55,497 bases of DNA, taken from the IMG/VR virus record IMGVR_UViG_3300047564_004158, positions 1 through 55,497 of that record. One strand, given 5' to 3'. Made by a program: the position numbers and the translations under genes. The notes beneath the pieces are model-generated. The model ran no database searches. It saw only the letters and a program-made list of their open reading frames with translations, and was not told the DNA's origin. The stretch's first letter is position 1. The number at the start of each line of letters is the position of its first letter. Positions 1 through 55,497 of this stretch are shown here, piece after piece. This DNA comes from a virus (lineage: Duplodnaviria; Caudoviricetes).

Positions 1-1
1 A

Positions 2-346
2 GGAGCTGGACTAGCTGTAACAGAGTATACAACATATACTTACACAGCAAATGGTACTGACACTAGTTTTGCAGCTATCAGCGGCTTAACAGTTCACAGC
101 GTATTAGTAACTATTAACGGTGTAACGCAAACTCCAACTACAAGCTATACAATAAGTGGCAGCAACATAGTATTTGCGGTAGCACCTGATAGTGGTGATT
201 TAATTCAAATAAGAGTACTAGGCGGTTTAATAGGTCCGCAAGGTGTACAAGGCGTGCAGGGTATAAGTGGTATTGGTATTCAAGGCCCAGCAGGCAGTGG
301 AGCAACGGGCGGCAGCTCAATTATAACAGCAATGATTTGGGGATAA
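2..346 (+). CDS. 3' end of a fibre/virion protein (5'-truncated by window edge), collagen-like G-X-Q segment
   Basis: Frame 2 is open from the edge: GAGLAVTEYTTYTY...IQIRVLGGLIGPQGVQGVQG...AMIWG-TAA(344-346). It is paralogous to 3845-4090 in the 3590 gene. Not in the ORF track. Confidence 0.85.
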   Translation, partial: GAGLAVTEYTTYTYTANGTDTSFAAISGLTVHSVLVTINGVTQTPTTSYTISGSNIVFAVAPDSGDLIQIRVLGGLIGPQGVQGVQGISGIGIQGPAGSGATGGSSIITAMIWG

Positions 347-349
347 TAG

Positions 350-724
350 ATGGCAGCACCAAATTTAATATCGCCAACTGCGATATATGGTAAAACCGCT
401 ACGGTTAAGTTAACAACAACCTCAGCTACTAGCATTGTAAATAACAGTGCTAGTAGTAACAAGGTATTAAAAATAAATGCATTATACGCAGTAAATGTTA
501 ATGGTGTTACAAATGCAGAATTAACCATTAATTTATACAGTGCCGCGAGTTTAGGTGGCACAGCAACACCAATTTGTAGTACTATAACAGTACCAGCAGA
601 TGCAAGTATAGTAGTTATTGAAAAAAATGCTTATATTTACCTAGAAGAAGATCGCAGTATAGGAGCTATAGCTGGTACAGCAAATGATATTAATATTATT
701 TGCAGCTATGAGGAGATTGGATAA
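350..724 (+). CDS. Small beta-rich virion structural protein (MAAPN...YEEI type)
   Basis: 124 aa, beta-strand rich, coupled to the next gene by a TAATG overlap. Resembles small proteins common in fibre clusters of aquatic phages. Confidence 0.6.
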   Translation: MAAPNLISPTAIYGKTATVKLTTTSATSIVNNSASSNKVLKINALYAVNVNGVTNAELTINLYSAASLGGTATPICSTITVPADASIVVIEKNAYIYLEEDRSIGAIAGTANDINIICSYEEIG

Positions 725-2358
725 TGGCACAATTTCCTAGTCCTGATAACGCCAAGGGTATATGGAAACTTAGAGACGTATTTTTAGCTAAAATGGGATC
801 TAATTGGCCACAATATGGTGCTTTTACTATAGTACAAACCTTTACTACTACAACTACTTGGATTTGTCCCGCAGGCGTTACAGAAGTTGAATATTTAGTA
901 GTTGCTGGTGGAGGCGGAGGTGGTGGAGGCTTTGCCGGTGGTGGTGGAGCAGGCGGTTTTCGTACTGGCACAGGCTTGACAGTTACAGCCGGTACAGAAT
1001 ATACTATAACTGTTGGAAGTGGCGGAAGCGCTGGCCCATCTTCGCAATCTGGTATTGCTGGTAATAATTCTATTTTTTCTACTATTACAAGTGCTGGCGG
1101 TGGTAGCGGCGGTGGTTATAATAATGCTACAAATCCAAATGGTGGTAGCGGCGGTAGTGGAGGTGGTGGAGCAGCTAATCCTGCAGGTCCAGGTGGTAAC
1201 GGAAATACTCCTGGCACAATACCTAGCCAAGGTAATAATGGTGGAGCCGGATACTCTGTTAATCCTCACTATAACGGAGGCGGCGGAGGGGGTGCTGGTT
1301 CTGCTGGCTCAAATGCCGGCACAGGGGGCGGTGGTAACGGCGGTAATGGTACTGCATCTTCTATTACCGGTACCAGTATAACATACGCTGGTGGTGGTGG
1401 AGGAGGAAGTTTTTCAAATTCCGGTCCAGCAGGCACAGGCGGTACAGGGGGAGGAGGTGCGGGTGCACCAAATGCTCCAACTACGGCTACTGCTGGCACT
1501 GCAAATACCGGTGGCGGAGGAGGTGGCGGTGGTGGTTCTCCAGCAACCTATGGTATAGGTGCCGCAGGCGGATCTGGAATTGTTATACTTAAATATGTAG
1601 TGCCAAGTCAAACCATATTTACGTTCAAAGGTACTACTACTTGGAAGTGTCCAACTGGCATAACTAGTGTAGATTACTTAGTAGTAGCTGGTGGTGGTGG
1701 TGGTGGTTCTACTGGCGGTGGCGGTGCTGGAGGATTTAGAACAGGAACAGCCTTGCTAGTAACAGCAGGTACTGAATATATTGTTACTGTTGGAGCAGGT
1801 GGAAACGGTACTTATAATGCAAGAACTGCCGGCGGAGATTCTATTTTTTCTACTATTACATCAAATGGCGGTGGTAGAGGCGGAGCTGCAGTAGATACTC
1901 CAGGAATTGGTGGTAGCGGCGGTAGCGGAGGCGGAGGTACTTATGGTGCTGGACCAAGTGCGGGTTCAGCTGGTGGGGCTGGTAACACACCTGCTACATC
2001 ACCAAGTCAAGGTAACAATGGTGGTACTGGATTAACTGGTGCTAACTATGTAGGTGGAGGTGGTGGTGGAGCTGGTGGAGCTGGAGTTAACGGTTCTATT
2101 ACTGGTAATGGAGGAGTAGGTTCTCAATCTTCTATTACTGGAAGTGCAGTCTACTATGCTGGAGGCGGTGGAGGTGGCGGAAGTGCCGGTAGTAAAGGTA
2201 TAGGCGGTTTAGGCGGTGGGGGTAACGGCTCAGATACTACGTCAGGATCGCCAGGTACTAGTAATACAGGTGGTGGCGGAGGCGGTGGACATGCTTCTGG
2301 CAGTGCAAACGGTGGAAACGGCGGCTCCGGTATAGTAATTATTAAATTAAATCAATAA
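724..2358 (+). CDS. Glycine-rich (polyglycine-II type) fibre/adhesin with two tandem domains
   Basis: Two copies of W.CP.G.T.V.YLVVAGGGGGG...GGSGIVI; many GGGGG runs. Confidence 0.75.
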   Translation: MAQFPSPDNAKGIWKLRDVFLAKMGSNWPQYGAFTIVQTFTTTTTWICPAGVTEVEYLVVAGGGGGGGGFAGGGGAGGFRTGTGLTVTAGTEYTITVGSGGSAGPSSQSGIAGNNSIFSTITSAGGGSGGGYNNATNPNGGSGGSGGGGAANPAGPGGNGNTPGTIPSQGNNGGAGYSVNPHYNGGGGGGAGSAGSNAGTGGGGNGGNGTASSITGTSITYAGGGGGGSFSNSGPAGTGGTGGGGAGAPNAPTTATAGTANTGGGGGGGGGSPATYGIGAAGGSGIVILKYVVPSQTIFTFKGTTTWKCPTGITSVDYLVVAGGGGGGSTGGGGAGGFRTGTALLVTAGTEYIVTVGAGGNGTYNARTAGGDSIFSTITSNGGGRGGAAVDTPGIGGSGGSGGGGTYGAGPSAGSAGGAGNTPATSPSQGNNGGTGLTGANYVGGGGGGAGGAGVNGSITGNGGVGSQSSITGSAVYYAGGGGGGGSAGSKGIGGLGGGGNGSDTTSGSPGTSNTGGGGGGGHASGSANGGNGGSGIVIIKLNQ

Positions 2359-2366
2359 GAGCAAGT

Positions 2367-2621
2367 ATGACAACCAAGGTTTATAGATTAATGGGTATAG
2401 ACACAGCAATGCACCTGCTTAGACCAGGTGCGCGCTGGGAAATTAGCAACAATTATTTTTCACGCTGGGAAGATCCTAGACCTTGCCCAACTATAGAAGA
2501 AGTTTATGCTACAATAGAAAAGATTAAACAATTCGAAGATAGTATTGATACTATATATTTACCAGAACAACTAGAAGCAATGGGCGTGCGTGAACAAGAG
2601 ATAGCAGATGCAATTAAATAA
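2367..2621 (+). CDS. Small hypothetical protein, possible fibre assembly chaperone
   Basis: 84 aa with LRPGARWE...W.DPRPCP motif, directly after a fibre gene. Function inferred from position only. Confidence 0.45.
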   Translation: MTTKVYRLMGIDTAMHLLRPGARWEISNNYFSRWEDPRPCPTIEEVYATIEKIKQFEDSIDTIYLPEQLEAMGVREQEIADAIK

Positions 2622-3207
2622 TTTATTTCCTATACCCATAGGATTTTTTGAGTATACAAGTAGTTTAGACAGTGAATTAGACTATGTAACAAATTTAGAG
2701 CAGCGTAATAATCAAGGCAATACAACTAGTGTTGATAATTATGTACTTAAAGATTACCACTTACAAGAATTAAGTAGTTGGATCGACAATTGTATTAGCC
2801 AGTACTTTAGAGCAACTGCAAATCCCAAATATGATGTTCAGTTGTACACAACCCAAAGCTGGATAAATTTTACCAAGCAGGGCCAGTACCACCACAAGCA
2901 TGAGCACCCCAACAGCCTAGTAAGCGGTGTGTTTTACCTGCAAACTAATCCAGATGATAAGATATATTTTTATCGCAGCGGCTATCAACAAATTAAATTT
3001 CCGCCAGAACAGTGGAATGAGTACAACAGTGAAAGCTGGTGGTATGAGGCCCAGGCCGGTAAGCTGATCCTGTTTCCTAGCAGCTTAACACATCAAGTGC
3101 CTACTGTCGGTGGCACAACAACAAGAATTAGCCTAAGTTTTAACACCTTTGCTAGTGGCACTATAGGTGAAAATTTAGAATTAACCGAATTAATTGTGGA
3201 GCACTAG
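2608..3207 (+). CDS. Putative 2OG-Fe(II) oxygenase (TIGR02466-like)
   Basis: SWIN...HHKHEHPNSLVSGVFYL...LILFPSSLTHQV...RISLSFN: HxH..H metal triad and RxS motif. Confidence 0.85.
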   Translation: MQLNNLFPIPIGFFEYTSSLDSELDYVTNLEQRNNQGNTTSVDNYVLKDYHLQELSSWIDNCISQYFRATANPKYDVQLYTTQSWINFTKQGQYHHKHEHPNSLVSGVFYLQTNPDDKIYFYRSGYQQIKFPPEQWNEYNSESWWYEAQAGKLILFPSSLTHQVPTVGGTTTRISLSFNTFASGTIGENLELTELIVEH

Positions 3208-3573
3208 ATGGCACACTTTGCAGAATTAGATGAAAATAATACAGTATTGCGTGTAGTTGTAGTAGACAATCGTGATACTAGTGATAAGTCGGGCACAGAG
3301 CGTGAGCATATTGGACAAGCACACCTAGAAAAGATCTTAGGCGGTGTGTGGCGACAAACTAGTTATAATGCCACATTTAGAAAAAATTATGCTGGTGTGG
3401 GATATACCTATAACAGTCAACTAGACGCATTTATTCCGCCTAAGCCCTATACTAGCTGGGTTTTAGATACACAGACTTGTACTTGGCAAGCACCACAACC
3501 ACAACCTACTAGTGGCGGACCTTATAGGTGGGATGAGCCAACTACTAGTTGGCAACAAATAACAAACGATTAA
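3208..3573 (+). CDS. Conserved phage protein (MAHFAELD...QTSYN...RKNYAG), possible fibre chaperone
   Basis: 121 aa; motif family typically adjacent to Gly-rich fibre genes. Confidence 0.55.
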   Translation: MAHFAELDENNTVLRVVVVDNRDTSDKSGTEREHIGQAHLEKILGGVWRQTSYNATFRKNYAGVGYTYNSQLDAFIPPKPYTSWVLDTQTCTWQAPQPQPTSGGPYRWDEPTTSWQQITND

Positions 3574-3589
3574 TTGAACGGGGCAAGCT

Positions 3590-6500
3590 ATGTCGTTTAC
3601 TAGAATAGATGCTAATAATATTAGCCCAAGCGGTGTTGCAGCGGGTACATATACAAATCCTACCATTACTATTAACAGTAGTGGACAGGTTACTGATGCT
3701 AGTAGTGGTCAGCTTGCTCAAGGTATTCAAGGCTTACAAGGTATAATTGGCCCACAAGGTGTACAAGGCTTAGGTGGCATACAAGGTAGCAGTGGCTATA
3801 TTGGCAGTGATGGTATACAGGGCATACAAGGTATACAAGGTGCGGGAGCAGGCCTAGCAGTTGCAGAGTATACTACCTATGTATACACAGGTGACGGTAC
3901 TACAACAACTTTTGCTGCTACCAGCGGACTAACAGTACACACAATACTTGTAGTAGTTGATGGTGTTACACAAACACCTACTACCAACTATACTATTAGT
4001 GGCAGCAACATAGTCCTGGCAAGTGCACCACCTAGTGGTAGTGTTGTACAGCTACGTGTACTTGGCGGACTTATAGGTCCACAAGGTATTAGTGGTGGTA
4101 GTGGTAGCAGTGTTACTATTTCTAGTATTGAAGTAACTGATAGCAGTTATAGTGTGTTAGACGATACAGCGGTTAGTGTTAATGGTGGATACATAAAGAT
4201 TACAGGAACTGGATTTGTTAGTGGTTGTCAAGTCGTCATAGGCAGTGCAGTAGCAAGTAGTGTAACCTATGTTTCTAGCACAGTAGTTCATTGTCAAGTA
4301 CCAGCACAAACAGCAGGTACTTATACAGTTTACTTAACTAACCCTAATGGCAGCGTTGCTATACGTGTAAATGGTATTAACTACAGCTCAACACCTACCT
4401 GGACAACTACCAGTCCACTACCTGGCGGAGTTAAAAACACCGCTATAAGCATACAGTTGGCGGCAACTAGTAACAGTGCTATAACCTACAGTTTAGCTAG
4501 TGGCAGTACGTTACCTAGTGGATTGACACTAAGCACTAGTGGATTACTATCAGGAACTGTAACTACAATAACAGCAGATACGGCTTATAACTTTACCATA
4601 GTAGCTACTGATCAAGAAAACCAAGACACTCCACAGGCATTTCAAATTACTATTATTATTGGTGATCCTTACTATGAGTATGTAACACTACACCTACCAG
4701 GCACTGGAACTAATCTTGCTACAAATAATACTTTTCTGGATAGTTCTATCAATAACTTCACCATTACACGTAGTGGAAATACTACGCAGGGTACGTTTAG
4801 TCCGTTCTCACAGACGGGGTGGGGGAATTATTTTGATGGGAGTGGGGATTATCTTGCGTTAAGTTCGCCAGCGGTTCCAGCATCCACTTCAGACTTTACA
4901 TTAGAGGGATGGTTTAATGTTTCAAATTACTCTGCTACAAGAAATATTTTTACTCAAAACCAAACCGGTGCTTCAAGCGACGGAAGAATAATTGTTAACA
5001 TTACAACAGCTGGTATATTAAATGCAACTATAGGTGGAACAAATCTGCCTGGAACTTTAAATACAACAACAACTATTACAACTAATGTCTGGCATCATTT
5101 CGCTCTTGTAAGGAGCAGCAATACTTTTACGCTTTATCTTAATGGCGTTTCTGAGGTTACAGGGTCTGGCACAGGCACAATTGCTAATCAAAATTCTTAC
5201 ATAGGTTCAAATCTAACTCAATCTGTATATTTTTTGGGCAGTTTGTCTAATATTAGGGTGGTTGCTTCAGCCGTCTACACCAGCAACTTCACACCACCAA
5301 CCGCCCCTCTTACCGCCATCTCTGGCACAAGTCTCCTAACCTGCCAATCCAACCGATTCATTGACAACAGCAGCAACAACTTTGCCATCACAGTCAACGG
5401 AAACACCTCCGTACAAGCCTTCTCCCCATTCAACCCCACTGCAAGCTGGAGTGCTGCGACTTATGGTGGGAGTGGGTATTTTGATGGTAGTGGGGACTAT
5501 TTGACTGCGCCAAACAATGCAGCATTTGCGGCACTTCCTGGAGATTTCACGCTTGAATTATGGGTTTATCTAACGGCACAGACGACTGGAAACGCTTTAT
5601 TTGGGCCGTGGGCAGGAAGTGCAGGAAGCGCAGCCAACTCTTCTTGGTTATTTACACAGGGAACAACCTCTGCGTCAAATCTCAGATTTGTTTACTCAAA
5701 CGGCTCAAGTGTTGTTATATATGAAGGGTCAGGTGGTTTAGGGACAAATCAATGGTTTCATCTTGTAGCTGTTCGTTCTGGTACTAACTTTGCTTTATTT
5801 TCAAACGGCAATCGTGTTTATAGCAACGCATCAGTTTCAGCAAGCATTCCTCAAAATACTAGTAACTTGGGAGTTATGGCAGGAGCTGATGGAGCTTTTG
5901 CTTCCACTGGTTATGTATCAAGTGCAAGGGTTGTCAAAGGCACAGCAGTCTACGACCCAACCCTAACCACCCTTACAGTCCCAACCGCACCACTCACCGC
6001 CATCACCAACACATCCCTACTACTCAACTTCACCAACGCCGGTATCTACGATGCTACAAGTAAGAATGACTTGGAGACGGTGGGGAATGCTCAGATAAGT
6101 ACGACACAGAGTAAGTTTGGTGGAAGTAGTATGTCCTTTGATGGGACGGGGGATTCATTAATTACACCTGCATCAATTGTAAATAGCATTGGGACTGGTG
6201 ATTTCACAATTGAATTTTGGTGCTATCCAAGTAATACAACCGCAGCCTATAGAGCGATAGTGGCAAGTGAAAATTATAATTCTACAGCAGGTGGTTGGAG
6301 TTTTTATCAAAATGGAACTGGCATTGAAATTTATTTAACTAGCGGAGCCCTTATTACAGCAGCATCTCAATTAGTTGCGTCTACTTGGCAACATATTGCG
6401 TTAGTTAGATCCGGCTCCGCAAGCAATAATTGTAAATTATATGTTAACGGTACAAATGTAGCTTCTGCGACAAATACGGCAGACTGGACAGGCCAAAGAG

Positions 6501-6637
6501 TTTTTATTGGTGATAATAATTATACGGGCGTTGATTATTTCTTTAACGGCTACATCCAAGACCTTCGCATCACCCGAGGCTACGCTCGCTACACAAGCAA
6601 CTTCACACCACCAACCCAAGCTTTTCAAACCCTTTAA
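3590..6637 (+). CDS. Tail fibre/adhesin: N-terminal fibre motif, collagen-like segment, IPT/TIG + Ig domains, three LamG/ConA-like domains
   Basis: GVAAGTY..ITINSSGQVT; QGIQG repeats; SGSTLPSGLTL Ig motif; three FDG.GD...DFT.E.W...W.H.A.VR...(S/D).R units. Confidence 0.85.
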   Translation: MSFTRIDANNISPSGVAAGTYTNPTITINSSGQVTDASSGQLAQGIQGLQGIIGPQGVQGLGGIQGSSGYIGSDGIQGIQGIQGAGAGLAVAEYTTYVYTGDGTTTTFAATSGLTVHTILVVVDGVTQTPTTNYTISGSNIVLASAPPSGSVVQLRVLGGLIGPQGISGGSGSSVTISSIEVTDSSYSVLDDTAVSVNGGYIKITGTGFVSGCQVVIGSAVASSVTYVSSTVVHCQVPAQTAGTYTVYLTNPNGSVAIRVNGINYSSTPTWTTTSPLPGGVKNTAISIQLAATSNSAITYSLASGSTLPSGLTLSTSGLLSGTVTTITADTAYNFTIVATDQENQDTPQAFQITIIIGDPYYEYVTLHLPGTGTNLATNNTFLDSSINNFTITRSGNTTQGTFSPFSQTGWGNYFDGSGDYLALSSPAVPASTSDFTLEGWFNVSNYSATRNIFTQNQTGASSDGRIIVNITTAGILNATIGGTNLPGTLNTTTTITTNVWHHFALVRSSNTFTLYLNGVSEVTGSGTGTIANQNSYIGSNLTQSVYFLGSLSNIRVVASAVYTSNFTPPTAPLTAISGTSLLTCQSNRFIDNSSNNFAITVNGNTSVQAFSPFNPTASWSAATYGGSGYFDGSGDYLTAPNNAAFAALPGDFTLELWVYLTAQTTGNALFGPWAGSAGSAANSSWLFTQGTTSASNLRFVYSNGSSVVIYEGSGGLGTNQWFHLVAVRSGTNFALFSNGNRVYSNASVSASIPQNTSNLGVMAGADGAFASTGYVSSARVVKGTAVYDPTLTTLTVPTAPLTAITNTSLLLNFTNAGIYDATSKNDLETVGNAQISTTQSKFGGSSMSFDGTGDSLITPASIVNSIGTGDFTIEFWCYPSNTTAAYRAIVASENYNSTAGGWSFYQNGTGIEIYLTSGALITAASQLVASTWQHIALVRSGSASNNCKLYVNGTNVASATNTADWTGQRVFIGDNNYTGVDYFFNGYIQDLRITRGYARYTSNFTPPTQAFQTL

Positions 6638-6655
6638 ACAAACAGTGAGAATCTT

Positions 6656-9600
6656 ATGGTAACACGAGTTCCAACCAGAATGATAACAACTACCGGCGTT
6701 CAGGCCGGTAGTTATACTGCCGCAGATATTACTGTTAATGAAGCAGGTCAAATTACTAGTGCAGCAAGCAACAGTGTGGTTGTTAGTGGTGGCGGTGGTG
6801 GGCCTAAAATTACTGGTGTGGCGGTAACTGACAATGTTTGGACTGCCCTAGACGATACAGCTGTTGATGTGCTGGGCGGTTATATTAAGATTACTGGTAG
6901 TGGTTTTAGTAGTGGCTGCCTAGTCTACTTTAACCAAACCCCAGCTAGCAGCGTTAGTTTTATATCAAGCACTGAGTTGCGTGTAACTACAGGTGCACTA
7001 AGTGCAGGTACTTATGTAGTTTATGCAATTAATACTGATGGTGGTGTAGCTATTAGTGTACCAGGTGTTACCTTTAGTGCAACACCTGGCTGGCAGACTG
7101 CTAGCACGTTAAGTGATCAATATGACGGTGTAGCTATCACACTAAGTTTAATAGCTAGTGATGCTACCAGTTATACACTTGTATCAGGCAGTTTACCACC
7201 AGGACTTAGTTTAAACGCCAGTACCGGTGCTATTACCGGTACTGTGGTGGGTGTTACGGTAGACACTAGTTATACATTTACTGTGCGTGCAACAGATGCT
7301 CAAAATCAAGACAGTCCGCGTACATTTACTGTTACTATTACAGTTAGTGATCCTTACTTTAATAGGACAACACTATTATTGTCGGGCAGTGCACTAACTA
7401 CCAATACAGTATTACGCGATAGTAGTACAAATAATTTTAACCTTACTGCCTATGGTGATGCACGTGCTAGTAACTTTACACCATATGGAACTGGGTGGTC
7501 GTTATATACAAATGACAGAAGTTATCTAACCATACCTGCTAGCAGTGATTTTGACGTAATAAATACAGATTTTACTATTGAATTTTGGATTAATTTTGAA
7601 GCCTTTAGTACAATGGCTTCTTCAGGTAATAATATAGCCGGACCAGGGCTATCAAATTATGCTAGTAGTTGGTTTGTAAATTTTGGTGGATCTGGTACTA
7701 CTGTTACTACACTTAATTATACCGTTATGACCTCACTAAGTGTAGGAACTAGTAACAGTTTTACTGTAAGTTTAAACTTTAATACTTGGTATCACGTTGC
7801 TTTTGTTAGATCTGGATCTGGCCCTGGAAATTTTAAACTGTATATTAATGGTATTCAACAAGGAGCCGCACAGAATCAAGTTACTTATTCTGGGGCAGGA
7901 TCAACAATGGCTATTGGATCTGGGTCATTTATACAAAACAGTACTTATTCTGGCAATTCTTCCTATTTCTTATCTAATTTTAGACTAACTAAATCAGCAG
8001 TATATTTAGAAAATTTTACACCAGCTACAACACCTCTTACTGCTCTAGAAAATACTACATTATTATTATTTAATCAGTCAAGATTAATTAATGCGGGAAC
8101 AAATACTGGAACAATAACTTCTTCGGGGTATACTTCTACTAGAGCTAAATTAATAAGTTTTAATCCATTTGGGATCACCAATACTGGTGTCAATGGATCC
8201 ATGTATTTTGACGGCACCACTGATAGCGTAAGACTGCCTAGTAATGCAATAAGTGCGTTACCCGGTGATTTTACGTTAGAATTCTGGATTTACTTAATTT
8301 CTACAACAGGTAATCCTGTTATATATTTAGTGAATGCTACAGCCGCATTGATCATCTATGTTGTCAGTAGTAAAGTGGTAGTAAGAACTTTTGGAACAGC
8401 AGATTTATTGACATCTGTGGACAATATTCAAATTAATACTTGGACTCACGTCGCAGTAGCTAGAAGTGGCTCTGCTCTGTCGCTTTGGTTAAATGGGTCC
8501 CGAGCCAGTGGAGGAACCGTTACGTATTCAACCGCGTTCCCACAAGGTGAGATTAGAATAGCCACCAATGAGCTTGATGCTCAATCAACTAATGGTTACA
8601 TAGCCGATCTAAGATTAATAAAAGGGACGGCTCAATATAATCCAAGTAATACTGCAATCACCGTACCTACTGCCCCACTTACCGCAGTCGCCAACACACA
8701 ATTACTTACTTTACAATACGATCAACCTCACAACAACCACGCATTATTAGACGCCAGTAGTAATCAACACTTAATCACACGCAACGGAAATGCCACGCAA
8801 GGTAGTTTTTCACCGTTTAGTCAGACTGGGTGGGGAAATTATTTTAAGACAGGAACAGACGCAATTACTTCTGCAAGTTCATCTGGTTTTGCTTTTGGTA
8901 CAGGCAACTACACTATTGAAGCGCAGATTTATTGGTCAGGGTCATCTTCGGAATTTCAAATAACCGGTTCATCTAGCAACAATTTTAATTTGTATATAAA
9001 CGCTACGACCATAGGCTTTTACGATGGGACATCAGGAATAACCAGAACAACAACTATAAGCAAAAACACTTGGCTTTATATCGCATTGGTAAGAAGTGGC
9101 GGATCGCTGACATTTTATTTGAATGGGTCTGCGGTAGGAAGCACAACAGCAAGCTCAACAAATTATTCTGCTTTTCAATTAATAGCAGGAAGAAATACAA
9201 CGGCTGGTACAAGTTGGGCTGATGGTTATATATCTAACTTGCGTATTTCAAATCTAGCAAGAACAATTTCTTCTACGCCTACAAGCGCATATACCCAAGA
9301 CGCGAACACAGTATTTTTACTTGGGAATACAAATAGGTTTTTGGATCAAGGCGTCAACGGACTTGCTTTAACGATAACCGGAACACCTTCTGTAGTCGCC
9401 TTTAGCCCATTCAACCCCACCGCAGTTTATAATCCTGCAACACATGGTGCTTCGGCGTATTTTGATGGAACGGGAGATTACGTAACTGTTGCTGACAATC
9501 CAGCCTTTAACTTTGGTAATGGCGATTTTACTATGGAATGTTGGGTTTATCCAACTGCTAGTGGATCATTATTTTCTAAGCGAGCAAACAATGCCACATA

Positions 9601-10612
9601 TGCTCCCTTTAGTGCAGGGTTTGATTCATCAATGATACCTAGTATATACTGTAGTACTAACGGCACTACCTGGGGGGTGAATTTAGTTAGTAGTATAGCA
9701 GGACGATTTAATTCTTGGAATCATATCGCATATACTAGATTGGGTTCGACTTTTACTATTTGGGTAAATGGAATCAGCGGAGGCACTAGTACTGCAATTG
9801 GTACAAGCAGTCTTATGACTAATTCTACAGCAGTTGCCATTGCAGCAACCGCAGCTGATGGTAACAGCCCAATGACTGGATACTTAACTGGTGTAAGGTT
9901 TATAAAAGGTACGGCACTATATACCACCGCATTTACACCACCAACGGCACCACTTACTGCCACTACCAACACAAGCATCTTACTCAACTTCACCGACGCA
10001 GCCATCCTAGACAGCACCGGGCGTCAGGTATTTGAGACTGTGGCAGACGCCAAGTCCAGTGGTGTGGTAACTAAGTTTACTGGTGGATCTATATCATTTG
10101 ATGGTACTGGGGATGCTTTAAGATTTATTCAAAGTCCATACTGGAATATAACTTCAACTACAACACACACTATTGAAGCTTGGGTATATCACACTGGAAC
10201 AACGGCTAAAACAATTTGTAGTAATTACTGGTATCAAGACGGAAGCAGTGAATATGGTTGGATGTTCCAGATACTTAACACTAGTAGTGTACTACGATTT
10301 GCAAGTGCAGCAGCAAGTTCAGTGGTAGCATCTACAACTGCTGTTCCAACAGGTGTATGGGCACATGTTGCAGCTACAATCGTCAATCTAAATGTAACTT
10401 TTTATATTAACGGTGTTAATGCAGGTGGGGGAGGTACAGTTAGTTCCATAAACTATACTAATACCATACCATCAGTCGGTGCAGCTTATTCAAATGGTGG
10501 ATTTAATAGTGGTCCATTTGTAGGATATATCAACGACCTACGCATTACACAAGGCCACGCTCGTTACACTGCCAACTTCACTCCACCAACTGCTCCACAC
10601 AGGTTAAAATAA
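6656..10612 (+). CDS. Tail fibre/adhesin: N-terminal fibre motif, IPT/TIG + Ig domains, five LamG/ConA-like domains
   Basis: Same stalk as the 3590 gene (DDTAV..GGYIKITG, TDAQNQDSPR) followed by five LamG-like cores. Confidence 0.85.
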   Translation: MVTRVPTRMITTTGVQAGSYTAADITVNEAGQITSAASNSVVVSGGGGGPKITGVAVTDNVWTALDDTAVDVLGGYIKITGSGFSSGCLVYFNQTPASSVSFISSTELRVTTGALSAGTYVVYAINTDGGVAISVPGVTFSATPGWQTASTLSDQYDGVAITLSLIASDATSYTLVSGSLPPGLSLNASTGAITGTVVGVTVDTSYTFTVRATDAQNQDSPRTFTVTITVSDPYFNRTTLLLSGSALTTNTVLRDSSTNNFNLTAYGDARASNFTPYGTGWSLYTNDRSYLTIPASSDFDVINTDFTIEFWINFEAFSTMASSGNNIAGPGLSNYASSWFVNFGGSGTTVTTLNYTVMTSLSVGTSNSFTVSLNFNTWYHVAFVRSGSGPGNFKLYINGIQQGAAQNQVTYSGAGSTMAIGSGSFIQNSTYSGNSSYFLSNFRLTKSAVYLENFTPATTPLTALENTTLLLFNQSRLINAGTNTGTITSSGYTSTRAKLISFNPFGITNTGVNGSMYFDGTTDSVRLPSNAISALPGDFTLEFWIYLISTTGNPVIYLVNATAALIIYVVSSKVVVRTFGTADLLTSVDNIQINTWTHVAVARSGSALSLWLNGSRASGGTVTYSTAFPQGEIRIATNELDAQSTNGYIADLRLIKGTAQYNPSNTAITVPTAPLTAVANTQLLTLQYDQPHNNHALLDASSNQHLITRNGNATQGSFSPFSQTGWGNYFKTGTDAITSASSSGFAFGTGNYTIEAQIYWSGSSSEFQITGSSSNNFNLYINATTIGFYDGTSGITRTTTISKNTWLYIALVRSGGSLTFYLNGSAVGSTTASSTNYSAFQLIAGRNTTAGTSWADGYISNLRISNLARTISSTPTSAYTQDANTVFLLGNTNRFLDQGVNGLALTITGTPSVVAFSPFNPTAVYNPATHGASAYFDGTGDYVTVADNPAFNFGNGDFTMECWVYPTASGSLFSKRANNATYAPFSAGFDSSMIPSIYCSTNGTTWGVNLVSSIAGRFNSWNHIAYTRLGSTFTIWVNGISGGTSTAIGTSSLMTNSTAVAIAATAADGNSPMTGYLTGVRFIKGTALYTTAFTPPTAPLTATTNTSILLNFTDAAILDSTGRQVFETVADAKSSGVVTKFTGGSISFDGTGDALRFIQSPYWNITSTTTHTIEAWVYHTGTTAKTICSNYWYQDGSSEYGWMFQILNTSSVLRFASAAASSVVASTTAVPTGVWAHVAATIVNLNVTFYINGVNAGGGGTVSSINYTNTIPSVGAAYSNGGFNSGPFVGYINDLRITQGHARYTANFTPPTAPHRLK

Positions 10613-10621
10613 GGAATAACC

Positions 10622-11536
10622 ATGACAACAAAAATAACTGATGCAAACATAGAAGCTACCGGCGTAAGTGCCGGTAGCTATACTGCAGCAGACATTACTG
10701 TTAATAGCAGTGGACAGATTACTAGTGCTAGTCAGGGTATTGGCGGATTTGGTGCACAGGGCACGCAAGGCCTACAAGGTATTAGTGGTTATGTAGGTTC
10801 TGACGGTGCGCAAGGTATACAAGGACCTGCAGGTAGTAATGGTGGAGGTATCGGAACTAGTAATTACGGCGGTGTAGGATACTTAACTTATAATTATGTA
10901 GGGGACGGTTCTACAACCACTTATGCTACTAATAGTGAAATAGCAGAGTTAGATTCAAATAATATATTAGTAACTGAAAACGGTATCTTACAAGTACCTA
11001 CAATTGATTATACAGTTGTAAATACAAATGTAATATTTACTACAGCGCCAGCTTTAAGCAATAATATTCAAATAAGAGTACTTGGCCTTAGAGGGTTACA
11101 AGGTATAACTGGTTTGCAAGGTATAGTAGGCACACAAGGTGTACAAGGCTTAAGCGGTCAATTTGCTGGGCAAGGTGTCCAAGGAGTTCAAGGGGTACAA
11201 GGACTATCTTCACAGCTAGAAAGGCATTATAATGTGCCTGGTATAGTGGCTGTTTCAACCGGAAGTAGTAGATGGTGGATTCAAAGCAATATTTTAATTA
11301 CTCAACTAAGAGCTCAGGTTACAATAGCACCCACAGGTACAGGCATAATAATAAATGTAAATAAGAATGGTAGTCAAATAGCACAATTAAGTATAGCAGC
11401 TACTACTAATTCTATAGAATCTGCTGTAAATATATTCGCCGCAAAAGACGATTACTTTACTGTTGATGTAATACAAAAGGGTAGTATTATTGCTGGCTCA
11501 GACCTGGTTATTAGTTTTTTATACAGAAGGACATAA
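10622..11536 (+). CDS. Collagen-like fibre/decoration protein
   Basis: Shared N-terminal fibre motif, QG.QG repeats, GDGSTTTY...IQIRVLG module, beta-rich C-terminus. Confidence 0.75.
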   Translation: MTTKITDANIEATGVSAGSYTAADITVNSSGQITSASQGIGGFGAQGTQGLQGISGYVGSDGAQGIQGPAGSNGGGIGTSNYGGVGYLTYNYVGDGSTTTYATNSEIAELDSNNILVTENGILQVPTIDYTVVNTNVIFTTAPALSNNIQIRVLGLRGLQGITGLQGIVGTQGVQGLSGQFAGQGVQGVQGVQGLSSQLERHYNVPGIVAVSTGSSRWWIQSNILITQLRAQVTIAPTGTGIIINVNKNGSQIAQLSIAATTNSIESAVNIFAAKDDYFTVDVIQKGSIIAGSDLVISFLYRRT

Positions 11537-11743
11537 ATGTTTACTACAAATTTTGAAAATGGTGTATTAACTGTAATTAAGGATACGAATATAATTATAG
11601 TTCAACCATTTAAACCAACTTCTACTGGTATACAACAATCTTGGGCATATGAACAAGAGGCTATTGAATGGTGGAATAGCATCAAACATTTATATGACTA
11701 TGAATTACCAACAGAAACTGTAGAATCTACACCTAATAACTAA
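11537..11743 (+). CDS. Small hypothetical protein
   Basis: 68 aa with AAGGA SD upstream, abutting the previous gene. Confidence 0.55.
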   Translation: MFTTNFENGVLTVIKDTNIIIVQPFKPTSTGIQQSWAYEQEAIEWWNSIKHLYDYELPTETVESTPNN

Positions 11744-11753
11744 TGGATAAATT

Positions 11754-14036
11754 ATGGCACTAATACATCGCTCAAAAACACAATATAACTTCCCATTAGT
11801 ATGGGTTGATCCAGATACTACAAAAAATAGGGTTTGGATAGACGGATTCGCCTACAACTATACCGCACTAGCGCCAAACGCATTAGATAGATTTTACTGG
11901 CAAACTAGAAACAATGTTAGAAATACTAGTAGTACTATAGATTTTGATGACTACGTTCCCGTTCAAACAGGAAATTTAGATGGTAATACGTGGACAAGCA
12001 GTAATAATGTTGCCTATGCTTGCCCGGGTTTATTCGATAATTGGATACTTAGTTTAGATTATCAAAATTATAAACCAACTAGAAACTGGCGTAGTGCCGG
12101 CGGTTTAACCATACTTACATACCCCAGAACTAGTAATGCTACGCAGCAATATGGTGATTGGTGGATTGGTGAAGATATGGTTGATAGAGCGCAAGCATAT
12201 CGCACAGAAGACTCGGCCTATTACGTTCACATATACGAACAAACAGAAAATATCAGTTTTACAGCAGAATCTTGGAGTTATAGTGGCACTACTATTACAG
12301 TAACCAAAACAAATCATGGATTATATTTTGGAGATGTAGTTACTATTAGTGGTATGACAGCAACTACAAATGCTCCTCAAGGAACTTATTTTATAGCTAC
12401 AGTTCCTAATAATAACAGTTTTACATTTACTGCGTTATTAACACCAACAGGAACCGCTGGTGGGACAGTAACTGTTACAGGAACTACTAGACGTGGTTGG
12501 GGATTAGAACATGAGGGACAAAGGGCTACATATGCAACTAGCGGCATGTCCGTTAGCATAATTCAAGGCTACGACAACGTTTATAATGATAATGACGCAA
12601 CCGTTGACACAGCATTAAAAAATACGGCCGCTCGTAGTAGACCATATTTTGATCAAAAAACTCTAGGTGGCGGCTGGAAATTTTTTCTAGGAATTGATAG
12701 TCAATATTTTTGGGTTGTAAAAACCGAAGCTATAAATAATTTTGATTATTCAGTATTAAAATATGATATGACATCCGGAACAGGTACAGAAACTACTGTA
12801 CTAGCTGCTACAACCGTTACAACACCCCTAGCTAATGTTATACCAAATATACCTAGTAATTTGCGCCATGATTCAAGCAGTAGAAAAGTATTTTATAGTA
12901 GTCACTTTAATACTACTGAATTAGCTCCGCTAAGGTTAGTTTGGGACAAAGATAGTGGTACTATAACTTCATCTGTCTGTACCATAACATACCCAGACAC
13001 CTATAATTTTAGCACATATTCTGCATTACCAACGGCTAATAATTTTAATAGTTTTGGTTATAATAATTGGTGGATTAAAGCACATCAGTTTACTAAAAAT
13101 AATACTAATTATATAACGTTCTGTACGCTAGATAAATATATCTATGCTAATAGCGCAAGATTTCCAACTAGAAAGGCAAGAACTTGGTTAACATTTTCTG
13201 TAGGTGGAGGAACTGCAGATAATAGTTTAACTTTTCATAGCGCGCTAACGTTTGAAACTACTAACACATTTCCTATGGGCTGGGTTCCCTACAATAGTAC
13301 GGGCACAAAATTAGCAATATTTAATAACATTGGTTCAGGTATATGGGAATTTAACGATACAACGTTTGATGCTGATAGTTGGACATATACAACAATTAAT
13401 AATACATTATCAAGAGTAGTAGTAACAAAAACAAACCATGGGCTAACAGTAGGTACTACTATTACTACTGCAGGAACTGCTAATACAACAACTAATTCAC
13501 CTATTGGCCAATATATTATTAGCGAAGTAATCTCTGCCAATGAATTTGTATTTATTGCAGATGCAAATAATACCGGAGTAATTACCGGTACAGCCACGGG
13601 AACACTAAATATTAGAACAGGTTGGCAACTTAATTTCCAAACCTCACTTAGAGCTCGCGGATATGGTGTAGATAATTCCGGTAGACTGTGGATAGGAACT
13701 AGAATAACTGGCACCGGTAGAATGGAAGCTCATGTTATTGGAGAAACTGTTCCGGCCACTATTGATATAAAATTAAGCAGTCCAGCAGCAAATACTTTTA
13801 ATAAATATATTTATACTAGTGGAGACGAAAATACAAATATACTTGTAAATGTTTATGATTATATGAATAATCGTGTAAGTAAACCAGTTATATTAACCAT
13901 TAAAAGTAATAATGTTACTTTTACAGGTGGAGCTACTACTATTAAAATTACAAGTAGTGCCTCCCAAGATACTAGTGTACCGATTATAGTTAAAAGTGTT
14001 GGACAAACACTTATTACAGCTACGGCAGGTGTATAA
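11754..14036 (+). CDS. Virion structural protein, paralog 1 of a triplicated beta-rich family, with two inserted 'VTKTNHGL' domains
   Basis: Shares DPD..KNR..ID, PSN.RH..RKVFY, CTITYP and YG.D..GR motifs with the next two large genes. Confidence 0.7.
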   Translation: MALIHRSKTQYNFPLVWVDPDTTKNRVWIDGFAYNYTALAPNALDRFYWQTRNNVRNTSSTIDFDDYVPVQTGNLDGNTWTSSNNVAYACPGLFDNWILSLDYQNYKPTRNWRSAGGLTILTYPRTSNATQQYGDWWIGEDMVDRAQAYRTEDSAYYVHIYEQTENISFTAESWSYSGTTITVTKTNHGLYFGDVVTISGMTATTNAPQGTYFIATVPNNNSFTFTALLTPTGTAGGTVTVTGTTRRGWGLEHEGQRATYATSGMSVSIIQGYDNVYNDNDATVDTALKNTAARSRPYFDQKTLGGGWKFFLGIDSQYFWVVKTEAINNFDYSVLKYDMTSGTGTETTVLAATTVTTPLANVIPNIPSNLRHDSSSRKVFYSSHFNTTELAPLRLVWDKDSGTITSSVCTITYPDTYNFSTYSALPTANNFNSFGYNNWWIKAHQFTKNNTNYITFCTLDKYIYANSARFPTRKARTWLTFSVGGGTADNSLTFHSALTFETTNTFPMGWVPYNSTGTKLAIFNNIGSGIWEFNDTTFDADSWTYTTINNTLSRVVVTKTNHGLTVGTTITTAGTANTTTNSPIGQYIISEVISANEFVFIADANNTGVITGTATGTLNIRTGWQLNFQTSLRARGYGVDNSGRLWIGTRITGTGRMEAHVIGETVPATIDIKLSSPAANTFNKYIYTSGDENTNILVNVYDYMNNRVSKPVILTIKSNNVTFTGGATTIKITSSASQDTSVPIIVKSVGQTLITATAGV

Positions 14037-15811
14037 TGACAGCTAGAATAATTGCTTATAGTAAGTACGATGCTAGATGGAATTGGGTAGTAGAAGATCC
14101 AGATAGATCAAAAAATAGAATATTTATTGATAACGTAGCATTTGATACTAATACTCTTAGGGCTAGACCATTAGAACAATGGGCAGTTCAGGATAGTGCT
14201 AATACTGCTAGAACTATTACACCTAACTGGAATACTCTAATACCTATCACTACTAATGGCAAATTTCAGTCAGTGTATGCTACATCTGCTACTACAGATA
14301 ATGTTGCCTATCCAGGACACTTTGATTCATTTATCTGTTCCTTGGATTATGAAAATTATCCTGGTTTACAAAATGTTAAAGGCTCAAACGATGTAGCAAG
14401 TGCTCATGTGTTCCAAGATTACGGTGCTGCAGGTACGCGTGGTGTTCTTTGGAAAGCTTCTAATTTTAATCAAGGCAGTCATTATTATGTTGTACAATCA
14501 CCCCCTACCGTAGTTAATTTCTGGGAAGATCCAGAATTACCAGGCGAATTTTATGCTTTACAATTAAACGCACAAGGTACTTCAGGTGGAAGTTTTATAG
14601 GTAAAAATAAAGTGTTAGTTGCTACAGCATTAACATTTACCACTAATATGACTGGCAGTACTAACAGTTTTTTCTTTGTTGGTATAAATAACGATAAAAC
14701 TGCTACGTTTTGCAGTGTAAACGGAAATACGCAAGATATTGTATTTTATAACTGTAATAAAGAAGGTAACGTAGATATATTTAAAACCTTTTTACATCCA
14801 GGTTGGCCAATTAATCATTATCAATGGCCTAGCAATATTAGACATGCTTCAGCTACTAGAAAAGTATTTTATCAAGGTGGCTGGGATAGACATCCACTTG
14901 ATGAATTAAAACAAGCATTCTTTACTAGATTTGAATGGAATCCGGTTACTAAAACTATAGTAGAAACACCGTGTACAATTACATATCCATCAGGAAAAAC
15001 CCATAGAGACTTTCAACGTTGTGTTCAATTTATTGCAGCTAATCATAGTGCTAATAGAAATGTTTGGTATTATAAGCCACATCAATTTACTGTTAATGGA
15101 ACCACATATTTAACTTATATGTTTATTGATAGGTCTAATCATTCTAATATTAATCTTAGAAGTTGGGCTGGCGGCAGAAATAGACAAAATACTTGGGTAA
15201 CTTTTACTGTTGGTAGTGGTACAAACGATAATCAATTAACTTATCACAGTACTTTTACATTTCAAGGCATGCGTAAATTTCCAATATTTCATATGCCTAT
15301 AGATCAAGTTGGTAATAGATTATTAATAGGGCTTCAGGACAAAGTATGTACGCTTACATTCGATGTTGAAAATGGATGGTTTGATCATGATGTTGAAAAT
15401 ATAGCTGCAAGATCTGTTGCAGTAGATAGCACCGGACGAATATTGTTGTCAAGCTCTAGTAGCTCTAATACTATACTTGACACGGCCTATACATATGGAC
15501 AAAGCCAAGGTTCTGCTACAATTTGGGAATATATACCAAGCACACCACTGTATATAGATTGCAAGTTAGAAAATAATAGTTTTATTTATACAGGAAGTAA
15601 TTTAAATACTAATATTATTTTAAGTGTTAAAAATCCTATAACAAATACTAAAGTAGCTAAATCAATTAGATTAACTATTAATGGTAGTACTGCAGTTTTT
15701 GATGATGGCAGCATTAGTAAAATAGTACAAACATCTACCTCTACAGCAGTTAATGTACCTATTATTATTACAGGAGCAGGCAGCCCGACTATAGCTGCTA
15801 GTTACGTATGA
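14036..15811 (+). CDS. Virion structural protein, paralog 2 (no inserted domain)
   Basis: EDPDRSKNRIFID, PSNIRH..RKVFY, CTITYP, KPHQFT and VDSTGR motifs. Confidence 0.7.
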   Translation: MTARIIAYSKYDARWNWVVEDPDRSKNRIFIDNVAFDTNTLRARPLEQWAVQDSANTARTITPNWNTLIPITTNGKFQSVYATSATTDNVAYPGHFDSFICSLDYENYPGLQNVKGSNDVASAHVFQDYGAAGTRGVLWKASNFNQGSHYYVVQSPPTVVNFWEDPELPGEFYALQLNAQGTSGGSFIGKNKVLVATALTFTTNMTGSTNSFFFVGINNDKTATFCSVNGNTQDIVFYNCNKEGNVDIFKTFLHPGWPINHYQWPSNIRHASATRKVFYQGGWDRHPLDELKQAFFTRFEWNPVTKTIVETPCTITYPSGKTHRDFQRCVQFIAANHSANRNVWYYKPHQFTVNGTTYLTYMFIDRSNHSNINLRSWAGGRNRQNTWVTFTVGSGTNDNQLTYHSTFTFQGMRKFPIFHMPIDQVGNRLLIGLQDKVCTLTFDVENGWFDHDVENIAARSVAVDSTGRILLSSSSSSNTILDTAYTYGQSQGSATIWEYIPSTPLYIDCKLENNSFIYTGSNLNTNIILSVKNPITNTKVAKSIRLTINGSTAVFDDGSISKIVQTSTSTAVNVPIIITGAGSPTIAASYV

Positions 15812-16200
15812 CACAATTAAATAATTACGTAAATTTAAACACCTATTCAGCTATTTCTGAAAACTTTAATAGTTTAACTAAGGCAACATCTGATATAAAT
15901 ACCCAGGAGCCAATTAGTTATGCAATAATAGCAGATTTTCAATTCTACTGTATTGGTTTTAAAAATGTATACAAGGTGATAAATACTATTAACACTAGTA
16001 ATTTAAATGAGCAAATATCAGAACAATTGTTAAATAGAAATACTAGTCTAATTGAAATATCTCAGTATAAATCAGATCAAGAGGCTTATAATTTAGCTAA
16101 TAATTTGGTGCAATTAAATGCATATACTTCAGACGATCAAGAAATAGTCCCAGCTGTTAGTGTTACTACTGGTCTAAATATAGTTTCATATTGGAGCTAA
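15808..16200 (+). CDS. Hypothetical protein
   Basis: 130 aa, ATGA overlap with the upstream stop. Confidence 0.55.
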   Translation: MTQLNNYVNLNTYSAISENFNSLTKATSDINTQEPISYAIIADFQFYCIGFKNVYKVINTINTSNLNEQISEQLLNRNTSLIEISQYKSDQEAYNLANNLVQLNAYTSDDQEIVPAVSVTTGLNIVSYWS

Positions 16201-16202
16201 AC

Positions 16203-18587
16203 ATGCCAAAAATAATTGCATTAAAAAATGCTCAGTTATATGGGTATATTATTGAAGATCCAGACACTTCTAAAAATAGAATCTTTATAGATAATAAAGC
16301 ATATAAATTGACTGACTTAACGCCAGAATCTAAACAAATATTCGCATTTACACCAGTAGTAGAAACAGTTACAGTAACAGAAAGTCCTGATCATAGAGAG
16401 TTTCCAGTAATTATTACTCAAGGTAAGCACGGAAATACTTTAGGTAATACTCGTACTCAATGGCAAGGCAAACTAGGCGTTTCAGATCCGTGGCTATGCT
16501 ATCTAGATTATACTTTTAATAGTAATAGATCCTTTATAGACACGAAACAGTCTGAATATTTAGCTTTAGTTTATCCAAGAGATTTGAGTACAACAGATAT
16601 TAGGGCAGATATGTGGTTAGGTTATGACATGTCACGAGGCCCTAGCTATCGTGCTACTACATTGTCCCAATTAATTACTCCAATATATTTACGGGATGAT
16701 GGATTTTGGATAGGGTTAGATCAAAATCACACAAGTAGTTCAATAGTACTCTATAGATTAAGCGTTGCAGGAGTATCTACAACTGTTTTAAGAACACCAA
16801 CTAACACACAACATTTTGTACTTGGAGCAGATAAAACAGGCTCTGTTCATTTTTTAGAGGTAGCTGCAACTACAAATAATTATACATTTTTTAAAACTGG
16901 TTATGATGTAGTATCACAAACTTTTGGACCAATAACAGATGGATTAAATGGTGTAATTGATCAATACCCAAGCAATTTTAAAAATCCGACAACTACAACT
17001 AAAGTATTTTATAGCAGTCATTATAATGCTTCTAGTATTTTAGCACCGCTGTGTTTTACATGGGATTCTATTAGTGGTACTATAAGTTGTAATAAATGTA
17101 CTATTACGTACCCAGGAGCAAATACGTATAATACCTATAGTTCTATTTGTACAAACAGCAATTATGCAGCTACAGCAAATAATTTATGGTGGATAAAACC
17201 ACATGTATTTTTACATAATGGTACCTATTACATAACTTTTATAGTAACAGAGAAAAGTATACCTTATTTTCCAACAGAAAGATGGAACGCAAATCAAACA
17301 CAGAGAACTTGGATAACTTATTCTATAAGCTCAACTGATGATACACAATTAACTTTTCATAGTGTTATTAACTGGACGTTATGGTCAGACTTACCAAGGG
17401 CTTGGGTGCCAATTAATAATTCAGGAAATAAACTATTAGCTTTTCAAACTGGTAAAACTACAGAACTAACATTTGATGCAACAAGTGGCTGGGTAGAATC
17501 ATTTACACAAAATATAGATGTTAGATCTTATGGAATAGATAGTACTGGCAGGGTATACTTAATAACTAGATCTAATGCTGTCGCCGCCTGGAATAGTACA
17601 ACAGCCGATACTTGGTCTGGTGATGGGTGTAATACTCTTTATGTATACGAGCCAAATATATCAGATAACTTAATAGGTATAACAGAACAATCTAACTATA
17701 ACTATACTGGAACAACTATAAATACTAATTTAATAGTAAACTCCAATAATAAAAATCCATTGAATTCAATAGGTAAATTTACTATAGATAGTACTTTGAC
17801 TCCATTTGGATTAAATAATGGATTTAGCTATAGTTTTGATGGCAGTACTGCTAGAGTATATGGAAAAAATACAGAAGATTTTAATTTTTATACAGATAAT
17901 TTTACTATAGAATTTTTTATATTAAGTCATATAGCTTGGTCAAGTCAAACTAATTTATGCGGTATTGTAGGCCACAAATCTACAGACGCGAATTTAGGTT
18001 GGCAGATTTATAGAAATAATACTAACGCAAATAAAATGTGTCTTAGATATGCTGGTACTAATGATTTTTATTCTACCCTAGACGTAAGTACAGGTAGCTG
18101 GGATCACTGGGCATTAGTTAGATTAGGTAATACATTATCTTGGTATAAAAATGGAATAGCAGCAGGTACTACCACATTTACTGGGACTATTTGGGATAAA
18201 GAAGCTATAGTTATGTTAGGGTATAATCAGGCTTCAACAATTTATTTTAATGGTAGATTAAGCAATATACGCGTACATAAAGGTGTAGCACTATATACTG
18301 GAGAATTTGTATTGCCCACTGCTACGCTAACAGAAGTACAAACAAGTAATACAAATATTACTGCAAGTATTCTAGGTCAGTGTAAGCTTTTAACAGCATG
18401 TACTAATAAGCTAGAAGATATTGCTAATAATACTAGTATAACTACTAAATTAAAAATAGTGGGAACTAGCGTTACTTTTGATGATGCTACCAATGAGAAA
18501 ATAATTACCACAACCGCAGGAACAGTTTCAGTACCTATAAAAATTATAGGCAAAGATGAATCTTTTGTACTGGCTTGTACACCATAA
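16203..18587 (+). CDS. Virion structural protein, paralog 3, with an inserted LamG domain
   Basis: Start moved to ATG 16203 (GGAG SD at 16193). EDPDTSKNRIFID motif; LamG-like FDG...FTIEF...WDHWALVR...SNIR near the C-terminus. Confidence 0.7.
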   Translation: MPKIIALKNAQLYGYIIEDPDTSKNRIFIDNKAYKLTDLTPESKQIFAFTPVVETVTVTESPDHREFPVIITQGKHGNTLGNTRTQWQGKLGVSDPWLCYLDYTFNSNRSFIDTKQSEYLALVYPRDLSTTDIRADMWLGYDMSRGPSYRATTLSQLITPIYLRDDGFWIGLDQNHTSSSIVLYRLSVAGVSTTVLRTPTNTQHFVLGADKTGSVHFLEVAATTNNYTFFKTGYDVVSQTFGPITDGLNGVIDQYPSNFKNPTTTTKVFYSSHYNASSILAPLCFTWDSISGTISCNKCTITYPGANTYNTYSSICTNSNYAATANNLWWIKPHVFLHNGTYYITFIVTEKSIPYFPTERWNANQTQRTWITYSISSTDDTQLTFHSVINWTLWSDLPRAWVPINNSGNKLLAFQTGKTTELTFDATSGWVESFTQNIDVRSYGIDSTGRVYLITRSNAVAAWNSTTADTWSGDGCNTLYVYEPNISDNLIGITEQSNYNYTGTTINTNLIVNSNNKNPLNSIGKFTIDSTLTPFGLNNGFSYSFDGSTARVYGKNTEDFNFYTDNFTIEFFILSHIAWSSQTNLCGIVGHKSTDANLGWQIYRNNTNANKMCLRYAGTNDFYSTLDVSTGSWDHWALVRLGNTLSWYKNGIAAGTTTFTGTIWDKEAIVMLGYNQASTIYFNGRLSNIRVHKGVALYTGEFVLPTATLTEVQTSNTNITASILGQCKLLTACTNKLEDIANNTSITTKLKIVGTSVTFDDATNEKIITTTAGTVSVPIKIIGKDESFVLACTP

Positions 18588-18600
18588 TAAAGGTAATATA

Positions 18601-19242
18601 ATGACAACAAAAATTACCTCAAATAATATAAGTAATAGCGGAGTCAATAGTGGAAACTATATTAATCCTATATTAACTATAAATTCATCAGGTATAATTA
18701 CTACTTCTACTGTAGGATATTTAATTCCTGTTTTAAGTGATCCAGTAATATTAGCGGATGCAAATTGGAATCCTGTAGAAGATACAACTGCTAATACTAT
18801 AACTGCTAGATTAATTATTACCGGTACAAATTTTTCATCATCTGGTACAGTAGCACAAATAAGTAAAAATACTACAGACAATACAATTATTACAGCTGCT
18901 AGTACAACATTTTTAACATATACCATATTATTGTCTCAGACGGCTCAAGCAAACGCAAATACTTTAATCTTTTCTAACACGTCTAATTTATCAATTGGTA
19001 TGGAGGTATATGGAAATGCAAATATACCTTCAGAAACTATTATTACCTCTATTAATGGTAATCAGATAACTATAAGTAAAAATTTATTAAGTGCTATTAA
19101 CAGCGGGCAAAATATTACCTTTAGAAATACTGATAAATTAGCTTCTATATTTAATAATGTATCTAGTGGTACTTATCATTTAACTTTAATTAATGCTACA
19201 GGTGCCAGAGCCACCAAAATTAATTATGTAACTTTTGCTTGA
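18601..19242 (+). CDS. Short fibre protein (N-terminal motif + IPT-like domain only)
   Basis: Start moved to ATG 18601 (MTTKITSNN, AAGGT SD). Collinear with the first ~200 aa of the 19260 gene. Confidence 0.7.
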   Translation: MTTKITSNNISNSGVNSGNYINPILTINSSGIITTSTVGYLIPVLSDPVILADANWNPVEDTTANTITARLIITGTNFSSSGTVAQISKNTTDNTIITAASTTFLTYTILLSQTAQANANTLIFSNTSNLSIGMEVYGNANIPSETIITSINGNQITISKNLLSAINSGQNITFRNTDKLASIFNNVSSGTYHLTLINATGARATKINYVTFA

Positions 19243-19259
19243 TATTACAGGTATAGTAT

Positions 19260-21050
19260 ATGACAACAAAAATTAATTTCAATAATATTTCTAATACTGG
19301 AGTAGTGTCCGGTACTTATAGTAATAGTATTATTAGCGTAAATGAGCAAGGCCAAATTACTTCAGCAGCCATAGGACAAAAAATACCTATAATTACTACT
19401 GTAAAAATTACTGATACTAGTTGGGTACCATTGGACGACTTAGAAGCAGATACTACTGCAGCAAATATAAGAATTTTGGGCAGTCAATTTGAACAAGGCT
19501 GTCAAGTACTATTTAATAATTTGGTAGCAACAAGCACTAGTCTTTTAAATTTTACTAGAACTACTGTAAGTACACAGTCGTTAACAAGTATATTGGACTT
19601 TACTACTACAGCAGATTTAACAGTAGGTATGCTAGTAAACGGTACAGGAATACCTTCTGAAACTACTATAACTGCAAAATTAAGTGCCACAAGAATACAA
19701 TTAAGCAAAAATTTAACTACTGCTGTACCATCTGGCAGTATTATAACATTTTCTAATAGTAATGAATTATTAATTACAGCTAATAATATACCTACAGGTA
19801 TTTATAATATTAGTGTTGTTAATCCTCAAGGTGGAATTGCTACAAAATTGAATGCTATAACTTTTGGGTCTAAGCCAATATGGGTTACTGCTACAACTCT
19901 ACCGGCTCAAAATCAACAAACTAGTTACAGCCAACAACTTTCTGCTACTTATGCAACAACATATTCTATTGAACCAGGCAGTGCTTTACCAGGTACTTTA
20001 ACGCTTAGTAGTAGCGGTCTTATTTCCGGTAATTTACCAGTAGTTACACAAAATAGTACGTATACATTTACTATAAGAGCAACAGATGCAGAATTACAAG
20101 ATAGTTTGAGAACATTTAGTTTAACTGTGTATAGGGGTACAGCTACAGCTACTATTAATCCTGCTGTTGATGGCAAAACTACTTGGGATTTTAACACAGA
20201 TGGACCAATAAATTTTACTAGTGCAGGTACTTGGACTTTAACTCCTACCACAAATTTTTATGCTTTTACTAAGGTATGGGGAGCTGGTGGTGGTGGAGAC
20301 ACTGGTGGAGGTGGTGGCTATGCTTTTGGTAACGTTTATTTTCAAAATAATCTTCCCTACTTATTTGTAGTTGGTTCTGGAGGTAATGCTGGTACAGGCG
20401 GTACAGGTGGTACAGGCGGTACAGGAGTAGGTACTGGCGGCACAGGTGGAGCGGGTTTCTACGCTGCCGCTGGTGGCAGTGGCGGCGGGGCTGGTAGTGG
20501 TATATTTCAACCAAATAGTATAAGTCAGGCAAATGCTATTATAATAGGCGGCGGAGGAGGTGGTAAAAGCACTAGACTTCAAGGCGGAGGCGGTGGAGGA
20601 ACTACAGGTAGCTTTGGTACTAATAGTGGAGTTGGTGGAGCTTCTGAAGGAGGTAGAGGTGGCACACAAACTGAGGCAGGTGCCGGCGGAACTGGGAATT
20701 CACCAGCCACCGCTATATACCCAGGTGGTTCTGGTAGCGGTATGAACGGAGGAGCTGGAGGTGGAGGCGGTGGATCTTATTTAGGTGGAGGTGGAGGTGG
20801 TGGTTATTTTGGCGGCGGTGGCGGTGGCGGTGGCAATTCGTTTGGTGCTGGTATAGACGGAGCCGGTGGTGGCGCTAGCGGCCGAGTAAACACAAATACT
20901 ACGCTAATAAATCAAACATATTTAGAAACTGCTGGACGTTCTATAATACCTGCCAATTCTACGGATCCAAATAAGTTTTCTACAGCAGGTGTAGGTGGGG
21001 CTTTAACCGATAGCAAAGGCGGCTCAGGGCAAATTTATATATTTGTATAA
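19260..21050 (+). CDS. Fibre/adhesin: N-terminal fibre motif, IPT + Ig stalk, C-terminal glycine-rich domain
   Basis: TFTIRATDAELQDSLR Ig motif, then KVWGAGGGG...GGGGGYFGGGGG. Confidence 0.78.
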   Translation: MTTKINFNNISNTGVVSGTYSNSIISVNEQGQITSAAIGQKIPIITTVKITDTSWVPLDDLEADTTAANIRILGSQFEQGCQVLFNNLVATSTSLLNFTRTTVSTQSLTSILDFTTTADLTVGMLVNGTGIPSETTITAKLSATRIQLSKNLTTAVPSGSIITFSNSNELLITANNIPTGIYNISVVNPQGGIATKLNAITFGSKPIWVTATTLPAQNQQTSYSQQLSATYATTYSIEPGSALPGTLTLSSSGLISGNLPVVTQNSTYTFTIRATDAELQDSLRTFSLTVYRGTATATINPAVDGKTTWDFNTDGPINFTSAGTWTLTPTTNFYAFTKVWGAGGGGDTGGGGGYAFGNVYFQNNLPYLFVVGSGGNAGTGGTGGTGGTGVGTGGTGGAGFYAAAGGSGGGAGSGIFQPNSISQANAIIIGGGGGGKSTRLQGGGGGGTTGSFGTNSGVGGASEGGRGGTQTEAGAGGTGNSPATAIYPGGSGSGMNGGAGGGGGGSYLGGGGGGGYFGGGGGGGGNSFGAGIDGAGGGASGRVNTNTTLINQTYLETAGRSIIPANSTDPNKFSTAGVGGALTDSKGGSGQIYIFV

Positions 21051-21086
21051 TTATATTAACTTGTAATTAGATAAGGATTATAATAA

Positions 21087-21215
21087 ATGTCTTTTACAAA
21101 AATAGATAATAGTAGTTTTTTTATTGCTAACACTGGTACATATATCAGTGTTAGTAAATATAACATATACACAGTAATAACAAGAACTGATACTGTAACA
21201 ATATCTTTTCCATAA
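21087..21215 (+). pseudogene. 42-aa remnant of an internally deleted fibre gene (or a microprotein)
   Basis: MSFTKIDNSSFFIANTGTYISVSKYNIYTVITRTDTVTISFP*, with AAGGA SD. Its start matches MSFTRID of the 3590 gene. Confidence 0.5.
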
Positions 21216-21216
21216 T

Positions 21217-21771
21217 ATGTTTATCTTAAACTTTATACCAGATTGGCTGTTTCCGCTAGTTGCTGTAATTTCTACACTATTATTTTTTGCCACTAAGTTT
21301 TTTGTACAGTTAATACCTCAGGCAAAGATTTTACACTACAGCACAATTCCGATATTTGCACTTAGTGTATTTTTAATGGGTGCAAACTGGAATAACAACC
21401 ACTGGCAAGCTAAGCTAGTCGAGGAAACTGCCAAGGCGGAACTAGCAATTAAACAGCAACAAGCAGCAAACCAAGAGCTTAAGCTAGAGCGCGAGTCTAA
21501 GTTGCAGGAACTTAAACTTTCAGCAGAACGCGAACGTCAGCAAAATAAACGATTTATTGAAGTTTTAAAATCAAAAGATGCTACAGTGCAAAATGTGTTA
21601 GCTACACTTAGTAAGGCCGAACAAGATAAATATGCCGCACTGGGTGAAAAGGATAAACAGTTGGCTAATAAAAAACTGGAAGAGGTATTGGCCAATGCTA
21701 AAAACTGTCCTACTGTGCCTGAGCTATACCTAGAAAAATTAAATAATACTGCTAAGGGTGCAAAACAATGA
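21217..21771 (+). CDS. Rz-like inner-membrane spanin
   Basis: N-terminal hydrophobic segments followed by a long coiled coil with a C-terminal Cys; precedes a lipoprotein and the endolysin. Confidence 0.7.
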   Translation: MFILNFIPDWLFPLVAVISTLLFFATKFFVQLIPQAKILHYSTIPIFALSVFLMGANWNNNHWQAKLVEETAKAELAIKQQQAANQELKLERESKLQELKLSAERERQQNKRFIEVLKSKDATVQNVLATLSKAEQDKYAALGEKDKQLANKKLEEVLANAKNCPTVPELYLEKLNNTAKGAKQ

Positions 21772-22031
21772 GATTCGTAATATTAGCACTAGCCGGCGCA
21801 CTATTAACTGGTTGTTTACAGAGTTTTAAGGTTAACCCACCTTGGCCACAAATAGCTGATCAAGGTATGCTTAAACCTTGTGAAACACTAAAGCTGGCTA
21901 ATACGCAGGATGTAAGCATGGCAGAACTTGTAGACCTTGTACAGCAAAACTATAATCTCTATCATGAGTGCAAGTTAAATAATGATAGTTGGATAAAGTG
22001 GTATACAACCCACTGGAAAAAGGATAAGTAA
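21768..22031 (+). CDS. Rz1-like outer-membrane lipoprotein spanin
   Basis: Lipobox LLTG-C, Pro-containing segment, PC...YHEC; ATGA overlap with the i-spanin. Confidence 0.75.
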   Translation: MRFVILALAGALLTGCLQSFKVNPPWPQIADQGMLKPCETLKLANTQDVSMAELVDLVQQNYNLYHECKLNNDSWIKWYTTHWKKDK

Positions 22032-22645
22032 TGGAACTAACACAAGAACAATTACAGCAAATTATACCAAAAAATAAATATGTTAGTTACTGGTATGATG
22101 CACTGCGTCAATTACTACCACAGTATGAAATAAATACTAGTGAGCGCATAGCTGCTTTTTTAGCACAGTGTGCTCATGAGTCGGGTGGATTTGTTTTTAT
22201 CAAAGAAAACTTAAACTATCGCTGGCAAAGTCTACGTAAGGTATTTCCCAAGTATTTTCCCACGGATGCATTGGCGCAGCAATATGAAAAGCAACCAGAA
22301 AAAATTGCTAATCGTGTATACGCTAACCGCATGGGCAATGGTCCTGAAGAGTCGGGCGATGGATATAAGTTTTGTGGACGTGGGTTGATACAGGTAACTG
22401 GTCGTGAAAATTACAGTTGGTTTGCGGCTAGTCTGCAAATTACACCTGAAGAAGCGTCGGAATATATGGAAACCTTTGAAGGTGCTGCACAAAGTGCCTG
22501 CTGGTTTTGGGAATCAAACAATCTTAATCAATGGGCAGACAAGCGTGATATACTCACACTTACTAAACGCATCAATGGCGGAACAATTGGCTTAGAAGAT
22601 AGGAAAAAGCATTACGAACATTGCTTACACGTACTAAGCCACTAA
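22031..22645 (+). CDS. Endolysin, glycoside hydrolase family 19
   Basis: AAFLAQCAHESGG, ENLNY, GRGLIQVTGRENY, SACWFW, TKRINGG motifs. Confidence 0.92.
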   Translation: MELTQEQLQQIIPKNKYVSYWYDALRQLLPQYEINTSERIAAFLAQCAHESGGFVFIKENLNYRWQSLRKVFPKYFPTDALAQQYEKQPEKIANRVYANRMGNGPEESGDGYKFCGRGLIQVTGRENYSWFAASLQITPEEASEYMETFEGAAQSACWFWESNNLNQWADKRDILTLTKRINGGTIGLEDRKKHYEHCLHVLSH

Positions 22646-22665
22646 AATAGTCTAAGGAGACTAAT

Positions 22666-23892
22666 ATGAAAAGAGTATTAGCCTTTGTAATAACACTAGT
22701 TGGCATAGTAGCGCCAAGTTTTTCTCAAACTCCTCCACTAATTGACCAGGGCAATTATGACGGCGGTCGTAGCCTGGTAGACACCAATAGTACTAGTGCT
22801 AGCACTAGTACTGTAACAACAAATAACACTAGTACTAGTACAAGTACAGCAACCAGCACAAGTACGGTTAATAGCGTTAGTACTAACACAAATAACAGTA
22901 CTAGTACAAGTACTAATGTAAATACAAATAATAACATACAAAGCGGTACTGCTACTAATATTAACGATAATCGTATGAGTGGTACTGTTACTTATAATAA
23001 TAACAATAATATGAGTGGCAGCGTTACCTACAATAATAATAACAACATGAGTGGTAGTGTTACATATAATAACAACAATACTACTACTAGCAACAATACA
23101 AATACTAATATTAATACTGGCACGATGACCTATAACAATAACAATGTTAATAGTGGCACTATGACCTACAACAATAACAATGTTAGTAAAAATGAAAATC
23201 AAAATGTAAACTATAATGTTAATACTGGTACACAAACACTAAATAATAATACTAAAAGCGAAAATATAAATGTTAACACTGGTACAATGAATTATAACAA
23301 TACTAATACTACTACTAGTAACAGTACGGTTAATAATGTGCAAACTGGTGACATGACTAATCGCAATATAAATCAAACAAACGCTACAACTACAAATACA
23401 AACGTTAATCAAAGTACTAGTACGGCTATAAATCAAAATGTACAAACTGGTGATATGACTAATCGTAATATTAATGATACAAATATTACACAACGTGTTA
23501 TACAGCCACCACCAACAGCAATTGCACCAGCTATGATGAGCGGCGGAGGTGCAGATCTTTGTACTACAGGTAGCAGCGGAGCAGTTCAAACACAATTCTT
23601 AGGCATGGCACTGGGCGGTACACAGCGAGATCTAAACTGTGAGAGATTGAAATTAAGTAAAACACTATATGATATGGGCATGAAAGTAGCAGCAGTAGCT
23701 ACTATGTGTCAAGATCGCAGAGTTTTTGAGGCTATGATGGCTGCTGGTACACCATGTCCCTATGAAGGTAAAATAGGCGAACAAGCTAAAGAATTGTGGT
23801 TAGCAAATCCTCATAAAGTACCACAATACGACTACAAAACAATAGCTGAAGCACCAACTACTGTTAGCCCACAGCCAGGTTGGATACGATGA
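22666..23892 (+). CDS. Exported protein with Asn/Thr-rich repeats and a Cys-containing C-terminal domain
   Basis: Signal peptide MKRVLAFVITLVGIVAPSFS; N/T repeats; PPPTAIAP...C...NCERLKLSK...MCQD...AGTPCP. Confidence 0.8.
   Translation: MKRVLAFVITLVGIVAPSFSQTPPLIDQGNYDGGRSLVDTNSTSASTSTVTTNNTSTSTSTATSTSTVNSVSTNTNNSTSTSTNVNTNNNIQSGTATNINDNRMSGTVTYNNNNNMSGSVTYNNNNNMSGSVTYNNNNTTTSNNTNTNINTGTMTYNNNNVNSGTMTYNNNNVSKNENQNVNYNVNTGTQTLNNNTKSENINVNTGTMNYNNTNTTTSNSTVNNVQTGDMTNRNINQTNATTTNTNVNQSTSTAINQNVQTGDMTNRNINDTNITQRVIQPPPTAIAPAMMSGGGADLCTTGSSGAVQTQFLGMALGGTQRDLNCERLKLSKTLYDMGMKVAAVATMCQDRRVFEAMMAAGTPCPYEGKIGEQAKELWLANPHKVPQYDYKTIAEAPTTVSPQPGWIR
22975..23082 (+). repeat. Three tandem 36-nt units encoding MSG(T/S)VTYNNNN(N/T)
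   Basis: Units start at 22975, 23011 and 23047 (atgagtgg...); differences are mostly synonymous. Confidence 0.9.
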
Positions 23893-25613
23893 GGTGGTTT
23901 TTTATAGTTTTATTATTTTCAACCAGCACAGCAGCACAAACTATTGATATTACTGGTAACCTAGTAAATAATACTCAAACTGCTACAACTGTAACTTCTA
24001 CATGGCAAAATGCTAAGTTTGTTAATGAGCTTACTTGTTGGCAGGTCGGAGATCCTAATTGTAGCGCTGGTCAGCCTTATGTGCGTCCTGATGGTAGTAT
24101 AAATTTTAGTTATAGTTACACAGAACTTTATCAGATTGTAAATGTTAGTAAAGCACTACCAAACAGCGGCACAGGATTGGTAACTACAGGGTTTACTTTT
24201 AGTTGGCGTAGTAAAAATGGTAACAGCTGGGACGATGCTAGAATGGACCAATTAAATGCCTATGTACAAGGATATACTAAAAGTGGTAAATGGATAGAAA
24301 ATTTTGGTTATAACCTTAATTTTCAGCACGACTGGACAGACTTTACTTGGTCACAGGATTGGAGTAAATTGCGTAGACCAGATGAACTAGCAAATGTATT
24401 ATTTGGTTTTAGTGGCAAAGACAATAATTATTGGATGGGACCTTATGGATCAGAGATAACAAATGTTAATTTTAGGTTGCGCTATAAACCGGATCCCTGT
24501 GTTAATAATCCACTTTATAGTCCCGACTGTCCAAAGTTTCAAGAAACACTGGCAAAAAATAATGAAAGCTATACTATAGACAATGCAACTGTTAAACCTA
24601 CCACAGTTGAATATACTAGTGACAATACAAGTAATGTTAAGCCTGTTAAATCTATTGACACCTGGCAAGATGAGGAAGAGTATAGAGATAGGCAAGAAAG
24701 CTATGTGGAATATGACTACAATAGACTACTTGATACTTTATTTAAAATAGAAGATAATCAACAGCGTGAACAAAATATTGCCGTAGACGCAGCAAATACG
24801 GCTATTAGTGAAACAGATAAGATTAGTCAACAAACAGTTCGTCAAGCCGAACAAATTGCTAGTAAAACTGTTAAACAAAGTATTGAAAATATTAGTATTG
24901 GGCAGCACTCAGCCGCAGATACTAAACAAAAGGATAATAAACAGGAACAATCTTTAGCATTATTTCAACCTAGTACAATTAATGTTCAAAGTTTATTTCA
25001 ACCTAATTTTTCACAACAACTTAATTTGCTACAAGCGCCTACATTAGTAGAAACTCAACAAGTAGGCCAACAAAATACCGAGCAACAAATTAAACCTAGT
25101 AACAATCAACAGACAAATAATTTAGTTCAACAAGTTGCTACGGTTCAACAAACTACCAATACACCAACTACAGTGCAACAACTACAACAAAGTAGCGCAA
25201 CTAATAGTACTAATACTCAAGTAACATTAGTTAACCAACTAGCATCGCAAACAGTAGAAATACCACAGCAGACACAAAGTTTTTTAACTAACAAGGCCGA
25301 TCCTATTAATGCTTTATTAGAAGCAAAACAATTAGAGCAAGATAGTAAAACAGAACAGTCTATACAGCAAGTAAAAGCTAATACTCCAGACAACGATTTA
25401 GCTAATGGGGTTAGCCTAACACAATTGGCTGTAGCACCAGCTAATTATAATCAATATTTAAATCTTGTACTACGTGATACTGCATTTTATCCTCCACGAG
25501 AGGTATACAGAAACCAGCGAACAGTAGATAATGCACGAGCGTTACGTCAGCTTAGTAGCGACAGATTACACAAACAAATGGTTGATCAACAATATGGAGG
25601 TAGCCGTGAGTGA
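23889..25613 (+). CDS. Exported protein with beta-sandwich-like N-terminus, DPC..NPL..P.CP motif and Gln-rich tail
   Basis: Start moved to ATG 23889 (ATGA overlap); signal peptide MRWFFIVLLFSTSTAA. Confidence 0.75.
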   Translation: MRWFFIVLLFSTSTAAQTIDITGNLVNNTQTATTVTSTWQNAKFVNELTCWQVGDPNCSAGQPYVRPDGSINFSYSYTELYQIVNVSKALPNSGTGLVTTGFTFSWRSKNGNSWDDARMDQLNAYVQGYTKSGKWIENFGYNLNFQHDWTDFTWSQDWSKLRRPDELANVLFGFSGKDNNYWMGPYGSEITNVNFRLRYKPDPCVNNPLYSPDCPKFQETLAKNNESYTIDNATVKPTTVEYTSDNTSNVKPVKSIDTWQDEEEYRDRQESYVEYDYNRLLDTLFKIEDNQQREQNIAVDAANTAISETDKISQQTVRQAEQIASKTVKQSIENISIGQHSAADTKQKDNKQEQSLALFQPSTINVQSLFQPNFSQQLNLLQAPTLVETQQVGQQNTEQQIKPSNNQQTNNLVQQVATVQQTTNTPTTVQQLQQSSATNSTNTQVTLVNQLASQTVEIPQQTQSFLTNKADPINALLEAKQLEQDSKTEQSIQQVKANTPDNDLANGVSLTQLAVAPANYNQYLNLVLRDTAFYPPREVYRNQRTVDNARALRQLSSDRLHKQMVDQQYGGSRE

Positions 25614-26259
25614 AGAAAAAGTAAACTTAGACAAAAAGGTTGAAGAATTAGAAGCTGCAGCTAAAAAATATGCTAGTAAAGATACTGTTATTAGTGTTGG
25701 TGGATATGATTTTACTCCGGCTAAACTAATGATTGTTGCTACACTATTAAGCAGCGTGTTAGGTGCACTATATGGTGCTTTTGAAGTTTACAAAGACTAT
25801 ATTGGCATGAAGAAAAAGATTGCTGAGTATGTGGCTCCAGACTTTAGCGAGTTTGATAAAAGACTAGCAGTAATTGAAGAAAATTCTGCAAAAACAGCTA
25901 AGGCTGTGCAAGATGGATCGGATAAAACTGCTGAGTATACTCGTGACATTAAAAATGATCTTAAAGGCGATATACGTAGACTAGAAAAAGTTGTTGAAAG
26001 TGTGGAAACTAGTAATAAGACCCAACAACGTGAAATAGATAAAACTGTACAGGAGATCAAGGTAGAAGTTAGATCAATACAAAAAGCAGCTGATCAAGCA
26101 CTTAATAGTGCTACTAAAGAAATGAATAAAATGAGTGCAGATAATGCTAAAGCTATTGCAGCAAACAATCGTGAAGTTGAAGCTAAAATGCGTGCACTTG
26201 ATAAAAAGATCAATGAAGATCTTAAAAAGGCACTTGATAATCCACTAGCTAATAAGTAG
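25606..26259 (+). CDS. Single-TM coiled-coil protein
   Basis: Start moved to GTG 25606 (GGAGG SD at 25596). TM segment LMIVATLLSSVLGALYGAF, then a long heptad-rich region. Confidence 0.75.
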   Translation: MSEEKVNLDKKVEELEAAAKKYASKDTVISVGGYDFTPAKLMIVATLLSSVLGALYGAFEVYKDYIGMKKKIAEYVAPDFSEFDKRLAVIEENSAKTAKAVQDGSDKTAEYTRDIKNDLKGDIRRLEKVVESVETSNKTQQREIDKTVQEIKVEVRSIQKAADQALNSATKEMNKMSADNAKAIAANNREVEAKMRALDKKINEDLKKALDNPLANK

Positions 26260-26267
26260 GAGAAACT

Positions 26268-26795
26268 ATGACAGAACAAGTAGAAAAAAAGCCACTAACT
26301 CGCAGCGAAAAAGAAGCTAAAATTAAAGATAAAGCAGGTTTTGTTATCGTATTCTTAGCAGCCCTACTAGCTATTAACACAATGATTGGTGGTAGTAATA
26401 GTAGTAAGATACAAAATAATACTATTCAAGCCAACAACATGTGGGCATGGTATCAAGCTAAAAATGTACGCGGTGTACTTTATGAAATTAGTGCTGCTGA
26501 AGCACAAAAGCCTGAAAATCGTGATAAGTTTTTAGCAGAAGCTAAACGCATGAGCGATGATAAAAAAGACATTATGGAAAAGGCTAAAGCGCTGGAAGCT
26601 GAACGTGATGAAGCAAAAAAGCGTAGTCCATGGTTTACCTGGGGTGGCAGTATACTACAAATTAGCATTGTATTACTAACTGCTAGTATATTAGCGGCTA
26701 GTATGCCTATGTTTTGGGTTAGTACCGTAGTAGGTGCGCTAGGTAGTCTAATAGTTACACAAGCATTGTGGATGTGGCTACCGTGGTTAGGATAA
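26268..26795 (+). CDS. Membrane protein, DUF4337-like
   Basis: TM - WAWYQAK - coiled coil - LQISIVL..AS - TM architecture. Confidence 0.65.
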   Translation: MTEQVEKKPLTRSEKEAKIKDKAGFVIVFLAALLAINTMIGGSNSSKIQNNTIQANNMWAWYQAKNVRGVLYEISAAEAQKPENRDKFLAEAKRMSDDKKDIMEKAKALEAERDEAKKRSPWFTWGGSILQISIVLLTASILAASMPMFWVSTVVGALGSLIVTQALWMWLPWLG

Positions 26796-27013
26796 TATTA
26801 TTATCATCATTACTACTAGCTAGTTGTAGCGACATGTACAGGTATCCTTGTCAAAATCCTGACAACTGGGATCATAAAGTTTGTAAACGACCTTATTGCA
26901 GCGCAAATGGAACTTGCCCAGAAGATCTAACACCTTATGAAAAAGGTCTTGCAAATAATCCTGGTAAACCAATAACTTCAACCCCAGTTCAAGCAGCAAA
27001 GGATTGTAAATGA
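26768..27013 (+). CDS. Cys-rich small lipoprotein
   Basis: Lipobox LLAS-C; YRYPCQNPDNW...C..PYC...GTCP. The start could instead be GTG 26783. Confidence 0.7.
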   Translation: MDVATVVRIILLSSLLLASCSDMYRYPCQNPDNWDHKVCKRPYCSANGTCPEDLTPYEKGLANNPGKPITSTPVQAAKDCK

Positions 27014-27459
27014 TTAAAGACCTTTGGTCCGGCCCGCGTTACACAGAAGACGAGCTAATGGCCAGGCTTAAATTTTTTATAGGTATGGTACTAGCACTAA
27101 CACTATTTGGTATCGTATTTGTAGTACTCTATAGCCTAATATTTGTAACACAGCCTATGAATGGTATTAGCCCTGTAGATAACAAGTTTTTTGAATTGAT
27201 TATTCCTATTGCTACATTCCTAACAGGTACACTTAGCGGTATAATGTTAGCTAGCGGCGATAAGGATGCTCAAAAAGCAGCCCTACAAGCTGCAAATAAA
27301 GGTTGGGATAAACCACCAAGCCCAACACCTATGCCAACCGTTACCCTAGGTAATAATGGTAGCATAAGCATAGCATCTCCGTCAACTGGTGGCAATCAAG
27401 TAACTGTTGGGTTTGGCGGTAAAGCCGCACCACCACAGCAACCCTTTCCAGAACTATAA
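27010..27459 (+). CDS. Two-TM membrane protein with Pro-rich tail
   Basis: FFIGMVLALTLFGIVFVVLYSLIF and LIIPIATFLTGTLSGIML; ATGA overlap with the lipoprotein gene. Confidence 0.72.
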   Translation: MIKDLWSGPRYTEDELMARLKFFIGMVLALTLFGIVFVVLYSLIFVTQPMNGISPVDNKFFELIIPIATFLTGTLSGIMLASGDKDAQKAALQAANKGWDKPPSPTPMPTVTLGNNGSISIASPSTGGNQVTVGFGGKAAPPQQPFPEL

Positions 27460-27471
27460 TAGGAAATTTAT

Positions 27472-27759
27472 ATGACTAAAACTTTACTAGCACTTATAGC
27501 TTCAGCACTTCTACTACAACCAGCACTAGCCGCAGATCCGGTAAAAAAGGAAGAAAAAGCTCCTGCTAAAGTAGAAGCTAAGAAGGACGAGCCAGTTAAA
27601 AAAGAAGATAAGGCTCCAGCTAAAAAAGAGCGTGCTTGTATTGACAAAGTAAAGGATGGTAAGCCTGTTATTGGCAAAGATGGTAAGCCAGAGCAGGTAT
27701 GCAAAGAAGTTAAGGTTCACGAAAAATTAGATGGACATAAAGTACCCGATAAAAAGTAA
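27472..27759 (+). CDS. Exported Lys/Glu-rich protein with one Cys pair
   Basis: Signal peptide ending PALA; internal repeat PVKKE(E/D)KAPAK. Confidence 0.7.
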   Translation: MTKTLLALIASALLLQPALAADPVKKEEKAPAKVEAKKDEPVKKEDKAPAKKERACIDKVKDGKPVIGKDGKPEQVCKEVKVHEKLDGHKVPDKK

Positions 27760-27781
27760 CCTTAACTACTAGGACTCTAAT

Positions 27782-28468
27782 ATGGCCAAAAGCAGTGCTA
27801 AAAAATTACGCAGCGTACAACGTGATAACGTTGTTCCCCTGGAAATAGGCTTTGAAAATGTAAAACCACTTAATTATATTCAAGGCGAATATTTACGGGC
27901 CATTCATGAAAATAGTATAATCTTTGGTATAGGCAGCGCAGGCACTGGCAAGACCTATATTGCAGCAACATATGCGGCCGGTGAGTTATTTCACCGCCGC
28001 ATTAAAAAGATTATATTAACAAGACCTAACATAGAAACTGGACGTGGACTTGGATTTTTACCAGGTACACTAGAAGAAAAATATGCGCCATACTTAGAAC
28101 CATTTGACCAAATCTTTACCAATAGTCTTGGTCGTGGCTTTTATGAGTATGCGCTAAGTAAAAAACAAATAGAACCTAAACCGCTGGGGTTTATGCGCGG
28201 ACTAACCTTTGATGATTGTATAGTTCTTCTCGACGAAGCACAAAATGCTACTAGAGATGAATTAAAAATGATCTTGTCACGCATAGGTAAAAACTGTAAA
28301 ATAATAATTAGTGGCGACCACGAGCAAAGTGATATTAACAATAGCGGACTCCTAGACGCTACGCAGCGACTAGAACATATTGAAGACATAGAAGTTGTTC
28401 GTTTTCGTGATGATGACATTGTTCGCAGCAAATTGTGTAAACAAATTATTATGGCTTATAAGCAATGA
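27782..28468 (+). CDS. phoH: PhoH-family ATPase
   Basis: GSAGTGKT, LTRP, GFLPG, FMRG.TF, DEAQN, GD..QSD, DIVRS motifs. Confidence 0.95.
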   Translation: MAKSSAKKLRSVQRDNVVPLEIGFENVKPLNYIQGEYLRAIHENSIIFGIGSAGTGKTYIAATYAAGELFHRRIKKIILTRPNIETGRGLGFLPGTLEEKYAPYLEPFDQIFTNSLGRGFYEYALSKKQIEPKPLGFMRGLTFDDCIVLLDEAQNATRDELKMILSRIGKNCKIIISGDHEQSDINNSGLLDATQRLEHIEDIEVVRFRDDDIVRSKLCKQIIMAYKQ

Positions 28469-28761
28469 GAATGCGTTTACCACCTAAAAATCGTAATCAA
28501 GGCATTTACTGGGTTAGATACTATTTAGATCACGTAGATCGACCACCAGCAAAGCCAAAAGTTACAAAACAAGATGAATATCGACAAACACTTGTACAAA
28601 TACTAGACTGCTTTGAGCAGTCTAGTTATCCACTGGACATAGAAGTTTTTATTCAAGAAGTACATAGACTGCTACAATTAAAGCGTATAACTAGCAAACA
28701 CATGGAAAAAATTAACTACACTATAGGTGTACTAACTAACAAATACAATCAGGAGTTGTAA
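28465..28761 (+). CDS. Hypothetical protein
   Basis: 98 aa, overlapping both neighbours. Confidence 0.55.
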   Translation: MRMRLPPKNRNQGIYWVRYYLDHVDRPPAKPKVTKQDEYRQTLVQILDCFEQSSYPLDIEVFIQEVHRLLQLKRITSKHMEKINYTIGVLTNKYNQEL

Positions 28762-29405
28762 TGGCTAAGACATATAAACCAACAAGTGGCATGGCCAGTG
28801 CCGCTAGACGAGCATTAAAGTGGAAAAGTGAAGGCAAAGCTGGTGGTACACTTGTTGGCTTAGCCAGAGCTAATCAGTTAAAAGATCGTGACCCACTGAG
28901 TGCAAGTGTAGTTCTACGCATGTACAGCTTTTTTAGCCGTCATGAAGTAGACAAAAAAGCAACAGGATTTTACAGCGGACAAGAAGGATTTCCTAGCAAA
29001 GGTCGCGTAGCTTGGGATCTTTGGGGTGGTGATGGCGGATATAGCTGGAGTAGTGCTAAGCGCAATCAAATTATGCGAGATCGTGAAAATAAAGCCATAC
29101 AGCTAGTACGTATAGCTCAAAAAGGCATGATTAGTAAACCACTACGTATGATGGCTGCACAAGTAATTGAAAACTATGCAAACCAAAATATCAGTGAAGA
29201 TCTAGAGGCATTTGGTCAATTTATGTATCATGCAGAATTGTTACGTAATGACCACTTAGATATTTACCTCCTAGACCTACACCGAGTAGATCAACCTTAT
29301 CGTGATATACTAGTAGAAGTATTTAGCCAGCTAGATGACATGCATGATGAGGATAATAGCGTAGATGATGAAGATAGTAGTGAAGATACGCCACTAACTC
29401 TATAA
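28761..29405 (+). CDS. Conserved phage protein of unknown function (RMYSFFSRH...GRVAWDLWGGD motif) with acidic tail
   Basis: GGAG SD; basic N-terminal domain; DEDNSVDDEDSSED tail. Confidence 0.7.
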   Translation: MAKTYKPTSGMASAARRALKWKSEGKAGGTLVGLARANQLKDRDPLSASVVLRMYSFFSRHEVDKKATGFYSGQEGFPSKGRVAWDLWGGDGGYSWSSAKRNQIMRDRENKAIQLVRIAQKGMISKPLRMMAAQVIENYANQNISEDLEAFGQFMYHAELLRNDHLDIYLLDLHRVDQPYRDILVEVFSQLDDMHDEDNSVDDEDSSEDTPLTL

Positions 29406-29407
29406 AC

Positions 29408-29443
29408 AAAAAAGCCCAGTAGATTGCTCTACTGGGCTTTTTT
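29408..29443. terminator. Bidirectional rho-independent terminator at the convergence of the + and - blocks
   Basis: aaaaaaGCCCAGTAGA-ttgc-TCTACTGGGCtttttt. Confidence 0.93.
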
Positions 29444-29444
29444 A

Positions 29445-29636
29445 TTACTCACTAGACTCTGATTCGGTAGCAGCAGCTTTTTCAGCAGCTTCCCTAGCAA
29501 AGTGTTCGTTGGCTTGAAGGTGAAGTTTTTGAATTATAGGGTTAGCAACTTTTGCAGGTAATTCTTGCAATCCGCTAATAATATAATTGATTTCGTCTAT
29601 ATTTAACTTCCAGCTGTATTCTTTAATTTCGTTCAT
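29445..29636 (-). CDS. Small conserved phage protein (EIN.I..GLQELP..V...I.KL)
   Basis: Start moved to ATG 29636 (ATGA overlap with the RNR stop). Confidence 0.6.
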   Translation of the reverse strand: MNEIKEYSWKLNIDEINYIISGLQELPAKVANPIIQKLHLQANEHFAREAAEKAAATESESSE

Positions 29637-31600
29637 TTTATTGGGCAAGCTCCGGTACTACAATCATCGCCAACAATTTCATCAAAACTGTTAGCATTTT
29701 CTAAATTTACTGGTTTTAGATTATAAACATAATCTTTATAAGTTTGCTCGTCTACAACTTCTTGTGGCAGATACAAGTAGCCTAAATCTTGCGCTGTTTT
29801 AGTAGGATCGGTTCTATAGATAAAGCTCACACCTACATAGCAATCCCAATTGTTAAGTAACCAGTCAATAATTTCTGTAATTTCGCCAGGGTCATAACTA
29901 ATAGTTACCGATGTGTTTTGTTGTGTCCAGCTAGTTTGCAGTAATTTATATCGTTCTAGCTGATAGACTGCGCTTTCAAGATTGACTTCTTTGCCGTTTT
30001 CTTTATGGAACGGTACATCTTTCCACTCTACAGGAAATGTTACTAGTACACCAGTAGGGTCTGTAGGATGATTCATTACCTTGTAGCCTGCTTCACGCAT
30101 TAGTGGAATAACAGGGTCATAGGTACTAAACTGCACATTATTGAAAATGTACTTGCCTAGTGGCTTGTGTACACCTTCTGTACAATCCATAATCTTTGAT
30201 AGCGTTCCCGATGGCTTAACGCATGTAACATTTTTAGGACGTGGTAGCCCTAATTCATCGGCCATGCTAATAGCAGCACTGGTTGCTGTACGCTTAAGAT
30301 ACTCATAGTCATAACTATTCATATCAGGACGCATTGCAATACCAGTTAAACCAACCCCGCAGAGACGTAGGAAATAGTTGTTAAGGTGCCATGCTTCTTG
30401 TAAGATCCCGTCTTTAAGATTAACACAGGTTTGGCGATAATTAGCCCTGGAAGCCAATCTGATCGCATCGTGTAATCCGGCAGTGTCACCTTTAAACTTG
30501 GAGATGTCCGTTTCTGTAAGGTTACAGAAGGACTTGTTGCCCAATAGGATTTCGACACATGGATTTGCTCCTTTAAACCACGGAGCACGTCTAAGAGCTT
30601 CTTGTTCATTGATAAATCCTGGTTCACTACCGCCAGCTTCTTGCATAAGATTAAATATATGCTTTAGTTCGCTTCTAGTTGGTTTTTCTTTAAATACTAG
30701 ACTGTTATTTGATTGTTGACGATGTTCGCGACCATACAACCAAAAGTCCTTTTTAGCTATTGCAAATTCTTCCCACTCCGGTTGACCATAGTCGAAAAGA
30801 GCGATTTCAGCCGATCTACGACTGGACAAGATCGTTCCGAGATGATTAACAATGTCAAGAATATCCATCCTAGTGAGAAGGCTATCAGCCCTACCATTAA
30901 GTATGTTGGCAATTGCAACATAAGCTTTTGAGATAGCGCTGTCACCACTGCTAATCCATCCATATCCTTTTAACCTTTCCCCAGCAGGTCTGAGCTGACT
31001 AAAATCAAGCACAAGAGTATCAGCAGGCCATTTGCCAGCAAGGAGCTTGCCGATAGATTTAGCCCAAGCCTCTGCACTGTCTCCAACTTGGATTGTCCAG
31101 GTTTTTGTACCCGCATCCCAGGTCTCAACATTGTGCTCAAGTCCACCCTTAGCTGTTCGTTGACTTTTAACAACTTGAATATTTTTGATTGGTTTTGAGA
31201 ATCCATTTAGTGTACCTACAATCGGTTTGAATCCTACTCCACATCCTTGCAATAGTAACCACAATACGTCAACTACATCGTAGACTGTTTCTACTTGTGT
31301 AAAGCTACAATTGAATTGGCTGGCCTCTCTGGTTTGCGCTACGTTTGTACCGCCTAACCACAGTGTGCGCCCACTCATTAGTACTTTTCTAGCTAGCATT
31401 AACTGTTCTAATTGTTCTAATTCTGCTACTTCATTAAAATATAGTTGACGACCTACACTACGTTCCCACAACCAGTGTTGGTGATCACGTACTCGTCTAA
31501 TTGTTTGCGCCCATGTTTCAAATTGTTTACCGTCATCACTAGTGGGTCTTGAATACGTTCTACGGGTAATTACCTGTGCGCGTGTGCTTGGCATTGTCAT
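29633..31600 (-). CDS. nrdJ: Class II (adenosylcobalamin-dependent) ribonucleotide reductase, monomeric RTPR type
   Basis: RRTY, GRTLW, FNCSF, LLQGCGVGF, RRSAEI, NPCVEI (catalytic), KPSGT and C-terminal CSTGACP motifs; no R2 subunit nearby. Confidence 0.9.
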   Translation of the reverse strand: MTMPSTRAQVITRRTYSRPTSDDGKQFETWAQTIRRVRDHQHWLWERSVGRQLYFNEVAELEQLEQLMLARKVLMSGRTLWLGGTNVAQTREASQFNCSFTQVETVYDVVDVLWLLLQGCGVGFKPIVGTLNGFSKPIKNIQVVKSQRTAKGGLEHNVETWDAGTKTWTIQVGDSAEAWAKSIGKLLAGKWPADTLVLDFSQLRPAGERLKGYGWISSGDSAISKAYVAIANILNGRADSLLTRMDILDIVNHLGTILSSRRSAEIALFDYGQPEWEEFAIAKKDFWLYGREHRQQSNNSLVFKEKPTRSELKHIFNLMQEAGGSEPGFINEQEALRRAPWFKGANPCVEILLGNKSFCNLTETDISKFKGDTAGLHDAIRLASRANYRQTCVNLKDGILQEAWHLNNYFLRLCGVGLTGIAMRPDMNSYDYEYLKRTATSAAISMADELGLPRPKNVTCVKPSGTLSKIMDCTEGVHKPLGKYIFNNVQFSTYDPVIPLMREAGYKVMNHPTDPTGVLVTFPVEWKDVPFHKENGKEVNLESAVYQLERYKLLQTSWTQQNTSVTISYDPGEITEIIDWLLNNWDCYVGVSFIYRTDPTKTAQDLGYLYLPQEVVDEQTYKDYVYNLKPVNLENANSFDEIVGDDCSTGACPIK

Positions 31601-32019
31601 AAATCTACCTCTTCTCGTTTCTGTTCTGATAAAATATCTCTAAATACTTGAACTAGAATTTCCCTATCCGGATTACTAAATTGGCCTTTGACTCCAGGCA
31701 GCCTAATTGATTTTATCTGCTGTCTATGTTCATAGTATTCTAATATAGTTTCTGCTTGAGATAACTTATCGATTAAGTATGGCTTTATTAATTTAATAAA
31801 CTCAATAGCATTTTCACCATAGAAAGAGTAAGCATATTGCGTTTTATTAATCTTTTGGGTCCTATTTGTAATTGAACCACCAAAAATACTTTGCAGCTTA
31901 AGCAAAACCTTTTTAGAGGTATTTACTACTCGTACATCTACTGCTCCATTTTTTGATATAGTAATGCAACCTTCTCCATCAAAAAATCCGGCAGCATATG
32001 CTATATCAATTTCTTGCAT
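31597..32019 (-). mobile_element. Free-standing single-motif LAGLIDADG homing endonuclease gene
   Basis: AYAAGFFDGEGCI motif, ..IKPYLIDK..QA; sits between dUTPase and nrdJ. Confidence 0.85.
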
Positions 32020-32027
32020 AATTGCTC

Positions 32028-32513
32028 CTATTTTCCAGTACTGCCAAATCCTCCAGTACCGCGTTCTGTATCATTCCAGCTGTCGACAAAATCACAGAGT
32101 ATAACTGGCATAATTACCAGCTGTGCAATTCTATCGCCAACATCTATTGTATATCTATTGTCACTAATATTTTTTAGTGGGATTTTTATATTTCCACGAT
32201 AATCACTGTCAATAACGCCTACGCCATTAAGCAACATAATTCCCTTTGAGCCTTGTCCCGATCTGTTAAATATAAACCCGCCGAAACCCTGTGGAATTTT
32301 TATGGCTACACCAGTATCTATAAGTTTTGTTTCGCCAGGATAGATTTCACACTTTTCAGTGCTGCGTAGGTCTGCTCCTGCATCGGTAGCATTAGCGCGT
32401 TTAGGTAAGTAAGCTGCGTTATCTACTCTACACTCTACAACTTGTTTAATCATTATATCACGGCTGTGATCGTAGCTACTGTTAATATTAAAAAATTGTG
32501 TACTATGTTTCAT
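32028..32513 (-). CDS. dut: dUTPase
   Basis: DAGADL, RSG, GVIDSDYRG, DRIAQL, RGTGGFGSTG motifs. Confidence 0.96.
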   Translation of the reverse strand: MKHSTQFFNINSSYDHSRDIMIKQVVECRVDNAAYLPKRANATDAGADLRSTEKCEIYPGETKLIDTGVAIKIPQGFGGFIFNRSGQGSKGIMLLNGVGVIDSDYRGNIKIPLKNISDNRYTIDVGDRIAQLVIMPVILCDFVDSWNDTERGTGGFGSTGK

Positions 32514-33346
32514 CGTATAGTTAGCTCTAAAATTTCATCAATTTGTTTACAATTTTCTGCACCTATTGCATCACGACAATAGGTAACAAGATCCATAAGT
32601 TGATAATTAAGCTCTAGCTGTTCTCGGTTTTGGTTGATCGCTTCAATATACTTGTAGCGACCTTGTAAGGGAATACTGTTAATAATATCCCAGGTAGTAC
32701 CGTACTCTTCAACAAGCTGCTGAGCACGCTTAGGTCCAACACCAGGCACACCAGGGACATTATCGCCACTATCGCCCATAAGACACTTAACAGAAATATA
32801 TTGTTCTGGTTCAAATGCGTAGTGATCATTCCAGCTATCCCACGTAACTTCTTTTCTAGTAACATAACTAAATCTCCCTACACCAGGCTTAATTAATAAG
32901 TCCCAATCTTTATCACTGCTCATTAACCAAATTTCATTTAGTGGAAGCTTACGTTTTTTGCCAACAATATAGGCAGCAATATCGTCTGCTTCAACTCCTT
33001 GAAATCGTAACACTGGATAGTGCTCACTAAGCAATTCAAGTGTACTAGTAAAATCTTCAAAGAATAGTTCAAACTCAAGTTGCTCGGCTTCGGTTTGTTG
33101 TTCGTACTTATCTTTACGATTTTGTTTGTATAGCGGATAAATAGCTTTGCGATAGCTGCTAGACCCTTGATCTGCTGCTATGATAACCCACTTGGCCTTA
33201 TAACTCTTTTTTAAGCTTTCAACAGTGCGTAAGTAGTCCTCTGCAAAATCTCTGGCTCCACTATGTTTATAGCGAAAAGCAAGATTAAGTGCATCGACTA
33301 TCATCAGTGTCTTTTCGGTTGTTTCAAATTCTGTAAAAGGTTTCAT
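32510..33346 (-). CDS. 5'-3' flap endonuclease (T5 D15-like)
   Basis: DALNL, YKQNR, EADD, SSDKD, GDSGDN.PGV.GVGPKRA motifs. Start moved to ATG 33346 because the track's TTG lies in the promoter -35 box. Confidence 0.93.
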   Translation of the reverse strand: MKPFTEFETTEKTLMIVDALNLAFRYKHSGARDFAEDYLRTVESLKKSYKAKWVIIAADQGSSSYRKAIYPLYKQNRKDKYEQQTEAEQLEFELFFEDFTSTLELLSEHYPVLRFQGVEADDIAAYIVGKKRKLPLNEIWLMSSDKDWDLLIKPGVGRFSYVTRKEVTWDSWNDHYAFEPEQYISVKCLMGDSGDNVPGVPGVGPKRAQQLVEEYGTTWDIINSIPLQGRYKYIEAINQNREQLELNYQLMDLVTYCRDAIGAENCKQIDEILELTIR

Positions 33347-33371
33347 ATCATTTTTTAGAGTGTAATCTATT

Positions 33372-33400
33372 ATTATATCACTGTTGATAAGCCGTGTCAA
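33372..33400 (-). promoter_or_regulatory. sigma70 promoter
   Basis: TTGACA-17 nt-TATAAT with TGn extended -10. Confidence 0.9.
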
Positions 33401-33858
33401 GATACAAATTTAATCGTGCTTATGTTAAGCCAATCTTCTAACAGGAAAATATAAAACTCATAATCGTCGGCATTATACATTAGCCAGCGTTTTTCAAGGA
33501 GTGCATCATCGTCAAATACGACAGTAGCCACAAATAATTTACTACGATCATGCTTGAATATAAGTAGTGGTAATTTATCTACTTGTGTGGCTTGACGCTG
33601 AGTTTGTTGCCACCACTCGATCAGTTGTGGAGTTTTGTGTGTTAATAATCCGCTATTAATGTGATCGTCTGCATAACCTTTTACTTCCACACAAAACCTA
33701 TTAGTTTGCCCAGGTACGTATAGGTCGCCCTTGAGCTGATGTTTAGGGTCAAGAGCACCTGACCCAGGTACCCTTTCCCAATTTAAGCCAGTATGCTTAC
33801 GCAGCATATCACGCGCAATAGTTTCAGTACGTGCACCTTTTTGACGACTATCTACCAC
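33397..33858 (-). CDS. D14-like PD-(D/E)xK endonuclease / Holliday-junction resolvase
   Basis: SRQKGAR.E, RVPGSGA, KGDL, VEVK, WWQQ motifs; GTG 33858 with GAGG SD. Confidence 0.85.
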   Translation of the reverse strand: MVDSRQKGARTETIARDMLRKHTGLNWERVPGSGALDPKHQLKGDLYVPGQTNRFCVEVKGYADDHINSGLLTHKTPQLIEWWQQTQRQATQVDKLPLLIFKHDRSKLFVATVVFDDDALLEKRWLMYNADDYEFYIFLLEDWLNISTIKFVS

Positions 33859-34033
33859 GGGTAGCCTCACGCACATGTTCGGCTAGTCTGTTCCAGTCAA
33901 TAGTACCGTCTGTGTTCATGTAAAGTGACTCCTTAGGCTGATCTTCTAGTGCGTGCTTTTCTAGTAGTTCTACTACTTTTTCTGTGCGTCTGCTACGCTT
34001 GCCCATAATTTTTTCATAATGTTTTTTACTCAT
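33848..34033 (-). CDS. Small hypothetical protein
   Basis: Start moved to ATG 34033 (MSKKHY), right after the D13 stop. Confidence 0.55.
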   Translation of the reverse strand: MSKKHYEKIMGKRSRRTEKVVELLEKHALEDQPKESLYMNTDGTIDWNRLAEHVREATRGR

Positions 34034-34034
34034 A

Positions 34035-35837
34035 TTATCCCTCAATACGAGATACGTTATTACGCTTGATAACATTTATTTTTTCCAATAGAGGATGGCT
34101 AAAACCGTGGCTGACTAGGAATGTGTTTAAATGTTCCTCGCCTAGTAATACTTCTACTAGCTTTTCTTTACCATCTACATCTAGTGCTTCTACAGTTTCG
34201 TCTAATATAAGTAGATTAATTCTGCTAGCACTAAGTGTTTGCATTAATTTTCTAATAGCAAGTAATGTTGCTACATTTACACGAGCTTTTTCGCCACCGC
34301 TAAGTGCGTTAATGTCAATGTCACGGCCGTTATCTGTAATGATAACATTAAGTTTATCACTACTATTTACTTTAAAGCCAATCTGAAATCTGCCATCACT
34401 TAAGTCTACAAGATACTTATTAGTAATATCTTCTAAATCTTTTACTAAGCACTCTATTTTGTAGGCTACTAGTCCAGTTGTTGAAAACGTTTTTGTTAGT
34501 ACTTGCAGTATACTCATGCGTTCATTCATAATATTAAGCTGAAAACTATGTTCTTCTAGCTCTGCACCCATCTCTTGCAACTGTTGTTTAATGGTTTCTA
34601 CACGGCTATTATGTTGCTGAACTTTTAAGTTATTTTCTTCTGCTAATTTAATACGCTGCTGAGTATCTTTAAGCGTTTTAGCTAAATCGTCATATTTAGT
34701 TTGTAGGTCATCTTTAACAAGTGTTTTCTGTGGCAGTGAATTATCCACCAATATATGAAGCTTTTCCCACTCCATTTGCTGCTTAACATTTTGCTGATAA
34801 AGTTTATCTTGCTGCTCTAGTTCATTACTGGCAACTAATACAGCAGCAGCACTTGCTCTTGCTGATTCAATTTCCTGACTTTTATCATTGATTAATTCTG
34901 CTACTTTTACACTGTCTATTTGACTAAAACAAGTAGGACATATGCCTTGTAAGCTGTTAAGTTTTTTAACAAATGCCTCACCATCACGCACAGTTTTCAT
35001 GTGCTCAGCTTGCTCTTGTTGTAGTCGCTTAATATGCTGCTGATCTATTTTAGCGGGACCTGGTATCTTTAGCTCTATACTATTAAGCTGCTGCTTGTAA
35101 GTATTATTTTGTATAATCTTACGATTAGTCTTGTCTAGATTAGCAATCTCTAGTTCTAGTTCGGCTACTTGTTTGGGTAGCTCGCTATCCAAGGTTTCTA
35201 CTATGTGAAAACTTTTTACAGTTAGATCAGTTTTTTCGTACTTGTCTAGCCAATTATTAATAGTAGTAATTTTAGCTTGACACTCGGCAATTTCTTTGCC
35301 TAGCCCTAAGGTAACTTCCTTAAAAACTTCGCTTGCACGAGTATACTTTGTTAAGTTTAAGATTTCTATAAGAAACTTTTTACGTGCTGTATCTGCACTA
35401 GTTAAAAACTCTAGACTACTAGCATTACTTTGGTAGACGATTTGTGCAAAGCTTTTGTGATCAATGCCTATAATATCTTCAATAATTTTATAGGTTTGTG
35501 TAGCTGTATGACCACTAATATCATTACCATTTTTTAACAATTTTACAGTTTGCTGTGCGCCACGATTGCAGCGTATAGTATACTCATTGCCATCACGTTC
35601 TAAGTCTAGTTCAATAGTATAGTTTTTATCTTTGATATATCTGTTTAATATATCTGACTTTTTAATACCTTTACTATTTTTATTAAATAGTACTTCTTCT
35701 AGGATAAGTGCTATGCTACTTTTTCCGTGACCATTTTTACCAACTAGTTGTGTTAGTGGGGCTTTTACAAAGTTGATAACATTACCAGCCCCATAACTAA
35801 AACAATTACTCCAACGTAGTTCTTTGATTGTTATCAT
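34035..35837 (-). CDS. SbcC/Rad50-like recombination ATPase (T5 D13-like)
   Basis: GKNGHGKS, CPTC hook, LSGGE, LDE, VSH motifs. Confidence 0.93.
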   Translation of the reverse strand: MITIKELRWSNCFSYGAGNVINFVKAPLTQLVGKNGHGKSSIALILEEVLFNKNSKGIKKSDILNRYIKDKNYTIELDLERDGNEYTIRCNRGAQQTVKLLKNGNDISGHTATQTYKIIEDIIGIDHKSFAQIVYQSNASSLEFLTSADTARKKFLIEILNLTKYTRASEVFKEVTLGLGKEIAECQAKITTINNWLDKYEKTDLTVKSFHIVETLDSELPKQVAELELEIANLDKTNRKIIQNNTYKQQLNSIELKIPGPAKIDQQHIKRLQQEQAEHMKTVRDGEAFVKKLNSLQGICPTCFSQIDSVKVAELINDKSQEIESARASAAAVLVASNELEQQDKLYQQNVKQQMEWEKLHILVDNSLPQKTLVKDDLQTKYDDLAKTLKDTQQRIKLAEENNLKVQQHNSRVETIKQQLQEMGAELEEHSFQLNIMNERMSILQVLTKTFSTTGLVAYKIECLVKDLEDITNKYLVDLSDGRFQIGFKVNSSDKLNVIITDNGRDIDINALSGGEKARVNVATLLAIRKLMQTLSASRINLLILDETVEALDVDGKEKLVEVLLGEEHLNTFLVSHGFSHPLLEKINVIKRNNVSRIEG

Positions 35838-35997
35838 TTTTCCAAAACTTCTTTTTATTTAAAAAGCCCAATTGCTCTACTAACAAGATTGCGTTCTTGG
35901 CTTGTTCATAGTAGTCAAACCAACGTTCTTGATCACCACACTCGCGTTCAGCCATTATTCTAGCTACATAGATCATATTTGGGTGATACTCATTCAT
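35806..35997 (-). CDS. Small hypothetical protein
   Basis: 63 aa filling the D12-D13 gap. Confidence 0.5.
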   Translation of the reverse strand: MNEYHPNMIYVARIMAERECGDQERWFDYYEQAKNAILLVEQLGFLNKKKFWKNDNNQRTTLE

Positions 35998-36949
35998 TTT
36001 CTATTTTATCCAGATGATTTTGCACCTCAACCGCAGCACGCTCTACAACCTCCTCAGGCAGGGCTAGTATATAACGTAAGTATTCGCGTACTTCTTCTAG
36101 GAGTGTCATCTCACTATCTAGCATAAGCTGTACATCGCTTGTGCGCTTGATTACCTTGCGGTCAATTAACTCACTGTCCTCCAACTCACCTAACTCTTGC
36201 AGGTCGCCCTCAACTTGATAAATTGTGTGATGATAGTCGGTTGGCGGTTTAGGGTCACTAGCACCAACAGTTTTACGTATAAGTTGTGGTAATTCTAGCT
36301 TAATCCAACTATGTTTTAGTGTATCTGTATCTAGTAAGATTACACCTGTGTCAACAGGTTGACGATGAAAGCTAGTAGTAACAGGGCTGCCGGGATAGAG
36401 AATATTGAGCTGACAATTTTCATAGCTATGTAGGTCTCCGGCTAAGACAACGTCCCAGCCACTAAAAATTTTTAAATCTACTTCAGGCGTTACATGTGGA
36501 GGTATTGCACCACGAACGTGTGTGCATAATATTTGACCACCTTCAGGCCAAGGATTGTTCTGTTCAAAGTCCTTGAGCTTGTTGTATGGAACAAACTCTA
36601 TGCCATAGTCGCTATAGTAGTCATCTACTACTATAACTTTGCGATTCATTAAATTAGTAGCTCGTGCTAAATTTGTTAAAAACGTTGTGGACTTTTTAAC
36701 AGCTTCATGATTACCGCTGTATATGATTGTGTTAATATTACAGTGACTAATCATATCAAAGTAAATCTCTAACTCATCCATACTAGGTAATTTATCAAAC
36801 ACATCTCCGCCTATTACAAATAAGTCAGCTTTAGTTTGTTGCTCAGCCAGTTGTTGCCACAACAATTTATATCTATTTCTAGCCCAATCTACAGGTACAT
36901 TCTTTTGCCCTAATTTTATATGAATATCGGCTGTAAATAATACTTGCAT
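35990..36949 (-). CDS. SbcD/Mre11-like nuclease (T5 D12-like)
   Basis: DIH, GDVFD, GNHE, THV, GDLH, YPGS metallophosphoesterase motifs. Confidence 0.93.
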   Translation of the reverse strand: MQVLFTADIHIKLGQKNVPVDWARNRYKLLWQQLAEQQTKADLFVIGGDVFDKLPSMDELEIYFDMISHCNINTIIYSGNHEAVKKSTTFLTNLARATNLMNRKVIVVDDYYSDYGIEFVPYNKLKDFEQNNPWPEGGQILCTHVRGAIPPHVTPEVDLKIFSGWDVVLAGDLHSYENCQLNILYPGSPVTTSFHRQPVDTGVILLDTDTLKHSWIKLELPQLIRKTVGASDPKPPTDYHHTIYQVEGDLQELGELEDSELIDRKVIKRTSDVQLMLDSEMTLLEEVREYLRYILALPEEVVERAAVEVQNHLDKIENE

Positions 36950-36967
36950 TGTTTTTCCAAATAGAAT

Positions 36968-36993
36968 GGCCCAGTAACCGAAATTACTGGGCC
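36968..36993 (-). terminator. Stable hairpin (weak terminator or processing/stability site) after D11
   Basis: Minus strand GGCCCAGTAAt-TTCG-gTTACTGGGCC; poor U-tail. Confidence 0.6.
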
Positions 36994-36999
36994 CTGTTA

Positions 37000-37641
37000 T
37001 TAACCTAACTCTTTGATGGCTTCAGCTTGACTTTCGTCTAAATCATCTTCTTCAGCACTAGCTGTGGTGATTTTTTCTAAGAGAGCTTTAACTTCATCTG
37101 CTGTAGGTCTTGGAAACTTGTCGTCAATGTTTTGTGCACTATCCGCAGCTGCTCGTTCTGCCTCTGTAAGGGCACGAGGCTTGCAACGTAATACTTGTAG
37201 TGTGTATTCGACATTAAATGCAAGTGGGCCAGTTTTTTGACGCTTAAATACTACATCCCAGCCTGTATCATAGTCGGTAGGATCACCTAAATCTTCTGCT
37301 GCTGTAAGAATTTGTTCAAACAATTTCTTCTTTAGATTAAGTGCTTTGACCTTACCATCCTTAGGGTCGATACAGTTAATAGAGTAGCTCCAGCTGCATT
37401 TTAGATCAGGATAGTAATCAGGTACATGATCCTTTTCTAGATTGTCGAACTTTTCTTTTTCACGGCTAAAGGCCAAGCACTCAATAGGAATGTCTTTATT
37501 GTTAGTGCCTTTAGTCCAGTAAATATAACGTGGCAAAACTCCGCCAACTAATCTAACAGTGTTTTCACCGTCTTTGTATTCGTAAGTTTCTACTTTATTT
37601 GTAGCTGCTTTACCTTTAGTTTGTTTAAAGCTAAGTGCCAT
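37000..37641 (-). CDS. ssDNA-binding protein (T5 D11-like)
   Basis: VRLVG..LPRY.YW, LKKKLFEQI, GPL.FNVEY motifs and acidic tail; T5 synteny. Confidence 0.8.
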   Translation of the reverse strand: MALSFKQTKGKAATNKVETYEYKDGENTVRLVGGVLPRYIYWTKGTNNKDIPIECLAFSREKEKFDNLEKDHVPDYYPDLKCSWSYSINCIDPKDGKVKALNLKKKLFEQILTAAEDLGDPTDYDTGWDVVFKRQKTGPLAFNVEYTLQVLRCKPRALTEAERAAADSAQNIDDKFPRPTADEVKALLEKITTASAEEDDLDESQAEAIKELG

Positions 37642-38004
37642 TTATTCCTCGTATTTGAAATATAATTTGTTGTTTGTAATTGTTAATAGCGGATTGTATT
37701 TTATTGCGTCGATTTTTAGGTCTGGATAGTAAGTTAAGTCTAAATAGGTGTAACCTAAATCTCTGTACTGCTGATAGCTTCTACGTGCCGCTAGCTGTAT
37801 ATACTGTGATTTAAATAGTATATCTGTGTTACGATCAAAGAAAAGTTGGCCAGGACTAGTTAGAAAACTACTTCCGCCGCCAAATCCAAGTTTAAACCCT
37901 TTGTAGTAATCTTCTAGTAATTCAACTAATTTTATTGCGTCGCCTTTAGCGGCATGCTCTAATTTACTAAGGTTGAAGCGGAAACTTTTTCTTTGATTCA
38001 TCAT
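37642..38004 (-). CDS. Conserved T5-like hypothetical protein between D10 and D11
   Basis: QYIQLAARRSY...NPLL.I...L.FKYE; synteny. The second Met (38001) is the more plausible start. Confidence 0.65.
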   Translation of the reverse strand: MMNQRKSFRFNLSKLEHAAKGDAIKLVELLEDYYKGFKLGFGGGSSFLTSPGQLFFDRNTDILFKSQYIQLAARRSYQQYRDLGYTYLDLTYYPDLKIDAIKYNPLLTITNNKLYFKYEE

Positions 38005-38006
38005 AT

Positions 38007-38035
38007 ATTATAACACAATGTGGTTGGCCAGGCAA
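38007..38035 (-). promoter_or_regulatory. sigma70 promoter
   Basis: TTGCCT-17 nt-TATAAT, TGn, upstream AAATTTT tract. Confidence 0.8.
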
Positions 38036-38045
38036 GTTAAAATTT

Positions 38046-39338
38046 CTATACCGATACTATTTCCCAGCCCTTCTTCATGTATAGTCCTAGCCTATCATTA
38101 TTTTGCTTTTTATCAGCCCAACCACTAAACTGAATATCTACTACAATAGGATCTAGTTTACCTGGATGTGGTCGCATTATTCTACCCACAATTTGTTCTA
38201 GTAAGCTATCATTACTCATTGGTACTGCTAGGATAACACAGCTAAGGATGTTGATTGAGATTCCTTCACTGAAGATTTGGCGGCTACCAGCAATGCACAT
38301 TTTTTGCTTGGTGAGGATTTGGTCTTTTGCATATTGCCGTTCCTCAAAGCTGGTGTCGCCAGTAACCAACAAACACGTTTCTCCAACATACTCTTTTACC
38401 TTTTCTAAGAATTCTACACGATCGGCTACTACTAGTACACTATGTCCGCGTTCAATATGATAACTGGCTAGTGCACTAATATATTTTCTGTAATATTCGC
38501 TTTGGGTTAGTTCATTGATTTTTTCTACCCAAGGCACATTGTGTTTTAGTGTAATATTACTTTTTACTAAGTGTACTACTGGATTTATAGTATTAGCTTG
38601 TTCTGGTTTAAATACTGTTGTACCAAAATAATCCTGAAAAATTACATGTTTACCATCTTTACGCTGCATAGTACCACTTAGTGCTAATCTATATCTAGCG
38701 TGAAAAGTATCTATAGTTTGACTAAATGTTGTGGCAGGACAGTGATGTGCTTCATCTAAGATGATAGTACCAAACTCTTTATTTATTTTATCTAAGTTTT
38801 TTACTATACTTTGTACATTGCCAACTACAATAAAATGGTCTTCTATGTCAAATGTTCCGCTGCCTATTAAACCTGGTGTTAAGCCAAACAGTGCCTCAAT
38901 TTCTTCACGCCATTGATCACGTAGTGCTGTAGTATGGGTTACTACAAGTGTTTTTTGTCCCCACTTGCGAGCAATATGTAGAGCAGTGAATGTTTTACCC
39001 CAGCCTACTAGTGCGTTAATAAAGCAAGTATCTGTAACTTGATCGTATATCTCTAACTGATCCGGTCTAAGATTATATTTTGCTGTAGGAAATGGTACAG
39101 GATTGGTTACTCGTTTATCTACTATAGTATAACCTTCAGGTATTAGATCTGTGCGACCTTGTGGCACACTAAGTATACCACCAGTAAAACTTTTATAGTT
39201 TTTAATAGTTTCTACACTAATAAATTTCTTTGATCCAGTATTCTTTTGAATCTTATAAGTTAGTGAATTCATTATAAACTTACTAGCAGCGCTACCTGGA
39301 TTATCCATGTAGATTCTATTACTAATAATAGCTTTCAC
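38046..39338 (-). CDS. SF2 helicase (T5 D10 / UvsW-like)
   Basis: GWGKT, DEAHH, SGT, SEGIS, QIVGRIMR motifs. Confidence 0.92.
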   Translation of the reverse strand: MKAIISNRIYMDNPGSAASKFIMNSLTYKIQKNTGSKKFISVETIKNYKSFTGGILSVPQGRTDLIPEGYTIVDKRVTNPVPFPTAKYNLRPDQLEIYDQVTDTCFINALVGWGKTFTALHIARKWGQKTLVVTHTTALRDQWREEIEALFGLTPGLIGSGTFDIEDHFIVVGNVQSIVKNLDKINKEFGTIILDEAHHCPATTFSQTIDTFHARYRLALSGTMQRKDGKHVIFQDYFGTTVFKPEQANTINPVVHLVKSNITLKHNVPWVEKINELTQSEYYRKYISALASYHIERGHSVLVVADRVEFLEKVKEYVGETCLLVTGDTSFEERQYAKDQILTKQKMCIAGSRQIFSEGISINILSCVILAVPMSNDSLLEQIVGRIMRPHPGKLDPIVVDIQFSGWADKKQNNDRLGLYMKKGWEIVSV

Positions 39339-39898
39339 ACTAGTCTCCAGGTTGGTTTAATTGGTTCACTATAATATCCATACAATAAATTGCTGCCACT
39401 ATAAGTTAGTATACCGGCATAAGGTTCAGTTTCTTTTGGTACTTGTAGACTTTTAAAGCGTTCAGCTAGACCTGTAATTTCTAACACACACCCTATACCC
39501 TGCGCAGGTAAAACTTGTTTAATCCTATATGTAGCCAGCTTGGCGCGCGTAGATTTTTTGTGCTGAAATAGCTGTCCACTGCTGTCAATAAACCAAGTAG
39601 TAGACTTGGCTAATTTTATAACATCTTGTAAAAAGTATATTGCTGTACCAATAGGAAATAATTCCTTGCCTATTTGTAATCTACGCAATCCAAGTGTAGG
39701 CTTATCAATATTTTTATCATCTACTACGCGATACCTATGTGTAAAGGTTACTGTATCAGCATCTATATATTGTTTACTATAAAACGTCAAGCCGCCTAGC
39801 TGCTGCGGCTCACGTTCGCCTAGTCTAAATACGGGCCAGACTATCTCCGTCAGCTTTATAGGTTTCCTCAAAGTGTCCAAAGCTATAATCATCTCCAA
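39335..39898 (-). CDS. Conserved T5-like hypothetical protein downstream of the polymerase
   Basis: WPVF, VDDKN...TLGLRRL, FIDSSG motifs; the true start is uncertain. Confidence 0.65.
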   Translation of the reverse strand: MEMIIALDTLRKPIKLTEIVWPVFRLGEREPQQLGGLTFYSKQYIDADTVTFTHRYRVVDDKNIDKPTLGLRRLQIGKELFPIGTAIYFLQDVIKLAKSTTWFIDSSGQLFQHKKSTRAKLATYRIKQVLPAQGIGCVLEITGLAERFKSLQVPKETEPYAGILTYSGSNLLYGYYSEPIKPTWRLV

Positions 39899-42104
39899 TA
39901 TCTTGATCTACGCCAATAGGAAAGCCGGCAATATTGCAGCCCCAATTGTATTGTGTGTTTTTACGTAATATTTCGCAATATTCCTCTACGTGCTCGGTCT
40001 TAACAATTGCCACGATTGAGTCATGGACAAGCATGAAGATTCTTGCGTCAAGCTCACACTCTCTAATTTCTCTAGCAGTTCCAATAGCTCCGAGTAAGTT
40101 AACGTCACTTGCCAGCGATTGGATTTCTGAATTAATACCACTTCGTACTTCGTGGGCTGCGATTCCTTTGTCACTGCTGAATACATTAGGAAGCCGTCTT
40201 TTTCGGCCAAAAAACGAGTAAGTATATCCATTTTGTTGAATAAAGTCCTTGCGCGTGTCTAACCACTGTTTTAGTTTCTTAAAAGTTGTAAAATACTGCT
40301 TAATATCATCACGAGCACGATCTACTGGATAATGCTGACCTGTTGCTTTAGTAACTGTTACACTGACTTTATCTGCCCCACTACCATACAAGATACCAAA
40401 GCTAATAGCTTTAGCACTTTGACGCATATCTGGATAAAGTTTCTTTACCTGATCAACTTCACAGGGCAAGTCAAACACCATTTTAGCAATACTGCTGTGA
40501 AAATCACCGCCATCTGTAAACACTTTCTGCAGGTTTTTATCTCCCGACAATACAGCAGCATAATACATTTCAGCAGTTCTTAAGTCTTGCGAAACGATTT
40601 TATAGCCCTCTGGAGCTTTGATACAACCTTTGATAATAGGATCATCACGCGGTATTTGTTGCGCGTTAAACTTTCCACTACTACTAAGACGACCACTAGT
40701 GGTAAAGATAAGATTAAAATTAGTACGAATCCTATCATCCCTATCAAGCTCAGGAAGTATTTTGTGTATATATGTGTTTTGGATTTTGGATAGCTTACGT
40801 ACTTGTAGGATCGCTTTAGGAAGCTCATGTTCTTCACTCAATTGTTCTAGGACTTCTGCATCTGTACTAATAGCGCCTGTACTGGTTTTCTTGCCTGTAG
40901 GTGTTAAACCAACATAGTCAAATAGTATACTACGCAGTTGCATAACACTATTTGGGTTAAATATCTTGCAGTTAGCTATCTCAAACTTCTTTACTTCGTC
41001 AAAAGTATAAATATGCTGTTTAGCTTCTTCAATTTTAGTAGATAGGTATTTGTCTGCAAGTTGCATACGCTCACGACTAATAGGTATTCCTACTTCTTCC
41101 ATGTCCATTAAGAATAATGTACCTGGGATTAGTATTTCTGTGTATACTTTGCGTAAGTTGTCGTTCTTTTGAACAATAGGCCAAAACTTGTTAAACAGTT
41201 CTAGCGTAACGGCTGTGTCTATACTAGCATATTCACTGATAATATCAAACGGAATTAAATCGTAGGTAAAGTTCTCGTTGAGCATACCGTGTTGACGGCA
41301 ATATTCTTTTTTAAATTCATCCAGTTTAGCATCATAGTCGCCATAATCTGTGTACTTTAGCGCTAGTTCTTTTAGGCCATGACTATCAGTTTCGTCTAGG
41401 ACATAATGCATAACCATTGTGTCATGTACCCGTGTACGGTCAAAATCTAAGTCTAGGTGATATTTAAGCATTTTATAGTCAAATTTCATATTATGAAAGA
41501 CTATAGTAAAACGGCTGCAAATTTCTTTTAGAAGTTCAAAGGTACTCTCACCAATACAATCACAACTAATATATCTGCCGTGATTTGGCTTGTAGCTTAT
41601 GCTTATTCCTAGCACATAACCGTCGCGTGGATATAAACCTGTAGTTTCTGTGTCTATAGCAACTACACCTTGTGCATTTTCTAAGACTTCTTGAAAAAAG
41701 GCATAAGCATCTTCTTCGCGGTCAATACCGCAAAAATCACCTTGCTTAACACCCTTAACTTCACCATTAATATGTTTATGTATTTTGTCTAGGGCACGCT
41801 CAAAATCAGGTTTTCCTTCTGGCTTAAATGCCAGCATTGCTGGATTGCTAATAGGTATAAACTTTTCGTTTACCAATTGACCAGCATAGTTAGTAACGCT
41901 AGTAATTTTGGCATATTCTTTGGCCGCTTCTGCGCCTACCAAGATCACTAAGTCATAGAGATCAGTATCTATATCAAGATCAACGTCTTTTTTCAGCAAT
42001 TTAGTAATTGGTTTTGAGCTCATGTGAAAATGCTCAAAATCAAACTGGAAATAATCTTTATATCTGGTTCTGTTAGGGGCTTTATCAATTACGGCAATTT
42101 TCAT
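39825..42104 (-). CDS. DNA polymerase, family A (T5-like), with 3'-5' exonuclease
   Basis: DTETTGL, HNMKFD, YASID, TSGRLSS, DL..AE, RQSAKAISFGILYG, VHDS motifs. Confidence 0.96.
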   Translation of the reverse strand: MKIAVIDKAPNRTRYKDYFQFDFEHFHMSSKPITKLLKKDVDLDIDTDLYDLVILVGAEAAKEYAKITSVTNYAGQLVNEKFIPISNPAMLAFKPEGKPDFERALDKIHKHINGEVKGVKQGDFCGIDREEDAYAFFQEVLENAQGVVAIDTETTGLYPRDGYVLGISISYKPNHGRYISCDCIGESTFELLKEICSRFTIVFHNMKFDYKMLKYHLDLDFDRTRVHDTMVMHYVLDETDSHGLKELALKYTDYGDYDAKLDEFKKEYCRQHGMLNENFTYDLIPFDIISEYASIDTAVTLELFNKFWPIVQKNDNLRKVYTEILIPGTLFLMDMEEVGIPISRERMQLADKYLSTKIEEAKQHIYTFDEVKKFEIANCKIFNPNSVMQLRSILFDYVGLTPTGKKTSTGAISTDAEVLEQLSEEHELPKAILQVRKLSKIQNTYIHKILPELDRDDRIRTNFNLIFTTSGRLSSSGKFNAQQIPRDDPIIKGCIKAPEGYKIVSQDLRTAEMYYAAVLSGDKNLQKVFTDGGDFHSSIAKMVFDLPCEVDQVKKLYPDMRQSAKAISFGILYGSGADKVSVTVTKATGQHYPVDRARDDIKQYFTTFKKLKQWLDTRKDFIQQNGYTYSFFGRKRRLPNVFSSDKGIAAHEVRSGINSEIQSLASDVNLLGAIGTAREIRECELDARIFMLVHDSIVAIVKTEHVEEYCEILRKNTQYNWGCNIAGFPIGVDQDIGDDYSFGHFEETYKADGDSLARI

Positions 42105-42949
42105 TGAATATACTCTTTTATGCTTGTTACGTCTAGTTGATCTAATTCACCAGGATCAACACCGTCTGGCAACTTTACAATTTCTACTATAAAATCATCT
42201 TCTTCTAGTGTTGGCTTAAGCTGTTTTGCTGCTTTTTCGCCTGCCTCATCGCCGTCAAATAAGATGTATATATTTGTAACACCTTGTGCCTTAAATGGTA
42301 ACAATTTTTGTTTTGCAGTATTTTGCAGTGTATTTGTACCAAAACAGCAGACCGCATTTTTAATTCCTTTATCATAAAGATTAAGCATATCAAACACGCC
42401 TTCTACTAGAACTATACTGCGACTAGGTGTTTCTAAATAACTGGGAAATAGTGGCAGTTGGACACCACTAGGGTAATTTATATATCTGGGATTTACGTTA
42501 CTAAGTGTATGTCTACCAACAAATACCTTAATCTTATTAGTAACATCTTGTATAGGAAATACAATACGATCTTGTAGTTTTTCTACTTGATTTGTATAAA
42601 AAGCGTTAAAGTGTTTTAGTGTACTAGCACTAATACCACGAAATGGTTTTGTCCAGGGTGTATGCCCTAGTGGAATTGCTATTTCTTGGCTTGCACTAAT
42701 TTCTTGTAATTTCTTCTTGAGATTAGCAATCCTAAGTGGCACAGGATTAGTAAAGACCCCAAAATATTTAAAGATGTTAGTTTTAAACCCACAACTAAAA
42801 CAATGGGCAGCGCCACTAACACGATCGATTCTAAAACTAGGATTATTATCTTCATGTTCTGGATTCAAGCATTTAATTAGGTAGTCTCGCCCGCTTACAG
42901 TATAAGCTAGGCCATTCTTTTGTAGTAGCTCTAGGATTGGATCACTCAT
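42101..42949 (-). CDS. DNA primase (Zn finger + TOPRIM)
   Basis: CLNPEH...CFSC, VEGVFD, FDGDEAG, DPG motifs. Confidence 0.93.
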   Translation of the reverse strand: MSDPILELLQKNGLAYTVSGRDYLIKCLNPEHEDNNPSFRIDRVSGAAHCFSCGFKTNIFKYFGVFTNPVPLRIANLKKKLQEISASQEIAIPLGHTPWTKPFRGISASTLKHFNAFYTNQVEKLQDRIVFPIQDVTNKIKVFVGRHTLSNVNPRYINYPSGVQLPLFPSYLETPSRSIVLVEGVFDMLNLYDKGIKNAVCCFGTNTLQNTAKQKLLPFKAQGVTNIYILFDGDEAGEKAAKQLKPTLEEDDFIVEIVKLPDGVDPGELDQLDVTSIKEYIQ

Positions 42950-44329
42950 TTATGCGTCCCAGGGTAGATCTGCGGCTGCGTCGTCTTGTTTTAAGTTTTT
43001 CTTTCCGGCTTTTTTAATTGTTTCTTTTTCTTGAGGTTTATCAATACTTTGTGGACTAATTCTAAGGGTTTCCCAGTCTATTGGGCTGGTAAATTTCATC
43101 TCTTTGCCGCCACGAATTTTAGTAGTTTCAAAACTAATAGCGTTGCTGCTTTTGTCATGTGCTTCCATTACTAGTGCAATATCTGCGGCATCTAATATAC
43201 CTTTGGCAAAACGTGCTTCACCAGTTGCATCAATCTGATAAGGGCTTACTAGTACAACTTCATACTTTCTGGCTAAGTTCTTTAGCTTTTTACTAACCTC
43301 AATTTGAGGTTTCCAGTCATACATGTCAGCACCCTCAATTACAATTTGATTTAAGTAGTCTACTACTACAACCTGTAACTTATCACCAAATTTAGCTTTA
43401 GCTTTACCAATATGTAGGTCGATACTGCTAATAGTTAGGTCTCTATCGTCAACAATAATCATTTGATTGTCTGGTTTTAATTGATGATTACGTACTAGTT
43501 GTTCTTCAAATTTAAATCGGTTACGGTGACGTAAAAAGTCTAGTACAGTTTGATCTGATTCTTGGAACATGCCTGCTCTAGCTTTTACCACTTTTAGTAC
43601 TTCATCGTCAGTTAATTTATTTTGTTTTAATCGCTGTAAGTCCACATTTGCTAATATGCTAAGGTTACGTTCCATAACCTCGTAAGCGGTCATCTCAATT
43701 GAGAAATATATAGAACTATTCCCATTCTCATACTGATTAATAAAAATATTACTACTAGTAATACTTTTGCCGCTGCCTCGTTTACCGCCGATGAGTATGA
43801 GTTCTTGTCTAGCCACACCGCCAAGTACAGCATCAAAAGTATTATTAAGTCCCAAGTAAACACGCTCTTTCTCCAAATCATCGGGATGCCTAAATAACAT
43901 CATATCAGCCATAGTAAATACTTTTTCACTGGTATGTGTCTTTTCTTCTATAGTCATAGCTATAGTTGACAAGTTTTCTTTTATTTCATTAGTGTCGTAT
44001 AGTGGCAGTTTATCTACAAATTTATCTAATAATTTTACAGTTTCGTTTTGTGTGTATTGATCTATTAAGGCATCTAATGCTATTTCTGCTGAAACGTCAG
44101 GAACCTCAGTTAAGCGGAGAGTCGCTAACGTCTTAGACGCTGGCCCCTCCCTTAGTGTTAATGCTAGATCATCAAAACTAGGTACCTGATGGTACTTTTC
44201 GTAATGTTTATTGATTGCACTGTAAAGAGAGGAATACGCAGGGTCTAAAAATACTAGTTTGAGCCGTGCCCATAATTCTAGGTTTTGCTCTGCTAGTAGT
44301 TTATTTAAGACTACTGCACTTGTATCCAA
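42950..44329 (-). CDS. Replicative DnaB-like helicase (T5 D6-like)
   Basis: GKRGSGKS, FSIEM, VVDYLN, PYQ motifs; TTG start. Confidence 0.9.
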   Translation of the reverse strand: MDTSAVVLNKLLAEQNLELWARLKLVFLDPAYSSLYSAINKHYEKYHQVPSFDDLALTLREGPASKTLATLRLTEVPDVSAEIALDALIDQYTQNETVKLLDKFVDKLPLYDTNEIKENLSTIAMTIEEKTHTSEKVFTMADMMLFRHPDDLEKERVYLGLNNTFDAVLGGVARQELILIGGKRGSGKSITSSNIFINQYENGNSSIYFSIEMTAYEVMERNLSILANVDLQRLKQNKLTDDEVLKVVKARAGMFQESDQTVLDFLRHRNRFKFEEQLVRNHQLKPDNQMIIVDDRDLTISSIDLHIGKAKAKFGDKLQVVVVDYLNQIVIEGADMYDWKPQIEVSKKLKNLARKYEVVLVSPYQIDATGEARFAKGILDAADIALVMEAHDKSSNAISFETTKIRGGKEMKFTSPIDWETLRISPQSIDKPQEKETIKKAGKKNLKQDDAAADLPWDA

Positions 44330-44331
44330 GT

Positions 44332-44631
44332 TTAACCTACTTTCGATTCATTGTCTATAATTACTTGATCTATAATTTCCGTTACTTTATATAGTACTTC
44401 TTCTCGTAGTCGTTTAATATCTTGTTGATAGCTTGCATCTCGTTCAAATAAGAGACTAAGCTGTTCATGTGTTACTAGTTGCTGTAGGCCAAAGTAAATA
44501 TGGTCATAGGCCATTGTTGACTCAGGCATTACCTCAACTTGTGCTGTACGTCCATAGTTATCAGTAGCTAATTTTACTACTTCTTCTACTGTAAAACTTT
44601 GATTGTCATGATAGGTAATTGTAACTTTCAT
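44332..44631 (-). CDS. Hypothetical protein
   Basis: 99-aa ORF in operon context. Confidence 0.6.
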   Translation of the reverse strand: MKVTITYHDNQSFTVEEVVKLATDNYGRTAQVEVMPESTMAYDHIYFGLQQLVTHEQLSLLFERDASYQQDIKRLREEVLYKVTEIIDQVIIDNESKVG

Positions 44632-44646
44632 ACTGAGCCTAAAAGT

Positions 44647-44680
44647 AAAAAGGCTGGGAGCTTTTTACGTCTCCCAGCCT
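44647..44680 (-). terminator. Rho-independent terminator after D5
   Basis: AGGCTGGGAG-10 nt-CTCCCAGCCT followed by TTTTACTTTT on the minus strand. Confidence 0.8.
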
Positions 44681-44696
44681 GGGTTTTGTTGCTTGT

Positions 44697-45446
44697 TTAA
44701 GCAGCTTTGGCTTCTGCCTTAGCACGCTTAGCAGCACCATCATAGTCTGCAACTTTAATACCACGACGGGTTAAAAGTGTCTTAAGACCACGCTCTGTTT
44801 TATCAACAGCAGCTGCAATTTCTGCAACAGTCATTTGATGAATCTTGCTACCTAGTTGGGTAACTGGATCAACATTCTCTTTTGCATAGCTGTTCTTTTG
44901 TGCAGGAATCTTAGCAATTTGACCCTTGCGAGTAAGGCTAAGAGCTTTACCACGAACACTTGCTACAGTCTTATTAAGTGCTGCGGCAATATCCTCAATA
45001 AAGGCACCTTTTTCAGCCATTGCAATAAACTTGGCTTCTTCGGCATCAGTATATGTACGGGCAACCTCAACTTTTTCAGCAGGCTTTACACTACCAGTAA
45101 GCTCAAGTGCTAAAAGCTTACCTTGAATCTGCTTGGCAGTAAACTTGCCATCCATGAATTCTTCGGCGATTTGTTTGTAGGTAAGTTCGCCAGTGTTGCT
45201 AATAACAAACTCAGCAAGCTCAGCTCCCTCATCTTCAGTAAAGGCACTAGTTTTTTCTTTGGCCATACTAGCAACTTCTACCTCAAGTTGACGTAGTTTG
45301 CTAGCAACGCTACGAGCAGTAAAATCTGCGCCAAGTGATTCAGCAGCATGTTCAACAGTAGCGGCACTAACAGGACGCTGGCTACCAACAAGTTTCATAA
45401 GTTGGTCAACAGTAGCGTCAGACCATTTTTTGGCTTTTTCAGTCAT
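44697..45446 (-). CDS. DNA-binding transcription regulator (T5 D5-like)
   Basis: Repeated HTH-like units, SVRGKALSL, RGLKTLLTRRG..ADYDG; synteny after the ligase. Confidence 0.85.
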   Translation of the reverse strand: MTEKAKKWSDATVDQLMKLVGSQRPVSAATVEHAAESLGADFTARSVASKLRQLEVEVASMAKEKTSAFTEDEGAELAEFVISNTGELTYKQIAEEFMDGKFTAKQIQGKLLALELTGSVKPAEKVEVARTYTDAEEAKFIAMAEKGAFIEDIAAALNKTVASVRGKALSLTRKGQIAKIPAQKNSYAKENVDPVTQLGSKIHQMTVAEIAAAVDKTERGLKTLLTRRGIKVADYDGAAKRAKAEAKAA

Positions 45447-46203
45447 TTATATGTTCTCTTAAAAAAGTATTTAAGTTTGTGATGATTTTTATGCCGAGTT
45501 GTTCGGCTTTTTTACGTTTTGTACTACTTTTATCTTCTTCGTCAACCAAATAATCCGTAGTTTTAGTTACAGTTTCGCTGATACGAAATCCGTGATCTGT
45601 TAGTTGCTTGTAGGCTTCGGCTTTAGTTTTATAAGAAGATAGTTTGCCTGTAATACATACTGTTTTACCACTAGTATTTACAACAGGCGTTTCACTGCGA
45701 AATGAAAAAGGTAAAAACTCTCGCATTTCTTGGAAATCTAGTTCAAGCCAGTTAAGTAGGTTTTCTGTTACTTTGTCACCTAGTCCGGCTTGTTTGCAGG
45801 TTTCTAAGCTAATTTCATCAATATGATTTACTATGCTAGCGATCTTACCACTAGCTGTTGAACCAACTAGTGGAATACTAAAACTGGCAAGTACTTGATT
45901 TAGTGGGGCACTGCGACTCTTGTCAATTTCACTGATAAGTTTTTCAGCAGTTTTAATACTGCCTAGTTGACTAGCAACTTCATCAAGCTCTAGATAATAG
46001 AGTTCAGTAATATCAGCTAAACCTAACTTTTCAATAGTTTTTGCACCCATACCCTTGATACCCATACTTTTGCAAAAGTGTTCTACACGCTTGCTAAGTT
46101 GAGCATCACATGCTTGGTTGCGACAAAACAATTGATCGTTGACCAATTCAAGTTTGTAGTTACAACATGGACAATGTGTGGGTATTTCAATCTTCATATT
46201 CAT
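45439..46203 (-). CDS. NAD-dependent DNA ligase subunit B (Zn finger, HhH, BRCT)
   Basis: CPCC...C...C, IKGMG, CITGKL, K.KKAEQLGI motifs. Confidence 0.9.
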   Translation of the reverse strand: MNMKIEIPTHCPCCNYKLELVNDQLFCRNQACDAQLSKRVEHFCKSMGIKGMGAKTIEKLGLADITELYYLELDEVASQLGSIKTAEKLISEIDKSRSAPLNQVLASFSIPLVGSTASGKIASIVNHIDEISLETCKQAGLGDKVTENLLNWLELDFQEMREFLPFSFRSETPVVNTSGKTVCITGKLSSYKTKAEAYKQLTDHGFRISETVTKTTDYLVDEEDKSSTKRKKAEQLGIKIITNLNTFLREHIND

Positions 46204-46221
46204 TTTTTAACTTAAGATATT

Positions 46222-46250
46222 ATTATACAGTATTGACTAAGTTGTTACAA
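46222..46250 (-). promoter_or_regulatory. sigma70 promoter
   Basis: TTGTAA-17 nt-TATAAT, upstream AAAAATTTT. Confidence 0.8.
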
Positions 46251-46282
46251 GCTAAAATTTTTGTTGCCTGGGCTAATAAAAT

Positions 46283-47239
46283 TTATGCATCAACTTTGTG
46301 CAGTATACAAGGAATAATTTCACCTGCACGTGCTACAGCTACTGTGTCGCCTATTCTAAGGTCAAGGGCTTCAATAAAACCTGGATTATTTAGTGTAGCT
46401 CTGCTGACCAGTGCATCTCCAATTTTAACTGGTTCTAAGATGGCCACTGGGGTAACTTTACCACTTTTGCCTACTTGCCACTCTACTGCTAGCAGTTTAG
46501 TTTCTACATGCTGTGCACGCTCTTTGCGAGCATAAGCACCACGCGGATGTTTGCTAGTATAACCCATCTGCTCAAATTGATGGTTATTGTTTAGTCTAAC
46601 AACAATACCATCACTGGGATAAATCTTGGCAAGTTCAGGTTCTAGTACAGTATTAAAGCCTAGTTGTTTAAGCACACGCATATCACCAGACCAAGTTGGA
46701 TCTAGGTTTGGTGTTATTTGATAGGCAAAGAATTCAATAGCTCTAGTTTTGAACTCCTGCAAATCTTTAAGATTTAAGCTGCCTGCTGCATAGTTGCGGC
46801 TATTTTCTACATGCAGTGGAGCTACAATCTCACCAGTGATTTGTACAGTTACATTACCAAGATTAATACGCAGTGGTACTAGACCACCGTGTTCATACAT
46901 CTTGTCTGTAATAACTTGACCCTCGATACCATCACCACGAGTAAGTGCCTGCACTAGTACACCGTCTACGTACAGCAGGCTAATAGCCGCACCATCTAAC
47001 TTAATACTAGTAGTAATGTCTAGGCCTGCTAGTGGATCACTTTTGCCTTCATCTTCATAGAACTTTTGCAAGCTGTACATAGGATACTTGTGCTTGGCTT
47101 TTTTGCCGTGTACTGCTGCACCAACTTTGTTATAGCCGCAACCCTCTGCTAGCATGTCAAACATGAAGTCTGGAATAGTGGGCGTACCTTGATAGTAGGC
47201 CTCACTTGCTTTGTCTAATAGTTTATGTAATTTATTCAT
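46283..47239 (-). CDS. NAD-dependent DNA ligase subunit A (adenylation + OB)
   Basis: YY.G...PD..FD, MYSL, KLDG, TRGDG..G, RNYAAGSL, DGIV, RATLNN motifs. Confidence 0.92.
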   Translation of the reverse strand: MNKLHKLLDKASEAYYQGTPTIPDFMFDMLAEGCGYNKVGAAVHGKKAKHKYPMYSLQKFYEDEGKSDPLAGLDITTSIKLDGAAISLLYVDGVLVQALTRGDGIEGQVITDKMYEHGGLVPLRINLGNVTVQITGEIVAPLHVENSRNYAAGSLNLKDLQEFKTRAIEFFAYQITPNLDPTWSGDMRVLKQLGFNTVLEPELAKIYPSDGIVVRLNNNHQFEQMGYTSKHPRGAYARKERAQHVETKLLAVEWQVGKSGKVTPVAILEPVKIGDALVSRATLNNPGFIEALDLRIGDTVAVARAGEIIPCILHKVDA

Positions 47240-47246
47240 AAATAAT

Positions 47247-47275
47247 ATTATAGCAGTTTAGGGTCTTTGATTCAA
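47247..47275 (-). promoter_or_regulatory. sigma70 promoter, probably giving a leaderless ligase A mRNA
   Basis: TTGAAT-17 nt-TATAAT; the ATG follows the -10 box after 7 nt. Confidence 0.82.
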
Positions 47276-47276
47276 G

Positions 47277-47558
47277 TTATTTTTTTACAATCTCGTCGTA
47301 GAAGAACTTAATCACTTCTTCGCCTTCAGCCTTGGCACAAATATCTAGTAATCCATAGAGTAAGCTATGTATATTTTCTATACTAGCCGGTATACTTATT
47401 CCTTCTCTAGATGCTTGCCAATCTCCTTCATAAGTAAGAAAATATTTGCGTAACTGTATATAAGTAACATCTCTAAAATCGTTTATAACTAAACGTACCT
47501 GAAAACCTTTTTCTAGGTTTTCCTCTATTAATCTTTCGTAGAGTATATTACTGTCCAC
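47277..47558 (-). CDS. PC4/p15-like ssDNA-binding protein
   Basis: VRL..NDFR..TYIQLRKY....GDW...REGISIP. Confidence 0.75.
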   Translation of the reverse strand: MDSNILYERLIEENLEKGFQVRLVINDFRDVTYIQLRKYFLTYEGDWQASREGISIPASIENIHSLLYGLLDICAKAEGEEVIKFFYDEIVKK

Positions 47559-47560
47559 GG

Positions 47561-48133
47561 CTATCTCTTATAAATAATATTTAAGTTGTTGCCAATTGCT
47601 GTTAAGTAACCTTGATCTAAAACATTAAAGTACTTGCTTACAAGTTCTTTATGTAGTTCTCTGGCTTCGCTACATTTACCCCACCACCAAGCAGCTATAG
47701 CTTTTTGGAATAACAGTCCATGACGTCCAGGATATTCTGTTAAATTAATGTGGTGTGGGTCTTTATCACCAGTAGTTAGTACTAAACCTAAATTAGCATA
47801 GGTATAGCTAGGAATCCATTCTTGGCTCCACTCATGATTTCTAGCCATAAAGTAGTAGGCTTCTGGCCTGTAAGGACATATATTAATAGCATGACTAAAA
47901 AGTGTTCGAACAGTATGACGTCTATTACCAGGAACTTCTAGGCAGCGTCCTGCTTTTAACAAACAATAGTATTGTACATCAAGTATTTCTGTTCGTTCTG
48001 CTGCGCGTAAGTAAAAAGATAATGCACCTGCAAACTGCCCACTATTAAAGTAGTAGTCTGCAATTTGCATATTATTTACACTGTTTTCTGTATCTGCAGC
48101 ATATATTTGTAGCAGTGTAGTTATGTCGTGCAT
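47561..48133 (-). CDS. TPR-like helical repeat protein
   Basis: A.SFYLRAAE, P.RPEAYY motifs; start moved to ATG 48133. Confidence 0.65.
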   Translation of the reverse strand: MHDITTLLQIYAADTENSVNNMQIADYYFNSGQFAGALSFYLRAAERTEILDVQYYCLLKAGRCLEVPGNRRHTVRTLFSHAINICPYRPEAYYFMARNHEWSQEWIPSYTYANLGLVLTTGDKDPHHINLTEYPGRHGLLFQKAIAAWWWGKCSEARELHKELVSKYFNVLDQGYLTAIGNNLNIIYKR

Positions 48134-49110
48134 ATATCTTCCATAAGTTTGGCAGGTACTTTTAGTACAAACGAACAATTATCCTGAAATCCAAACGTTA
48201 ATATAAAATTATTGTCCAACTTAGTCATACCAGTACAAAATTCTATATCAGCATTTAAAAAACTAAATTCAGGCGTCCACTTGTGTACATTCCAATCATT
48301 GTCCCAGAATATAAAACAATGTCTATATACAGCATTTTTTGCACCAATTTCTGAACGAAATAAATTTACAGTGTGTACACAAGCAAAACTGTAGCGGTCA
48401 TTTAATCTAATTACTTGTGAACCACCACGAAAGTCTTTGTAAAAATATGTATAAGTACCCATAAAAGTACTTTTAGTTTTATTAGTTTCTAAATCTACTT
48501 TAACAATTTCTGATGGGTTACACCACTTCATATAGTGAAATGGCATCTCCTCGATGGGCATCCAGTTCTTTTCACAATAACTATTATCATCACCTGTAGA
48601 TGCAATTCTAAATCTTGAAAACTCTTTTGCACTGTCATTAGTTACTTCTATGCCAGATAACTCCATACGGCCCTGACCATGTGGAGTAGTATCTCTGCGA
48701 ACACCAGTAGCATAAAGAGTATTGTTCCATCTAACTAATCTAACATCTTCTAAACCTACAAATTCCCATATAGGTTTTACATCTAGTTTACTAGTATCTA
48801 TTTTTAATACTTTTTGTGTTTGTAGCGTATTGCGATCTAATTCGCTTAAATAATTAGTAGTTGTTAGGGTCATATCATTTTCAGGATTTAAATATGATAG
48901 AGGACCCCACTGTGAATCAAACTTACACTTTTCAGCGTGATATAGTGTATACTGACAATGTCTAATATTTACTAGCAACTTGTCTAGCATCTTATCATAA
49001 TATACGGACGGATTAAAAATTCCTGTTCCATTAGTATACTTAAAATCTAGGAATAATGGCTGAATACTGCCGCCATTATCTAGCACTAACTTTACAAAAT
49101 TTTGTTGCAT
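48121..49110 (-). CDS. Beta-propeller glycoside hydrolase-like protein (GH43/GH130-like)
   Basis: FNPS, GLEDVRL, EKNWMP, RGGS, IEFC.G, FG..D motifs. Confidence 0.65.
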   Translation of the reverse strand: MQQNFVKLVLDNGGSIQPLFLDFKYTNGTGIFNPSVYYDKMLDKLLVNIRHCQYTLYHAEKCKFDSQWGPLSYLNPENDMTLTTTNYLSELDRNTLQTQKVLKIDTSKLDVKPIWEFVGLEDVRLVRWNNTLYATGVRRDTTPHGQGRMELSGIEVTNDSAKEFSRFRIASTGDDNSYCEKNWMPIEEMPFHYMKWCNPSEIVKVDLETNKTKSTFMGTYTYFYKDFRGGSQVIRLNDRYSFACVHTVNLFRSEIGAKNAVYRHCFIFWDNDWNVHKWTPEFSFLNADIEFCTGMTKLDNNFILTFGFQDNCSFVLKVPAKLMEDICTT

Positions 49111-49112
49111 AT

Positions 49113-49286
49113 TTACTTACCACAAATTAGCATAATATCAGTAGCGCTATAACGCTCCTTCATACCTAGCTCAATGCAACTTTGTTTTTGTGCGTAACTA
49201 CCTGCCATAGGTGCGCCAATTATTAATACAAAAGCTACTACAAAAATTATTACTCCAATTGCGCCTTCTTTAAAGGTATTACTCAT
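49113..49286 (-). CDS. Small single-TM protein
   Basis: Start moved to ATG 49286 (ATGA overlap); hydrophobic AIGVIIFVVAFVLIIG segment. Confidence 0.6.
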   Translation of the reverse strand: MSNTFKEGAIGVIIFVVAFVLIIGAPMAGSYAQKQSCIELGMKERYSATDIMLICGK

Positions 49287-49906
49287 ACCTGTACTCCAAG
49301 TTCTCGGATTTGTTCTAAACTGGCTAATTCGTAAGCAGGCTGCCAACAATACTGTTTTTGCTTTTCGTCCATTAACCACATATGATAAATCCATCCATGT
49401 TTCTCCGACAGTTTTTCACTGTATATTTTTGCCAGCGATAAATATCTGGCACTCCACACTGTTTCTCCAACAGCAAACTTATCACGAGCAGCTCCATCTG
49501 GTATAAGCTGCGGATTAAAGTAAGTTTGTCCAGGCACTCGTAGCGGAACACTATACTCATCTAATACTTGTTTGATGATAGTTACGCCACGATATGTGCT
49601 TTTAGTAATTGCATCAATAGTAGCACCACTAAGATATTCTTGAATAATAAATATCTTCTCATCCTTAGTAACAGCCTTGCCACGTAGTTTAGCACGTTGT
49701 TCCGCAGTTCTACGTTGACGTTCCTTAAACTGCTCTAATATTGTAGCAAGTCTAGTAGTATTATATGTCATGCCAAGCATCTGACATGCATCTTTTTTAG
49801 TAATTGGTTTTTTACCTTCTTCAGGTTCTAGCAATCTAATTACACGACTAAGATTGCTGTCTGTCATCTTTTCTTCTTCAAGCTCAGTCCTGCGTTTTCT
49901 TGCCAC
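49283..49906 (-). CDS. T5 D2-like DNA-binding protein
   Basis: TKKDACQMLG..YNTTRL, YLSG.TI..I.KS.YR motifs; T5-like context. Confidence 0.7.
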   Translation of the reverse strand: MARKRRTELEEEKMTDSNLSRVIRLLEPEEGKKPITKKDACQMLGMTYNTTRLATILEQFKERQRRTAEQRAKLRGKAVTKDEKIFIIQEYLSGATIDAITKSTYRGVTIIKQVLDEYSVPLRVPGQTYFNPQLIPDGAARDKFAVGETVWSARYLSLAKIYSEKLSEKHGWIYHMWLMDEKQKQYCWQPAYELASLEQIRELGVQV

Positions 49907-49922
49907 TAGATTCTCCAGAAGT

Positions 49923-49943
49923 AAAAGGCGGCACTAGGCCGCC
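49923..49943 (-). terminator. Rho-independent terminator after D3
   Basis: GGCGGC-ctagt-GCCGCC-TTTTACTT on the minus strand. Confidence 0.72.
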
Positions 49944-49947
49944 ACAA

Positions 49948-50322
49948 TTATGCTGCTTTTAAGACACTAGCAAAGTAAACTGCGGCTTTGCCGGTAAGTT
50001 TGCCAAGGATGTCGTCATCAATAGGACCTCCCTTAGCCTCAATCGCGGCTTTGAGTGCTGCAATCGAATCTTCTTTTGACACGCGTTTAGTACCTTCGCC
50101 TGACGAAGTTTTAGTTGTCTTAGCTGAACCGGCACTGGAGTCTTTCTTAACATATACTCCAGCTTGAACAAGCACCATACGTACGCCGTTTGGTGACATT
50201 TCAATTTCCTCTGCAATATCTTTGATGATTTCAGTTGAACTTTCAGGAGTTGGGCCTGCCTGCTCATACATTTCAATAACTTTAGCTTTGAGTTCATCTG
50301 TCCATGCGCTTTGGGTTGCCAT
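49948..50322 (-). CDS. T5 D3-like protein
   Basis: WTDE.K...IEMY, SPNGVRM.L.QAGVYVKK, KLTGKAA.YF motifs. Confidence 0.78.
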   Translation of the reverse strand: MATQSAWTDELKAKVIEMYEQAGPTPESSTEIIKDIAEEIEMSPNGVRMVLVQAGVYVKKDSSAGSAKTTKTSSGEGTKRVSKEDSIAALKAAIEAKGGPIDDDILGKLTGKAAVYFASVLKAA

Positions 50323-50337
50323 AGTTGTAATTATCCT

Positions 50338-50586
50338 TTAGTGTATATTTGGGTTTTGTTTGGGGTTAAGTGTTTCTATTAAATCGCGTTCTAATAGCTT
50401 ATGATACATTGCTTCATTACTGGCAACTAACATATATAGTAGTGAGCTTGGAATTAAACTTTCTGGCAACTCATCTAGGCTTTTGCCGTTTTCAAAACAC
50501 AGTTGCTCTAGTTTAGTTCTTAACTCTATACCATACTTTACTGTTTCATGAATTTGAATACTGTCCCATATTCTAAATTTAGACAT
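50338..50586 (-). CDS. Hypothetical protein
   Basis: 82-aa ORF in operon context. Confidence 0.55.
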   Translation of the reverse strand: MSKFRIWDSIQIHETVKYGIELRTKLEQLCFENGKSLDELPESLIPSSLLYMLVASNEAMYHKLLERDLIETLNPKQNPNIH

Positions 50587-50851
50587 ACTCTACTTGAACA
50601 TCAGTCATACCTTCAGGCTTAAAACGCCTGTAGTTATGCTTGAGATCAAAATCCTGTAATAGTTGCATAGTTTCCTCATGTTGTCGACGACGTAGGTCAC
50701 CCATAACTTGAGTAAATTTAGCAAACTCGCTTTCATCGAGATTTGTAATATCCCAACCCTCGACAAACTGAGTAGGTGTTACTAGCTCAATAACGGCACG
50801 TTTACTAATATCACCACCTGATTTAGTATAAGTAAATTCTAGGAGTTTCAT
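50579..50851 (-). CDS. Hypothetical protein (F.YTK..G..SKR...YRRFK), weakly WYL/SH3-like
   Basis: 90 aa, AAAGG SD, directly downstream of a promoter. Confidence 0.6.
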   Translation of the reverse strand: MKLLEFTYTKSGGDISKRAVIELVTPTQFVEGWDITNLDESEFAKFTQVMGDLRRRQHEETMQLLQDFDLKHNYRRFKPEGMTDVQVEYV

Positions 50852-50881
50852 TGATAGCCTTTCATCATCAACAGAAATAAT

Positions 50882-50910
50882 ATTATACAGTGTTTAACAA
50901 ACACTTTCAA
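50882..50910 (-). promoter_or_regulatory. sigma70 promoter with palindromic spacer
   Basis: TTGAAA-17 nt-TATAAT; AGTGTTT-n3-AAACACT at 50889-50905. Confidence 0.8.
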
Positions 50911-50920
50911 ATAGAAAATT

Positions 50921-51181
50921 TTAGTCTTGTTTTAATATTTCCGACCTTAACGCTTCTTTAAACAGCTTGCCTTTTTCTTCGCTGAATATTGGTATAAATA
51001 TGCTAGGTGCTATTAATATAGATAAAGCTATATAAGTTAAACTACTAATTATAGGGCTACGAGTAAACGTATTATCTATATTTAAACGCCTAGCTTCATG
51101 GACTATGGGTATGTAAAAGAATAACCAACAACATATACCTGTAGTTACTGCAAATACAAGATATAGTGTTAGGGCATCCAT
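50921..51181 (-). CDS. Two-TM membrane protein
   Basis: Two hydrophobic segments in 86 aa. Confidence 0.6.
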   Translation of the reverse strand: MDALTLYLVFAVTTGICCWLFFYIPIVHEARRLNIDNTFTRSPIISSLTYIALSILIAPSIFIPIFSEEKGKLFKEALRSEILKQD

Positions 51182-51576
51182 ACTTGGCGACCGTACCTAT
51201 CGTGCGCTCGCGCACCAATTGAAAAGTCAACCTTGCTAAGTTGTGCAACTTTTATACCTACTTTTGGCTTATTGTATCCTGCCAGCGCTTCTAGTTGAAT
51301 TTTATGATTACTGTTAAACATATCACGATTAACAAATCCTGCAAATTGCTTAAACAGTTTGGCAATTTTAATATTGCCTGGTGTCCACTGTGGGTCTTTG
51401 GGCGTTGCGCGACGATATTTAATAGATTGTGTGGCTTTTTGTGCTACTTGATCGTTTGGGTGATTTTTAAGATGTTTTGCTAATTTACGTTTGCGATTTG
51501 TTTCCCAGATTTTATTGCTTTTATACCTAGTCCAGTAGTTCTGGTCACTCTTACTACTAGTTTTGCCTTTGGCCAT
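51169..51576 (-). CDS. Basic hypothetical protein (NRKRKLAKHLKNHPND motif)
   Basis: Lys/Arg-rich, GAGGT SD. Confidence 0.65.
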   Translation of the reverse strand: MAKGKTSSKSDQNYWTRYKSNKIWETNRKRKLAKHLKNHPNDQVAQKATQSIKYRRATPKDPQWTPGNIKIAKLFKQFAGFVNRDMFNSNHKIQLEALAGYNKPKVGIKVAQLSKVDFSIGARAHDRYGRQVWMP

Positions 51577-51786
51577 TTATACCTCAATACAATTAATTAA
51601 TGATTCCTCAGTGTCCCACAACCAATCTTGGAGATCAACAGCACTGTCAATTCCGTCAGGTACATGGTCATAGTCTAAGAAGTTTAGCATTGCATCTAGT
51701 GGATCAGTACCAAAGACGATTTCTAGATCAATGCCCGCATCCTGCGGATGTTGAAAAGCTACAACATATTGTCTATCTTGTTTCAT
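51577..51786 (-). CDS. Small acidic hypothetical protein
   Basis: 69 aa, strong AAGGA SD, first gene after a promoter. Confidence 0.65.
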   Translation of the reverse strand: MKQDRQYVVAFQHPQDAGIDLEIVFGTDPLDAMLNFLDYDHVPDGIDSAVDLQDWLWDTEESLINCIEV

Positions 51787-51813
51787 AATCCTTTCCTTGA
51801 ATATCGAATAAAT

Positions 51814-51842
51814 ATTATAGCAAAATACGAGTGATAAGTCAA
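51814..51842 (-). promoter_or_regulatory. sigma70 promoter
   Basis: TTGACT-17 nt-TATAAT, TGn, upstream A-tract. Confidence 0.88.
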
Positions 51843-51859
51843 TATAATTTTTTTAGAAC

Positions 51860-51884
51860 AAAAAACCCAGCCTAAGCTGGGTTT
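51860..51884 (-). terminator. Rho-independent terminator after the tRNA(CAT)
   Basis: AAACCCAGC-ttag-GCTGGGTTTTTT on the minus strand. Confidence 0.82.
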
Positions 51885-51890
51885 AGTATT

Positions 51891-51968
<78 letters not shown>

Positions 51969-51969
<1 letters not shown>

Positions 51970-52745
51970 TAAAATCCTATATATTTATGCCTAATAAGAT
52001 TTAAGTCATATTTATTATATCCAGGATCATTTTGTGGGTTATTGTATGGATAGCGATTACTGGGTGTAAATTGCCACCAATTATCTCCCCACTTGTTAGT
52101 TAAGTAATATCCTTCATTTACCTGTCTAGCATAATCTAGTTTAGCTTTTAAGGAGGTATCTTCTCGCCAAGTTTGACTACCGCTTTTAGCATACTCTAGG
52201 GTTTCGCCATGATAGTAGGGTTTTGTTATAAACGCTTTGCTAATTGGTTCACTAATAAAGCGTAATAAGTAGTCCCAATCTTCACAGTAGGCTGGATATA
52301 GGTTTTCATCAAATAATCCATACTTTTGTACTACCCAGTCTTTTATTAAAAATATATCCCAGGTACCAACACCAAACTCCCCACTAGCACCATGTACCAT
52401 GCCTATGTCTGGATTGTTGGCATGAAAACACATATCTTCTAAAAAGCCACTAGTAAAAGCTACATCATGATTTACAATAATCCAATAAGGACTCATCATA
52501 TAGCTTTTAATAATTAGGTTCCAAGCAGCAGGACAACCAATATTAGTTGGCAGGTGACAGATGTGTAGATTTTTTATATGGTTGCTGTTTAGCTGTAAAT
52601 TATCTAGCTCTTTTGTAATTTGTCCGCGGCCATTATTATTAAACACAACAAAGTTATCTACTGGATAATCTATGCTAGCAATTAGTCGTTGTAACCAGTG
52701 TACGCCATTTACTATAGCAGTACCAATTACTGGTATGCTAGTCAT
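51969..52745 (-). CDS. Glycosyltransferase, GT2/GT-A-like
   Basis: SIDYP, N.G..AAWN, VNHDV, GLFDENLYPAYCED.DY motifs; start ATG 52745. Confidence 0.8.
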
Positions 52746-54225
52746 TATCAATTCTTTCCAGAACTGTTAGTCCATTATTAACTGTTCTGTGTATTTTAAA
52801 GCGCCAATGCGGATTAGCAATTAAAAATTCTATAATAGCTGGTAGTAGCCCTTGCCCACCACCACCTTCTCCACTAACGCCATAGGTATGTGTATCATGA
52901 AATGCTAAATATTTTTGTGCTTTATTTCCATGCAATTTTAATTCCTGACTTAATTGATCGTATGTATGCCAAGTATCAATGAATAGTAAGTCAACTGGCT
53001 CAATATCTAATTTTAGTACGTCTGCTTGTTCGTAACTAACATCCTTTCCTAAACTACTAGCATAGTGAAATAGTGCTAGTACTTTCTCGTCTAGTTCAAG
53101 ATCATAAGCACGTAGTTTAACATTTGCACTTAAAAATGCTCTAGTACTCTGCCCGTCGCGAGTACCCATTTCAGTAACACTAGCACAATCTATAGCTAAT
53201 TGTTTTAATATTGGCAGATGTTGATTTATATCTGTTTGCATATTGCAAGCAGCTAAATATTCATTATCTAGTAGATTTCTGCCATTATTTGCATATTGTG
53301 GTAACAAATAATCACGAATATTAGTGTGTTCAAATAACTGTTTTGGCAGTAAATCCTGCGAGTATTCTACTAGAACGGTATCTACTTCACCACTTGGCGA
53401 AATTCTTCCTGCCATTGGCTCCTCATGGTGAAGCTTAGCCATTTCGTTACCATTATAGCTATTGCCCTTAATAAAACTAAATGTATCATTATAGTGCGTA
53501 AACGAACGGCGTTTTACTGCACGTTTTTCTGGGCCACCCATCCAACTAAAATGCCAGCCCATATCTTCTACACGAATACCATCTTGGTGTAAATAGCTAA
53601 TAGTAAATGGGTTGTCTACATTAGATCTAATTTGTGTAGGAGTAGCACGCTGTAAATGTTGTTTTGTACACATAAACATGCCACCATCCCAATGTTTGGG
53701 ACTACCATCTATCTTAAATACTCTAAGATTTGCCTTTCCTTCTAGGTGCACTAGTGGAACTTTAATTATGTTATTAGGATGTGCAAGCACAGTATTAGCC
53801 AACCAATCTAAGTAAGCTGGATTGATAATTTCATCACTGTCACTAACTAAAAACAGTGTATTATCGCTGTACTTATCAATTGATTGTAGTAGACTGTCTT
53901 TTTGTAGTCGCTCTCTGGTTCTAGCACGTATAGAATCATGATTTTTGTTATTTTCATAACAATTAAAAACATCAATTAATTCTACTGGAAGATTATTATC
54001 TTCAGGAATAGTTAATTGTATAATTTCAATTTTATCGCGTGGTAGACCTAATTCACTAATCCGCTGATCTAACATATACTCGCAAGGTAGGCCACTATGA
54101 GTTTTATTAGATTCGCAAATAATAAATTTATCTACATAATCTTTTAGTACATTAATTCTTAATTGTAGTAGTTCTTTTCCTGTTTGGTCAAAGTAGGGGA
54201 AAAAATCTATAATTTGTTTTTGCAT
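52738..54225 (-). CDS. Fusion of a GT17-like glycosyltransferase and a class I SAM methyltransferase (Methyltransf_24-like)
   Basis: ELL.LR..L...VDKFII.ESN.THSG, SDSDEI, GWHFSW; then EMGTR.G.ST, LFIDTWHTY, FHDT. Confidence 0.8.
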   Translation of the reverse strand: MQKQIIDFFPYFDQTGKELLQLRINVLKDYVDKFIICESNKTHSGLPCEYMLDQRISELGLPRDKIEIIQLTIPEDNNLPVELIDVFNCYENNKNHDSIRARTRERLQKDSLLQSIDKYSDNTLFLVSDSDEIINPAYLDWLANTVLAHPNNIIKVPLVHLEGKANLRVFKIDGSPKHWDGGMFMCTKQHLQRATPTQIRSNVDNPFTISYLHQDGIRVEDMGWHFSWMGGPEKRAVKRRSFTHYNDTFSFIKGNSYNGNEMAKLHHEEPMAGRISPSGEVDTVLVEYSQDLLPKQLFEHTNIRDYLLPQYANNGRNLLDNEYLAACNMQTDINQHLPILKQLAIDCASVTEMGTRDGQSTRAFLSANVKLRAYDLELDEKVLALFHYASSLGKDVSYEQADVLKLDIEPVDLLFIDTWHTYDQLSQELKLHGNKAQKYLAFHDTHTYGVSGEGGGGQGLLPAIIEFLIANPHWRFKIHRTVNNGLTVLERIDND

Positions 54226-54239
54226 TATCTAACTCTTGT

Positions 54240-54314
54240 TGGTACTCGGTGACAGTTTCGAACTGCCGACCCTCACGGTGTAAACGTGACGCTCTACCAC
54301 TGAGCTAACCGAGC
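54240..54314 (-). tRNA. tRNA-Val (TAC)
   Basis: GCTCGGT...TCACG-TTTACAC-CGTGA...TTCGAAA...ACCGAGT-ACCA. Confidence 0.93.
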
Positions 54315-54317
54315 GTA

Positions 54318-54830
54318 TTAATTTACTAATACACGACTAATTGCTGTTATAACGCTAGCAATACGGCCAATATCACGTAGTTGTTCTACTGTATAGCCTT
54401 CTTTTTTAAGTGTATCGTAATGTGCTTTTACACAAAAATGACACTTGCCTACAATTGAGGCAGCTAAACTGTAGGCCTCAAATTTAGCTTTAGTAGTGAA
54501 ACCATGTGTGTTAATAGCGTTCATACGTAGTTGTGCTGGCAGCCCACTAAGTTGCTCGTCACCAGCCATTTCTACATATGGATACCACGTATTATTTTGT
54601 GCCATTAGACTAGCTGCAGTAATAACAGCATAAGCTTCTTGACTATCAGTCATTTCAGTTTCTAGCCATGTCCACAATTTATGATTACCTGTGGCAAATG
54701 CAGCTGCTAGTGCAATATATTCAGCATCTTCACCTAATGAGCTACGCTTAATTACGTTATCTAAATTTAGTTTTGCATCTTTAGCATAGTCTGGTACGGC
54801 TTGCTTGACTTTGTCTACCCAGTGCGTCAC
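54318..54830 (-). CDS. ahpD: Alkyl hydroperoxide reductase AhpD
   Basis: PDYAKD.KLNL, MAQNN.WY, LRMN, CHFCVKAH motifs; GTG start overlapping the ahpC stop (GTGA). Confidence 0.9.
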   Translation of the reverse strand: MTHWVDKVKQAVPDYAKDAKLNLDNVIKRSSLGEDAEYIALAAAFATGNHKLWTWLETEMTDSQEAYAVITAASLMAQNNTWYPYVEMAGDEQLSGLPAQLRMNAINTHGFTTKAKFEAYSLAASIVGKCHFCVKAHYDTLKKEGYTVEQLRDIGRIASVITAISRVLVN

Positions 54831-55402
54831 AGTGTTGCTCCGCCTACTGTACGGTTGCAGGCACAAAGTTCACCAGTTTGTAGTGCGTCTAACACACGTA
54901 ATGTTTCTTCTGGCGATCTACCTACGTTTAGGTTATTCACTGTAACATGCTGAATAACATTGTCTGGGTCGACGATAAATGTTGCACGTAGTGCTGCACC
55001 TGCTGGTACATAAAATACGCCCAGCTGTTCAATTAGGCTAAGGTTTTTATAGCCAATGCCAAAATCATCGTCCATCCACTCATTACCACGACGTTGTGTA
55101 TCAGCAAATTGAATGTGCTTGATCTTAGCCAAATCCTCGTGACTACGTTGCCAAGCAAGTTTGCAGAATTCATTGTCAGTGCTGCCTGTTAATAGAACGG
55201 CATCACGGTCTTGGAAGTCCTGAAACAATTTATCATATGCCACAATCTCAGTGGGACATACAAATGTAAAATCTTTGGGGTAGTATACTAAGACTTTCCA
55301 CTTGCCTGGAAAGCTGGTTTCAGTAATATCAAAAAACTGGTCACTGCCTGGGTTGATGCCAGTTACTAGAAATGGTTTTAATTTATCGCCTACTGTTTTC
55401 AT
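54827..55402 (-). CDS. ahpC: Peroxiredoxin AhpC
   Basis: YPKDFTFVCPTE, RATFIVDP, VGR...E.LR.LDALQ..ELC motifs. Start moved to ATG 55402 because the track's extension runs through the tRNA. Confidence 0.95.
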   Translation of the reverse strand: MKTVGDKLKPFLVTGINPGSDQFFDITETSFPGKWKVLVYYPKDFTFVCPTEIVAYDKLFQDFQDRDAVLLTGSTDNEFCKLAWQRSHEDLAKIKHIQFADTQRRGNEWMDDDFGIGYKNLSLIEQLGVFYVPAGAALRATFIVDPDNVIQHVTVNNLNVGRSPEETLRVLDALQTGELCACNRTVGGATL

Positions 55403-55419
55403 AAATACCTTGTGTTGTG

Positions 55420-55495
55420 TGGAGCGGCAAATCGGTCTCGAACCGACAACATCCTGCTTGGAAGGCAGGTGCTCTACCAATTGAGCTATTGCCGC
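55420..55495 (-). tRNA. tRNA-Gly (TCC)
   Basis: GCGGCAA...CCTGC-CTTCCAA-GCAGG...TTCGAGA...TTGCCGC-TCCA. Confidence 0.94.
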
Positions 55496-55497
55496 GT

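Follow-up and report, generated by a model that had tools for sequence, protein, structure and literature searches.

Alignment with homologous sequences shows tail-fibre gene 1 of a freshwater phage to be a conserved framework that carries three exchangeable LamG cassettes. Neighbouring cassettes are separated by a bipartite stretch of framework, composed of a block rich in C-ending codons (C block) followed by a block rich in G-ending codons (G block). This codon skew is real and common to the whole phage family. The reading preferred here, to which a probability of roughly 45% is assigned, links the skew to recombination, either through strand-asymmetric GC-biased repair or through selection, in the homology arms.

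The window is the whole stretch of DNA analysed, 55,497 nucleotides (IMGVR_UViG_3300047564_004158:1-55497), and represents a 55-kb freshwater phage record that is ~51% complete. Gene 1 (3590-6637, plus strand) is an ORF of 1015 aa. It encodes three Laminin_G_3 domains together with a He_PIG Ig domain, and its N-terminal part is of collagen-like/T7-fibre type. In Pfam, it matches Laminin_G_3 in three stretches (E 4.8e-51, 173.3 bits; PF13385 gathering cut-off 27.6), He_PIG (E 3e-11) and Phage_T7_tail (E 1.9e-5, 24.9 bits, slightly below the cut-off of 25.2). The paralogous fibre gene 2 (6656-10612, plus strand; 1318 aa) contains five Laminin_G_3 stretches (229.8 bits), and nucleotide identity between its arms and those of gene 1 amounts to 67-79%. 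Both genes encode Laminin_G_3/concanavalin A-like lectin tail-fibre proteins, scoring above the gathering threshold of PF13385, and the gp37 and gp38 families are absent from their Pfam matches. The closest named record is Phage DSL-LC04, whose homologue is annotated as a concanavalin A-like lectin/glucanase superfamily protein; the lectin gene is unmentioned in the main text of the DSL-LC04 paper ('concanavalin', 'lectin' and 'tail fiber' occur 0 times each). A megablast search of 25 kb of the window against named phages gave zero matches. The family is abundant: more than 587 relatives are present in IMG/VR, and parts of gene 1 were found in runs of 17 studies, mostly freshwater.

Each cassette was shown to extend from the FDGxGDY strand through a variable core to a C-terminal strand and the PTAPLT linker. 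On the plus strand, the arm I C block (4745-4780) is weak in the window, where the third bases of the 10-codon bin starting at 4745 read TCTCCCTATT, and strong in the family (C3 = 0.66; C3>G3 in 75/76). The arm I G block (4781-4858) ends with the FDGxGDY motif, the left junction of cassette 1 (4859-5335), which comprises a variable LamG core (4859-5254) and C1 (5255-5335), i.e., the conserved C-terminal strand plus the PTAPLT linker. The arm II C block (C2; 5336-5446), whose C tract begins earlier in the window, at 5267, is followed by the arm II G block (5447-5509), again with the FDGxGDY motif at its end. Cassette 2 (5510-6001) is made up of a variable core (5510-5932) and C1 (5933-6001) and borders on the arm III C block (C2; 6002-6049, the C tract of the window beginning at 5933) and the arm III G block (6050-6154; family G3 0.35-0.39). 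Finally, cassette 3 (6155-6544) is a variable core, and the arm IV C block (6545-6619) covers the last strands of domain 3.

The first-pass annotation had counted third codon positions by hand, and all six counts were exactly reproduced in the frame of the ORF at 3590-6637. Three stretches are G/T-ending, namely 4781-4858 (A1 C1 G12 T12; 24/26 G/T), 5447-5509 (A0 C1 G7 T13; 20/21) and 6050-6154 (A4 C2 G14 T15; 29/35), and three are devoid of G, namely 5270-5446 (A13 C39 G0 T7; 59 codons), 5939-6049 (A11 C24 G0 T2; 35/37 C/A) and 6539-6634 (A8 C18 G0 T6; 32 codons), with 16 C and 0 G among the 25 third positions of 6545-6619. Cores 1, 2 and 3 are mostly A/T-ending (106/137, 105/143 and 100/128 codons). 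The annotation had also proposed a comparison with codon-shuffled controls; against 300 shuffles, in which synonymous codons were exchanged within the gene, segments of both kinds lie beyond expectation. C/A segments score 36.2 (arm II), 26.6 (arm III) and 16.1 (arm IV) versus a shuffle maximum of 13.3, while G/T segments score 13.5 (arm I), 8.9 and 11.3, the shuffles reaching 8.7 at the 99th percentile and 10.6 at most. In gene 2, C blocks at homologous linkers score 13.1 (8654-8788) and 15.2 (9965-10018) against a shuffle maximum of 9.9, and the shuffle test gave no significant G block there. The C blocks of gene 2 are weaker than those of gene 1. Across the 55 kb, C-rich, G-poor patches beyond shuffle expectation occur only within the two LamG fibre genes; the background of 47 ORFs shows a four-fold-site G of 0.00-0.17 and a C/(C+T) of 0.12-0.48 at two-fold pyrimidine-ending codons.

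The skew had been described as a split between keto and amino bases, of which the strand polarity stands and the class label does not, as it is C that rises in one block and G in the other, and the abundance of T in the G arms and of A in the C arms simply reflects the genome background. In the G blocks, G is gained from A, the biggest single change, and also from T, with T3 and C3 near core values, and in the C blocks, C is gained from T, A and G. The shift is from W to S on one strand only and includes transversions. For example, Lys is encoded by AAG at 0.92 in G blocks versus 0.26 in cores, and Gly by GGG at 0.47 versus 0.12. That protein sequence is not the cause holds true, since Gly-rich collagen-like ORFs stay A/T-ending, with four-fold-site G at 0.03-0.04. 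Amino-acid context as a driver was likewise rejected within the arms, where G-C at positions 1-2 does not predict G-C at position 3 (r=0.31, p=0.1, 28 blocks). In addition, single sites have preferences of their own: GGG is used in 0/74 Gly codons at position 5465 and in 67/76 sequences at position 5474, showing that regional mutation bias alone is insufficient. Family site codons in the arm II G block include TTT 69/TTC 6 and GAT 72/GAC 2, and the C-rich part of arm I holds the G-ending codons CAG (60/71) and ACG (50/71).

The same polarity, as the annotation had expected of homologous LamG genes, is found in most of 76 distinct homologous three-LamG modules (2850 pairs), in C blocks more than in G blocks. 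C3>G3 holds for all four C blocks, in 74-76/76 modules each (arm II 76/76, arm III 75/76, arm IV at 6545-6604 74/76), and G3>C3 for all three G blocks, in 46-54/76 each, the remaining 22-30/76 being tied or reversed. Four-fold sites of the arms differ in 0.50-0.65 of the pairs, and because synonymous divergence is thus nearly saturated, the skew must be maintained and not merely inherited. It is shown to be a stationary feature of these blocks in almost all members of the family. Mean GC3 is 0.55 in arms and 0.30 in cores, and arm GC3 tracks core GC3 (rho 0.76), which fits a constant S-ward push against the AT pressure of the genome. In an independent sample of 70 matches to a degenerate YFDGSGDY pattern, codon counts were TTT 67/TTC 3 and GAT 63/GAC 7, and the sequence upstream had C3 of 0.33-0.46 and G3 of 0.07-0.09. 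The DSL-LC04 homologue (52% identity) displays the pattern only in part, and inspection by eye, without statistics, of five higher-GC homologues from Pseudomonas, Rhizobium, Burkholderia, Variovorax and Ralstonia phages revealed no obvious pattern. In one Rhizobium phage the motif is followed by consecutive A/T-ending codons, an anecdotal observation. The 33 extra anchors for other LamG linkers were mostly same-arm variants or false matches and offered no clean control.

The sequence comparisons further show that cassettes have been replaced by homologous recombination with junctions at or just inside the blocks, and that they move between slots and also between phages. This agrees with the earlier proposal that the conserved linkers are sites of LamG core exchange, which is borne out by mosaic pairs, shared arms with unlike cores and cross-slot cores. 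The 76 sequences contain 71, 72 and 63 core alleles in slots 1, 2 and 3, and over the 2850 pairs median amino-acid identity is 0.65-0.83 for arms and 0.28 for cores, with only 5, 5 and 16 pairs sharing core 1, 2 or 3 at >=80%. The arm III element is shared at >=90% identity by 74 pairs, 67 of which have two flanking cores that are each below 60%, and five cores are shared between different slots, one of them at 99.7% identity. The prediction that arms would be near-identical across phages does not hold in general, median nucleotide identity being 0.61-0.72. A single phylogenetic signal runs through the three framework elements (rho 0.53-0.66), indicating that they are mostly vertically inherited and not constantly converted; recent gene conversion between arms within one genome was rejected, as these are 67-79% identical with a 28-nt match at 96% as the sole exception. 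The annotation's suggestion that neither a reverse transcriptase nor an invertase is needed is in line with the ~51%-complete 55-kb record, in which reverse transcriptase (PF00078, RVT_1) and Resolvase had no match; control genomes did match RVT_1. An invertase or shufflon was also rejected, Resolvase being the recombinase family covered, on the grounds that repeat matches within the window are all direct (blastn of 3590-10612). Searching 3590-10612 against the whole window gave no near-identical core copy or template/variable repeat pair, the best core-free matches being 66-83%. No silent donor cassettes are present in the window, and the observed donor cassettes sit in expressed slots in other phages.

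Skewed blocks adjoin the cassette junctions, and each exchangeable unit is preceded on its 5' side by a G block and followed on its 3' side by a C block, the polarity that the annotation had reported. Breakpoints were predicted to lie inside the arms, and mosaic pairs and same-slot tract ends do fall there. Tracts shared across slots begin at the FDG motif (4829-4850 for cassette 1) and stop within C1 or early C2 (5285-5336 for cassette 1 and 5969-6020 for cassette 2). Same-slot tracts end at 5261-5342, 5501-5504, 5918-6032 and 6128-6152, and in seven pairs with a common core 3 and unlike core 2, the shared tracts start at 5918-6032 and end at 6566-6632. Contigs of other freshwater studies pile onto the arms: in one run, summed contig depth was 3148 and 3376 in the bins of the two flips and 0-11 in core bins located away from block boundaries (4904-5239, 5576-5911 and 6248-6499). 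Nucleotide sharing thereby peaks where the skew peaks. This evidence consists of contigs, and two of the four runs gave near-equal tables and may be one data set. Core 1 is present in contigs of other studies with 0 or 1 differences, and core 2 (5576-5911) had zero contig coverage in the four runs, an absence that proves nothing.

In the preferred reading, the skew would be a consequence of, or an aid to, cassette recombination. The blocks would be the only DNA repeatedly forming heteroduplex between diverged phages, and the unalignable cassette beside each block would fix the polarity of that heteroduplex. Strand-asymmetric GC-biased mismatch correction on one heteroduplex strand may then push A/T to G on the strand running 5'->3' into the cassette, which is the plus strand on the left and the minus strand on the right. 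An explanation of the same kind is that selection acts directly on the arms to keep them G+C-richer, strand-pure and good at pairing, and homopolymer avoidance would account for site-specific exceptions. The recombination reading needs extra assumptions to cover the site-specific preferences and the G-ending codons in the C-rich part of arm I, and GC-biased gene conversion is not known to be strand-asymmetric. The tied or reversed G blocks, the mostly vertical inheritance of the framework elements, the partial pattern in DSL-LC04 and its apparent absence from the higher-GC homologues also weigh against this reading. Where the break would lie, in the core or at the flip, depends on the glycosylase rule that is assumed. 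It could further be speculated that each pair of C block and G block is an evolved recombination-guiding signal, with its G-rich strand pointing 5'->3' into the cassette on both sides, and thus a phage counterpart of Borrelia vls. The arms would then be especially good strand-exchange substrates in an AT-rich genome, and this very large fibre family of freshwater phages would act as a community-wide generator of receptor-binding diversity in which any cassette may enter any slot without reverse transcriptase. This further step is considered unlikely.

The main rival, itself rather unlikely, is a translation-speed programme, in which C-ending codons are fast at the end of a domain and G-ending codons slow in the next linker and first strand, pacing co-translational folding of tandem look-alike LamG domains. 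It fits the same data, as C-ending codons are read by Watson-Crick pairing and G-ending codons, the rarest in this genome, by wobble; the phage also encodes a tRNA-Gly(UCC), which would read GGG by wobble. The order of C then G is constant in every linker along the direction of translation, and the expected classes shift, with T to C only in 'fast' and A to G only in 'slow' blocks, yet A-ending four-fold codons, also Watson-Crick-read, show an approximately two-fold depletion in C blocks. Diverged homologues keep the same position-specific choice of synonymous codons, which the accessible part of PMC5438181 presents as a sign of folding-related codon clusters. In the structural model, the flips coincide with low-confidence, apparently inter-domain stretches of pLDDT <50 (arm II at residue 245, within 235-251; arm III at residue 446, within 440-460). 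However, a domain clears the ribosome tunnel ~30-40 codons after its end, while the slow block appears in the model to begin right at the domain end and not 30-40 codons later. Moreover, the blocks follow cassette junctions and not homologous structure: in slot 3, where the junction is the start of arm IV, the last, C1-homologous strands are skewed (C3 0.48-0.56), whereas in slots 1 and 2 the C1 strands travel with the cassette and are unskewed (C3 0.20-0.33). Also difficult to reconcile with translational pacing are short relatives in which arm I lies ~30-70 residues from the N-terminus with no domain ahead of it that would need folding, the first two linkers of gene 2, in which no segment scores >=5, and the other multidomain structural genes in the window, none of which has such blocks.

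A nucleic-acid element unrelated to recombination is improbable. It could be a C-rich, G-poor unstructured RNA followed by a G-rich tract, or a composition-driven regulatory mRNA helix. The C-rich tracts (82-165 nt, 42-51% C, 4-10% G) may resemble Rho-loading sites, and the C and G halves do pair in the minimum-energy fold (cross pairs 26/36, 43/60 and 44/69). A specific RNA or DNA hairpin of the two halves was nevertheless rejected, as folding energy is no better than in shuffles preserving the composition of each half (z = -0.48, +0.25 and -1.10), and nothing obvious calls for such an element at each of the cassette junctions. G-quadruplexes were rejected as well, canonical motifs not being conserved across the 76 sequences (plus strand 5, 27 and 0 of 76 in arms I, II and III; minus strand 0-1 of 75-76); the window has one per strand.

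The cause put forward in the first-pass annotation was that breaks in the core are resected, that the 3' single-stranded tails take C>T and A>G damage, and that RecA prefers the G/T-rich strand. The polarity is as predicted, each unit being flanked by a G block on its left and a C block on its right, A-to-G is the top change in G blocks, and the proteins encoded in the record include SbcC/SbcD-like ones and exonucleases that might, judging from sequence, resect ends. Cytosine loss is the dominant single-strand lesion, yet it is nearly absent here: two-fold pyrimidine codons of G blocks match those of cores (AAT 0.59/0.61, TAT 0.70/0.66, TTT 0.68/0.82). Deamination of resected tails is not supported as the cause, because C and G are gained, T and A stay at background, and four-fold sites carry transversions to G or C. 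Codon preferences tied to single sites also speak against it, a RecA-family gene had no match in the ~51%-complete 55-kb record, and a search for a Chi-like word shared by G blocks and reverse-complemented C blocks found none at k=7 or 8, so that this cause is highly improbable. History alone, i.e., arms inherited or imported from a donor with different codon usage, would suit the higher GC3 of arms but is already disfavoured to the point of being scarcely credible, as the skew persists in 74-76/76 modules despite near saturation, arm GC3 follows the core GC3 of each phage, and foreign codon usage would not split C-ending and G-ending codons into adjacent blocks.

Receptor-binding domains set the host range of phages, and nearly every genome here has different cores. 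A signature marking the exchange framework would provide a simple finder of exchangeable receptor-binding modules and their junctions in metagenomes, and work on fibre modularity in laboratory phages would find natural points for splicing at the junctions mapped here, the left one in the FDGxGDY strand and the right one in the PTAPLT..TSLL stretch. If the skew is a repair footprint, it is a rare case of strand-exchange polarity readable from sequence, and if selected, a new kind of recombination-promoting sequence. Should translation be the cause, it would be among the strongest known conserved synonymous programming at domain junctions.

No description of codon or strand skew flanking phage LamG cassettes was found in the literature searched, and the pattern shares features with several known systems. 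In T-even phages, conserved motifs part hypervariable receptor-binding segments of adhesins and tail fibres (glycine-rich motifs of gp38, conserved motifs of gp37), and the phages draw on a large community library of interchangeable parts, as stated in the accessible part of PMC3157838. Gene 1 is alike in that hypervariable receptor-binding segments are parted by conserved motifs, and its relatives include apparent natural chimeras with junctions in the motifs. It differs in exchanging whole LamG domains of ~140 aa and unrelated fold instead of loops, in that cassettes also move between slots, and in the compositional polarity of its conserved motifs, a feature unmentioned in that part of PMC3157838. 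Diversity-generating retroelements similarly target receptor-binding diversification to a conserved scaffold. Such an element was rejected here, with no reverse transcriptase in the ~51%-complete record and no template/variable repeat pair in the window, and alleles differ by indels and at ~28% amino-acid identity, unlike adenine-templated sites. Rare-codon folding clusters also display position-specific synonymous usage conserved near domain boundaries (accessible part of PMC5438181), whereas the effect here is far larger, two opposite codon classes stand back to back, and boundaries follow recombination junctions. The Borrelia vls locus, a segmental gene conversion locus in an AT-rich genome, has a G+C of 49% versus ~29% and a GC skew of 0.52, features that the accessible part of PMC11499132 regards as selected and as linked to conversion. 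Raised G+C and strong GC skew at an exchanging locus of an AT-rich genome are thus common to both. Yet the vls skew runs over whole cassettes on one strand, its donors are silent cassettes of the same replicon and its G-runs are prominent, while here only the framework is skewed, the strand flips at each linker, silent copies are absent from the window and canonical G4 motifs are not conserved. Finally, GC-biased gene conversion likewise produces a silent-site W-to-S shift confined to heteroduplex-forming DNA and scaling with genome GC, but here G is gained on one strand, which switches across each cassette.

The virus record is 55.5 kb long, with an estimated completeness of ~51%, and carries a tail and fibre module on its + strand and a replication/recombination module on its - strand. 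The latter encodes a ribonucleotide reductase, an SbcC/SbcD-like nuclease, an exonuclease, helicases, a DNA polymerase, a primase, a DnaB-like helicase and an NAD ligase, the SbcC-like, SbcD-like and exonuclease genes lying at 34035-36949 and 32510-33400 (-); no RecA-family recombinase was found in the window, which is about half a genome. Three phage tRNA genes are located near the record end on the - strand, Met(CAT) at 51891-51969, Val(TAC) at 54240-54314 and Gly(TCC) at 55420-55495, and as the last of these touches the record end, further tRNAs may follow. Fibre gene 1 (3590-6637, +; 1015 aa) consists of a collagen-like/T7-fibre N-terminal part, a He_PIG Ig domain and three Laminin_G_3 domains, and the next ORF, fibre gene 2 (6656-10612, +), is a paralogue with five Laminin_G_3 domains. 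The end of gene 1 and start of gene 2 (6548-6762) resemble the end of gene 2 and start of the following ORF (10523-10728) with 69.6% identity over 217 nt, so the gene-to-gene junction is itself a repeated unit, and relatives such as L035 and L054 encode two or three fibre genes of ~680 aa in tandem.

Among named records, Phage DSL-LC04 (Dishui Lake) is the nearest, at 52% amino-acid identity; a Pseudomonadota host is predicted in the available part of its paper, where the lectin-like fibre gene is not discussed (PMC10611076). The homology search, with 278 records hit, also reached LamG fibre families of cyanophages and others. Both genomes share the gene order of a 2OG-Fe(II) oxygenase, a small ORF and the lectin-like fibre, the first two lying directly 5' of the fibre gene at 2608-3573 in the window and at 4291-5251 in L085. 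As a guess, the oxygenase might hydroxylate the fibre, given its collagen-like repeats. Two relatives of the module, L076 and L078, are found on IMG/VR contigs of very large size (524,565 and 331,654 bases); these may represent jumbo phages or DNA linked to a host, and could aid host identification.

In gene 1, conserved linkers (arms I-IV) surround three variable LamG cores, and their third codon positions form blocks ending preferentially in C or in G, with an abrupt flip from C block to G block. The first-pass annotation had counted third positions by hand in six segments, and every count was reproduced exactly. In 300 shuffles that swapped synonymous codons within the gene, no score exceeded 13.3 for the C/A class, whereas the three C/A segments reached 36.2, 26.6 and 16.1; the G/T segments, at 13.5, 8.9 and 11.3, all lie above the 99th percentile of the shuffles (8.7). 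Gene 2 displays two significant C blocks at homologous linkers. Elsewhere in the genome A/T-ending codons are typical, as had been claimed, and the 55 kb hold 14 C-rich, G-poor patches (shuffle mean 7.7), seven of which fall in the two fibre genes. The ORFs at 724-2358 and 19260-21050 (+) also contain strong patches rich in G and poor in C (GC skew up to +0.3). These patches arise from Gly codons with A/T third bases, and G makes up just 0.03-0.04 of four-fold sites. The first of these ORFs matches phrog_2295 and a tail fibre assembly family, and the second had no PHROG match.

The same profile is found across the family. From at least 587 relatives in IMG/VR, the best 80 were taken, yielding 88 colinear ORF segments, of which 75 remained after removal of 13 identical or ambiguous ones, making 76 sequences with the window. 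Among these, the share of C at third positions (C3) is 0.47-0.66 in C blocks and that of G (G3) 0.31-0.40 in G blocks, the cores having A 0.28, C 0.18, G 0.13 and T 0.40. C3 exceeds G3 in 74-76 of the 76 sequences for each of the four C blocks, G3 exceeds C3 in 46-54 for each of the three G blocks, and all seven blocks run in the predicted direction in 36/76, with the window lying near the extreme of the family. Over 2850 pairs, the fraction of four-fold sites that differ is 0.50-0.65 in arms and 0.69-0.70 in cores. With a saturation level of ~0.6 calculated from block compositions, the arms are near saturation, and the skew is therefore a stationary state rather than shared ancestry. A second sample of 70 distinct sites, picked solely by a degenerate YFDGSGDY pattern, showed the same tendency in weaker form.

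Codon tables by block reveal that in C blocks every amino acid shifts to its C-ending codon (C blocks versus cores: TTC 0.70 and 0.18, ATC 0.62 and 0.14, GGC 0.58 and 0.26, ACC 0.49 and 0.12, CGC 0.52 and 0.10), except for Gln and Lys, which remain A-ending. G blocks shift toward G-ending codons (AAG 0.92 versus 0.26 in cores, CAG 0.77 and 0.27, GGG 0.47 and 0.12, ACG 0.46 and 0.15, CCG 0.59 and 0.18), with Phe, Asn and Tyr remaining T-ending near core values and Asp becoming more T-ending (GAT 0.76 versus 0.61 in cores). On the + strand, one block has thus gained C and the other G, with transversions at four-fold sites among the changes. There is no general split into the keto (G/T) and amino (C/A) classes proposed at first. 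Individual sites have preferences of their own: at 5465 Gly is encoded by GGT or GGC (GGG in 0/74 Gly codons), GGG is found in 67/76 at the third codon after it, and Gln is CAA in 59/63 at 5414 and CAG in 60/71 in arm I. Several of these exceptions would fit avoidance of runs of at least five identical bases.

The linkers had been proposed as exchange sites for lectin cores, and cassette exchange at the arms is shown by comparing the 76 sequences. Cores are rarely shared at ≥80% identity (5, 5 and 16 of 2850 pairs for cores 1, 2 and 3), and the three slots hold 71, 72 and 63 alleles. The element formed by the C block proper (C2) and the G block is ≥90% identical in 74 pairs in arm III, both flanking cores being <60% identical in 67 of these; the corresponding counts in arm II are 25 and 19. 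Mosaics include L014/L019, identical up to arm III with core 3 then at 0.43, and L017/L027, which have core 2 alone in common. Five core pairs are found in different slots, e.g., core 1 of L002 and core 2 of L077 (99.7% identity over 354 nt); the left ends of these tracts fall in the FDGxGDY motif, and their right ends in the C-terminal strand and linker or early C2. Tracts shared within a slot end at 5261-5342, 5501-5504, 5918-6032 and 6128-6152. For the three C2+G elements, pairwise identities rise and fall together (rho 0.53-0.66), and they do not follow those of cores or of C1, the conserved C-terminal strand and PTAPLT linker ending cassettes 1 and 2 (rho about 0). Together, tract ends and correlations indicate a vertically inherited framework (late C2 and G block) with often-replaced cassettes (FDG strand, core and C1), each directly bordered by skewed blocks on both sides.

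In natural communities, parts of the stretch are present in runs from 17 studies, mostly freshwater. Contigs were compared from four of the 24 listed runs (four studies, although two runs look like the same data), and at ≥90% identity they pile onto the arms. In one run (X5; 325 contigs), summed depth reached 3148 and 3376 in the two bins holding the flips and 0-11 in core bins away from block boundaries. Many contigs link arm to arm with different sequence in between, and core 1 of the window recurs in contigs of other studies with 0 or 1 differences.

An AlphaFold2 monomer model of module residues 1-640, with an alignment of 60 of the 76 sequences, predicted three beta-sandwich domains (mean pLDDT 78.3). 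Internal pLDDT below 50 is limited to residues 21-35, 235-251 and 440-460, and the flips fall inside these stretches at residues 23, 245 and 446. Thus, going by this monomer model of a presumably trimeric fibre, the coding sequence of each structural domain would be G-rich at its 5' end and C-rich at its 3' end. The low-pLDDT stretches are among the most conserved in amino acids (mean consensus share 0.93-0.95 in overlapping 10-codon bins), which is unusual for a flexible linker and may reflect trimer contacts or conservation at the DNA level.

We favour a skew linked to recombination, with a probability of roughly 0.45. The framework DNA abutting the junctions is exactly the skewed blocks, and mismatched heteroduplex between phages is to be expected in these alone, with a polarity set by the unalignable cassette. 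Base change runs from A/T to G/C on one strand only. GC3 is always higher in arms than in cores, yet tracks core GC3 (rho 0.76), and nucleotide sharing among the metagenome contigs is highest where skew is highest. As for the process, strand-asymmetric biased mismatch correction is a tentative first choice, ranked above direct selection for arms that pair well, which seems improbable. Whether the break lies in the cassette, as first suggested, or at the flip would be set by the choice of mismatch for correction.

A codon-speed programme is the main rival, which we consider unlikely. The same codon classes are expected under it, C-ending codons being decoded by Watson-Crick pairing and G-ending ones by wobble, two modes that would differ in speed. 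It does not account for blocks that follow junctions and not homologous structural elements. Slot 3 has its junction where arm IV begins, and its last strands carry the C skew (C3 0.48-0.56), whereas the homologous strands in slots 1 and 2 move with the cassette and are unskewed (C3 0.20-0.33). Neither does codon speed explain the depletion of A-ending four-fold codons in C blocks, nor arm I in short relatives without an upstream domain. The deamination model of the first-pass annotation, i.e., damage (C>T, A>G) on resected single-stranded 3' tails, fits the polarity but not the codon spectrum. G-quadruplexes were rejected, as the only two canonical motifs in the 55-kb window, at 4816-4847 (arm I, G strand +) and 5956-5982 (arm III, G strand -), are not conserved in the family. 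Tests also spoke against a specific hairpin, a Chi-like word and amino-acid context as explanations and, within this incomplete record, led to the rejection of a DGR and an invertase.

For T-even adhesins it is already established that receptor-binding segments are swapped at conserved motifs (PMC3157838). Searches of open-access text found no description of a strand-flipping C/G synonymous skew confined to phage LamG homology arms. The nearest compositional analogue is the Borrelia vls locus, whose G+C content is high and whose GC skew is 0.52 although the genome is AT-rich (PMC11499132). There the skew lies on one strand and extends over the cassettes, whereas the LamG skew flips between strands and is restricted to the homology arms.

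Follow-up and report, generated by a model that had tools for sequence, protein, structure and literature searches.

The lysis genes of bacteriophages lambda and T7 sit just 5′ of the terminase genes. In T4, gpT has an N-in topology with one transmembrane (TM) segment and a large periplasmic domain, and the late promoter is TATAAATA, with TAAATA as its core. The T4 imm gene sits beside the gp43 polymerase gene, and known exclusion genes are expressed early. According to PMC8385771 and PMC11413866, the T4 antiholin RI is exported with a cleavable signal peptide and binds the periplasmic domain of T, and, according to PMC7029224 and PMC9599517, the curli/T8SS gene cluster is transferred across phage families and is widespread in phages of streamlined aquatic bacteria.

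Here we analyzed a 55,497-nt stretch of viral DNA (the window; IMG/VR record IMGVR_UViG_3300047564_004158) with a T5-like backbone (split ligase, D5-like regulator, SbcCD), in which an earlier note had proposed a seven-gene operon of envelope proteins. We found that three of these genes (g1–g3, the triplet) are an undescribed module that recurs in many phages of aquatic bacteria not related to one another; its probable site of action is the cell envelope, at a late stage of infection.

Results

Organization of the gene cluster

Seven ORFs (g1–g7), all on the + strand, occupy positions 22666–27759 of the window, where the earlier note had placed them, and adjoin the 3′ side of two spanin-like genes and a GH19-like endolysin gene, with which they form one string with gaps of at most 22 nt. 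This tightly packed string is opened by gene 21217..21771 (+), encoding an i-spanin-like membrane protein with a hydrophobic N-terminus, a K/E/Q-rich coiled coil and a C-terminal Cys. Its homologues were aligned as a family (alignment A4), and no family match was obtained in Pfam or PHROGs; a sigma-70-like site lies 5′ of it at 21056–21084, in a promoter scan that overall did not exceed shuffled sequences. Its stop overlaps, as ATGA, the start of gene 21768..22031 (+), which encodes a small o-spanin-like lipoprotein (lipobox LLTGC by scan) with weak matches to the Rz1-like LysC family PF23793 (E 0.015) and the Rz-like spanin family phrog_456 (E 0.0072), both below curated levels. The gene directly before g1 (22031..22645, +) is the endolysin announced by the earlier note, as indicated by its match to phrog_181 (E 8.7e-77) and a weak, under-cutoff match to Glyco_hydro_19 (E 0.0017); a Kyte–Doolittle scan revealed no signal peptide, TM or hydrophobic segment in it.

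The g1 stop and the g2 start overlap as ATGA, and the g2 start is therefore most likely ATG 23889 and not TTG 23880; the same overlap joins the g5 stop to the g6 start, and the remaining intergenic gaps measure 8–22 nt. GTG 25606, which is preceded by a GGAGG motif and coincides with the point at which homologues begin, is most likely the start of g3 (ATG 25531 is unlikely), and GTG 26783 may be an alternative start of g5. Judging from the sequence, translational coupling is evident at the junctions inspected. No + strand terminator-like site was detected inside the cluster past the first 50 bases of g1; a weak 5-pair site (22700–22717) falls within the start of that gene. Because each of g1–g7 has protein-level relatives in other viral contigs, these are real genes and not chance ORFs. 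Signal peptides and TM segments were called by Kyte–Doolittle scan and by eye, and topology by hydropathy and charge counts only. The packing described in the earlier note, with its gaps and overlaps, was borne out, as was the envelope targeting of the products (signal peptides, TM segments, lipobox); the statement that they carry no recognisable catalytic function also holds, as no catalytic family was matched by g1–g7 in Pfam, PHROGs, NCBIfam or PADLOC.

Products of the triplet

The g1 protein (22666..23892, +) comprises a signal-peptide-like N-terminus (MKRVLAFVITLVGIVAPSFS/Q), a spacer rich in N (19%) and T (18%) with an N-rich 36-nt (12-residue) repeat, a QPPPTAIAP hinge and a very conserved helical domain of ~100 residues (about 290–390) characterized by four Cys, the total number in the protein. 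It matches phrog_20531, a family of unknown function (E 4.7e-12). Residues 285–408 were matched by 3865 of 4079 candidate metagenome proteins (E ≤ 0.001), the best 120 of which are 74–88% identical, and 54 columns are invariant in the family alignment (A3). The domain shares 52–56% identity with pelagiphage copies and 41% with that of Ralstonia phage RSP15; pelagiphage copies have a repeat region of differing length or S/T-rich sequence in its place. A hydrophobic C-terminal tail of the GIGAILGVLVHKLF type is found in 90 of the 120 listed homologues and is absent from the window g1. AF2 modelled the domain poorly (pLDDT 57), as four short helices.

The g2 protein (23889..25613, +) is Q/T/N-rich and likewise begins with a signal-peptide-like stretch (MRWFFIVLLFSTSTAA/Q), a hydrophobic N-terminus being present in 95 of the 120 listed homologues. 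It continues with a lectin/CBM-like beta-sandwich (residues ~20–230, AF2 pLDDT mostly above 90) containing a conserved Cys pair (207/217), a long helix (~280–340), a Q-rich disordered linker and a conserved C-terminus of ~80 residues ending in HKQMVDQQY. Its closest folds are the Fbs1 sugar-binding domain (150 residues aligned at rmsd 3.0, VIA Z 12.6; Foldseek E 1.4e-6), phage tailspike or fibre tips and CBMs; the ESM Atlas provided FBA, DUF642 and CBM_4_9 as leads only. Of 235 candidates, 128 match the C-terminus at E ≤ 0.001 (alignment A2), and the N-terminal domain at the g2 position varies among phage groups. The conserved Cys of g1 and g2 would fit periplasmic disulfides.

From its N-terminus onward, the g3 protein (25606..26259, +) has a short tail, a single TM segment, a conserved juxtamembrane block (FEVYKDY..MK..I..YVAPD), a K/A/E-rich coiled coil whose length differs between phages, and a C-terminal ALDNPLAN (NPL) that is invariant across homologues. 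Alignment A1 has invariant F, D, N and P positions and a central part of variable length. Three hundred representatives (50% identity) match g3 at E ≤ 0.001, and relatives are encoded in at least 597 IMG/VR stretches. The mean net charge of the TM flanks (+1.0 on the N side, −0.8 on the C side) mildly favours an N-in/C-out orientation.

Accessory genes

As the earlier note had suggested, g4 (26268..26795, +) encodes a DUF4337 membrane protein (PF14235, E 1.7e-31, 110 bits against a cutoff of 27), with one TM segment, an ~85-residue charged loop and two C-terminal TM segments; it gave no tblastn match among 50,697 GenBank phage records. The small exported Cys-rich protein g5 (26768..27013, +) is paired with g6 and has the motif RYPCQ.P.NWD...C..P.C.....CPE ... 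C-K. Its description as a lipoprotein is supported in the clade of the window (lipobox LLLASC, six Cys) and does not extend to the family, for among 24 aligned homologues five Cys are conserved and the lipobox Cys occurs in only part. The g6 product (27010..27459, +) combines two TM segments in a very conserved membrane core with a variable Pro-rich tail, and matches phrog_25359 (unknown function, E 1.1e-18); relatives were found in two GenBank phage records, one of which, MW202675, has it flanked by a g3-like gene and a GH19+PG_binding gene. Finally, g7 (27472..27759, +) encodes a small exported Lys/Glu-rich protein (24% Lys) with a signal-peptide-like N-terminus (MTKTLLALIASALLLQPALA/A) and a conserved 2-Cys C-terminal block.

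Conservation and spread of the triplet

Among 85 related viral loci, 72 contain g1, g2 and g3 in full, arranged in one order on a single strand, and 10 of the remaining 13 start inside g2 at a contig end. The order g1>g2>g3 is kept in all 72 complete cases at identities down to about 25–30% and in backbones that otherwise share little, with a g2–g3 gap above 300 nt in 17 loci. The neighbourhood conservation expected by the earlier note thus applies to the triplet and to the g5–g6 pair (23 loci, g6 directly 3′ of g5 in each), whereas g4 (20 of 85, in varying positions) and g7 (13 of 85, mostly T5-like loci with PhoH next) come and go. A fixed seven-gene apparatus is not supported: the full set occurs in two loci only (L004 and L015).

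Carriers of the triplet include T5-like, T4-like, T7-like and other phages, among them cultured Pelagibacter and Roseobacter phages. The architecture was recognized by eye in the Pelagibacter phages HTVC202P, HTVC115P and Mosig, and annotation together with gene sizes suggests its presence in HTVC023P, HTVC033P, Baldr and MedDCM-S28-C10. In T4-like backbones a gp43-type polymerase gene adjoins in 21 loci, together with RegA, gp59 and gp32; further carriers are one Autographiviridae record and other podovirus- or siphovirus-like pelagiphages. We found no cellular homologue, family name or published description of the triplet. It is best explained as phage-specific and horizontally mobile, and the seven-gene cluster as a mosaic.

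Lysis-gene context and probable late expression

Lysis genes recur beside the triplet. A Peptidase_M15_3 gene lies directly 3′ of the g3-like gene in HTVC023P, and an Amidase_2 gene three genes upstream of the triplet in HTVC033P. A GTA_holin_3TM-like gene and a Phage_lysozyme gene follow downstream in MW202481, as does a GH19+PG_binding gene at 2 kb in MW202675, whereas in Mosig a GTA_holin_3TM match (25.8 bits against a cutoff of 24.8) is directly upstream; among the metagenomic loci, an endolysin of a different family (phrog_938) precedes the triplet in L005 and an M15 gene follows it in L008. In HTVC202P, Baldr, MedDCM-S28-C10 and the Roseobacter phage CRP-207 the terminase genes come directly after the triplet, which in these four phages takes the position of the lambda and T7 lysis genes. 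Over the 85 loci, murein hydrolase or holin-like matches have a 4.3-fold higher density at up to 3 kb from the triplet (32 in 407 kb) than at 3–7 kb (5 in 276 kb), with a binomial p of 6e-4 that overstates the case, as the enzyme queries were drawn from triplet neighbours and the loci are mutually related. No such match lies within 3 kb in 55 of the 85 loci, no murein hydrolase was found in the 7-kb flanks of most T4-like loci, and the annotated endolysin of HTVC202P and Baldr is ~20–25 kb away.

Of 63 dereplicated loci, 42 have TAAATA in the 100 nt preceding g1; among 469 control upstream regions, 65 do (Fisher p 3.6e-18). The word is short and AT-rich, and just 7 of 68 loci have the strict TATAAATA. 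A lipobox scan that picked up g5 and the o-spanin-like gene of the window returned no convincing lipoprotein spanin candidate in either HTVC202P (a single early-region ORF of 32 aa) or Baldr (none), both complete genomes.

Discussion

With good confidence, g1–g2–g3 constitute one functional module, and a role during lysis is most likely. Our best guess, with a probability of about 0.3–0.45, is a periplasm-spanning lysis complex. For the two parts of this proposal, service to lysis in some way comes a little short of an even chance, and action at the outer-membrane/murein step, as a periplasmic bridge, is a tentative suggestion. Late in infection, the three products would come together in the host periplasm and contribute to lysis. 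A single N-in TM segment would anchor g3 in the inner membrane, while its coiled coil, of phage-variable length, would carry the invariant ALDNPL peptide outward. Exported by Sec, g2 may grip an envelope glycan (peptidoglycan or an LPS/capsule sugar) through its beta-sandwich, and a long flexible linker would let it present its conserved C-terminal segment; g1, also exported and in most homologues probably tied to the inner membrane by its hydrophobic tail, would display its disulfide-bonded 4-Cys domain, which is highly conserved. The three could span the periplasm as a bridge, restrained as long as the murein is intact, that after endolysin action helps to break the outer layers, a spanin-like action but without a lipoprotein. 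The cluster products may form a physical trans-envelope complex, with g5–g6, g4 and g7 as optional extras, in the membrane or periplasm, encoded by the same late operon. Against such a bridge, neither g1 nor g2 has a lipid anchor, and nothing that would insert into the outer membrane was seen; g1–g3 show no homology to any lysis protein, and in the window and close relatives a second outer-membrane device would be redundant, as a spanin-like pair already lies 5′ of the endolysin.

The late-promoter motifs, the endolysin and holin neighbours and the pre-terminase position favour a lysis-linked role over superinfection exclusion. Nonetheless, the module might protect the infected cell by remodelling or shielding its envelope, excluding superinfecting phages or blocking receptors or incoming tail lysozymes, in the manner of T4 Imm and Sp or T5 Llp. 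The predicted envelope location of all products would suit this, so extreme a conservation of the g1 4-Cys domain between phages of Alpha- and Betaproteobacteria suggests that its target is conserved too, the g2-position N-terminal domain changes with phage group as if matched to variable surface structures, and in T4-like loci the triplet adjoins the gp43 gene, the position of imm. We consider protection unlikely, as exclusion genes are early, in contrast to the late-promoter-like motifs and late or lysis gene strings of the triplet, and as the exclusion proteins known so far are single and small, not a three-part set with long spacers; PADLOC gave no match except of the g3 coiled coil to ZorA tails and similar, which we take as compositional. 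Somewhat less probable is a lysis-timing device, in which g3 would be a class III-type holin, restrained or triggered by the secreted g1 and g2 much as T is by RI, with the g2 lectin domain as a sensor of envelope state. The size and inferred topology of g3 are those of T4 T, and no holin family was recognized in Pfam or PHROGs among the neighbours of the window endolysin, which, having no export signal, needs a holin. The lysis-cassette context and late-promoter evidence fit this device equally, but g3 matches no holin family in Pfam or PHROGs, a separate holin-like gene lies beside the triplet in Mosig, MW202481, L008 and a seven-locus cluster (cluster 13), and a variable-length coiled coil with an invariant end peptide resembles a spacer more than a pore former.

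The genes could also be small, independent membrane 'morons' that travel by linkage, with g1–g3 not binding each other; the rarity of the full set (two of 85 loci) and the insertions between g2 and g3 would agree with this, yet such independence is improbable given the order held in 72 of 72 loci across unlike backbones, the g5–g6 adjacency in 23 of 23 and the start/stop overlaps within the set. We see only a small chance that the module serves adhesion, aggregation ('sibling capture') or nutrient capture before lysis, as has been proposed for the pelagiphage curli/T8SS cluster, with g2 serving as the lectin and g1 forming fibres through its Asn-rich 12-residue repeats. The lectin-like fold and the repeats would be suited to a surface function, a small ORF between g2 and g3 in L005 and L007 is OMP-like by weak matches, and the spread of the triplet parallels that of the pelagiphage curli/T8SS cluster as given in PMC7029224 and PMC9599517; however, the window cluster has no match to CsgG, CsgF or curlin and no recognisable secretion pore or usher, so that nothing was seen that could carry g1 or g2 past the outer membrane, the C-terminus of g1 is usually an inner-membrane-type anchor, and its repeat region, variable in length or S/T-rich in pelagiphages, is spacer-like. 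Virion or ejection proteins forming a channel in the next host are very improbable: the triplet lies between head and tail genes in HTVC023P and L008 and beside the terminase in four phages, but the Sec-type signal peptides and conserved Cys of g1 and g2 point to export during synthesis, incompatible with cytoplasmic packaging and in keeping with the earlier note's view that these are not virion-type products, and the same triplet is found in myo-, sipho- and podovirus-type backbones.

A conserved three-gene core within the seven-gene string

The seven plus-strand ORFs that directly follow the GH19 endolysin gene (g1–g7, 22666–27759) each show the feature by which the earlier note had described them as exported, lipoprotein or membrane proteins, and three of their start codons were corrected. 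Since protein-level relatives of every one of them were found in other viral contigs, these ORFs are genes and not chance reading frames. The description of the set as devoid of a recognisable catalytic motif was likewise borne out, as none of the seven matched an enzyme family in four libraries (Pfam, PHROGs, NCBIfam and PADLOC). NCBIfam returned chance-level rows only, and the sole PADLOC matches, of g3 to the coiled-coil tails of ZorA, JetC and LeoA and of g7 to PglX (E 8e-4), were taken as compositional.

Using local profiles of the window's proteins, we scored all ORFs of 85 related viral loci: five with g2, and 80 that ranked best among the IMG/VR stretches coding for a relative of g3, of which there are at least 597. 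In this set, g3 is present in 85/85 loci by construction, the g1 domain in 75/85, the g2 N-domain in 74/85 and the g2 C-terminus in 71/85, followed by g5 and g6 (23/85 each), g4 (20/85) and g7 (13/85). A complete g1–g2–g3 triplet was found in 72 of the 85 loci, with the three genes co-directional and ordered g1>g2>g3 in every case; among the remaining 13, ten begin inside g2 at a contig end and three carry other genes at the g2 place. All seven genes occur together only in two loci (L004 and L015), both close kin of the window, the L004 proteins being 94–99% identical. The envelope apparatus proposed previously is thus supported in part: the order of the triplet is kept across loci, but the seven genes do not form one fixed unit, and a fixed seven-gene apparatus is not supported. 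The object of interest is the g1–g2–g3 triplet, with g5–g6 as a frequent adjunct, a phage-only cassette of predicted exported proteins that occurs widely and across families.

Variation around this core was also encountered. A second, shorter g3 paralogue is present in eight of the 85 loci, and a variant module, found in L008 (8231–9500) and about 14 loci (among them L032–L035, L039–L043, L054, L056 and L065), consists of a short g2, three additional signal-peptide proteins and g3. The three additional proteins form ORF clusters 3, 4 and 5 (14 loci each) and have no Pfam match; the first of them shows, by eye, a pilin-like N-terminal strand and a terminal Cys pair.

Among the accessory genes, g4 encodes a full-length DUF4337 protein (PF14235), residues 24–166 aligning with profile positions 5–160 of 161 at a Pfam score of 110 bits (cutoff 27); in the literature searched, this name was found only in papers on other subjects. 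The g5 product is a small, predicted exported protein with five conserved Cys, whose lipobox in the window is clade-specific, the lipobox Cys being absent from a large part of 24 homologues. In g6, a two-TM core is strongly conserved and a Pro-rich tail is variable. Both genes adjoin each other in 23/23 loci, and the pair mostly lies directly after g3 or its paralogue. Finally, g7 encodes a small protein that is rich in K and E, predicted to be exported, and conserved at its 2-Cys end.

Predicted architecture of the triplet proteins

The signal peptides of g1, g2, g5 and g7 are predictions from hydropathy and motif inspection only. In g1, the signal peptide is followed by a low-complexity spacer, which is N/T-rich with a 12-residue repeat in the window and S/T-rich in pelagiphages, by a QPPPTAIAP hinge and by a domain of about 100 residues with four invariant Cys. 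The alignment of this domain (19 sequences) contains 54 invariant columns; the AF2 model obtained from it is poor (pLDDT 57) and consists of four short helices of low confidence. Against PDB sequences, the alignment profile found a single row, at chance level (E 0.31), and the ESM Atlas returned unnamed viral clusters only. A hydrophobic C-terminal tail is present in 90/120 listed g1 homologues and missing from the window copy.

The g2 protein also starts with a predicted signal peptide, a hydrophobic N-terminus being present in 95/120 homologues, and continues with a beta-sandwich (residues ~20–230) that was confidently modelled, mostly at pLDDT > 90. The best structural match of this domain is the sugar-binding domain of Fbs1 (Z 12.6, rmsd 3.0 over 150 residues), followed by CBMs and by phage tailspike and fibre tips (Z 8–10). 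At the sequence level, the window protein has no Pfam match, and the g2-position protein of MedDCM-S28-C10 matches CBM_4_9 weakly (E 0.0089). A Cys pair is conserved in g2 as well; beyond the beta-sandwich, the chain runs through a long helix and a Q-rich linker, which is disordered, to ~80 conserved C-terminal residues.

From its N-terminus onwards, the g3 protein has a short tail, a single TM segment, a juxtamembrane block that is conserved, a coiled coil differing in length by ~100 residues among homologues, and an invariant C-terminal peptide (...ALDNPL...), whose NPL end is also found in pelagiphage and roseophage g3-position proteins. The charges flanking the TM segment (+1.0 on the N side, -0.8 on the C side) mildly favour an N-in/C-out topology. 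Spacers in all three proteins, combined with conserved ends, are what would be expected of parts that bridge a fixed gap. A complex prediction for the g1 domain, the g2 C-terminus and the predicted periplasmic part of g3 scored 0.00 twice, which speaks neither for nor against binding.

In two loci, a small ORF (109–117 aa) resembling an outer-membrane barrel and ending in F lies between g2 and g3 (L005:3933–4286 and L007:1766–2095). Its matches are weak (PagP-like phrog_3600, E 7e-4; Opacity family, E 0.023), and in some phages it could anchor the module in the outer membrane.

Distribution and movement between phage families

The triplet ranks among the commoner unannotated phage gene sets. 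The g1 4-Cys domain is matched by 3865 of 4079 candidate metagenome protein clusters (E <= 0.001); the best 120 of these 3865 are 74–88% identical, and all named ones among them are called hypothetical. The g2 C-terminus is matched by 128/235 candidates, and g3 by 300 representatives at 50% identity. In GenBank, the g1 domain occurs in 13 phage records representing 12 distinct phages, namely the Pelagibacter phages HTVC202P, HTVC115P, HTVC023P, HTVC033P, Baldr and Mosig, the Roseobacter phages CRP-207 and CRP-810, Ralstonia phage RSP15 and three uncultured phages. In those pelagiphages whose proteins were read, a g1-like gene precedes a gene for a larger protein, whose N-terminus is a signal peptide or otherwise hydrophobic, whose start is carbohydrate-binding-like and which contains an acidic linker, and this is followed by a small TM plus coiled-coil protein ending in NPL.

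At the nucleotide level, megablast of window positions 21000–29500 against 50,697 GenBank phage records gave no match. Tblastn against the GenBank phage records gave none for g2 (50,697 records) or g4, one record for g3 (HTVC115P) and two for g6. No description of the triplet was found in the literature searched, the supplementary gene tables of pelagiphage papers lying outside that search. In cultured Pelagibacter and Roseobacter phages, its genes are labelled 'hypothetical protein' or, wrongly, 'lysozyme'.

The carriers have different backbones. The window group is T5-like. Among the 80 IMG/VR loci, the majority are T4-like; a divergent gp43-type polymerase gene lies beside g1 in 21 loci, and RegA, gp59, gp32, gp33-like and DsbA-like genes occur as well. 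MedDCM-S28-C10 is classed in Autographiviridae, and the HTVC202P genome includes a tape measure gene. Because the T4-like contig L005 and the T5-like window have g1–g6 in common, at 59–91% identity, the cassette moves between phage families.

A scan of one genome per prokaryote species yielded 20 matches. Every one of them falls in a metagenome bin, and the bins disagree with each other in taxonomy (Actinomycetota, Polynucleobacter, an archaeon, Bacteroides and others). We read these matches as mis-binned phage contigs, neither as cellular homologues nor as evidence for hosts, and no cellular homologue of the module was seen at this sampling.

Lysis-gene and probable late-gene context

In the window, the triplet is embedded in a tight plus-strand string consisting of the genes for an i-spanin-like membrane/coiled-coil protein (21217–21771), an o-spanin-like lipoprotein (21768–22031) and the GH19-type endolysin (22031–22645), then g1–g7 and after them PhoH (27782–28468), in which neighbouring genes overlap or are separated by at most 22 nt. 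The sole plus-strand terminator-like site in this cluster is a weak 5-pair element within the first codons of g1 (22700–22717), and the scans were not above shuffles for either terminators (8 vs 7.5 +/- 3.1) or sigma-70 promoters (49 vs 38.3 +/- 6.0).

No holin family was recognised anywhere in this gene string, and for this reason the i-spanin-like protein or g6 could be the missing holin. In the i-spanin-like family (alignment A4), two hydrophobic segments near the N-terminus are conserved (IPDWFFPL... and ...GANWNNN.W), in contrast to the single TM segment of lambda Rz.

Across loci, murein-hydrolase or holin neighbours of the triplet are frequent and derive from several unrelated enzyme families. 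A GH19 gene lies directly upstream of g1 in the window, L004, L016–18, L039, L042, L050 and L065, and a phrog_938-type endolysin gene upstream in L005. Peptidase_M15_3 is encoded directly after the g3-like gene in HTVC023P and downstream in L008, and Amidase_2 three genes upstream in HTVC033P. A GTA_holin_3TM-like gene and Phage_lysozyme were found downstream in MW202481, GH19 with PG_binding_1 2 kb downstream in MW202675, and a GTA_holin_3TM match directly upstream in Mosig and downstream in seven loci (ORF cluster 13). Overall, the density of hydrolase and holin-like matches up to 3 kb from the triplet is 4.3 times that at 3–7 kb (32 vs 5; p 6e-4; 85 loci), in a test whose loci are related to each other and whose query enzymes were drawn from triplet neighbourhoods. 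In 55/85 loci, no hydrolase or holin-like neighbour was found within 3 kb, and in HTVC202P and Baldr the annotated endolysin is encoded far from the triplet.

Two roseophage proteins were not counted as endolysin neighbours because their GenBank labels were not reproduced. CRP-810 gp51 (L012:6198–6620, 'lysozyme') is a TM plus coiled-coil protein ending in NPL, like g3, and CRP-207 gp73 (L099:3292–3873, 'putative lysozyme') has only coiled-coil-type Pfam matches; neither contains a murein-hydrolase domain in Pfam. The labels are probably annotation errors, of a kind that could misguide surveys of lysis genes.

In HTVC202P, Baldr, MedDCM-S28-C10 and CRP-207, the terminase genes follow shortly after the triplet, which in MedDCM-S28-C10 is placed between tail fibre and terminase. 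Lambda and T7 keep their lysis genes at such positions. Moreover, in the mostly T4-like loci, the T4 late promoter core TAAATA was found upstream of g1 in 42/63 cases as compared to 65/469 for other genes, and the strict 8-mer TATAAATA in only 7/68 upstream regions. The enrichment of the core suggests that the triplet is transcribed late.

A lipobox scan recovered the o-spanin-like gene and g5 in the window. Applied to the complete genomes of HTVC202P and Baldr, the same scan gave no convincing candidate, and these two phages are therefore without an obvious canonical spanin.

Further genes recur close to the triplet. A Peptidase_S11 (DD-carboxypeptidase/endopeptidase) gene with a signal peptide (E 1.3e-34) lies ~0–3.3 kb from it on T4-like contigs (L051:8751–9512 and ten further loci, cluster 6) and, by its family match, encodes a predicted murein-remodelling enzyme of the phage. 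A conserved protein of ~164 aa with a C-terminal TM segment and no family match (L043:6476–7120 and 31 further loci, cluster 0) is encoded usually 80–200 nt downstream of g3, often after a signal-peptide ORF of 60–79 aa; we did not count it as a holin because it lacks similarity to GTA_holin_3TM-like proteins (best E 0.03, tiny database).

Relation to known systems and possible function

By the tests run, the module lies outside the spanin, holin, releasin and curli families, and its likeness to spanins and to T4 T/RI is one of topology and context. Compared to two-component spanins of the lambda Rz/Rz1 type (PMC6139136), g3 may resemble the i-spanin, with an N-terminal TM segment and a predicted periplasmic coiled coil. 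The module is likewise found in or beside lysis cassettes, its genes are likewise linked by start/stop overlaps, and its partners have conserved C-terminal ends that possibly meet in the periplasm. We consider, at a probability of roughly 0.3, that g1, g2 and g3 would bind each other in a periplasm-spanning complex involved in the final stage of lysis; for any role in lysis at all, the probability comes close to, but stays short of, an even chance. The main weakness of the periplasm-spanning lysis reading is that the window contains the module together with a spanin-like pair. Unlike spanins, the core has three proteins instead of two, g1 and g2 carry predicted signal peptides without the lipobox of an o-spanin, g5 occurs in a minority of loci and lacks its lipobox Cys in a large part of its homologues, and g2 bears a lectin-like domain. 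No spanin family match was obtained for g1–g7 in Pfam or PHROGs, and hhalign of the g3 family with the window's i-spanin-like family gave a probability of 0.3%.

Within lysis, the closest rival is a timing device built like T4 holin T with its antiholin RI (PMC8385771 and PMC11413866), with which the module would share a one-TM inner-membrane protein with a large periplasmic domain, Sec-exported periplasmic partner(s) and, as far as can be inferred for the module, late expression and lysis context. Differing from T, the predicted periplasmic part of g3 is a coiled coil of variable length; the module's partners are much larger than RI and contain spacers, no holin T or RI match was obtained (Pfam E <= 0.1, PHROGs E <= 0.01), and, unlike for T/RI, nothing points to lysis inhibition by the module. 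The Mu gp25 releasin (DUF2730; PMC9239132) is similarly small, with a TM segment at the N-terminus and an otherwise helical chain, and its gene is found close to endolysin genes of several enzyme classes; it has a cytoplasmic domain and an N-out/C-in topology, opposite to the N-in/C-out arrangement that the charge bias mildly favours for g3. The g3-position protein of MedDCM-S28-C10 bears a DUF2730 label in GenBank, which was not reproduced: in current Pfam, PF10805 matched neither g3 nor seven GenBank g3-position proteins, the MedDCM one included. Outside lysis, the module might serve exclusion or shielding, or a surface function as proposed for the pelagiphage curli/type VIII secretion cluster. 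The latter, according to PMC7029224 and PMC9599517, is likewise a multigene envelope module without a host counterpart, shared by myo- and podovirus-type pelagiphages through cross-family transfer, and is to that extent a precedent for envelope cassettes exchanged between pelagiphage families. Its gene set differs, as the triplet lacks histidine kinase, FecR and cyclase; a cyclase-domain gene lies near the triplet in five loci, and CsgG, CsgF and Curlin_rpt gave no match to g1–g7 at E <= 0.1.

A bolder form of the periplasm-spanning lysis reading, which we regard as unlikely, is that g1–g2–g3 would represent a new class of lysis machinery, a lipoprotein-free three-part complex replacing spanins and traded among T4-, T5- and T7-like and other phages. 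The phages concerned would be those of SAR11, roseobacters and freshwater relatives, which are the most abundant bacteria of aquatic habitats, and the g2 lectin domain might tie the action of the complex to the state of the cell wall. The module bears on the question of how the outer layers of SAR11 and comparable streamlined bacteria are breached by their phages. A lysis device would constitute a new way of completing the final step of Gram-negative lysis, relevant also to the burst timing of the most abundant marine viruses, and an exclusion or surface system would be a widespread means of phage-phage competition; either way, the triplet shows cleanly that a cassette of several genes has moved among phage families that are unrelated. 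Because it is present in cultured phages, its function can be tested directly in existing phage-host pairs.

Other genes of the window

The IMG/VR record (55,497 bases) is estimated to be ~51% complete. Large tail-fibre or baseplate-like genes occupy the plus strand in its left half; the last of them before the lysis string (19260–21050) encodes a 596-aa protein that has a He_PIG Ig-like domain and, in its C-terminal half, mostly Gly-rich runs (GGGGG, GTGG). The minus strand of the right half carries T5-like replication genes, comprising a split NAD-dependent ligase, a D5-like regulator, an SbcCD-like nuclease, a DnaB-like helicase, a primase, a family A polymerase, a class II ribonucleotide reductase and three tRNAs. 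The ligase is encoded by two adjacent genes in a T5-like arrangement (45439–46203, phrog_3498; 46283–47239, phrog_3359). In addition, an HNH endonuclease gene (31597–32019) is located between the ribonucleotide reductase and dUTPase genes, and a 2OG-Fe(II) oxygenase gene (2608–3207) lies amid the tail-fibre-like genes.
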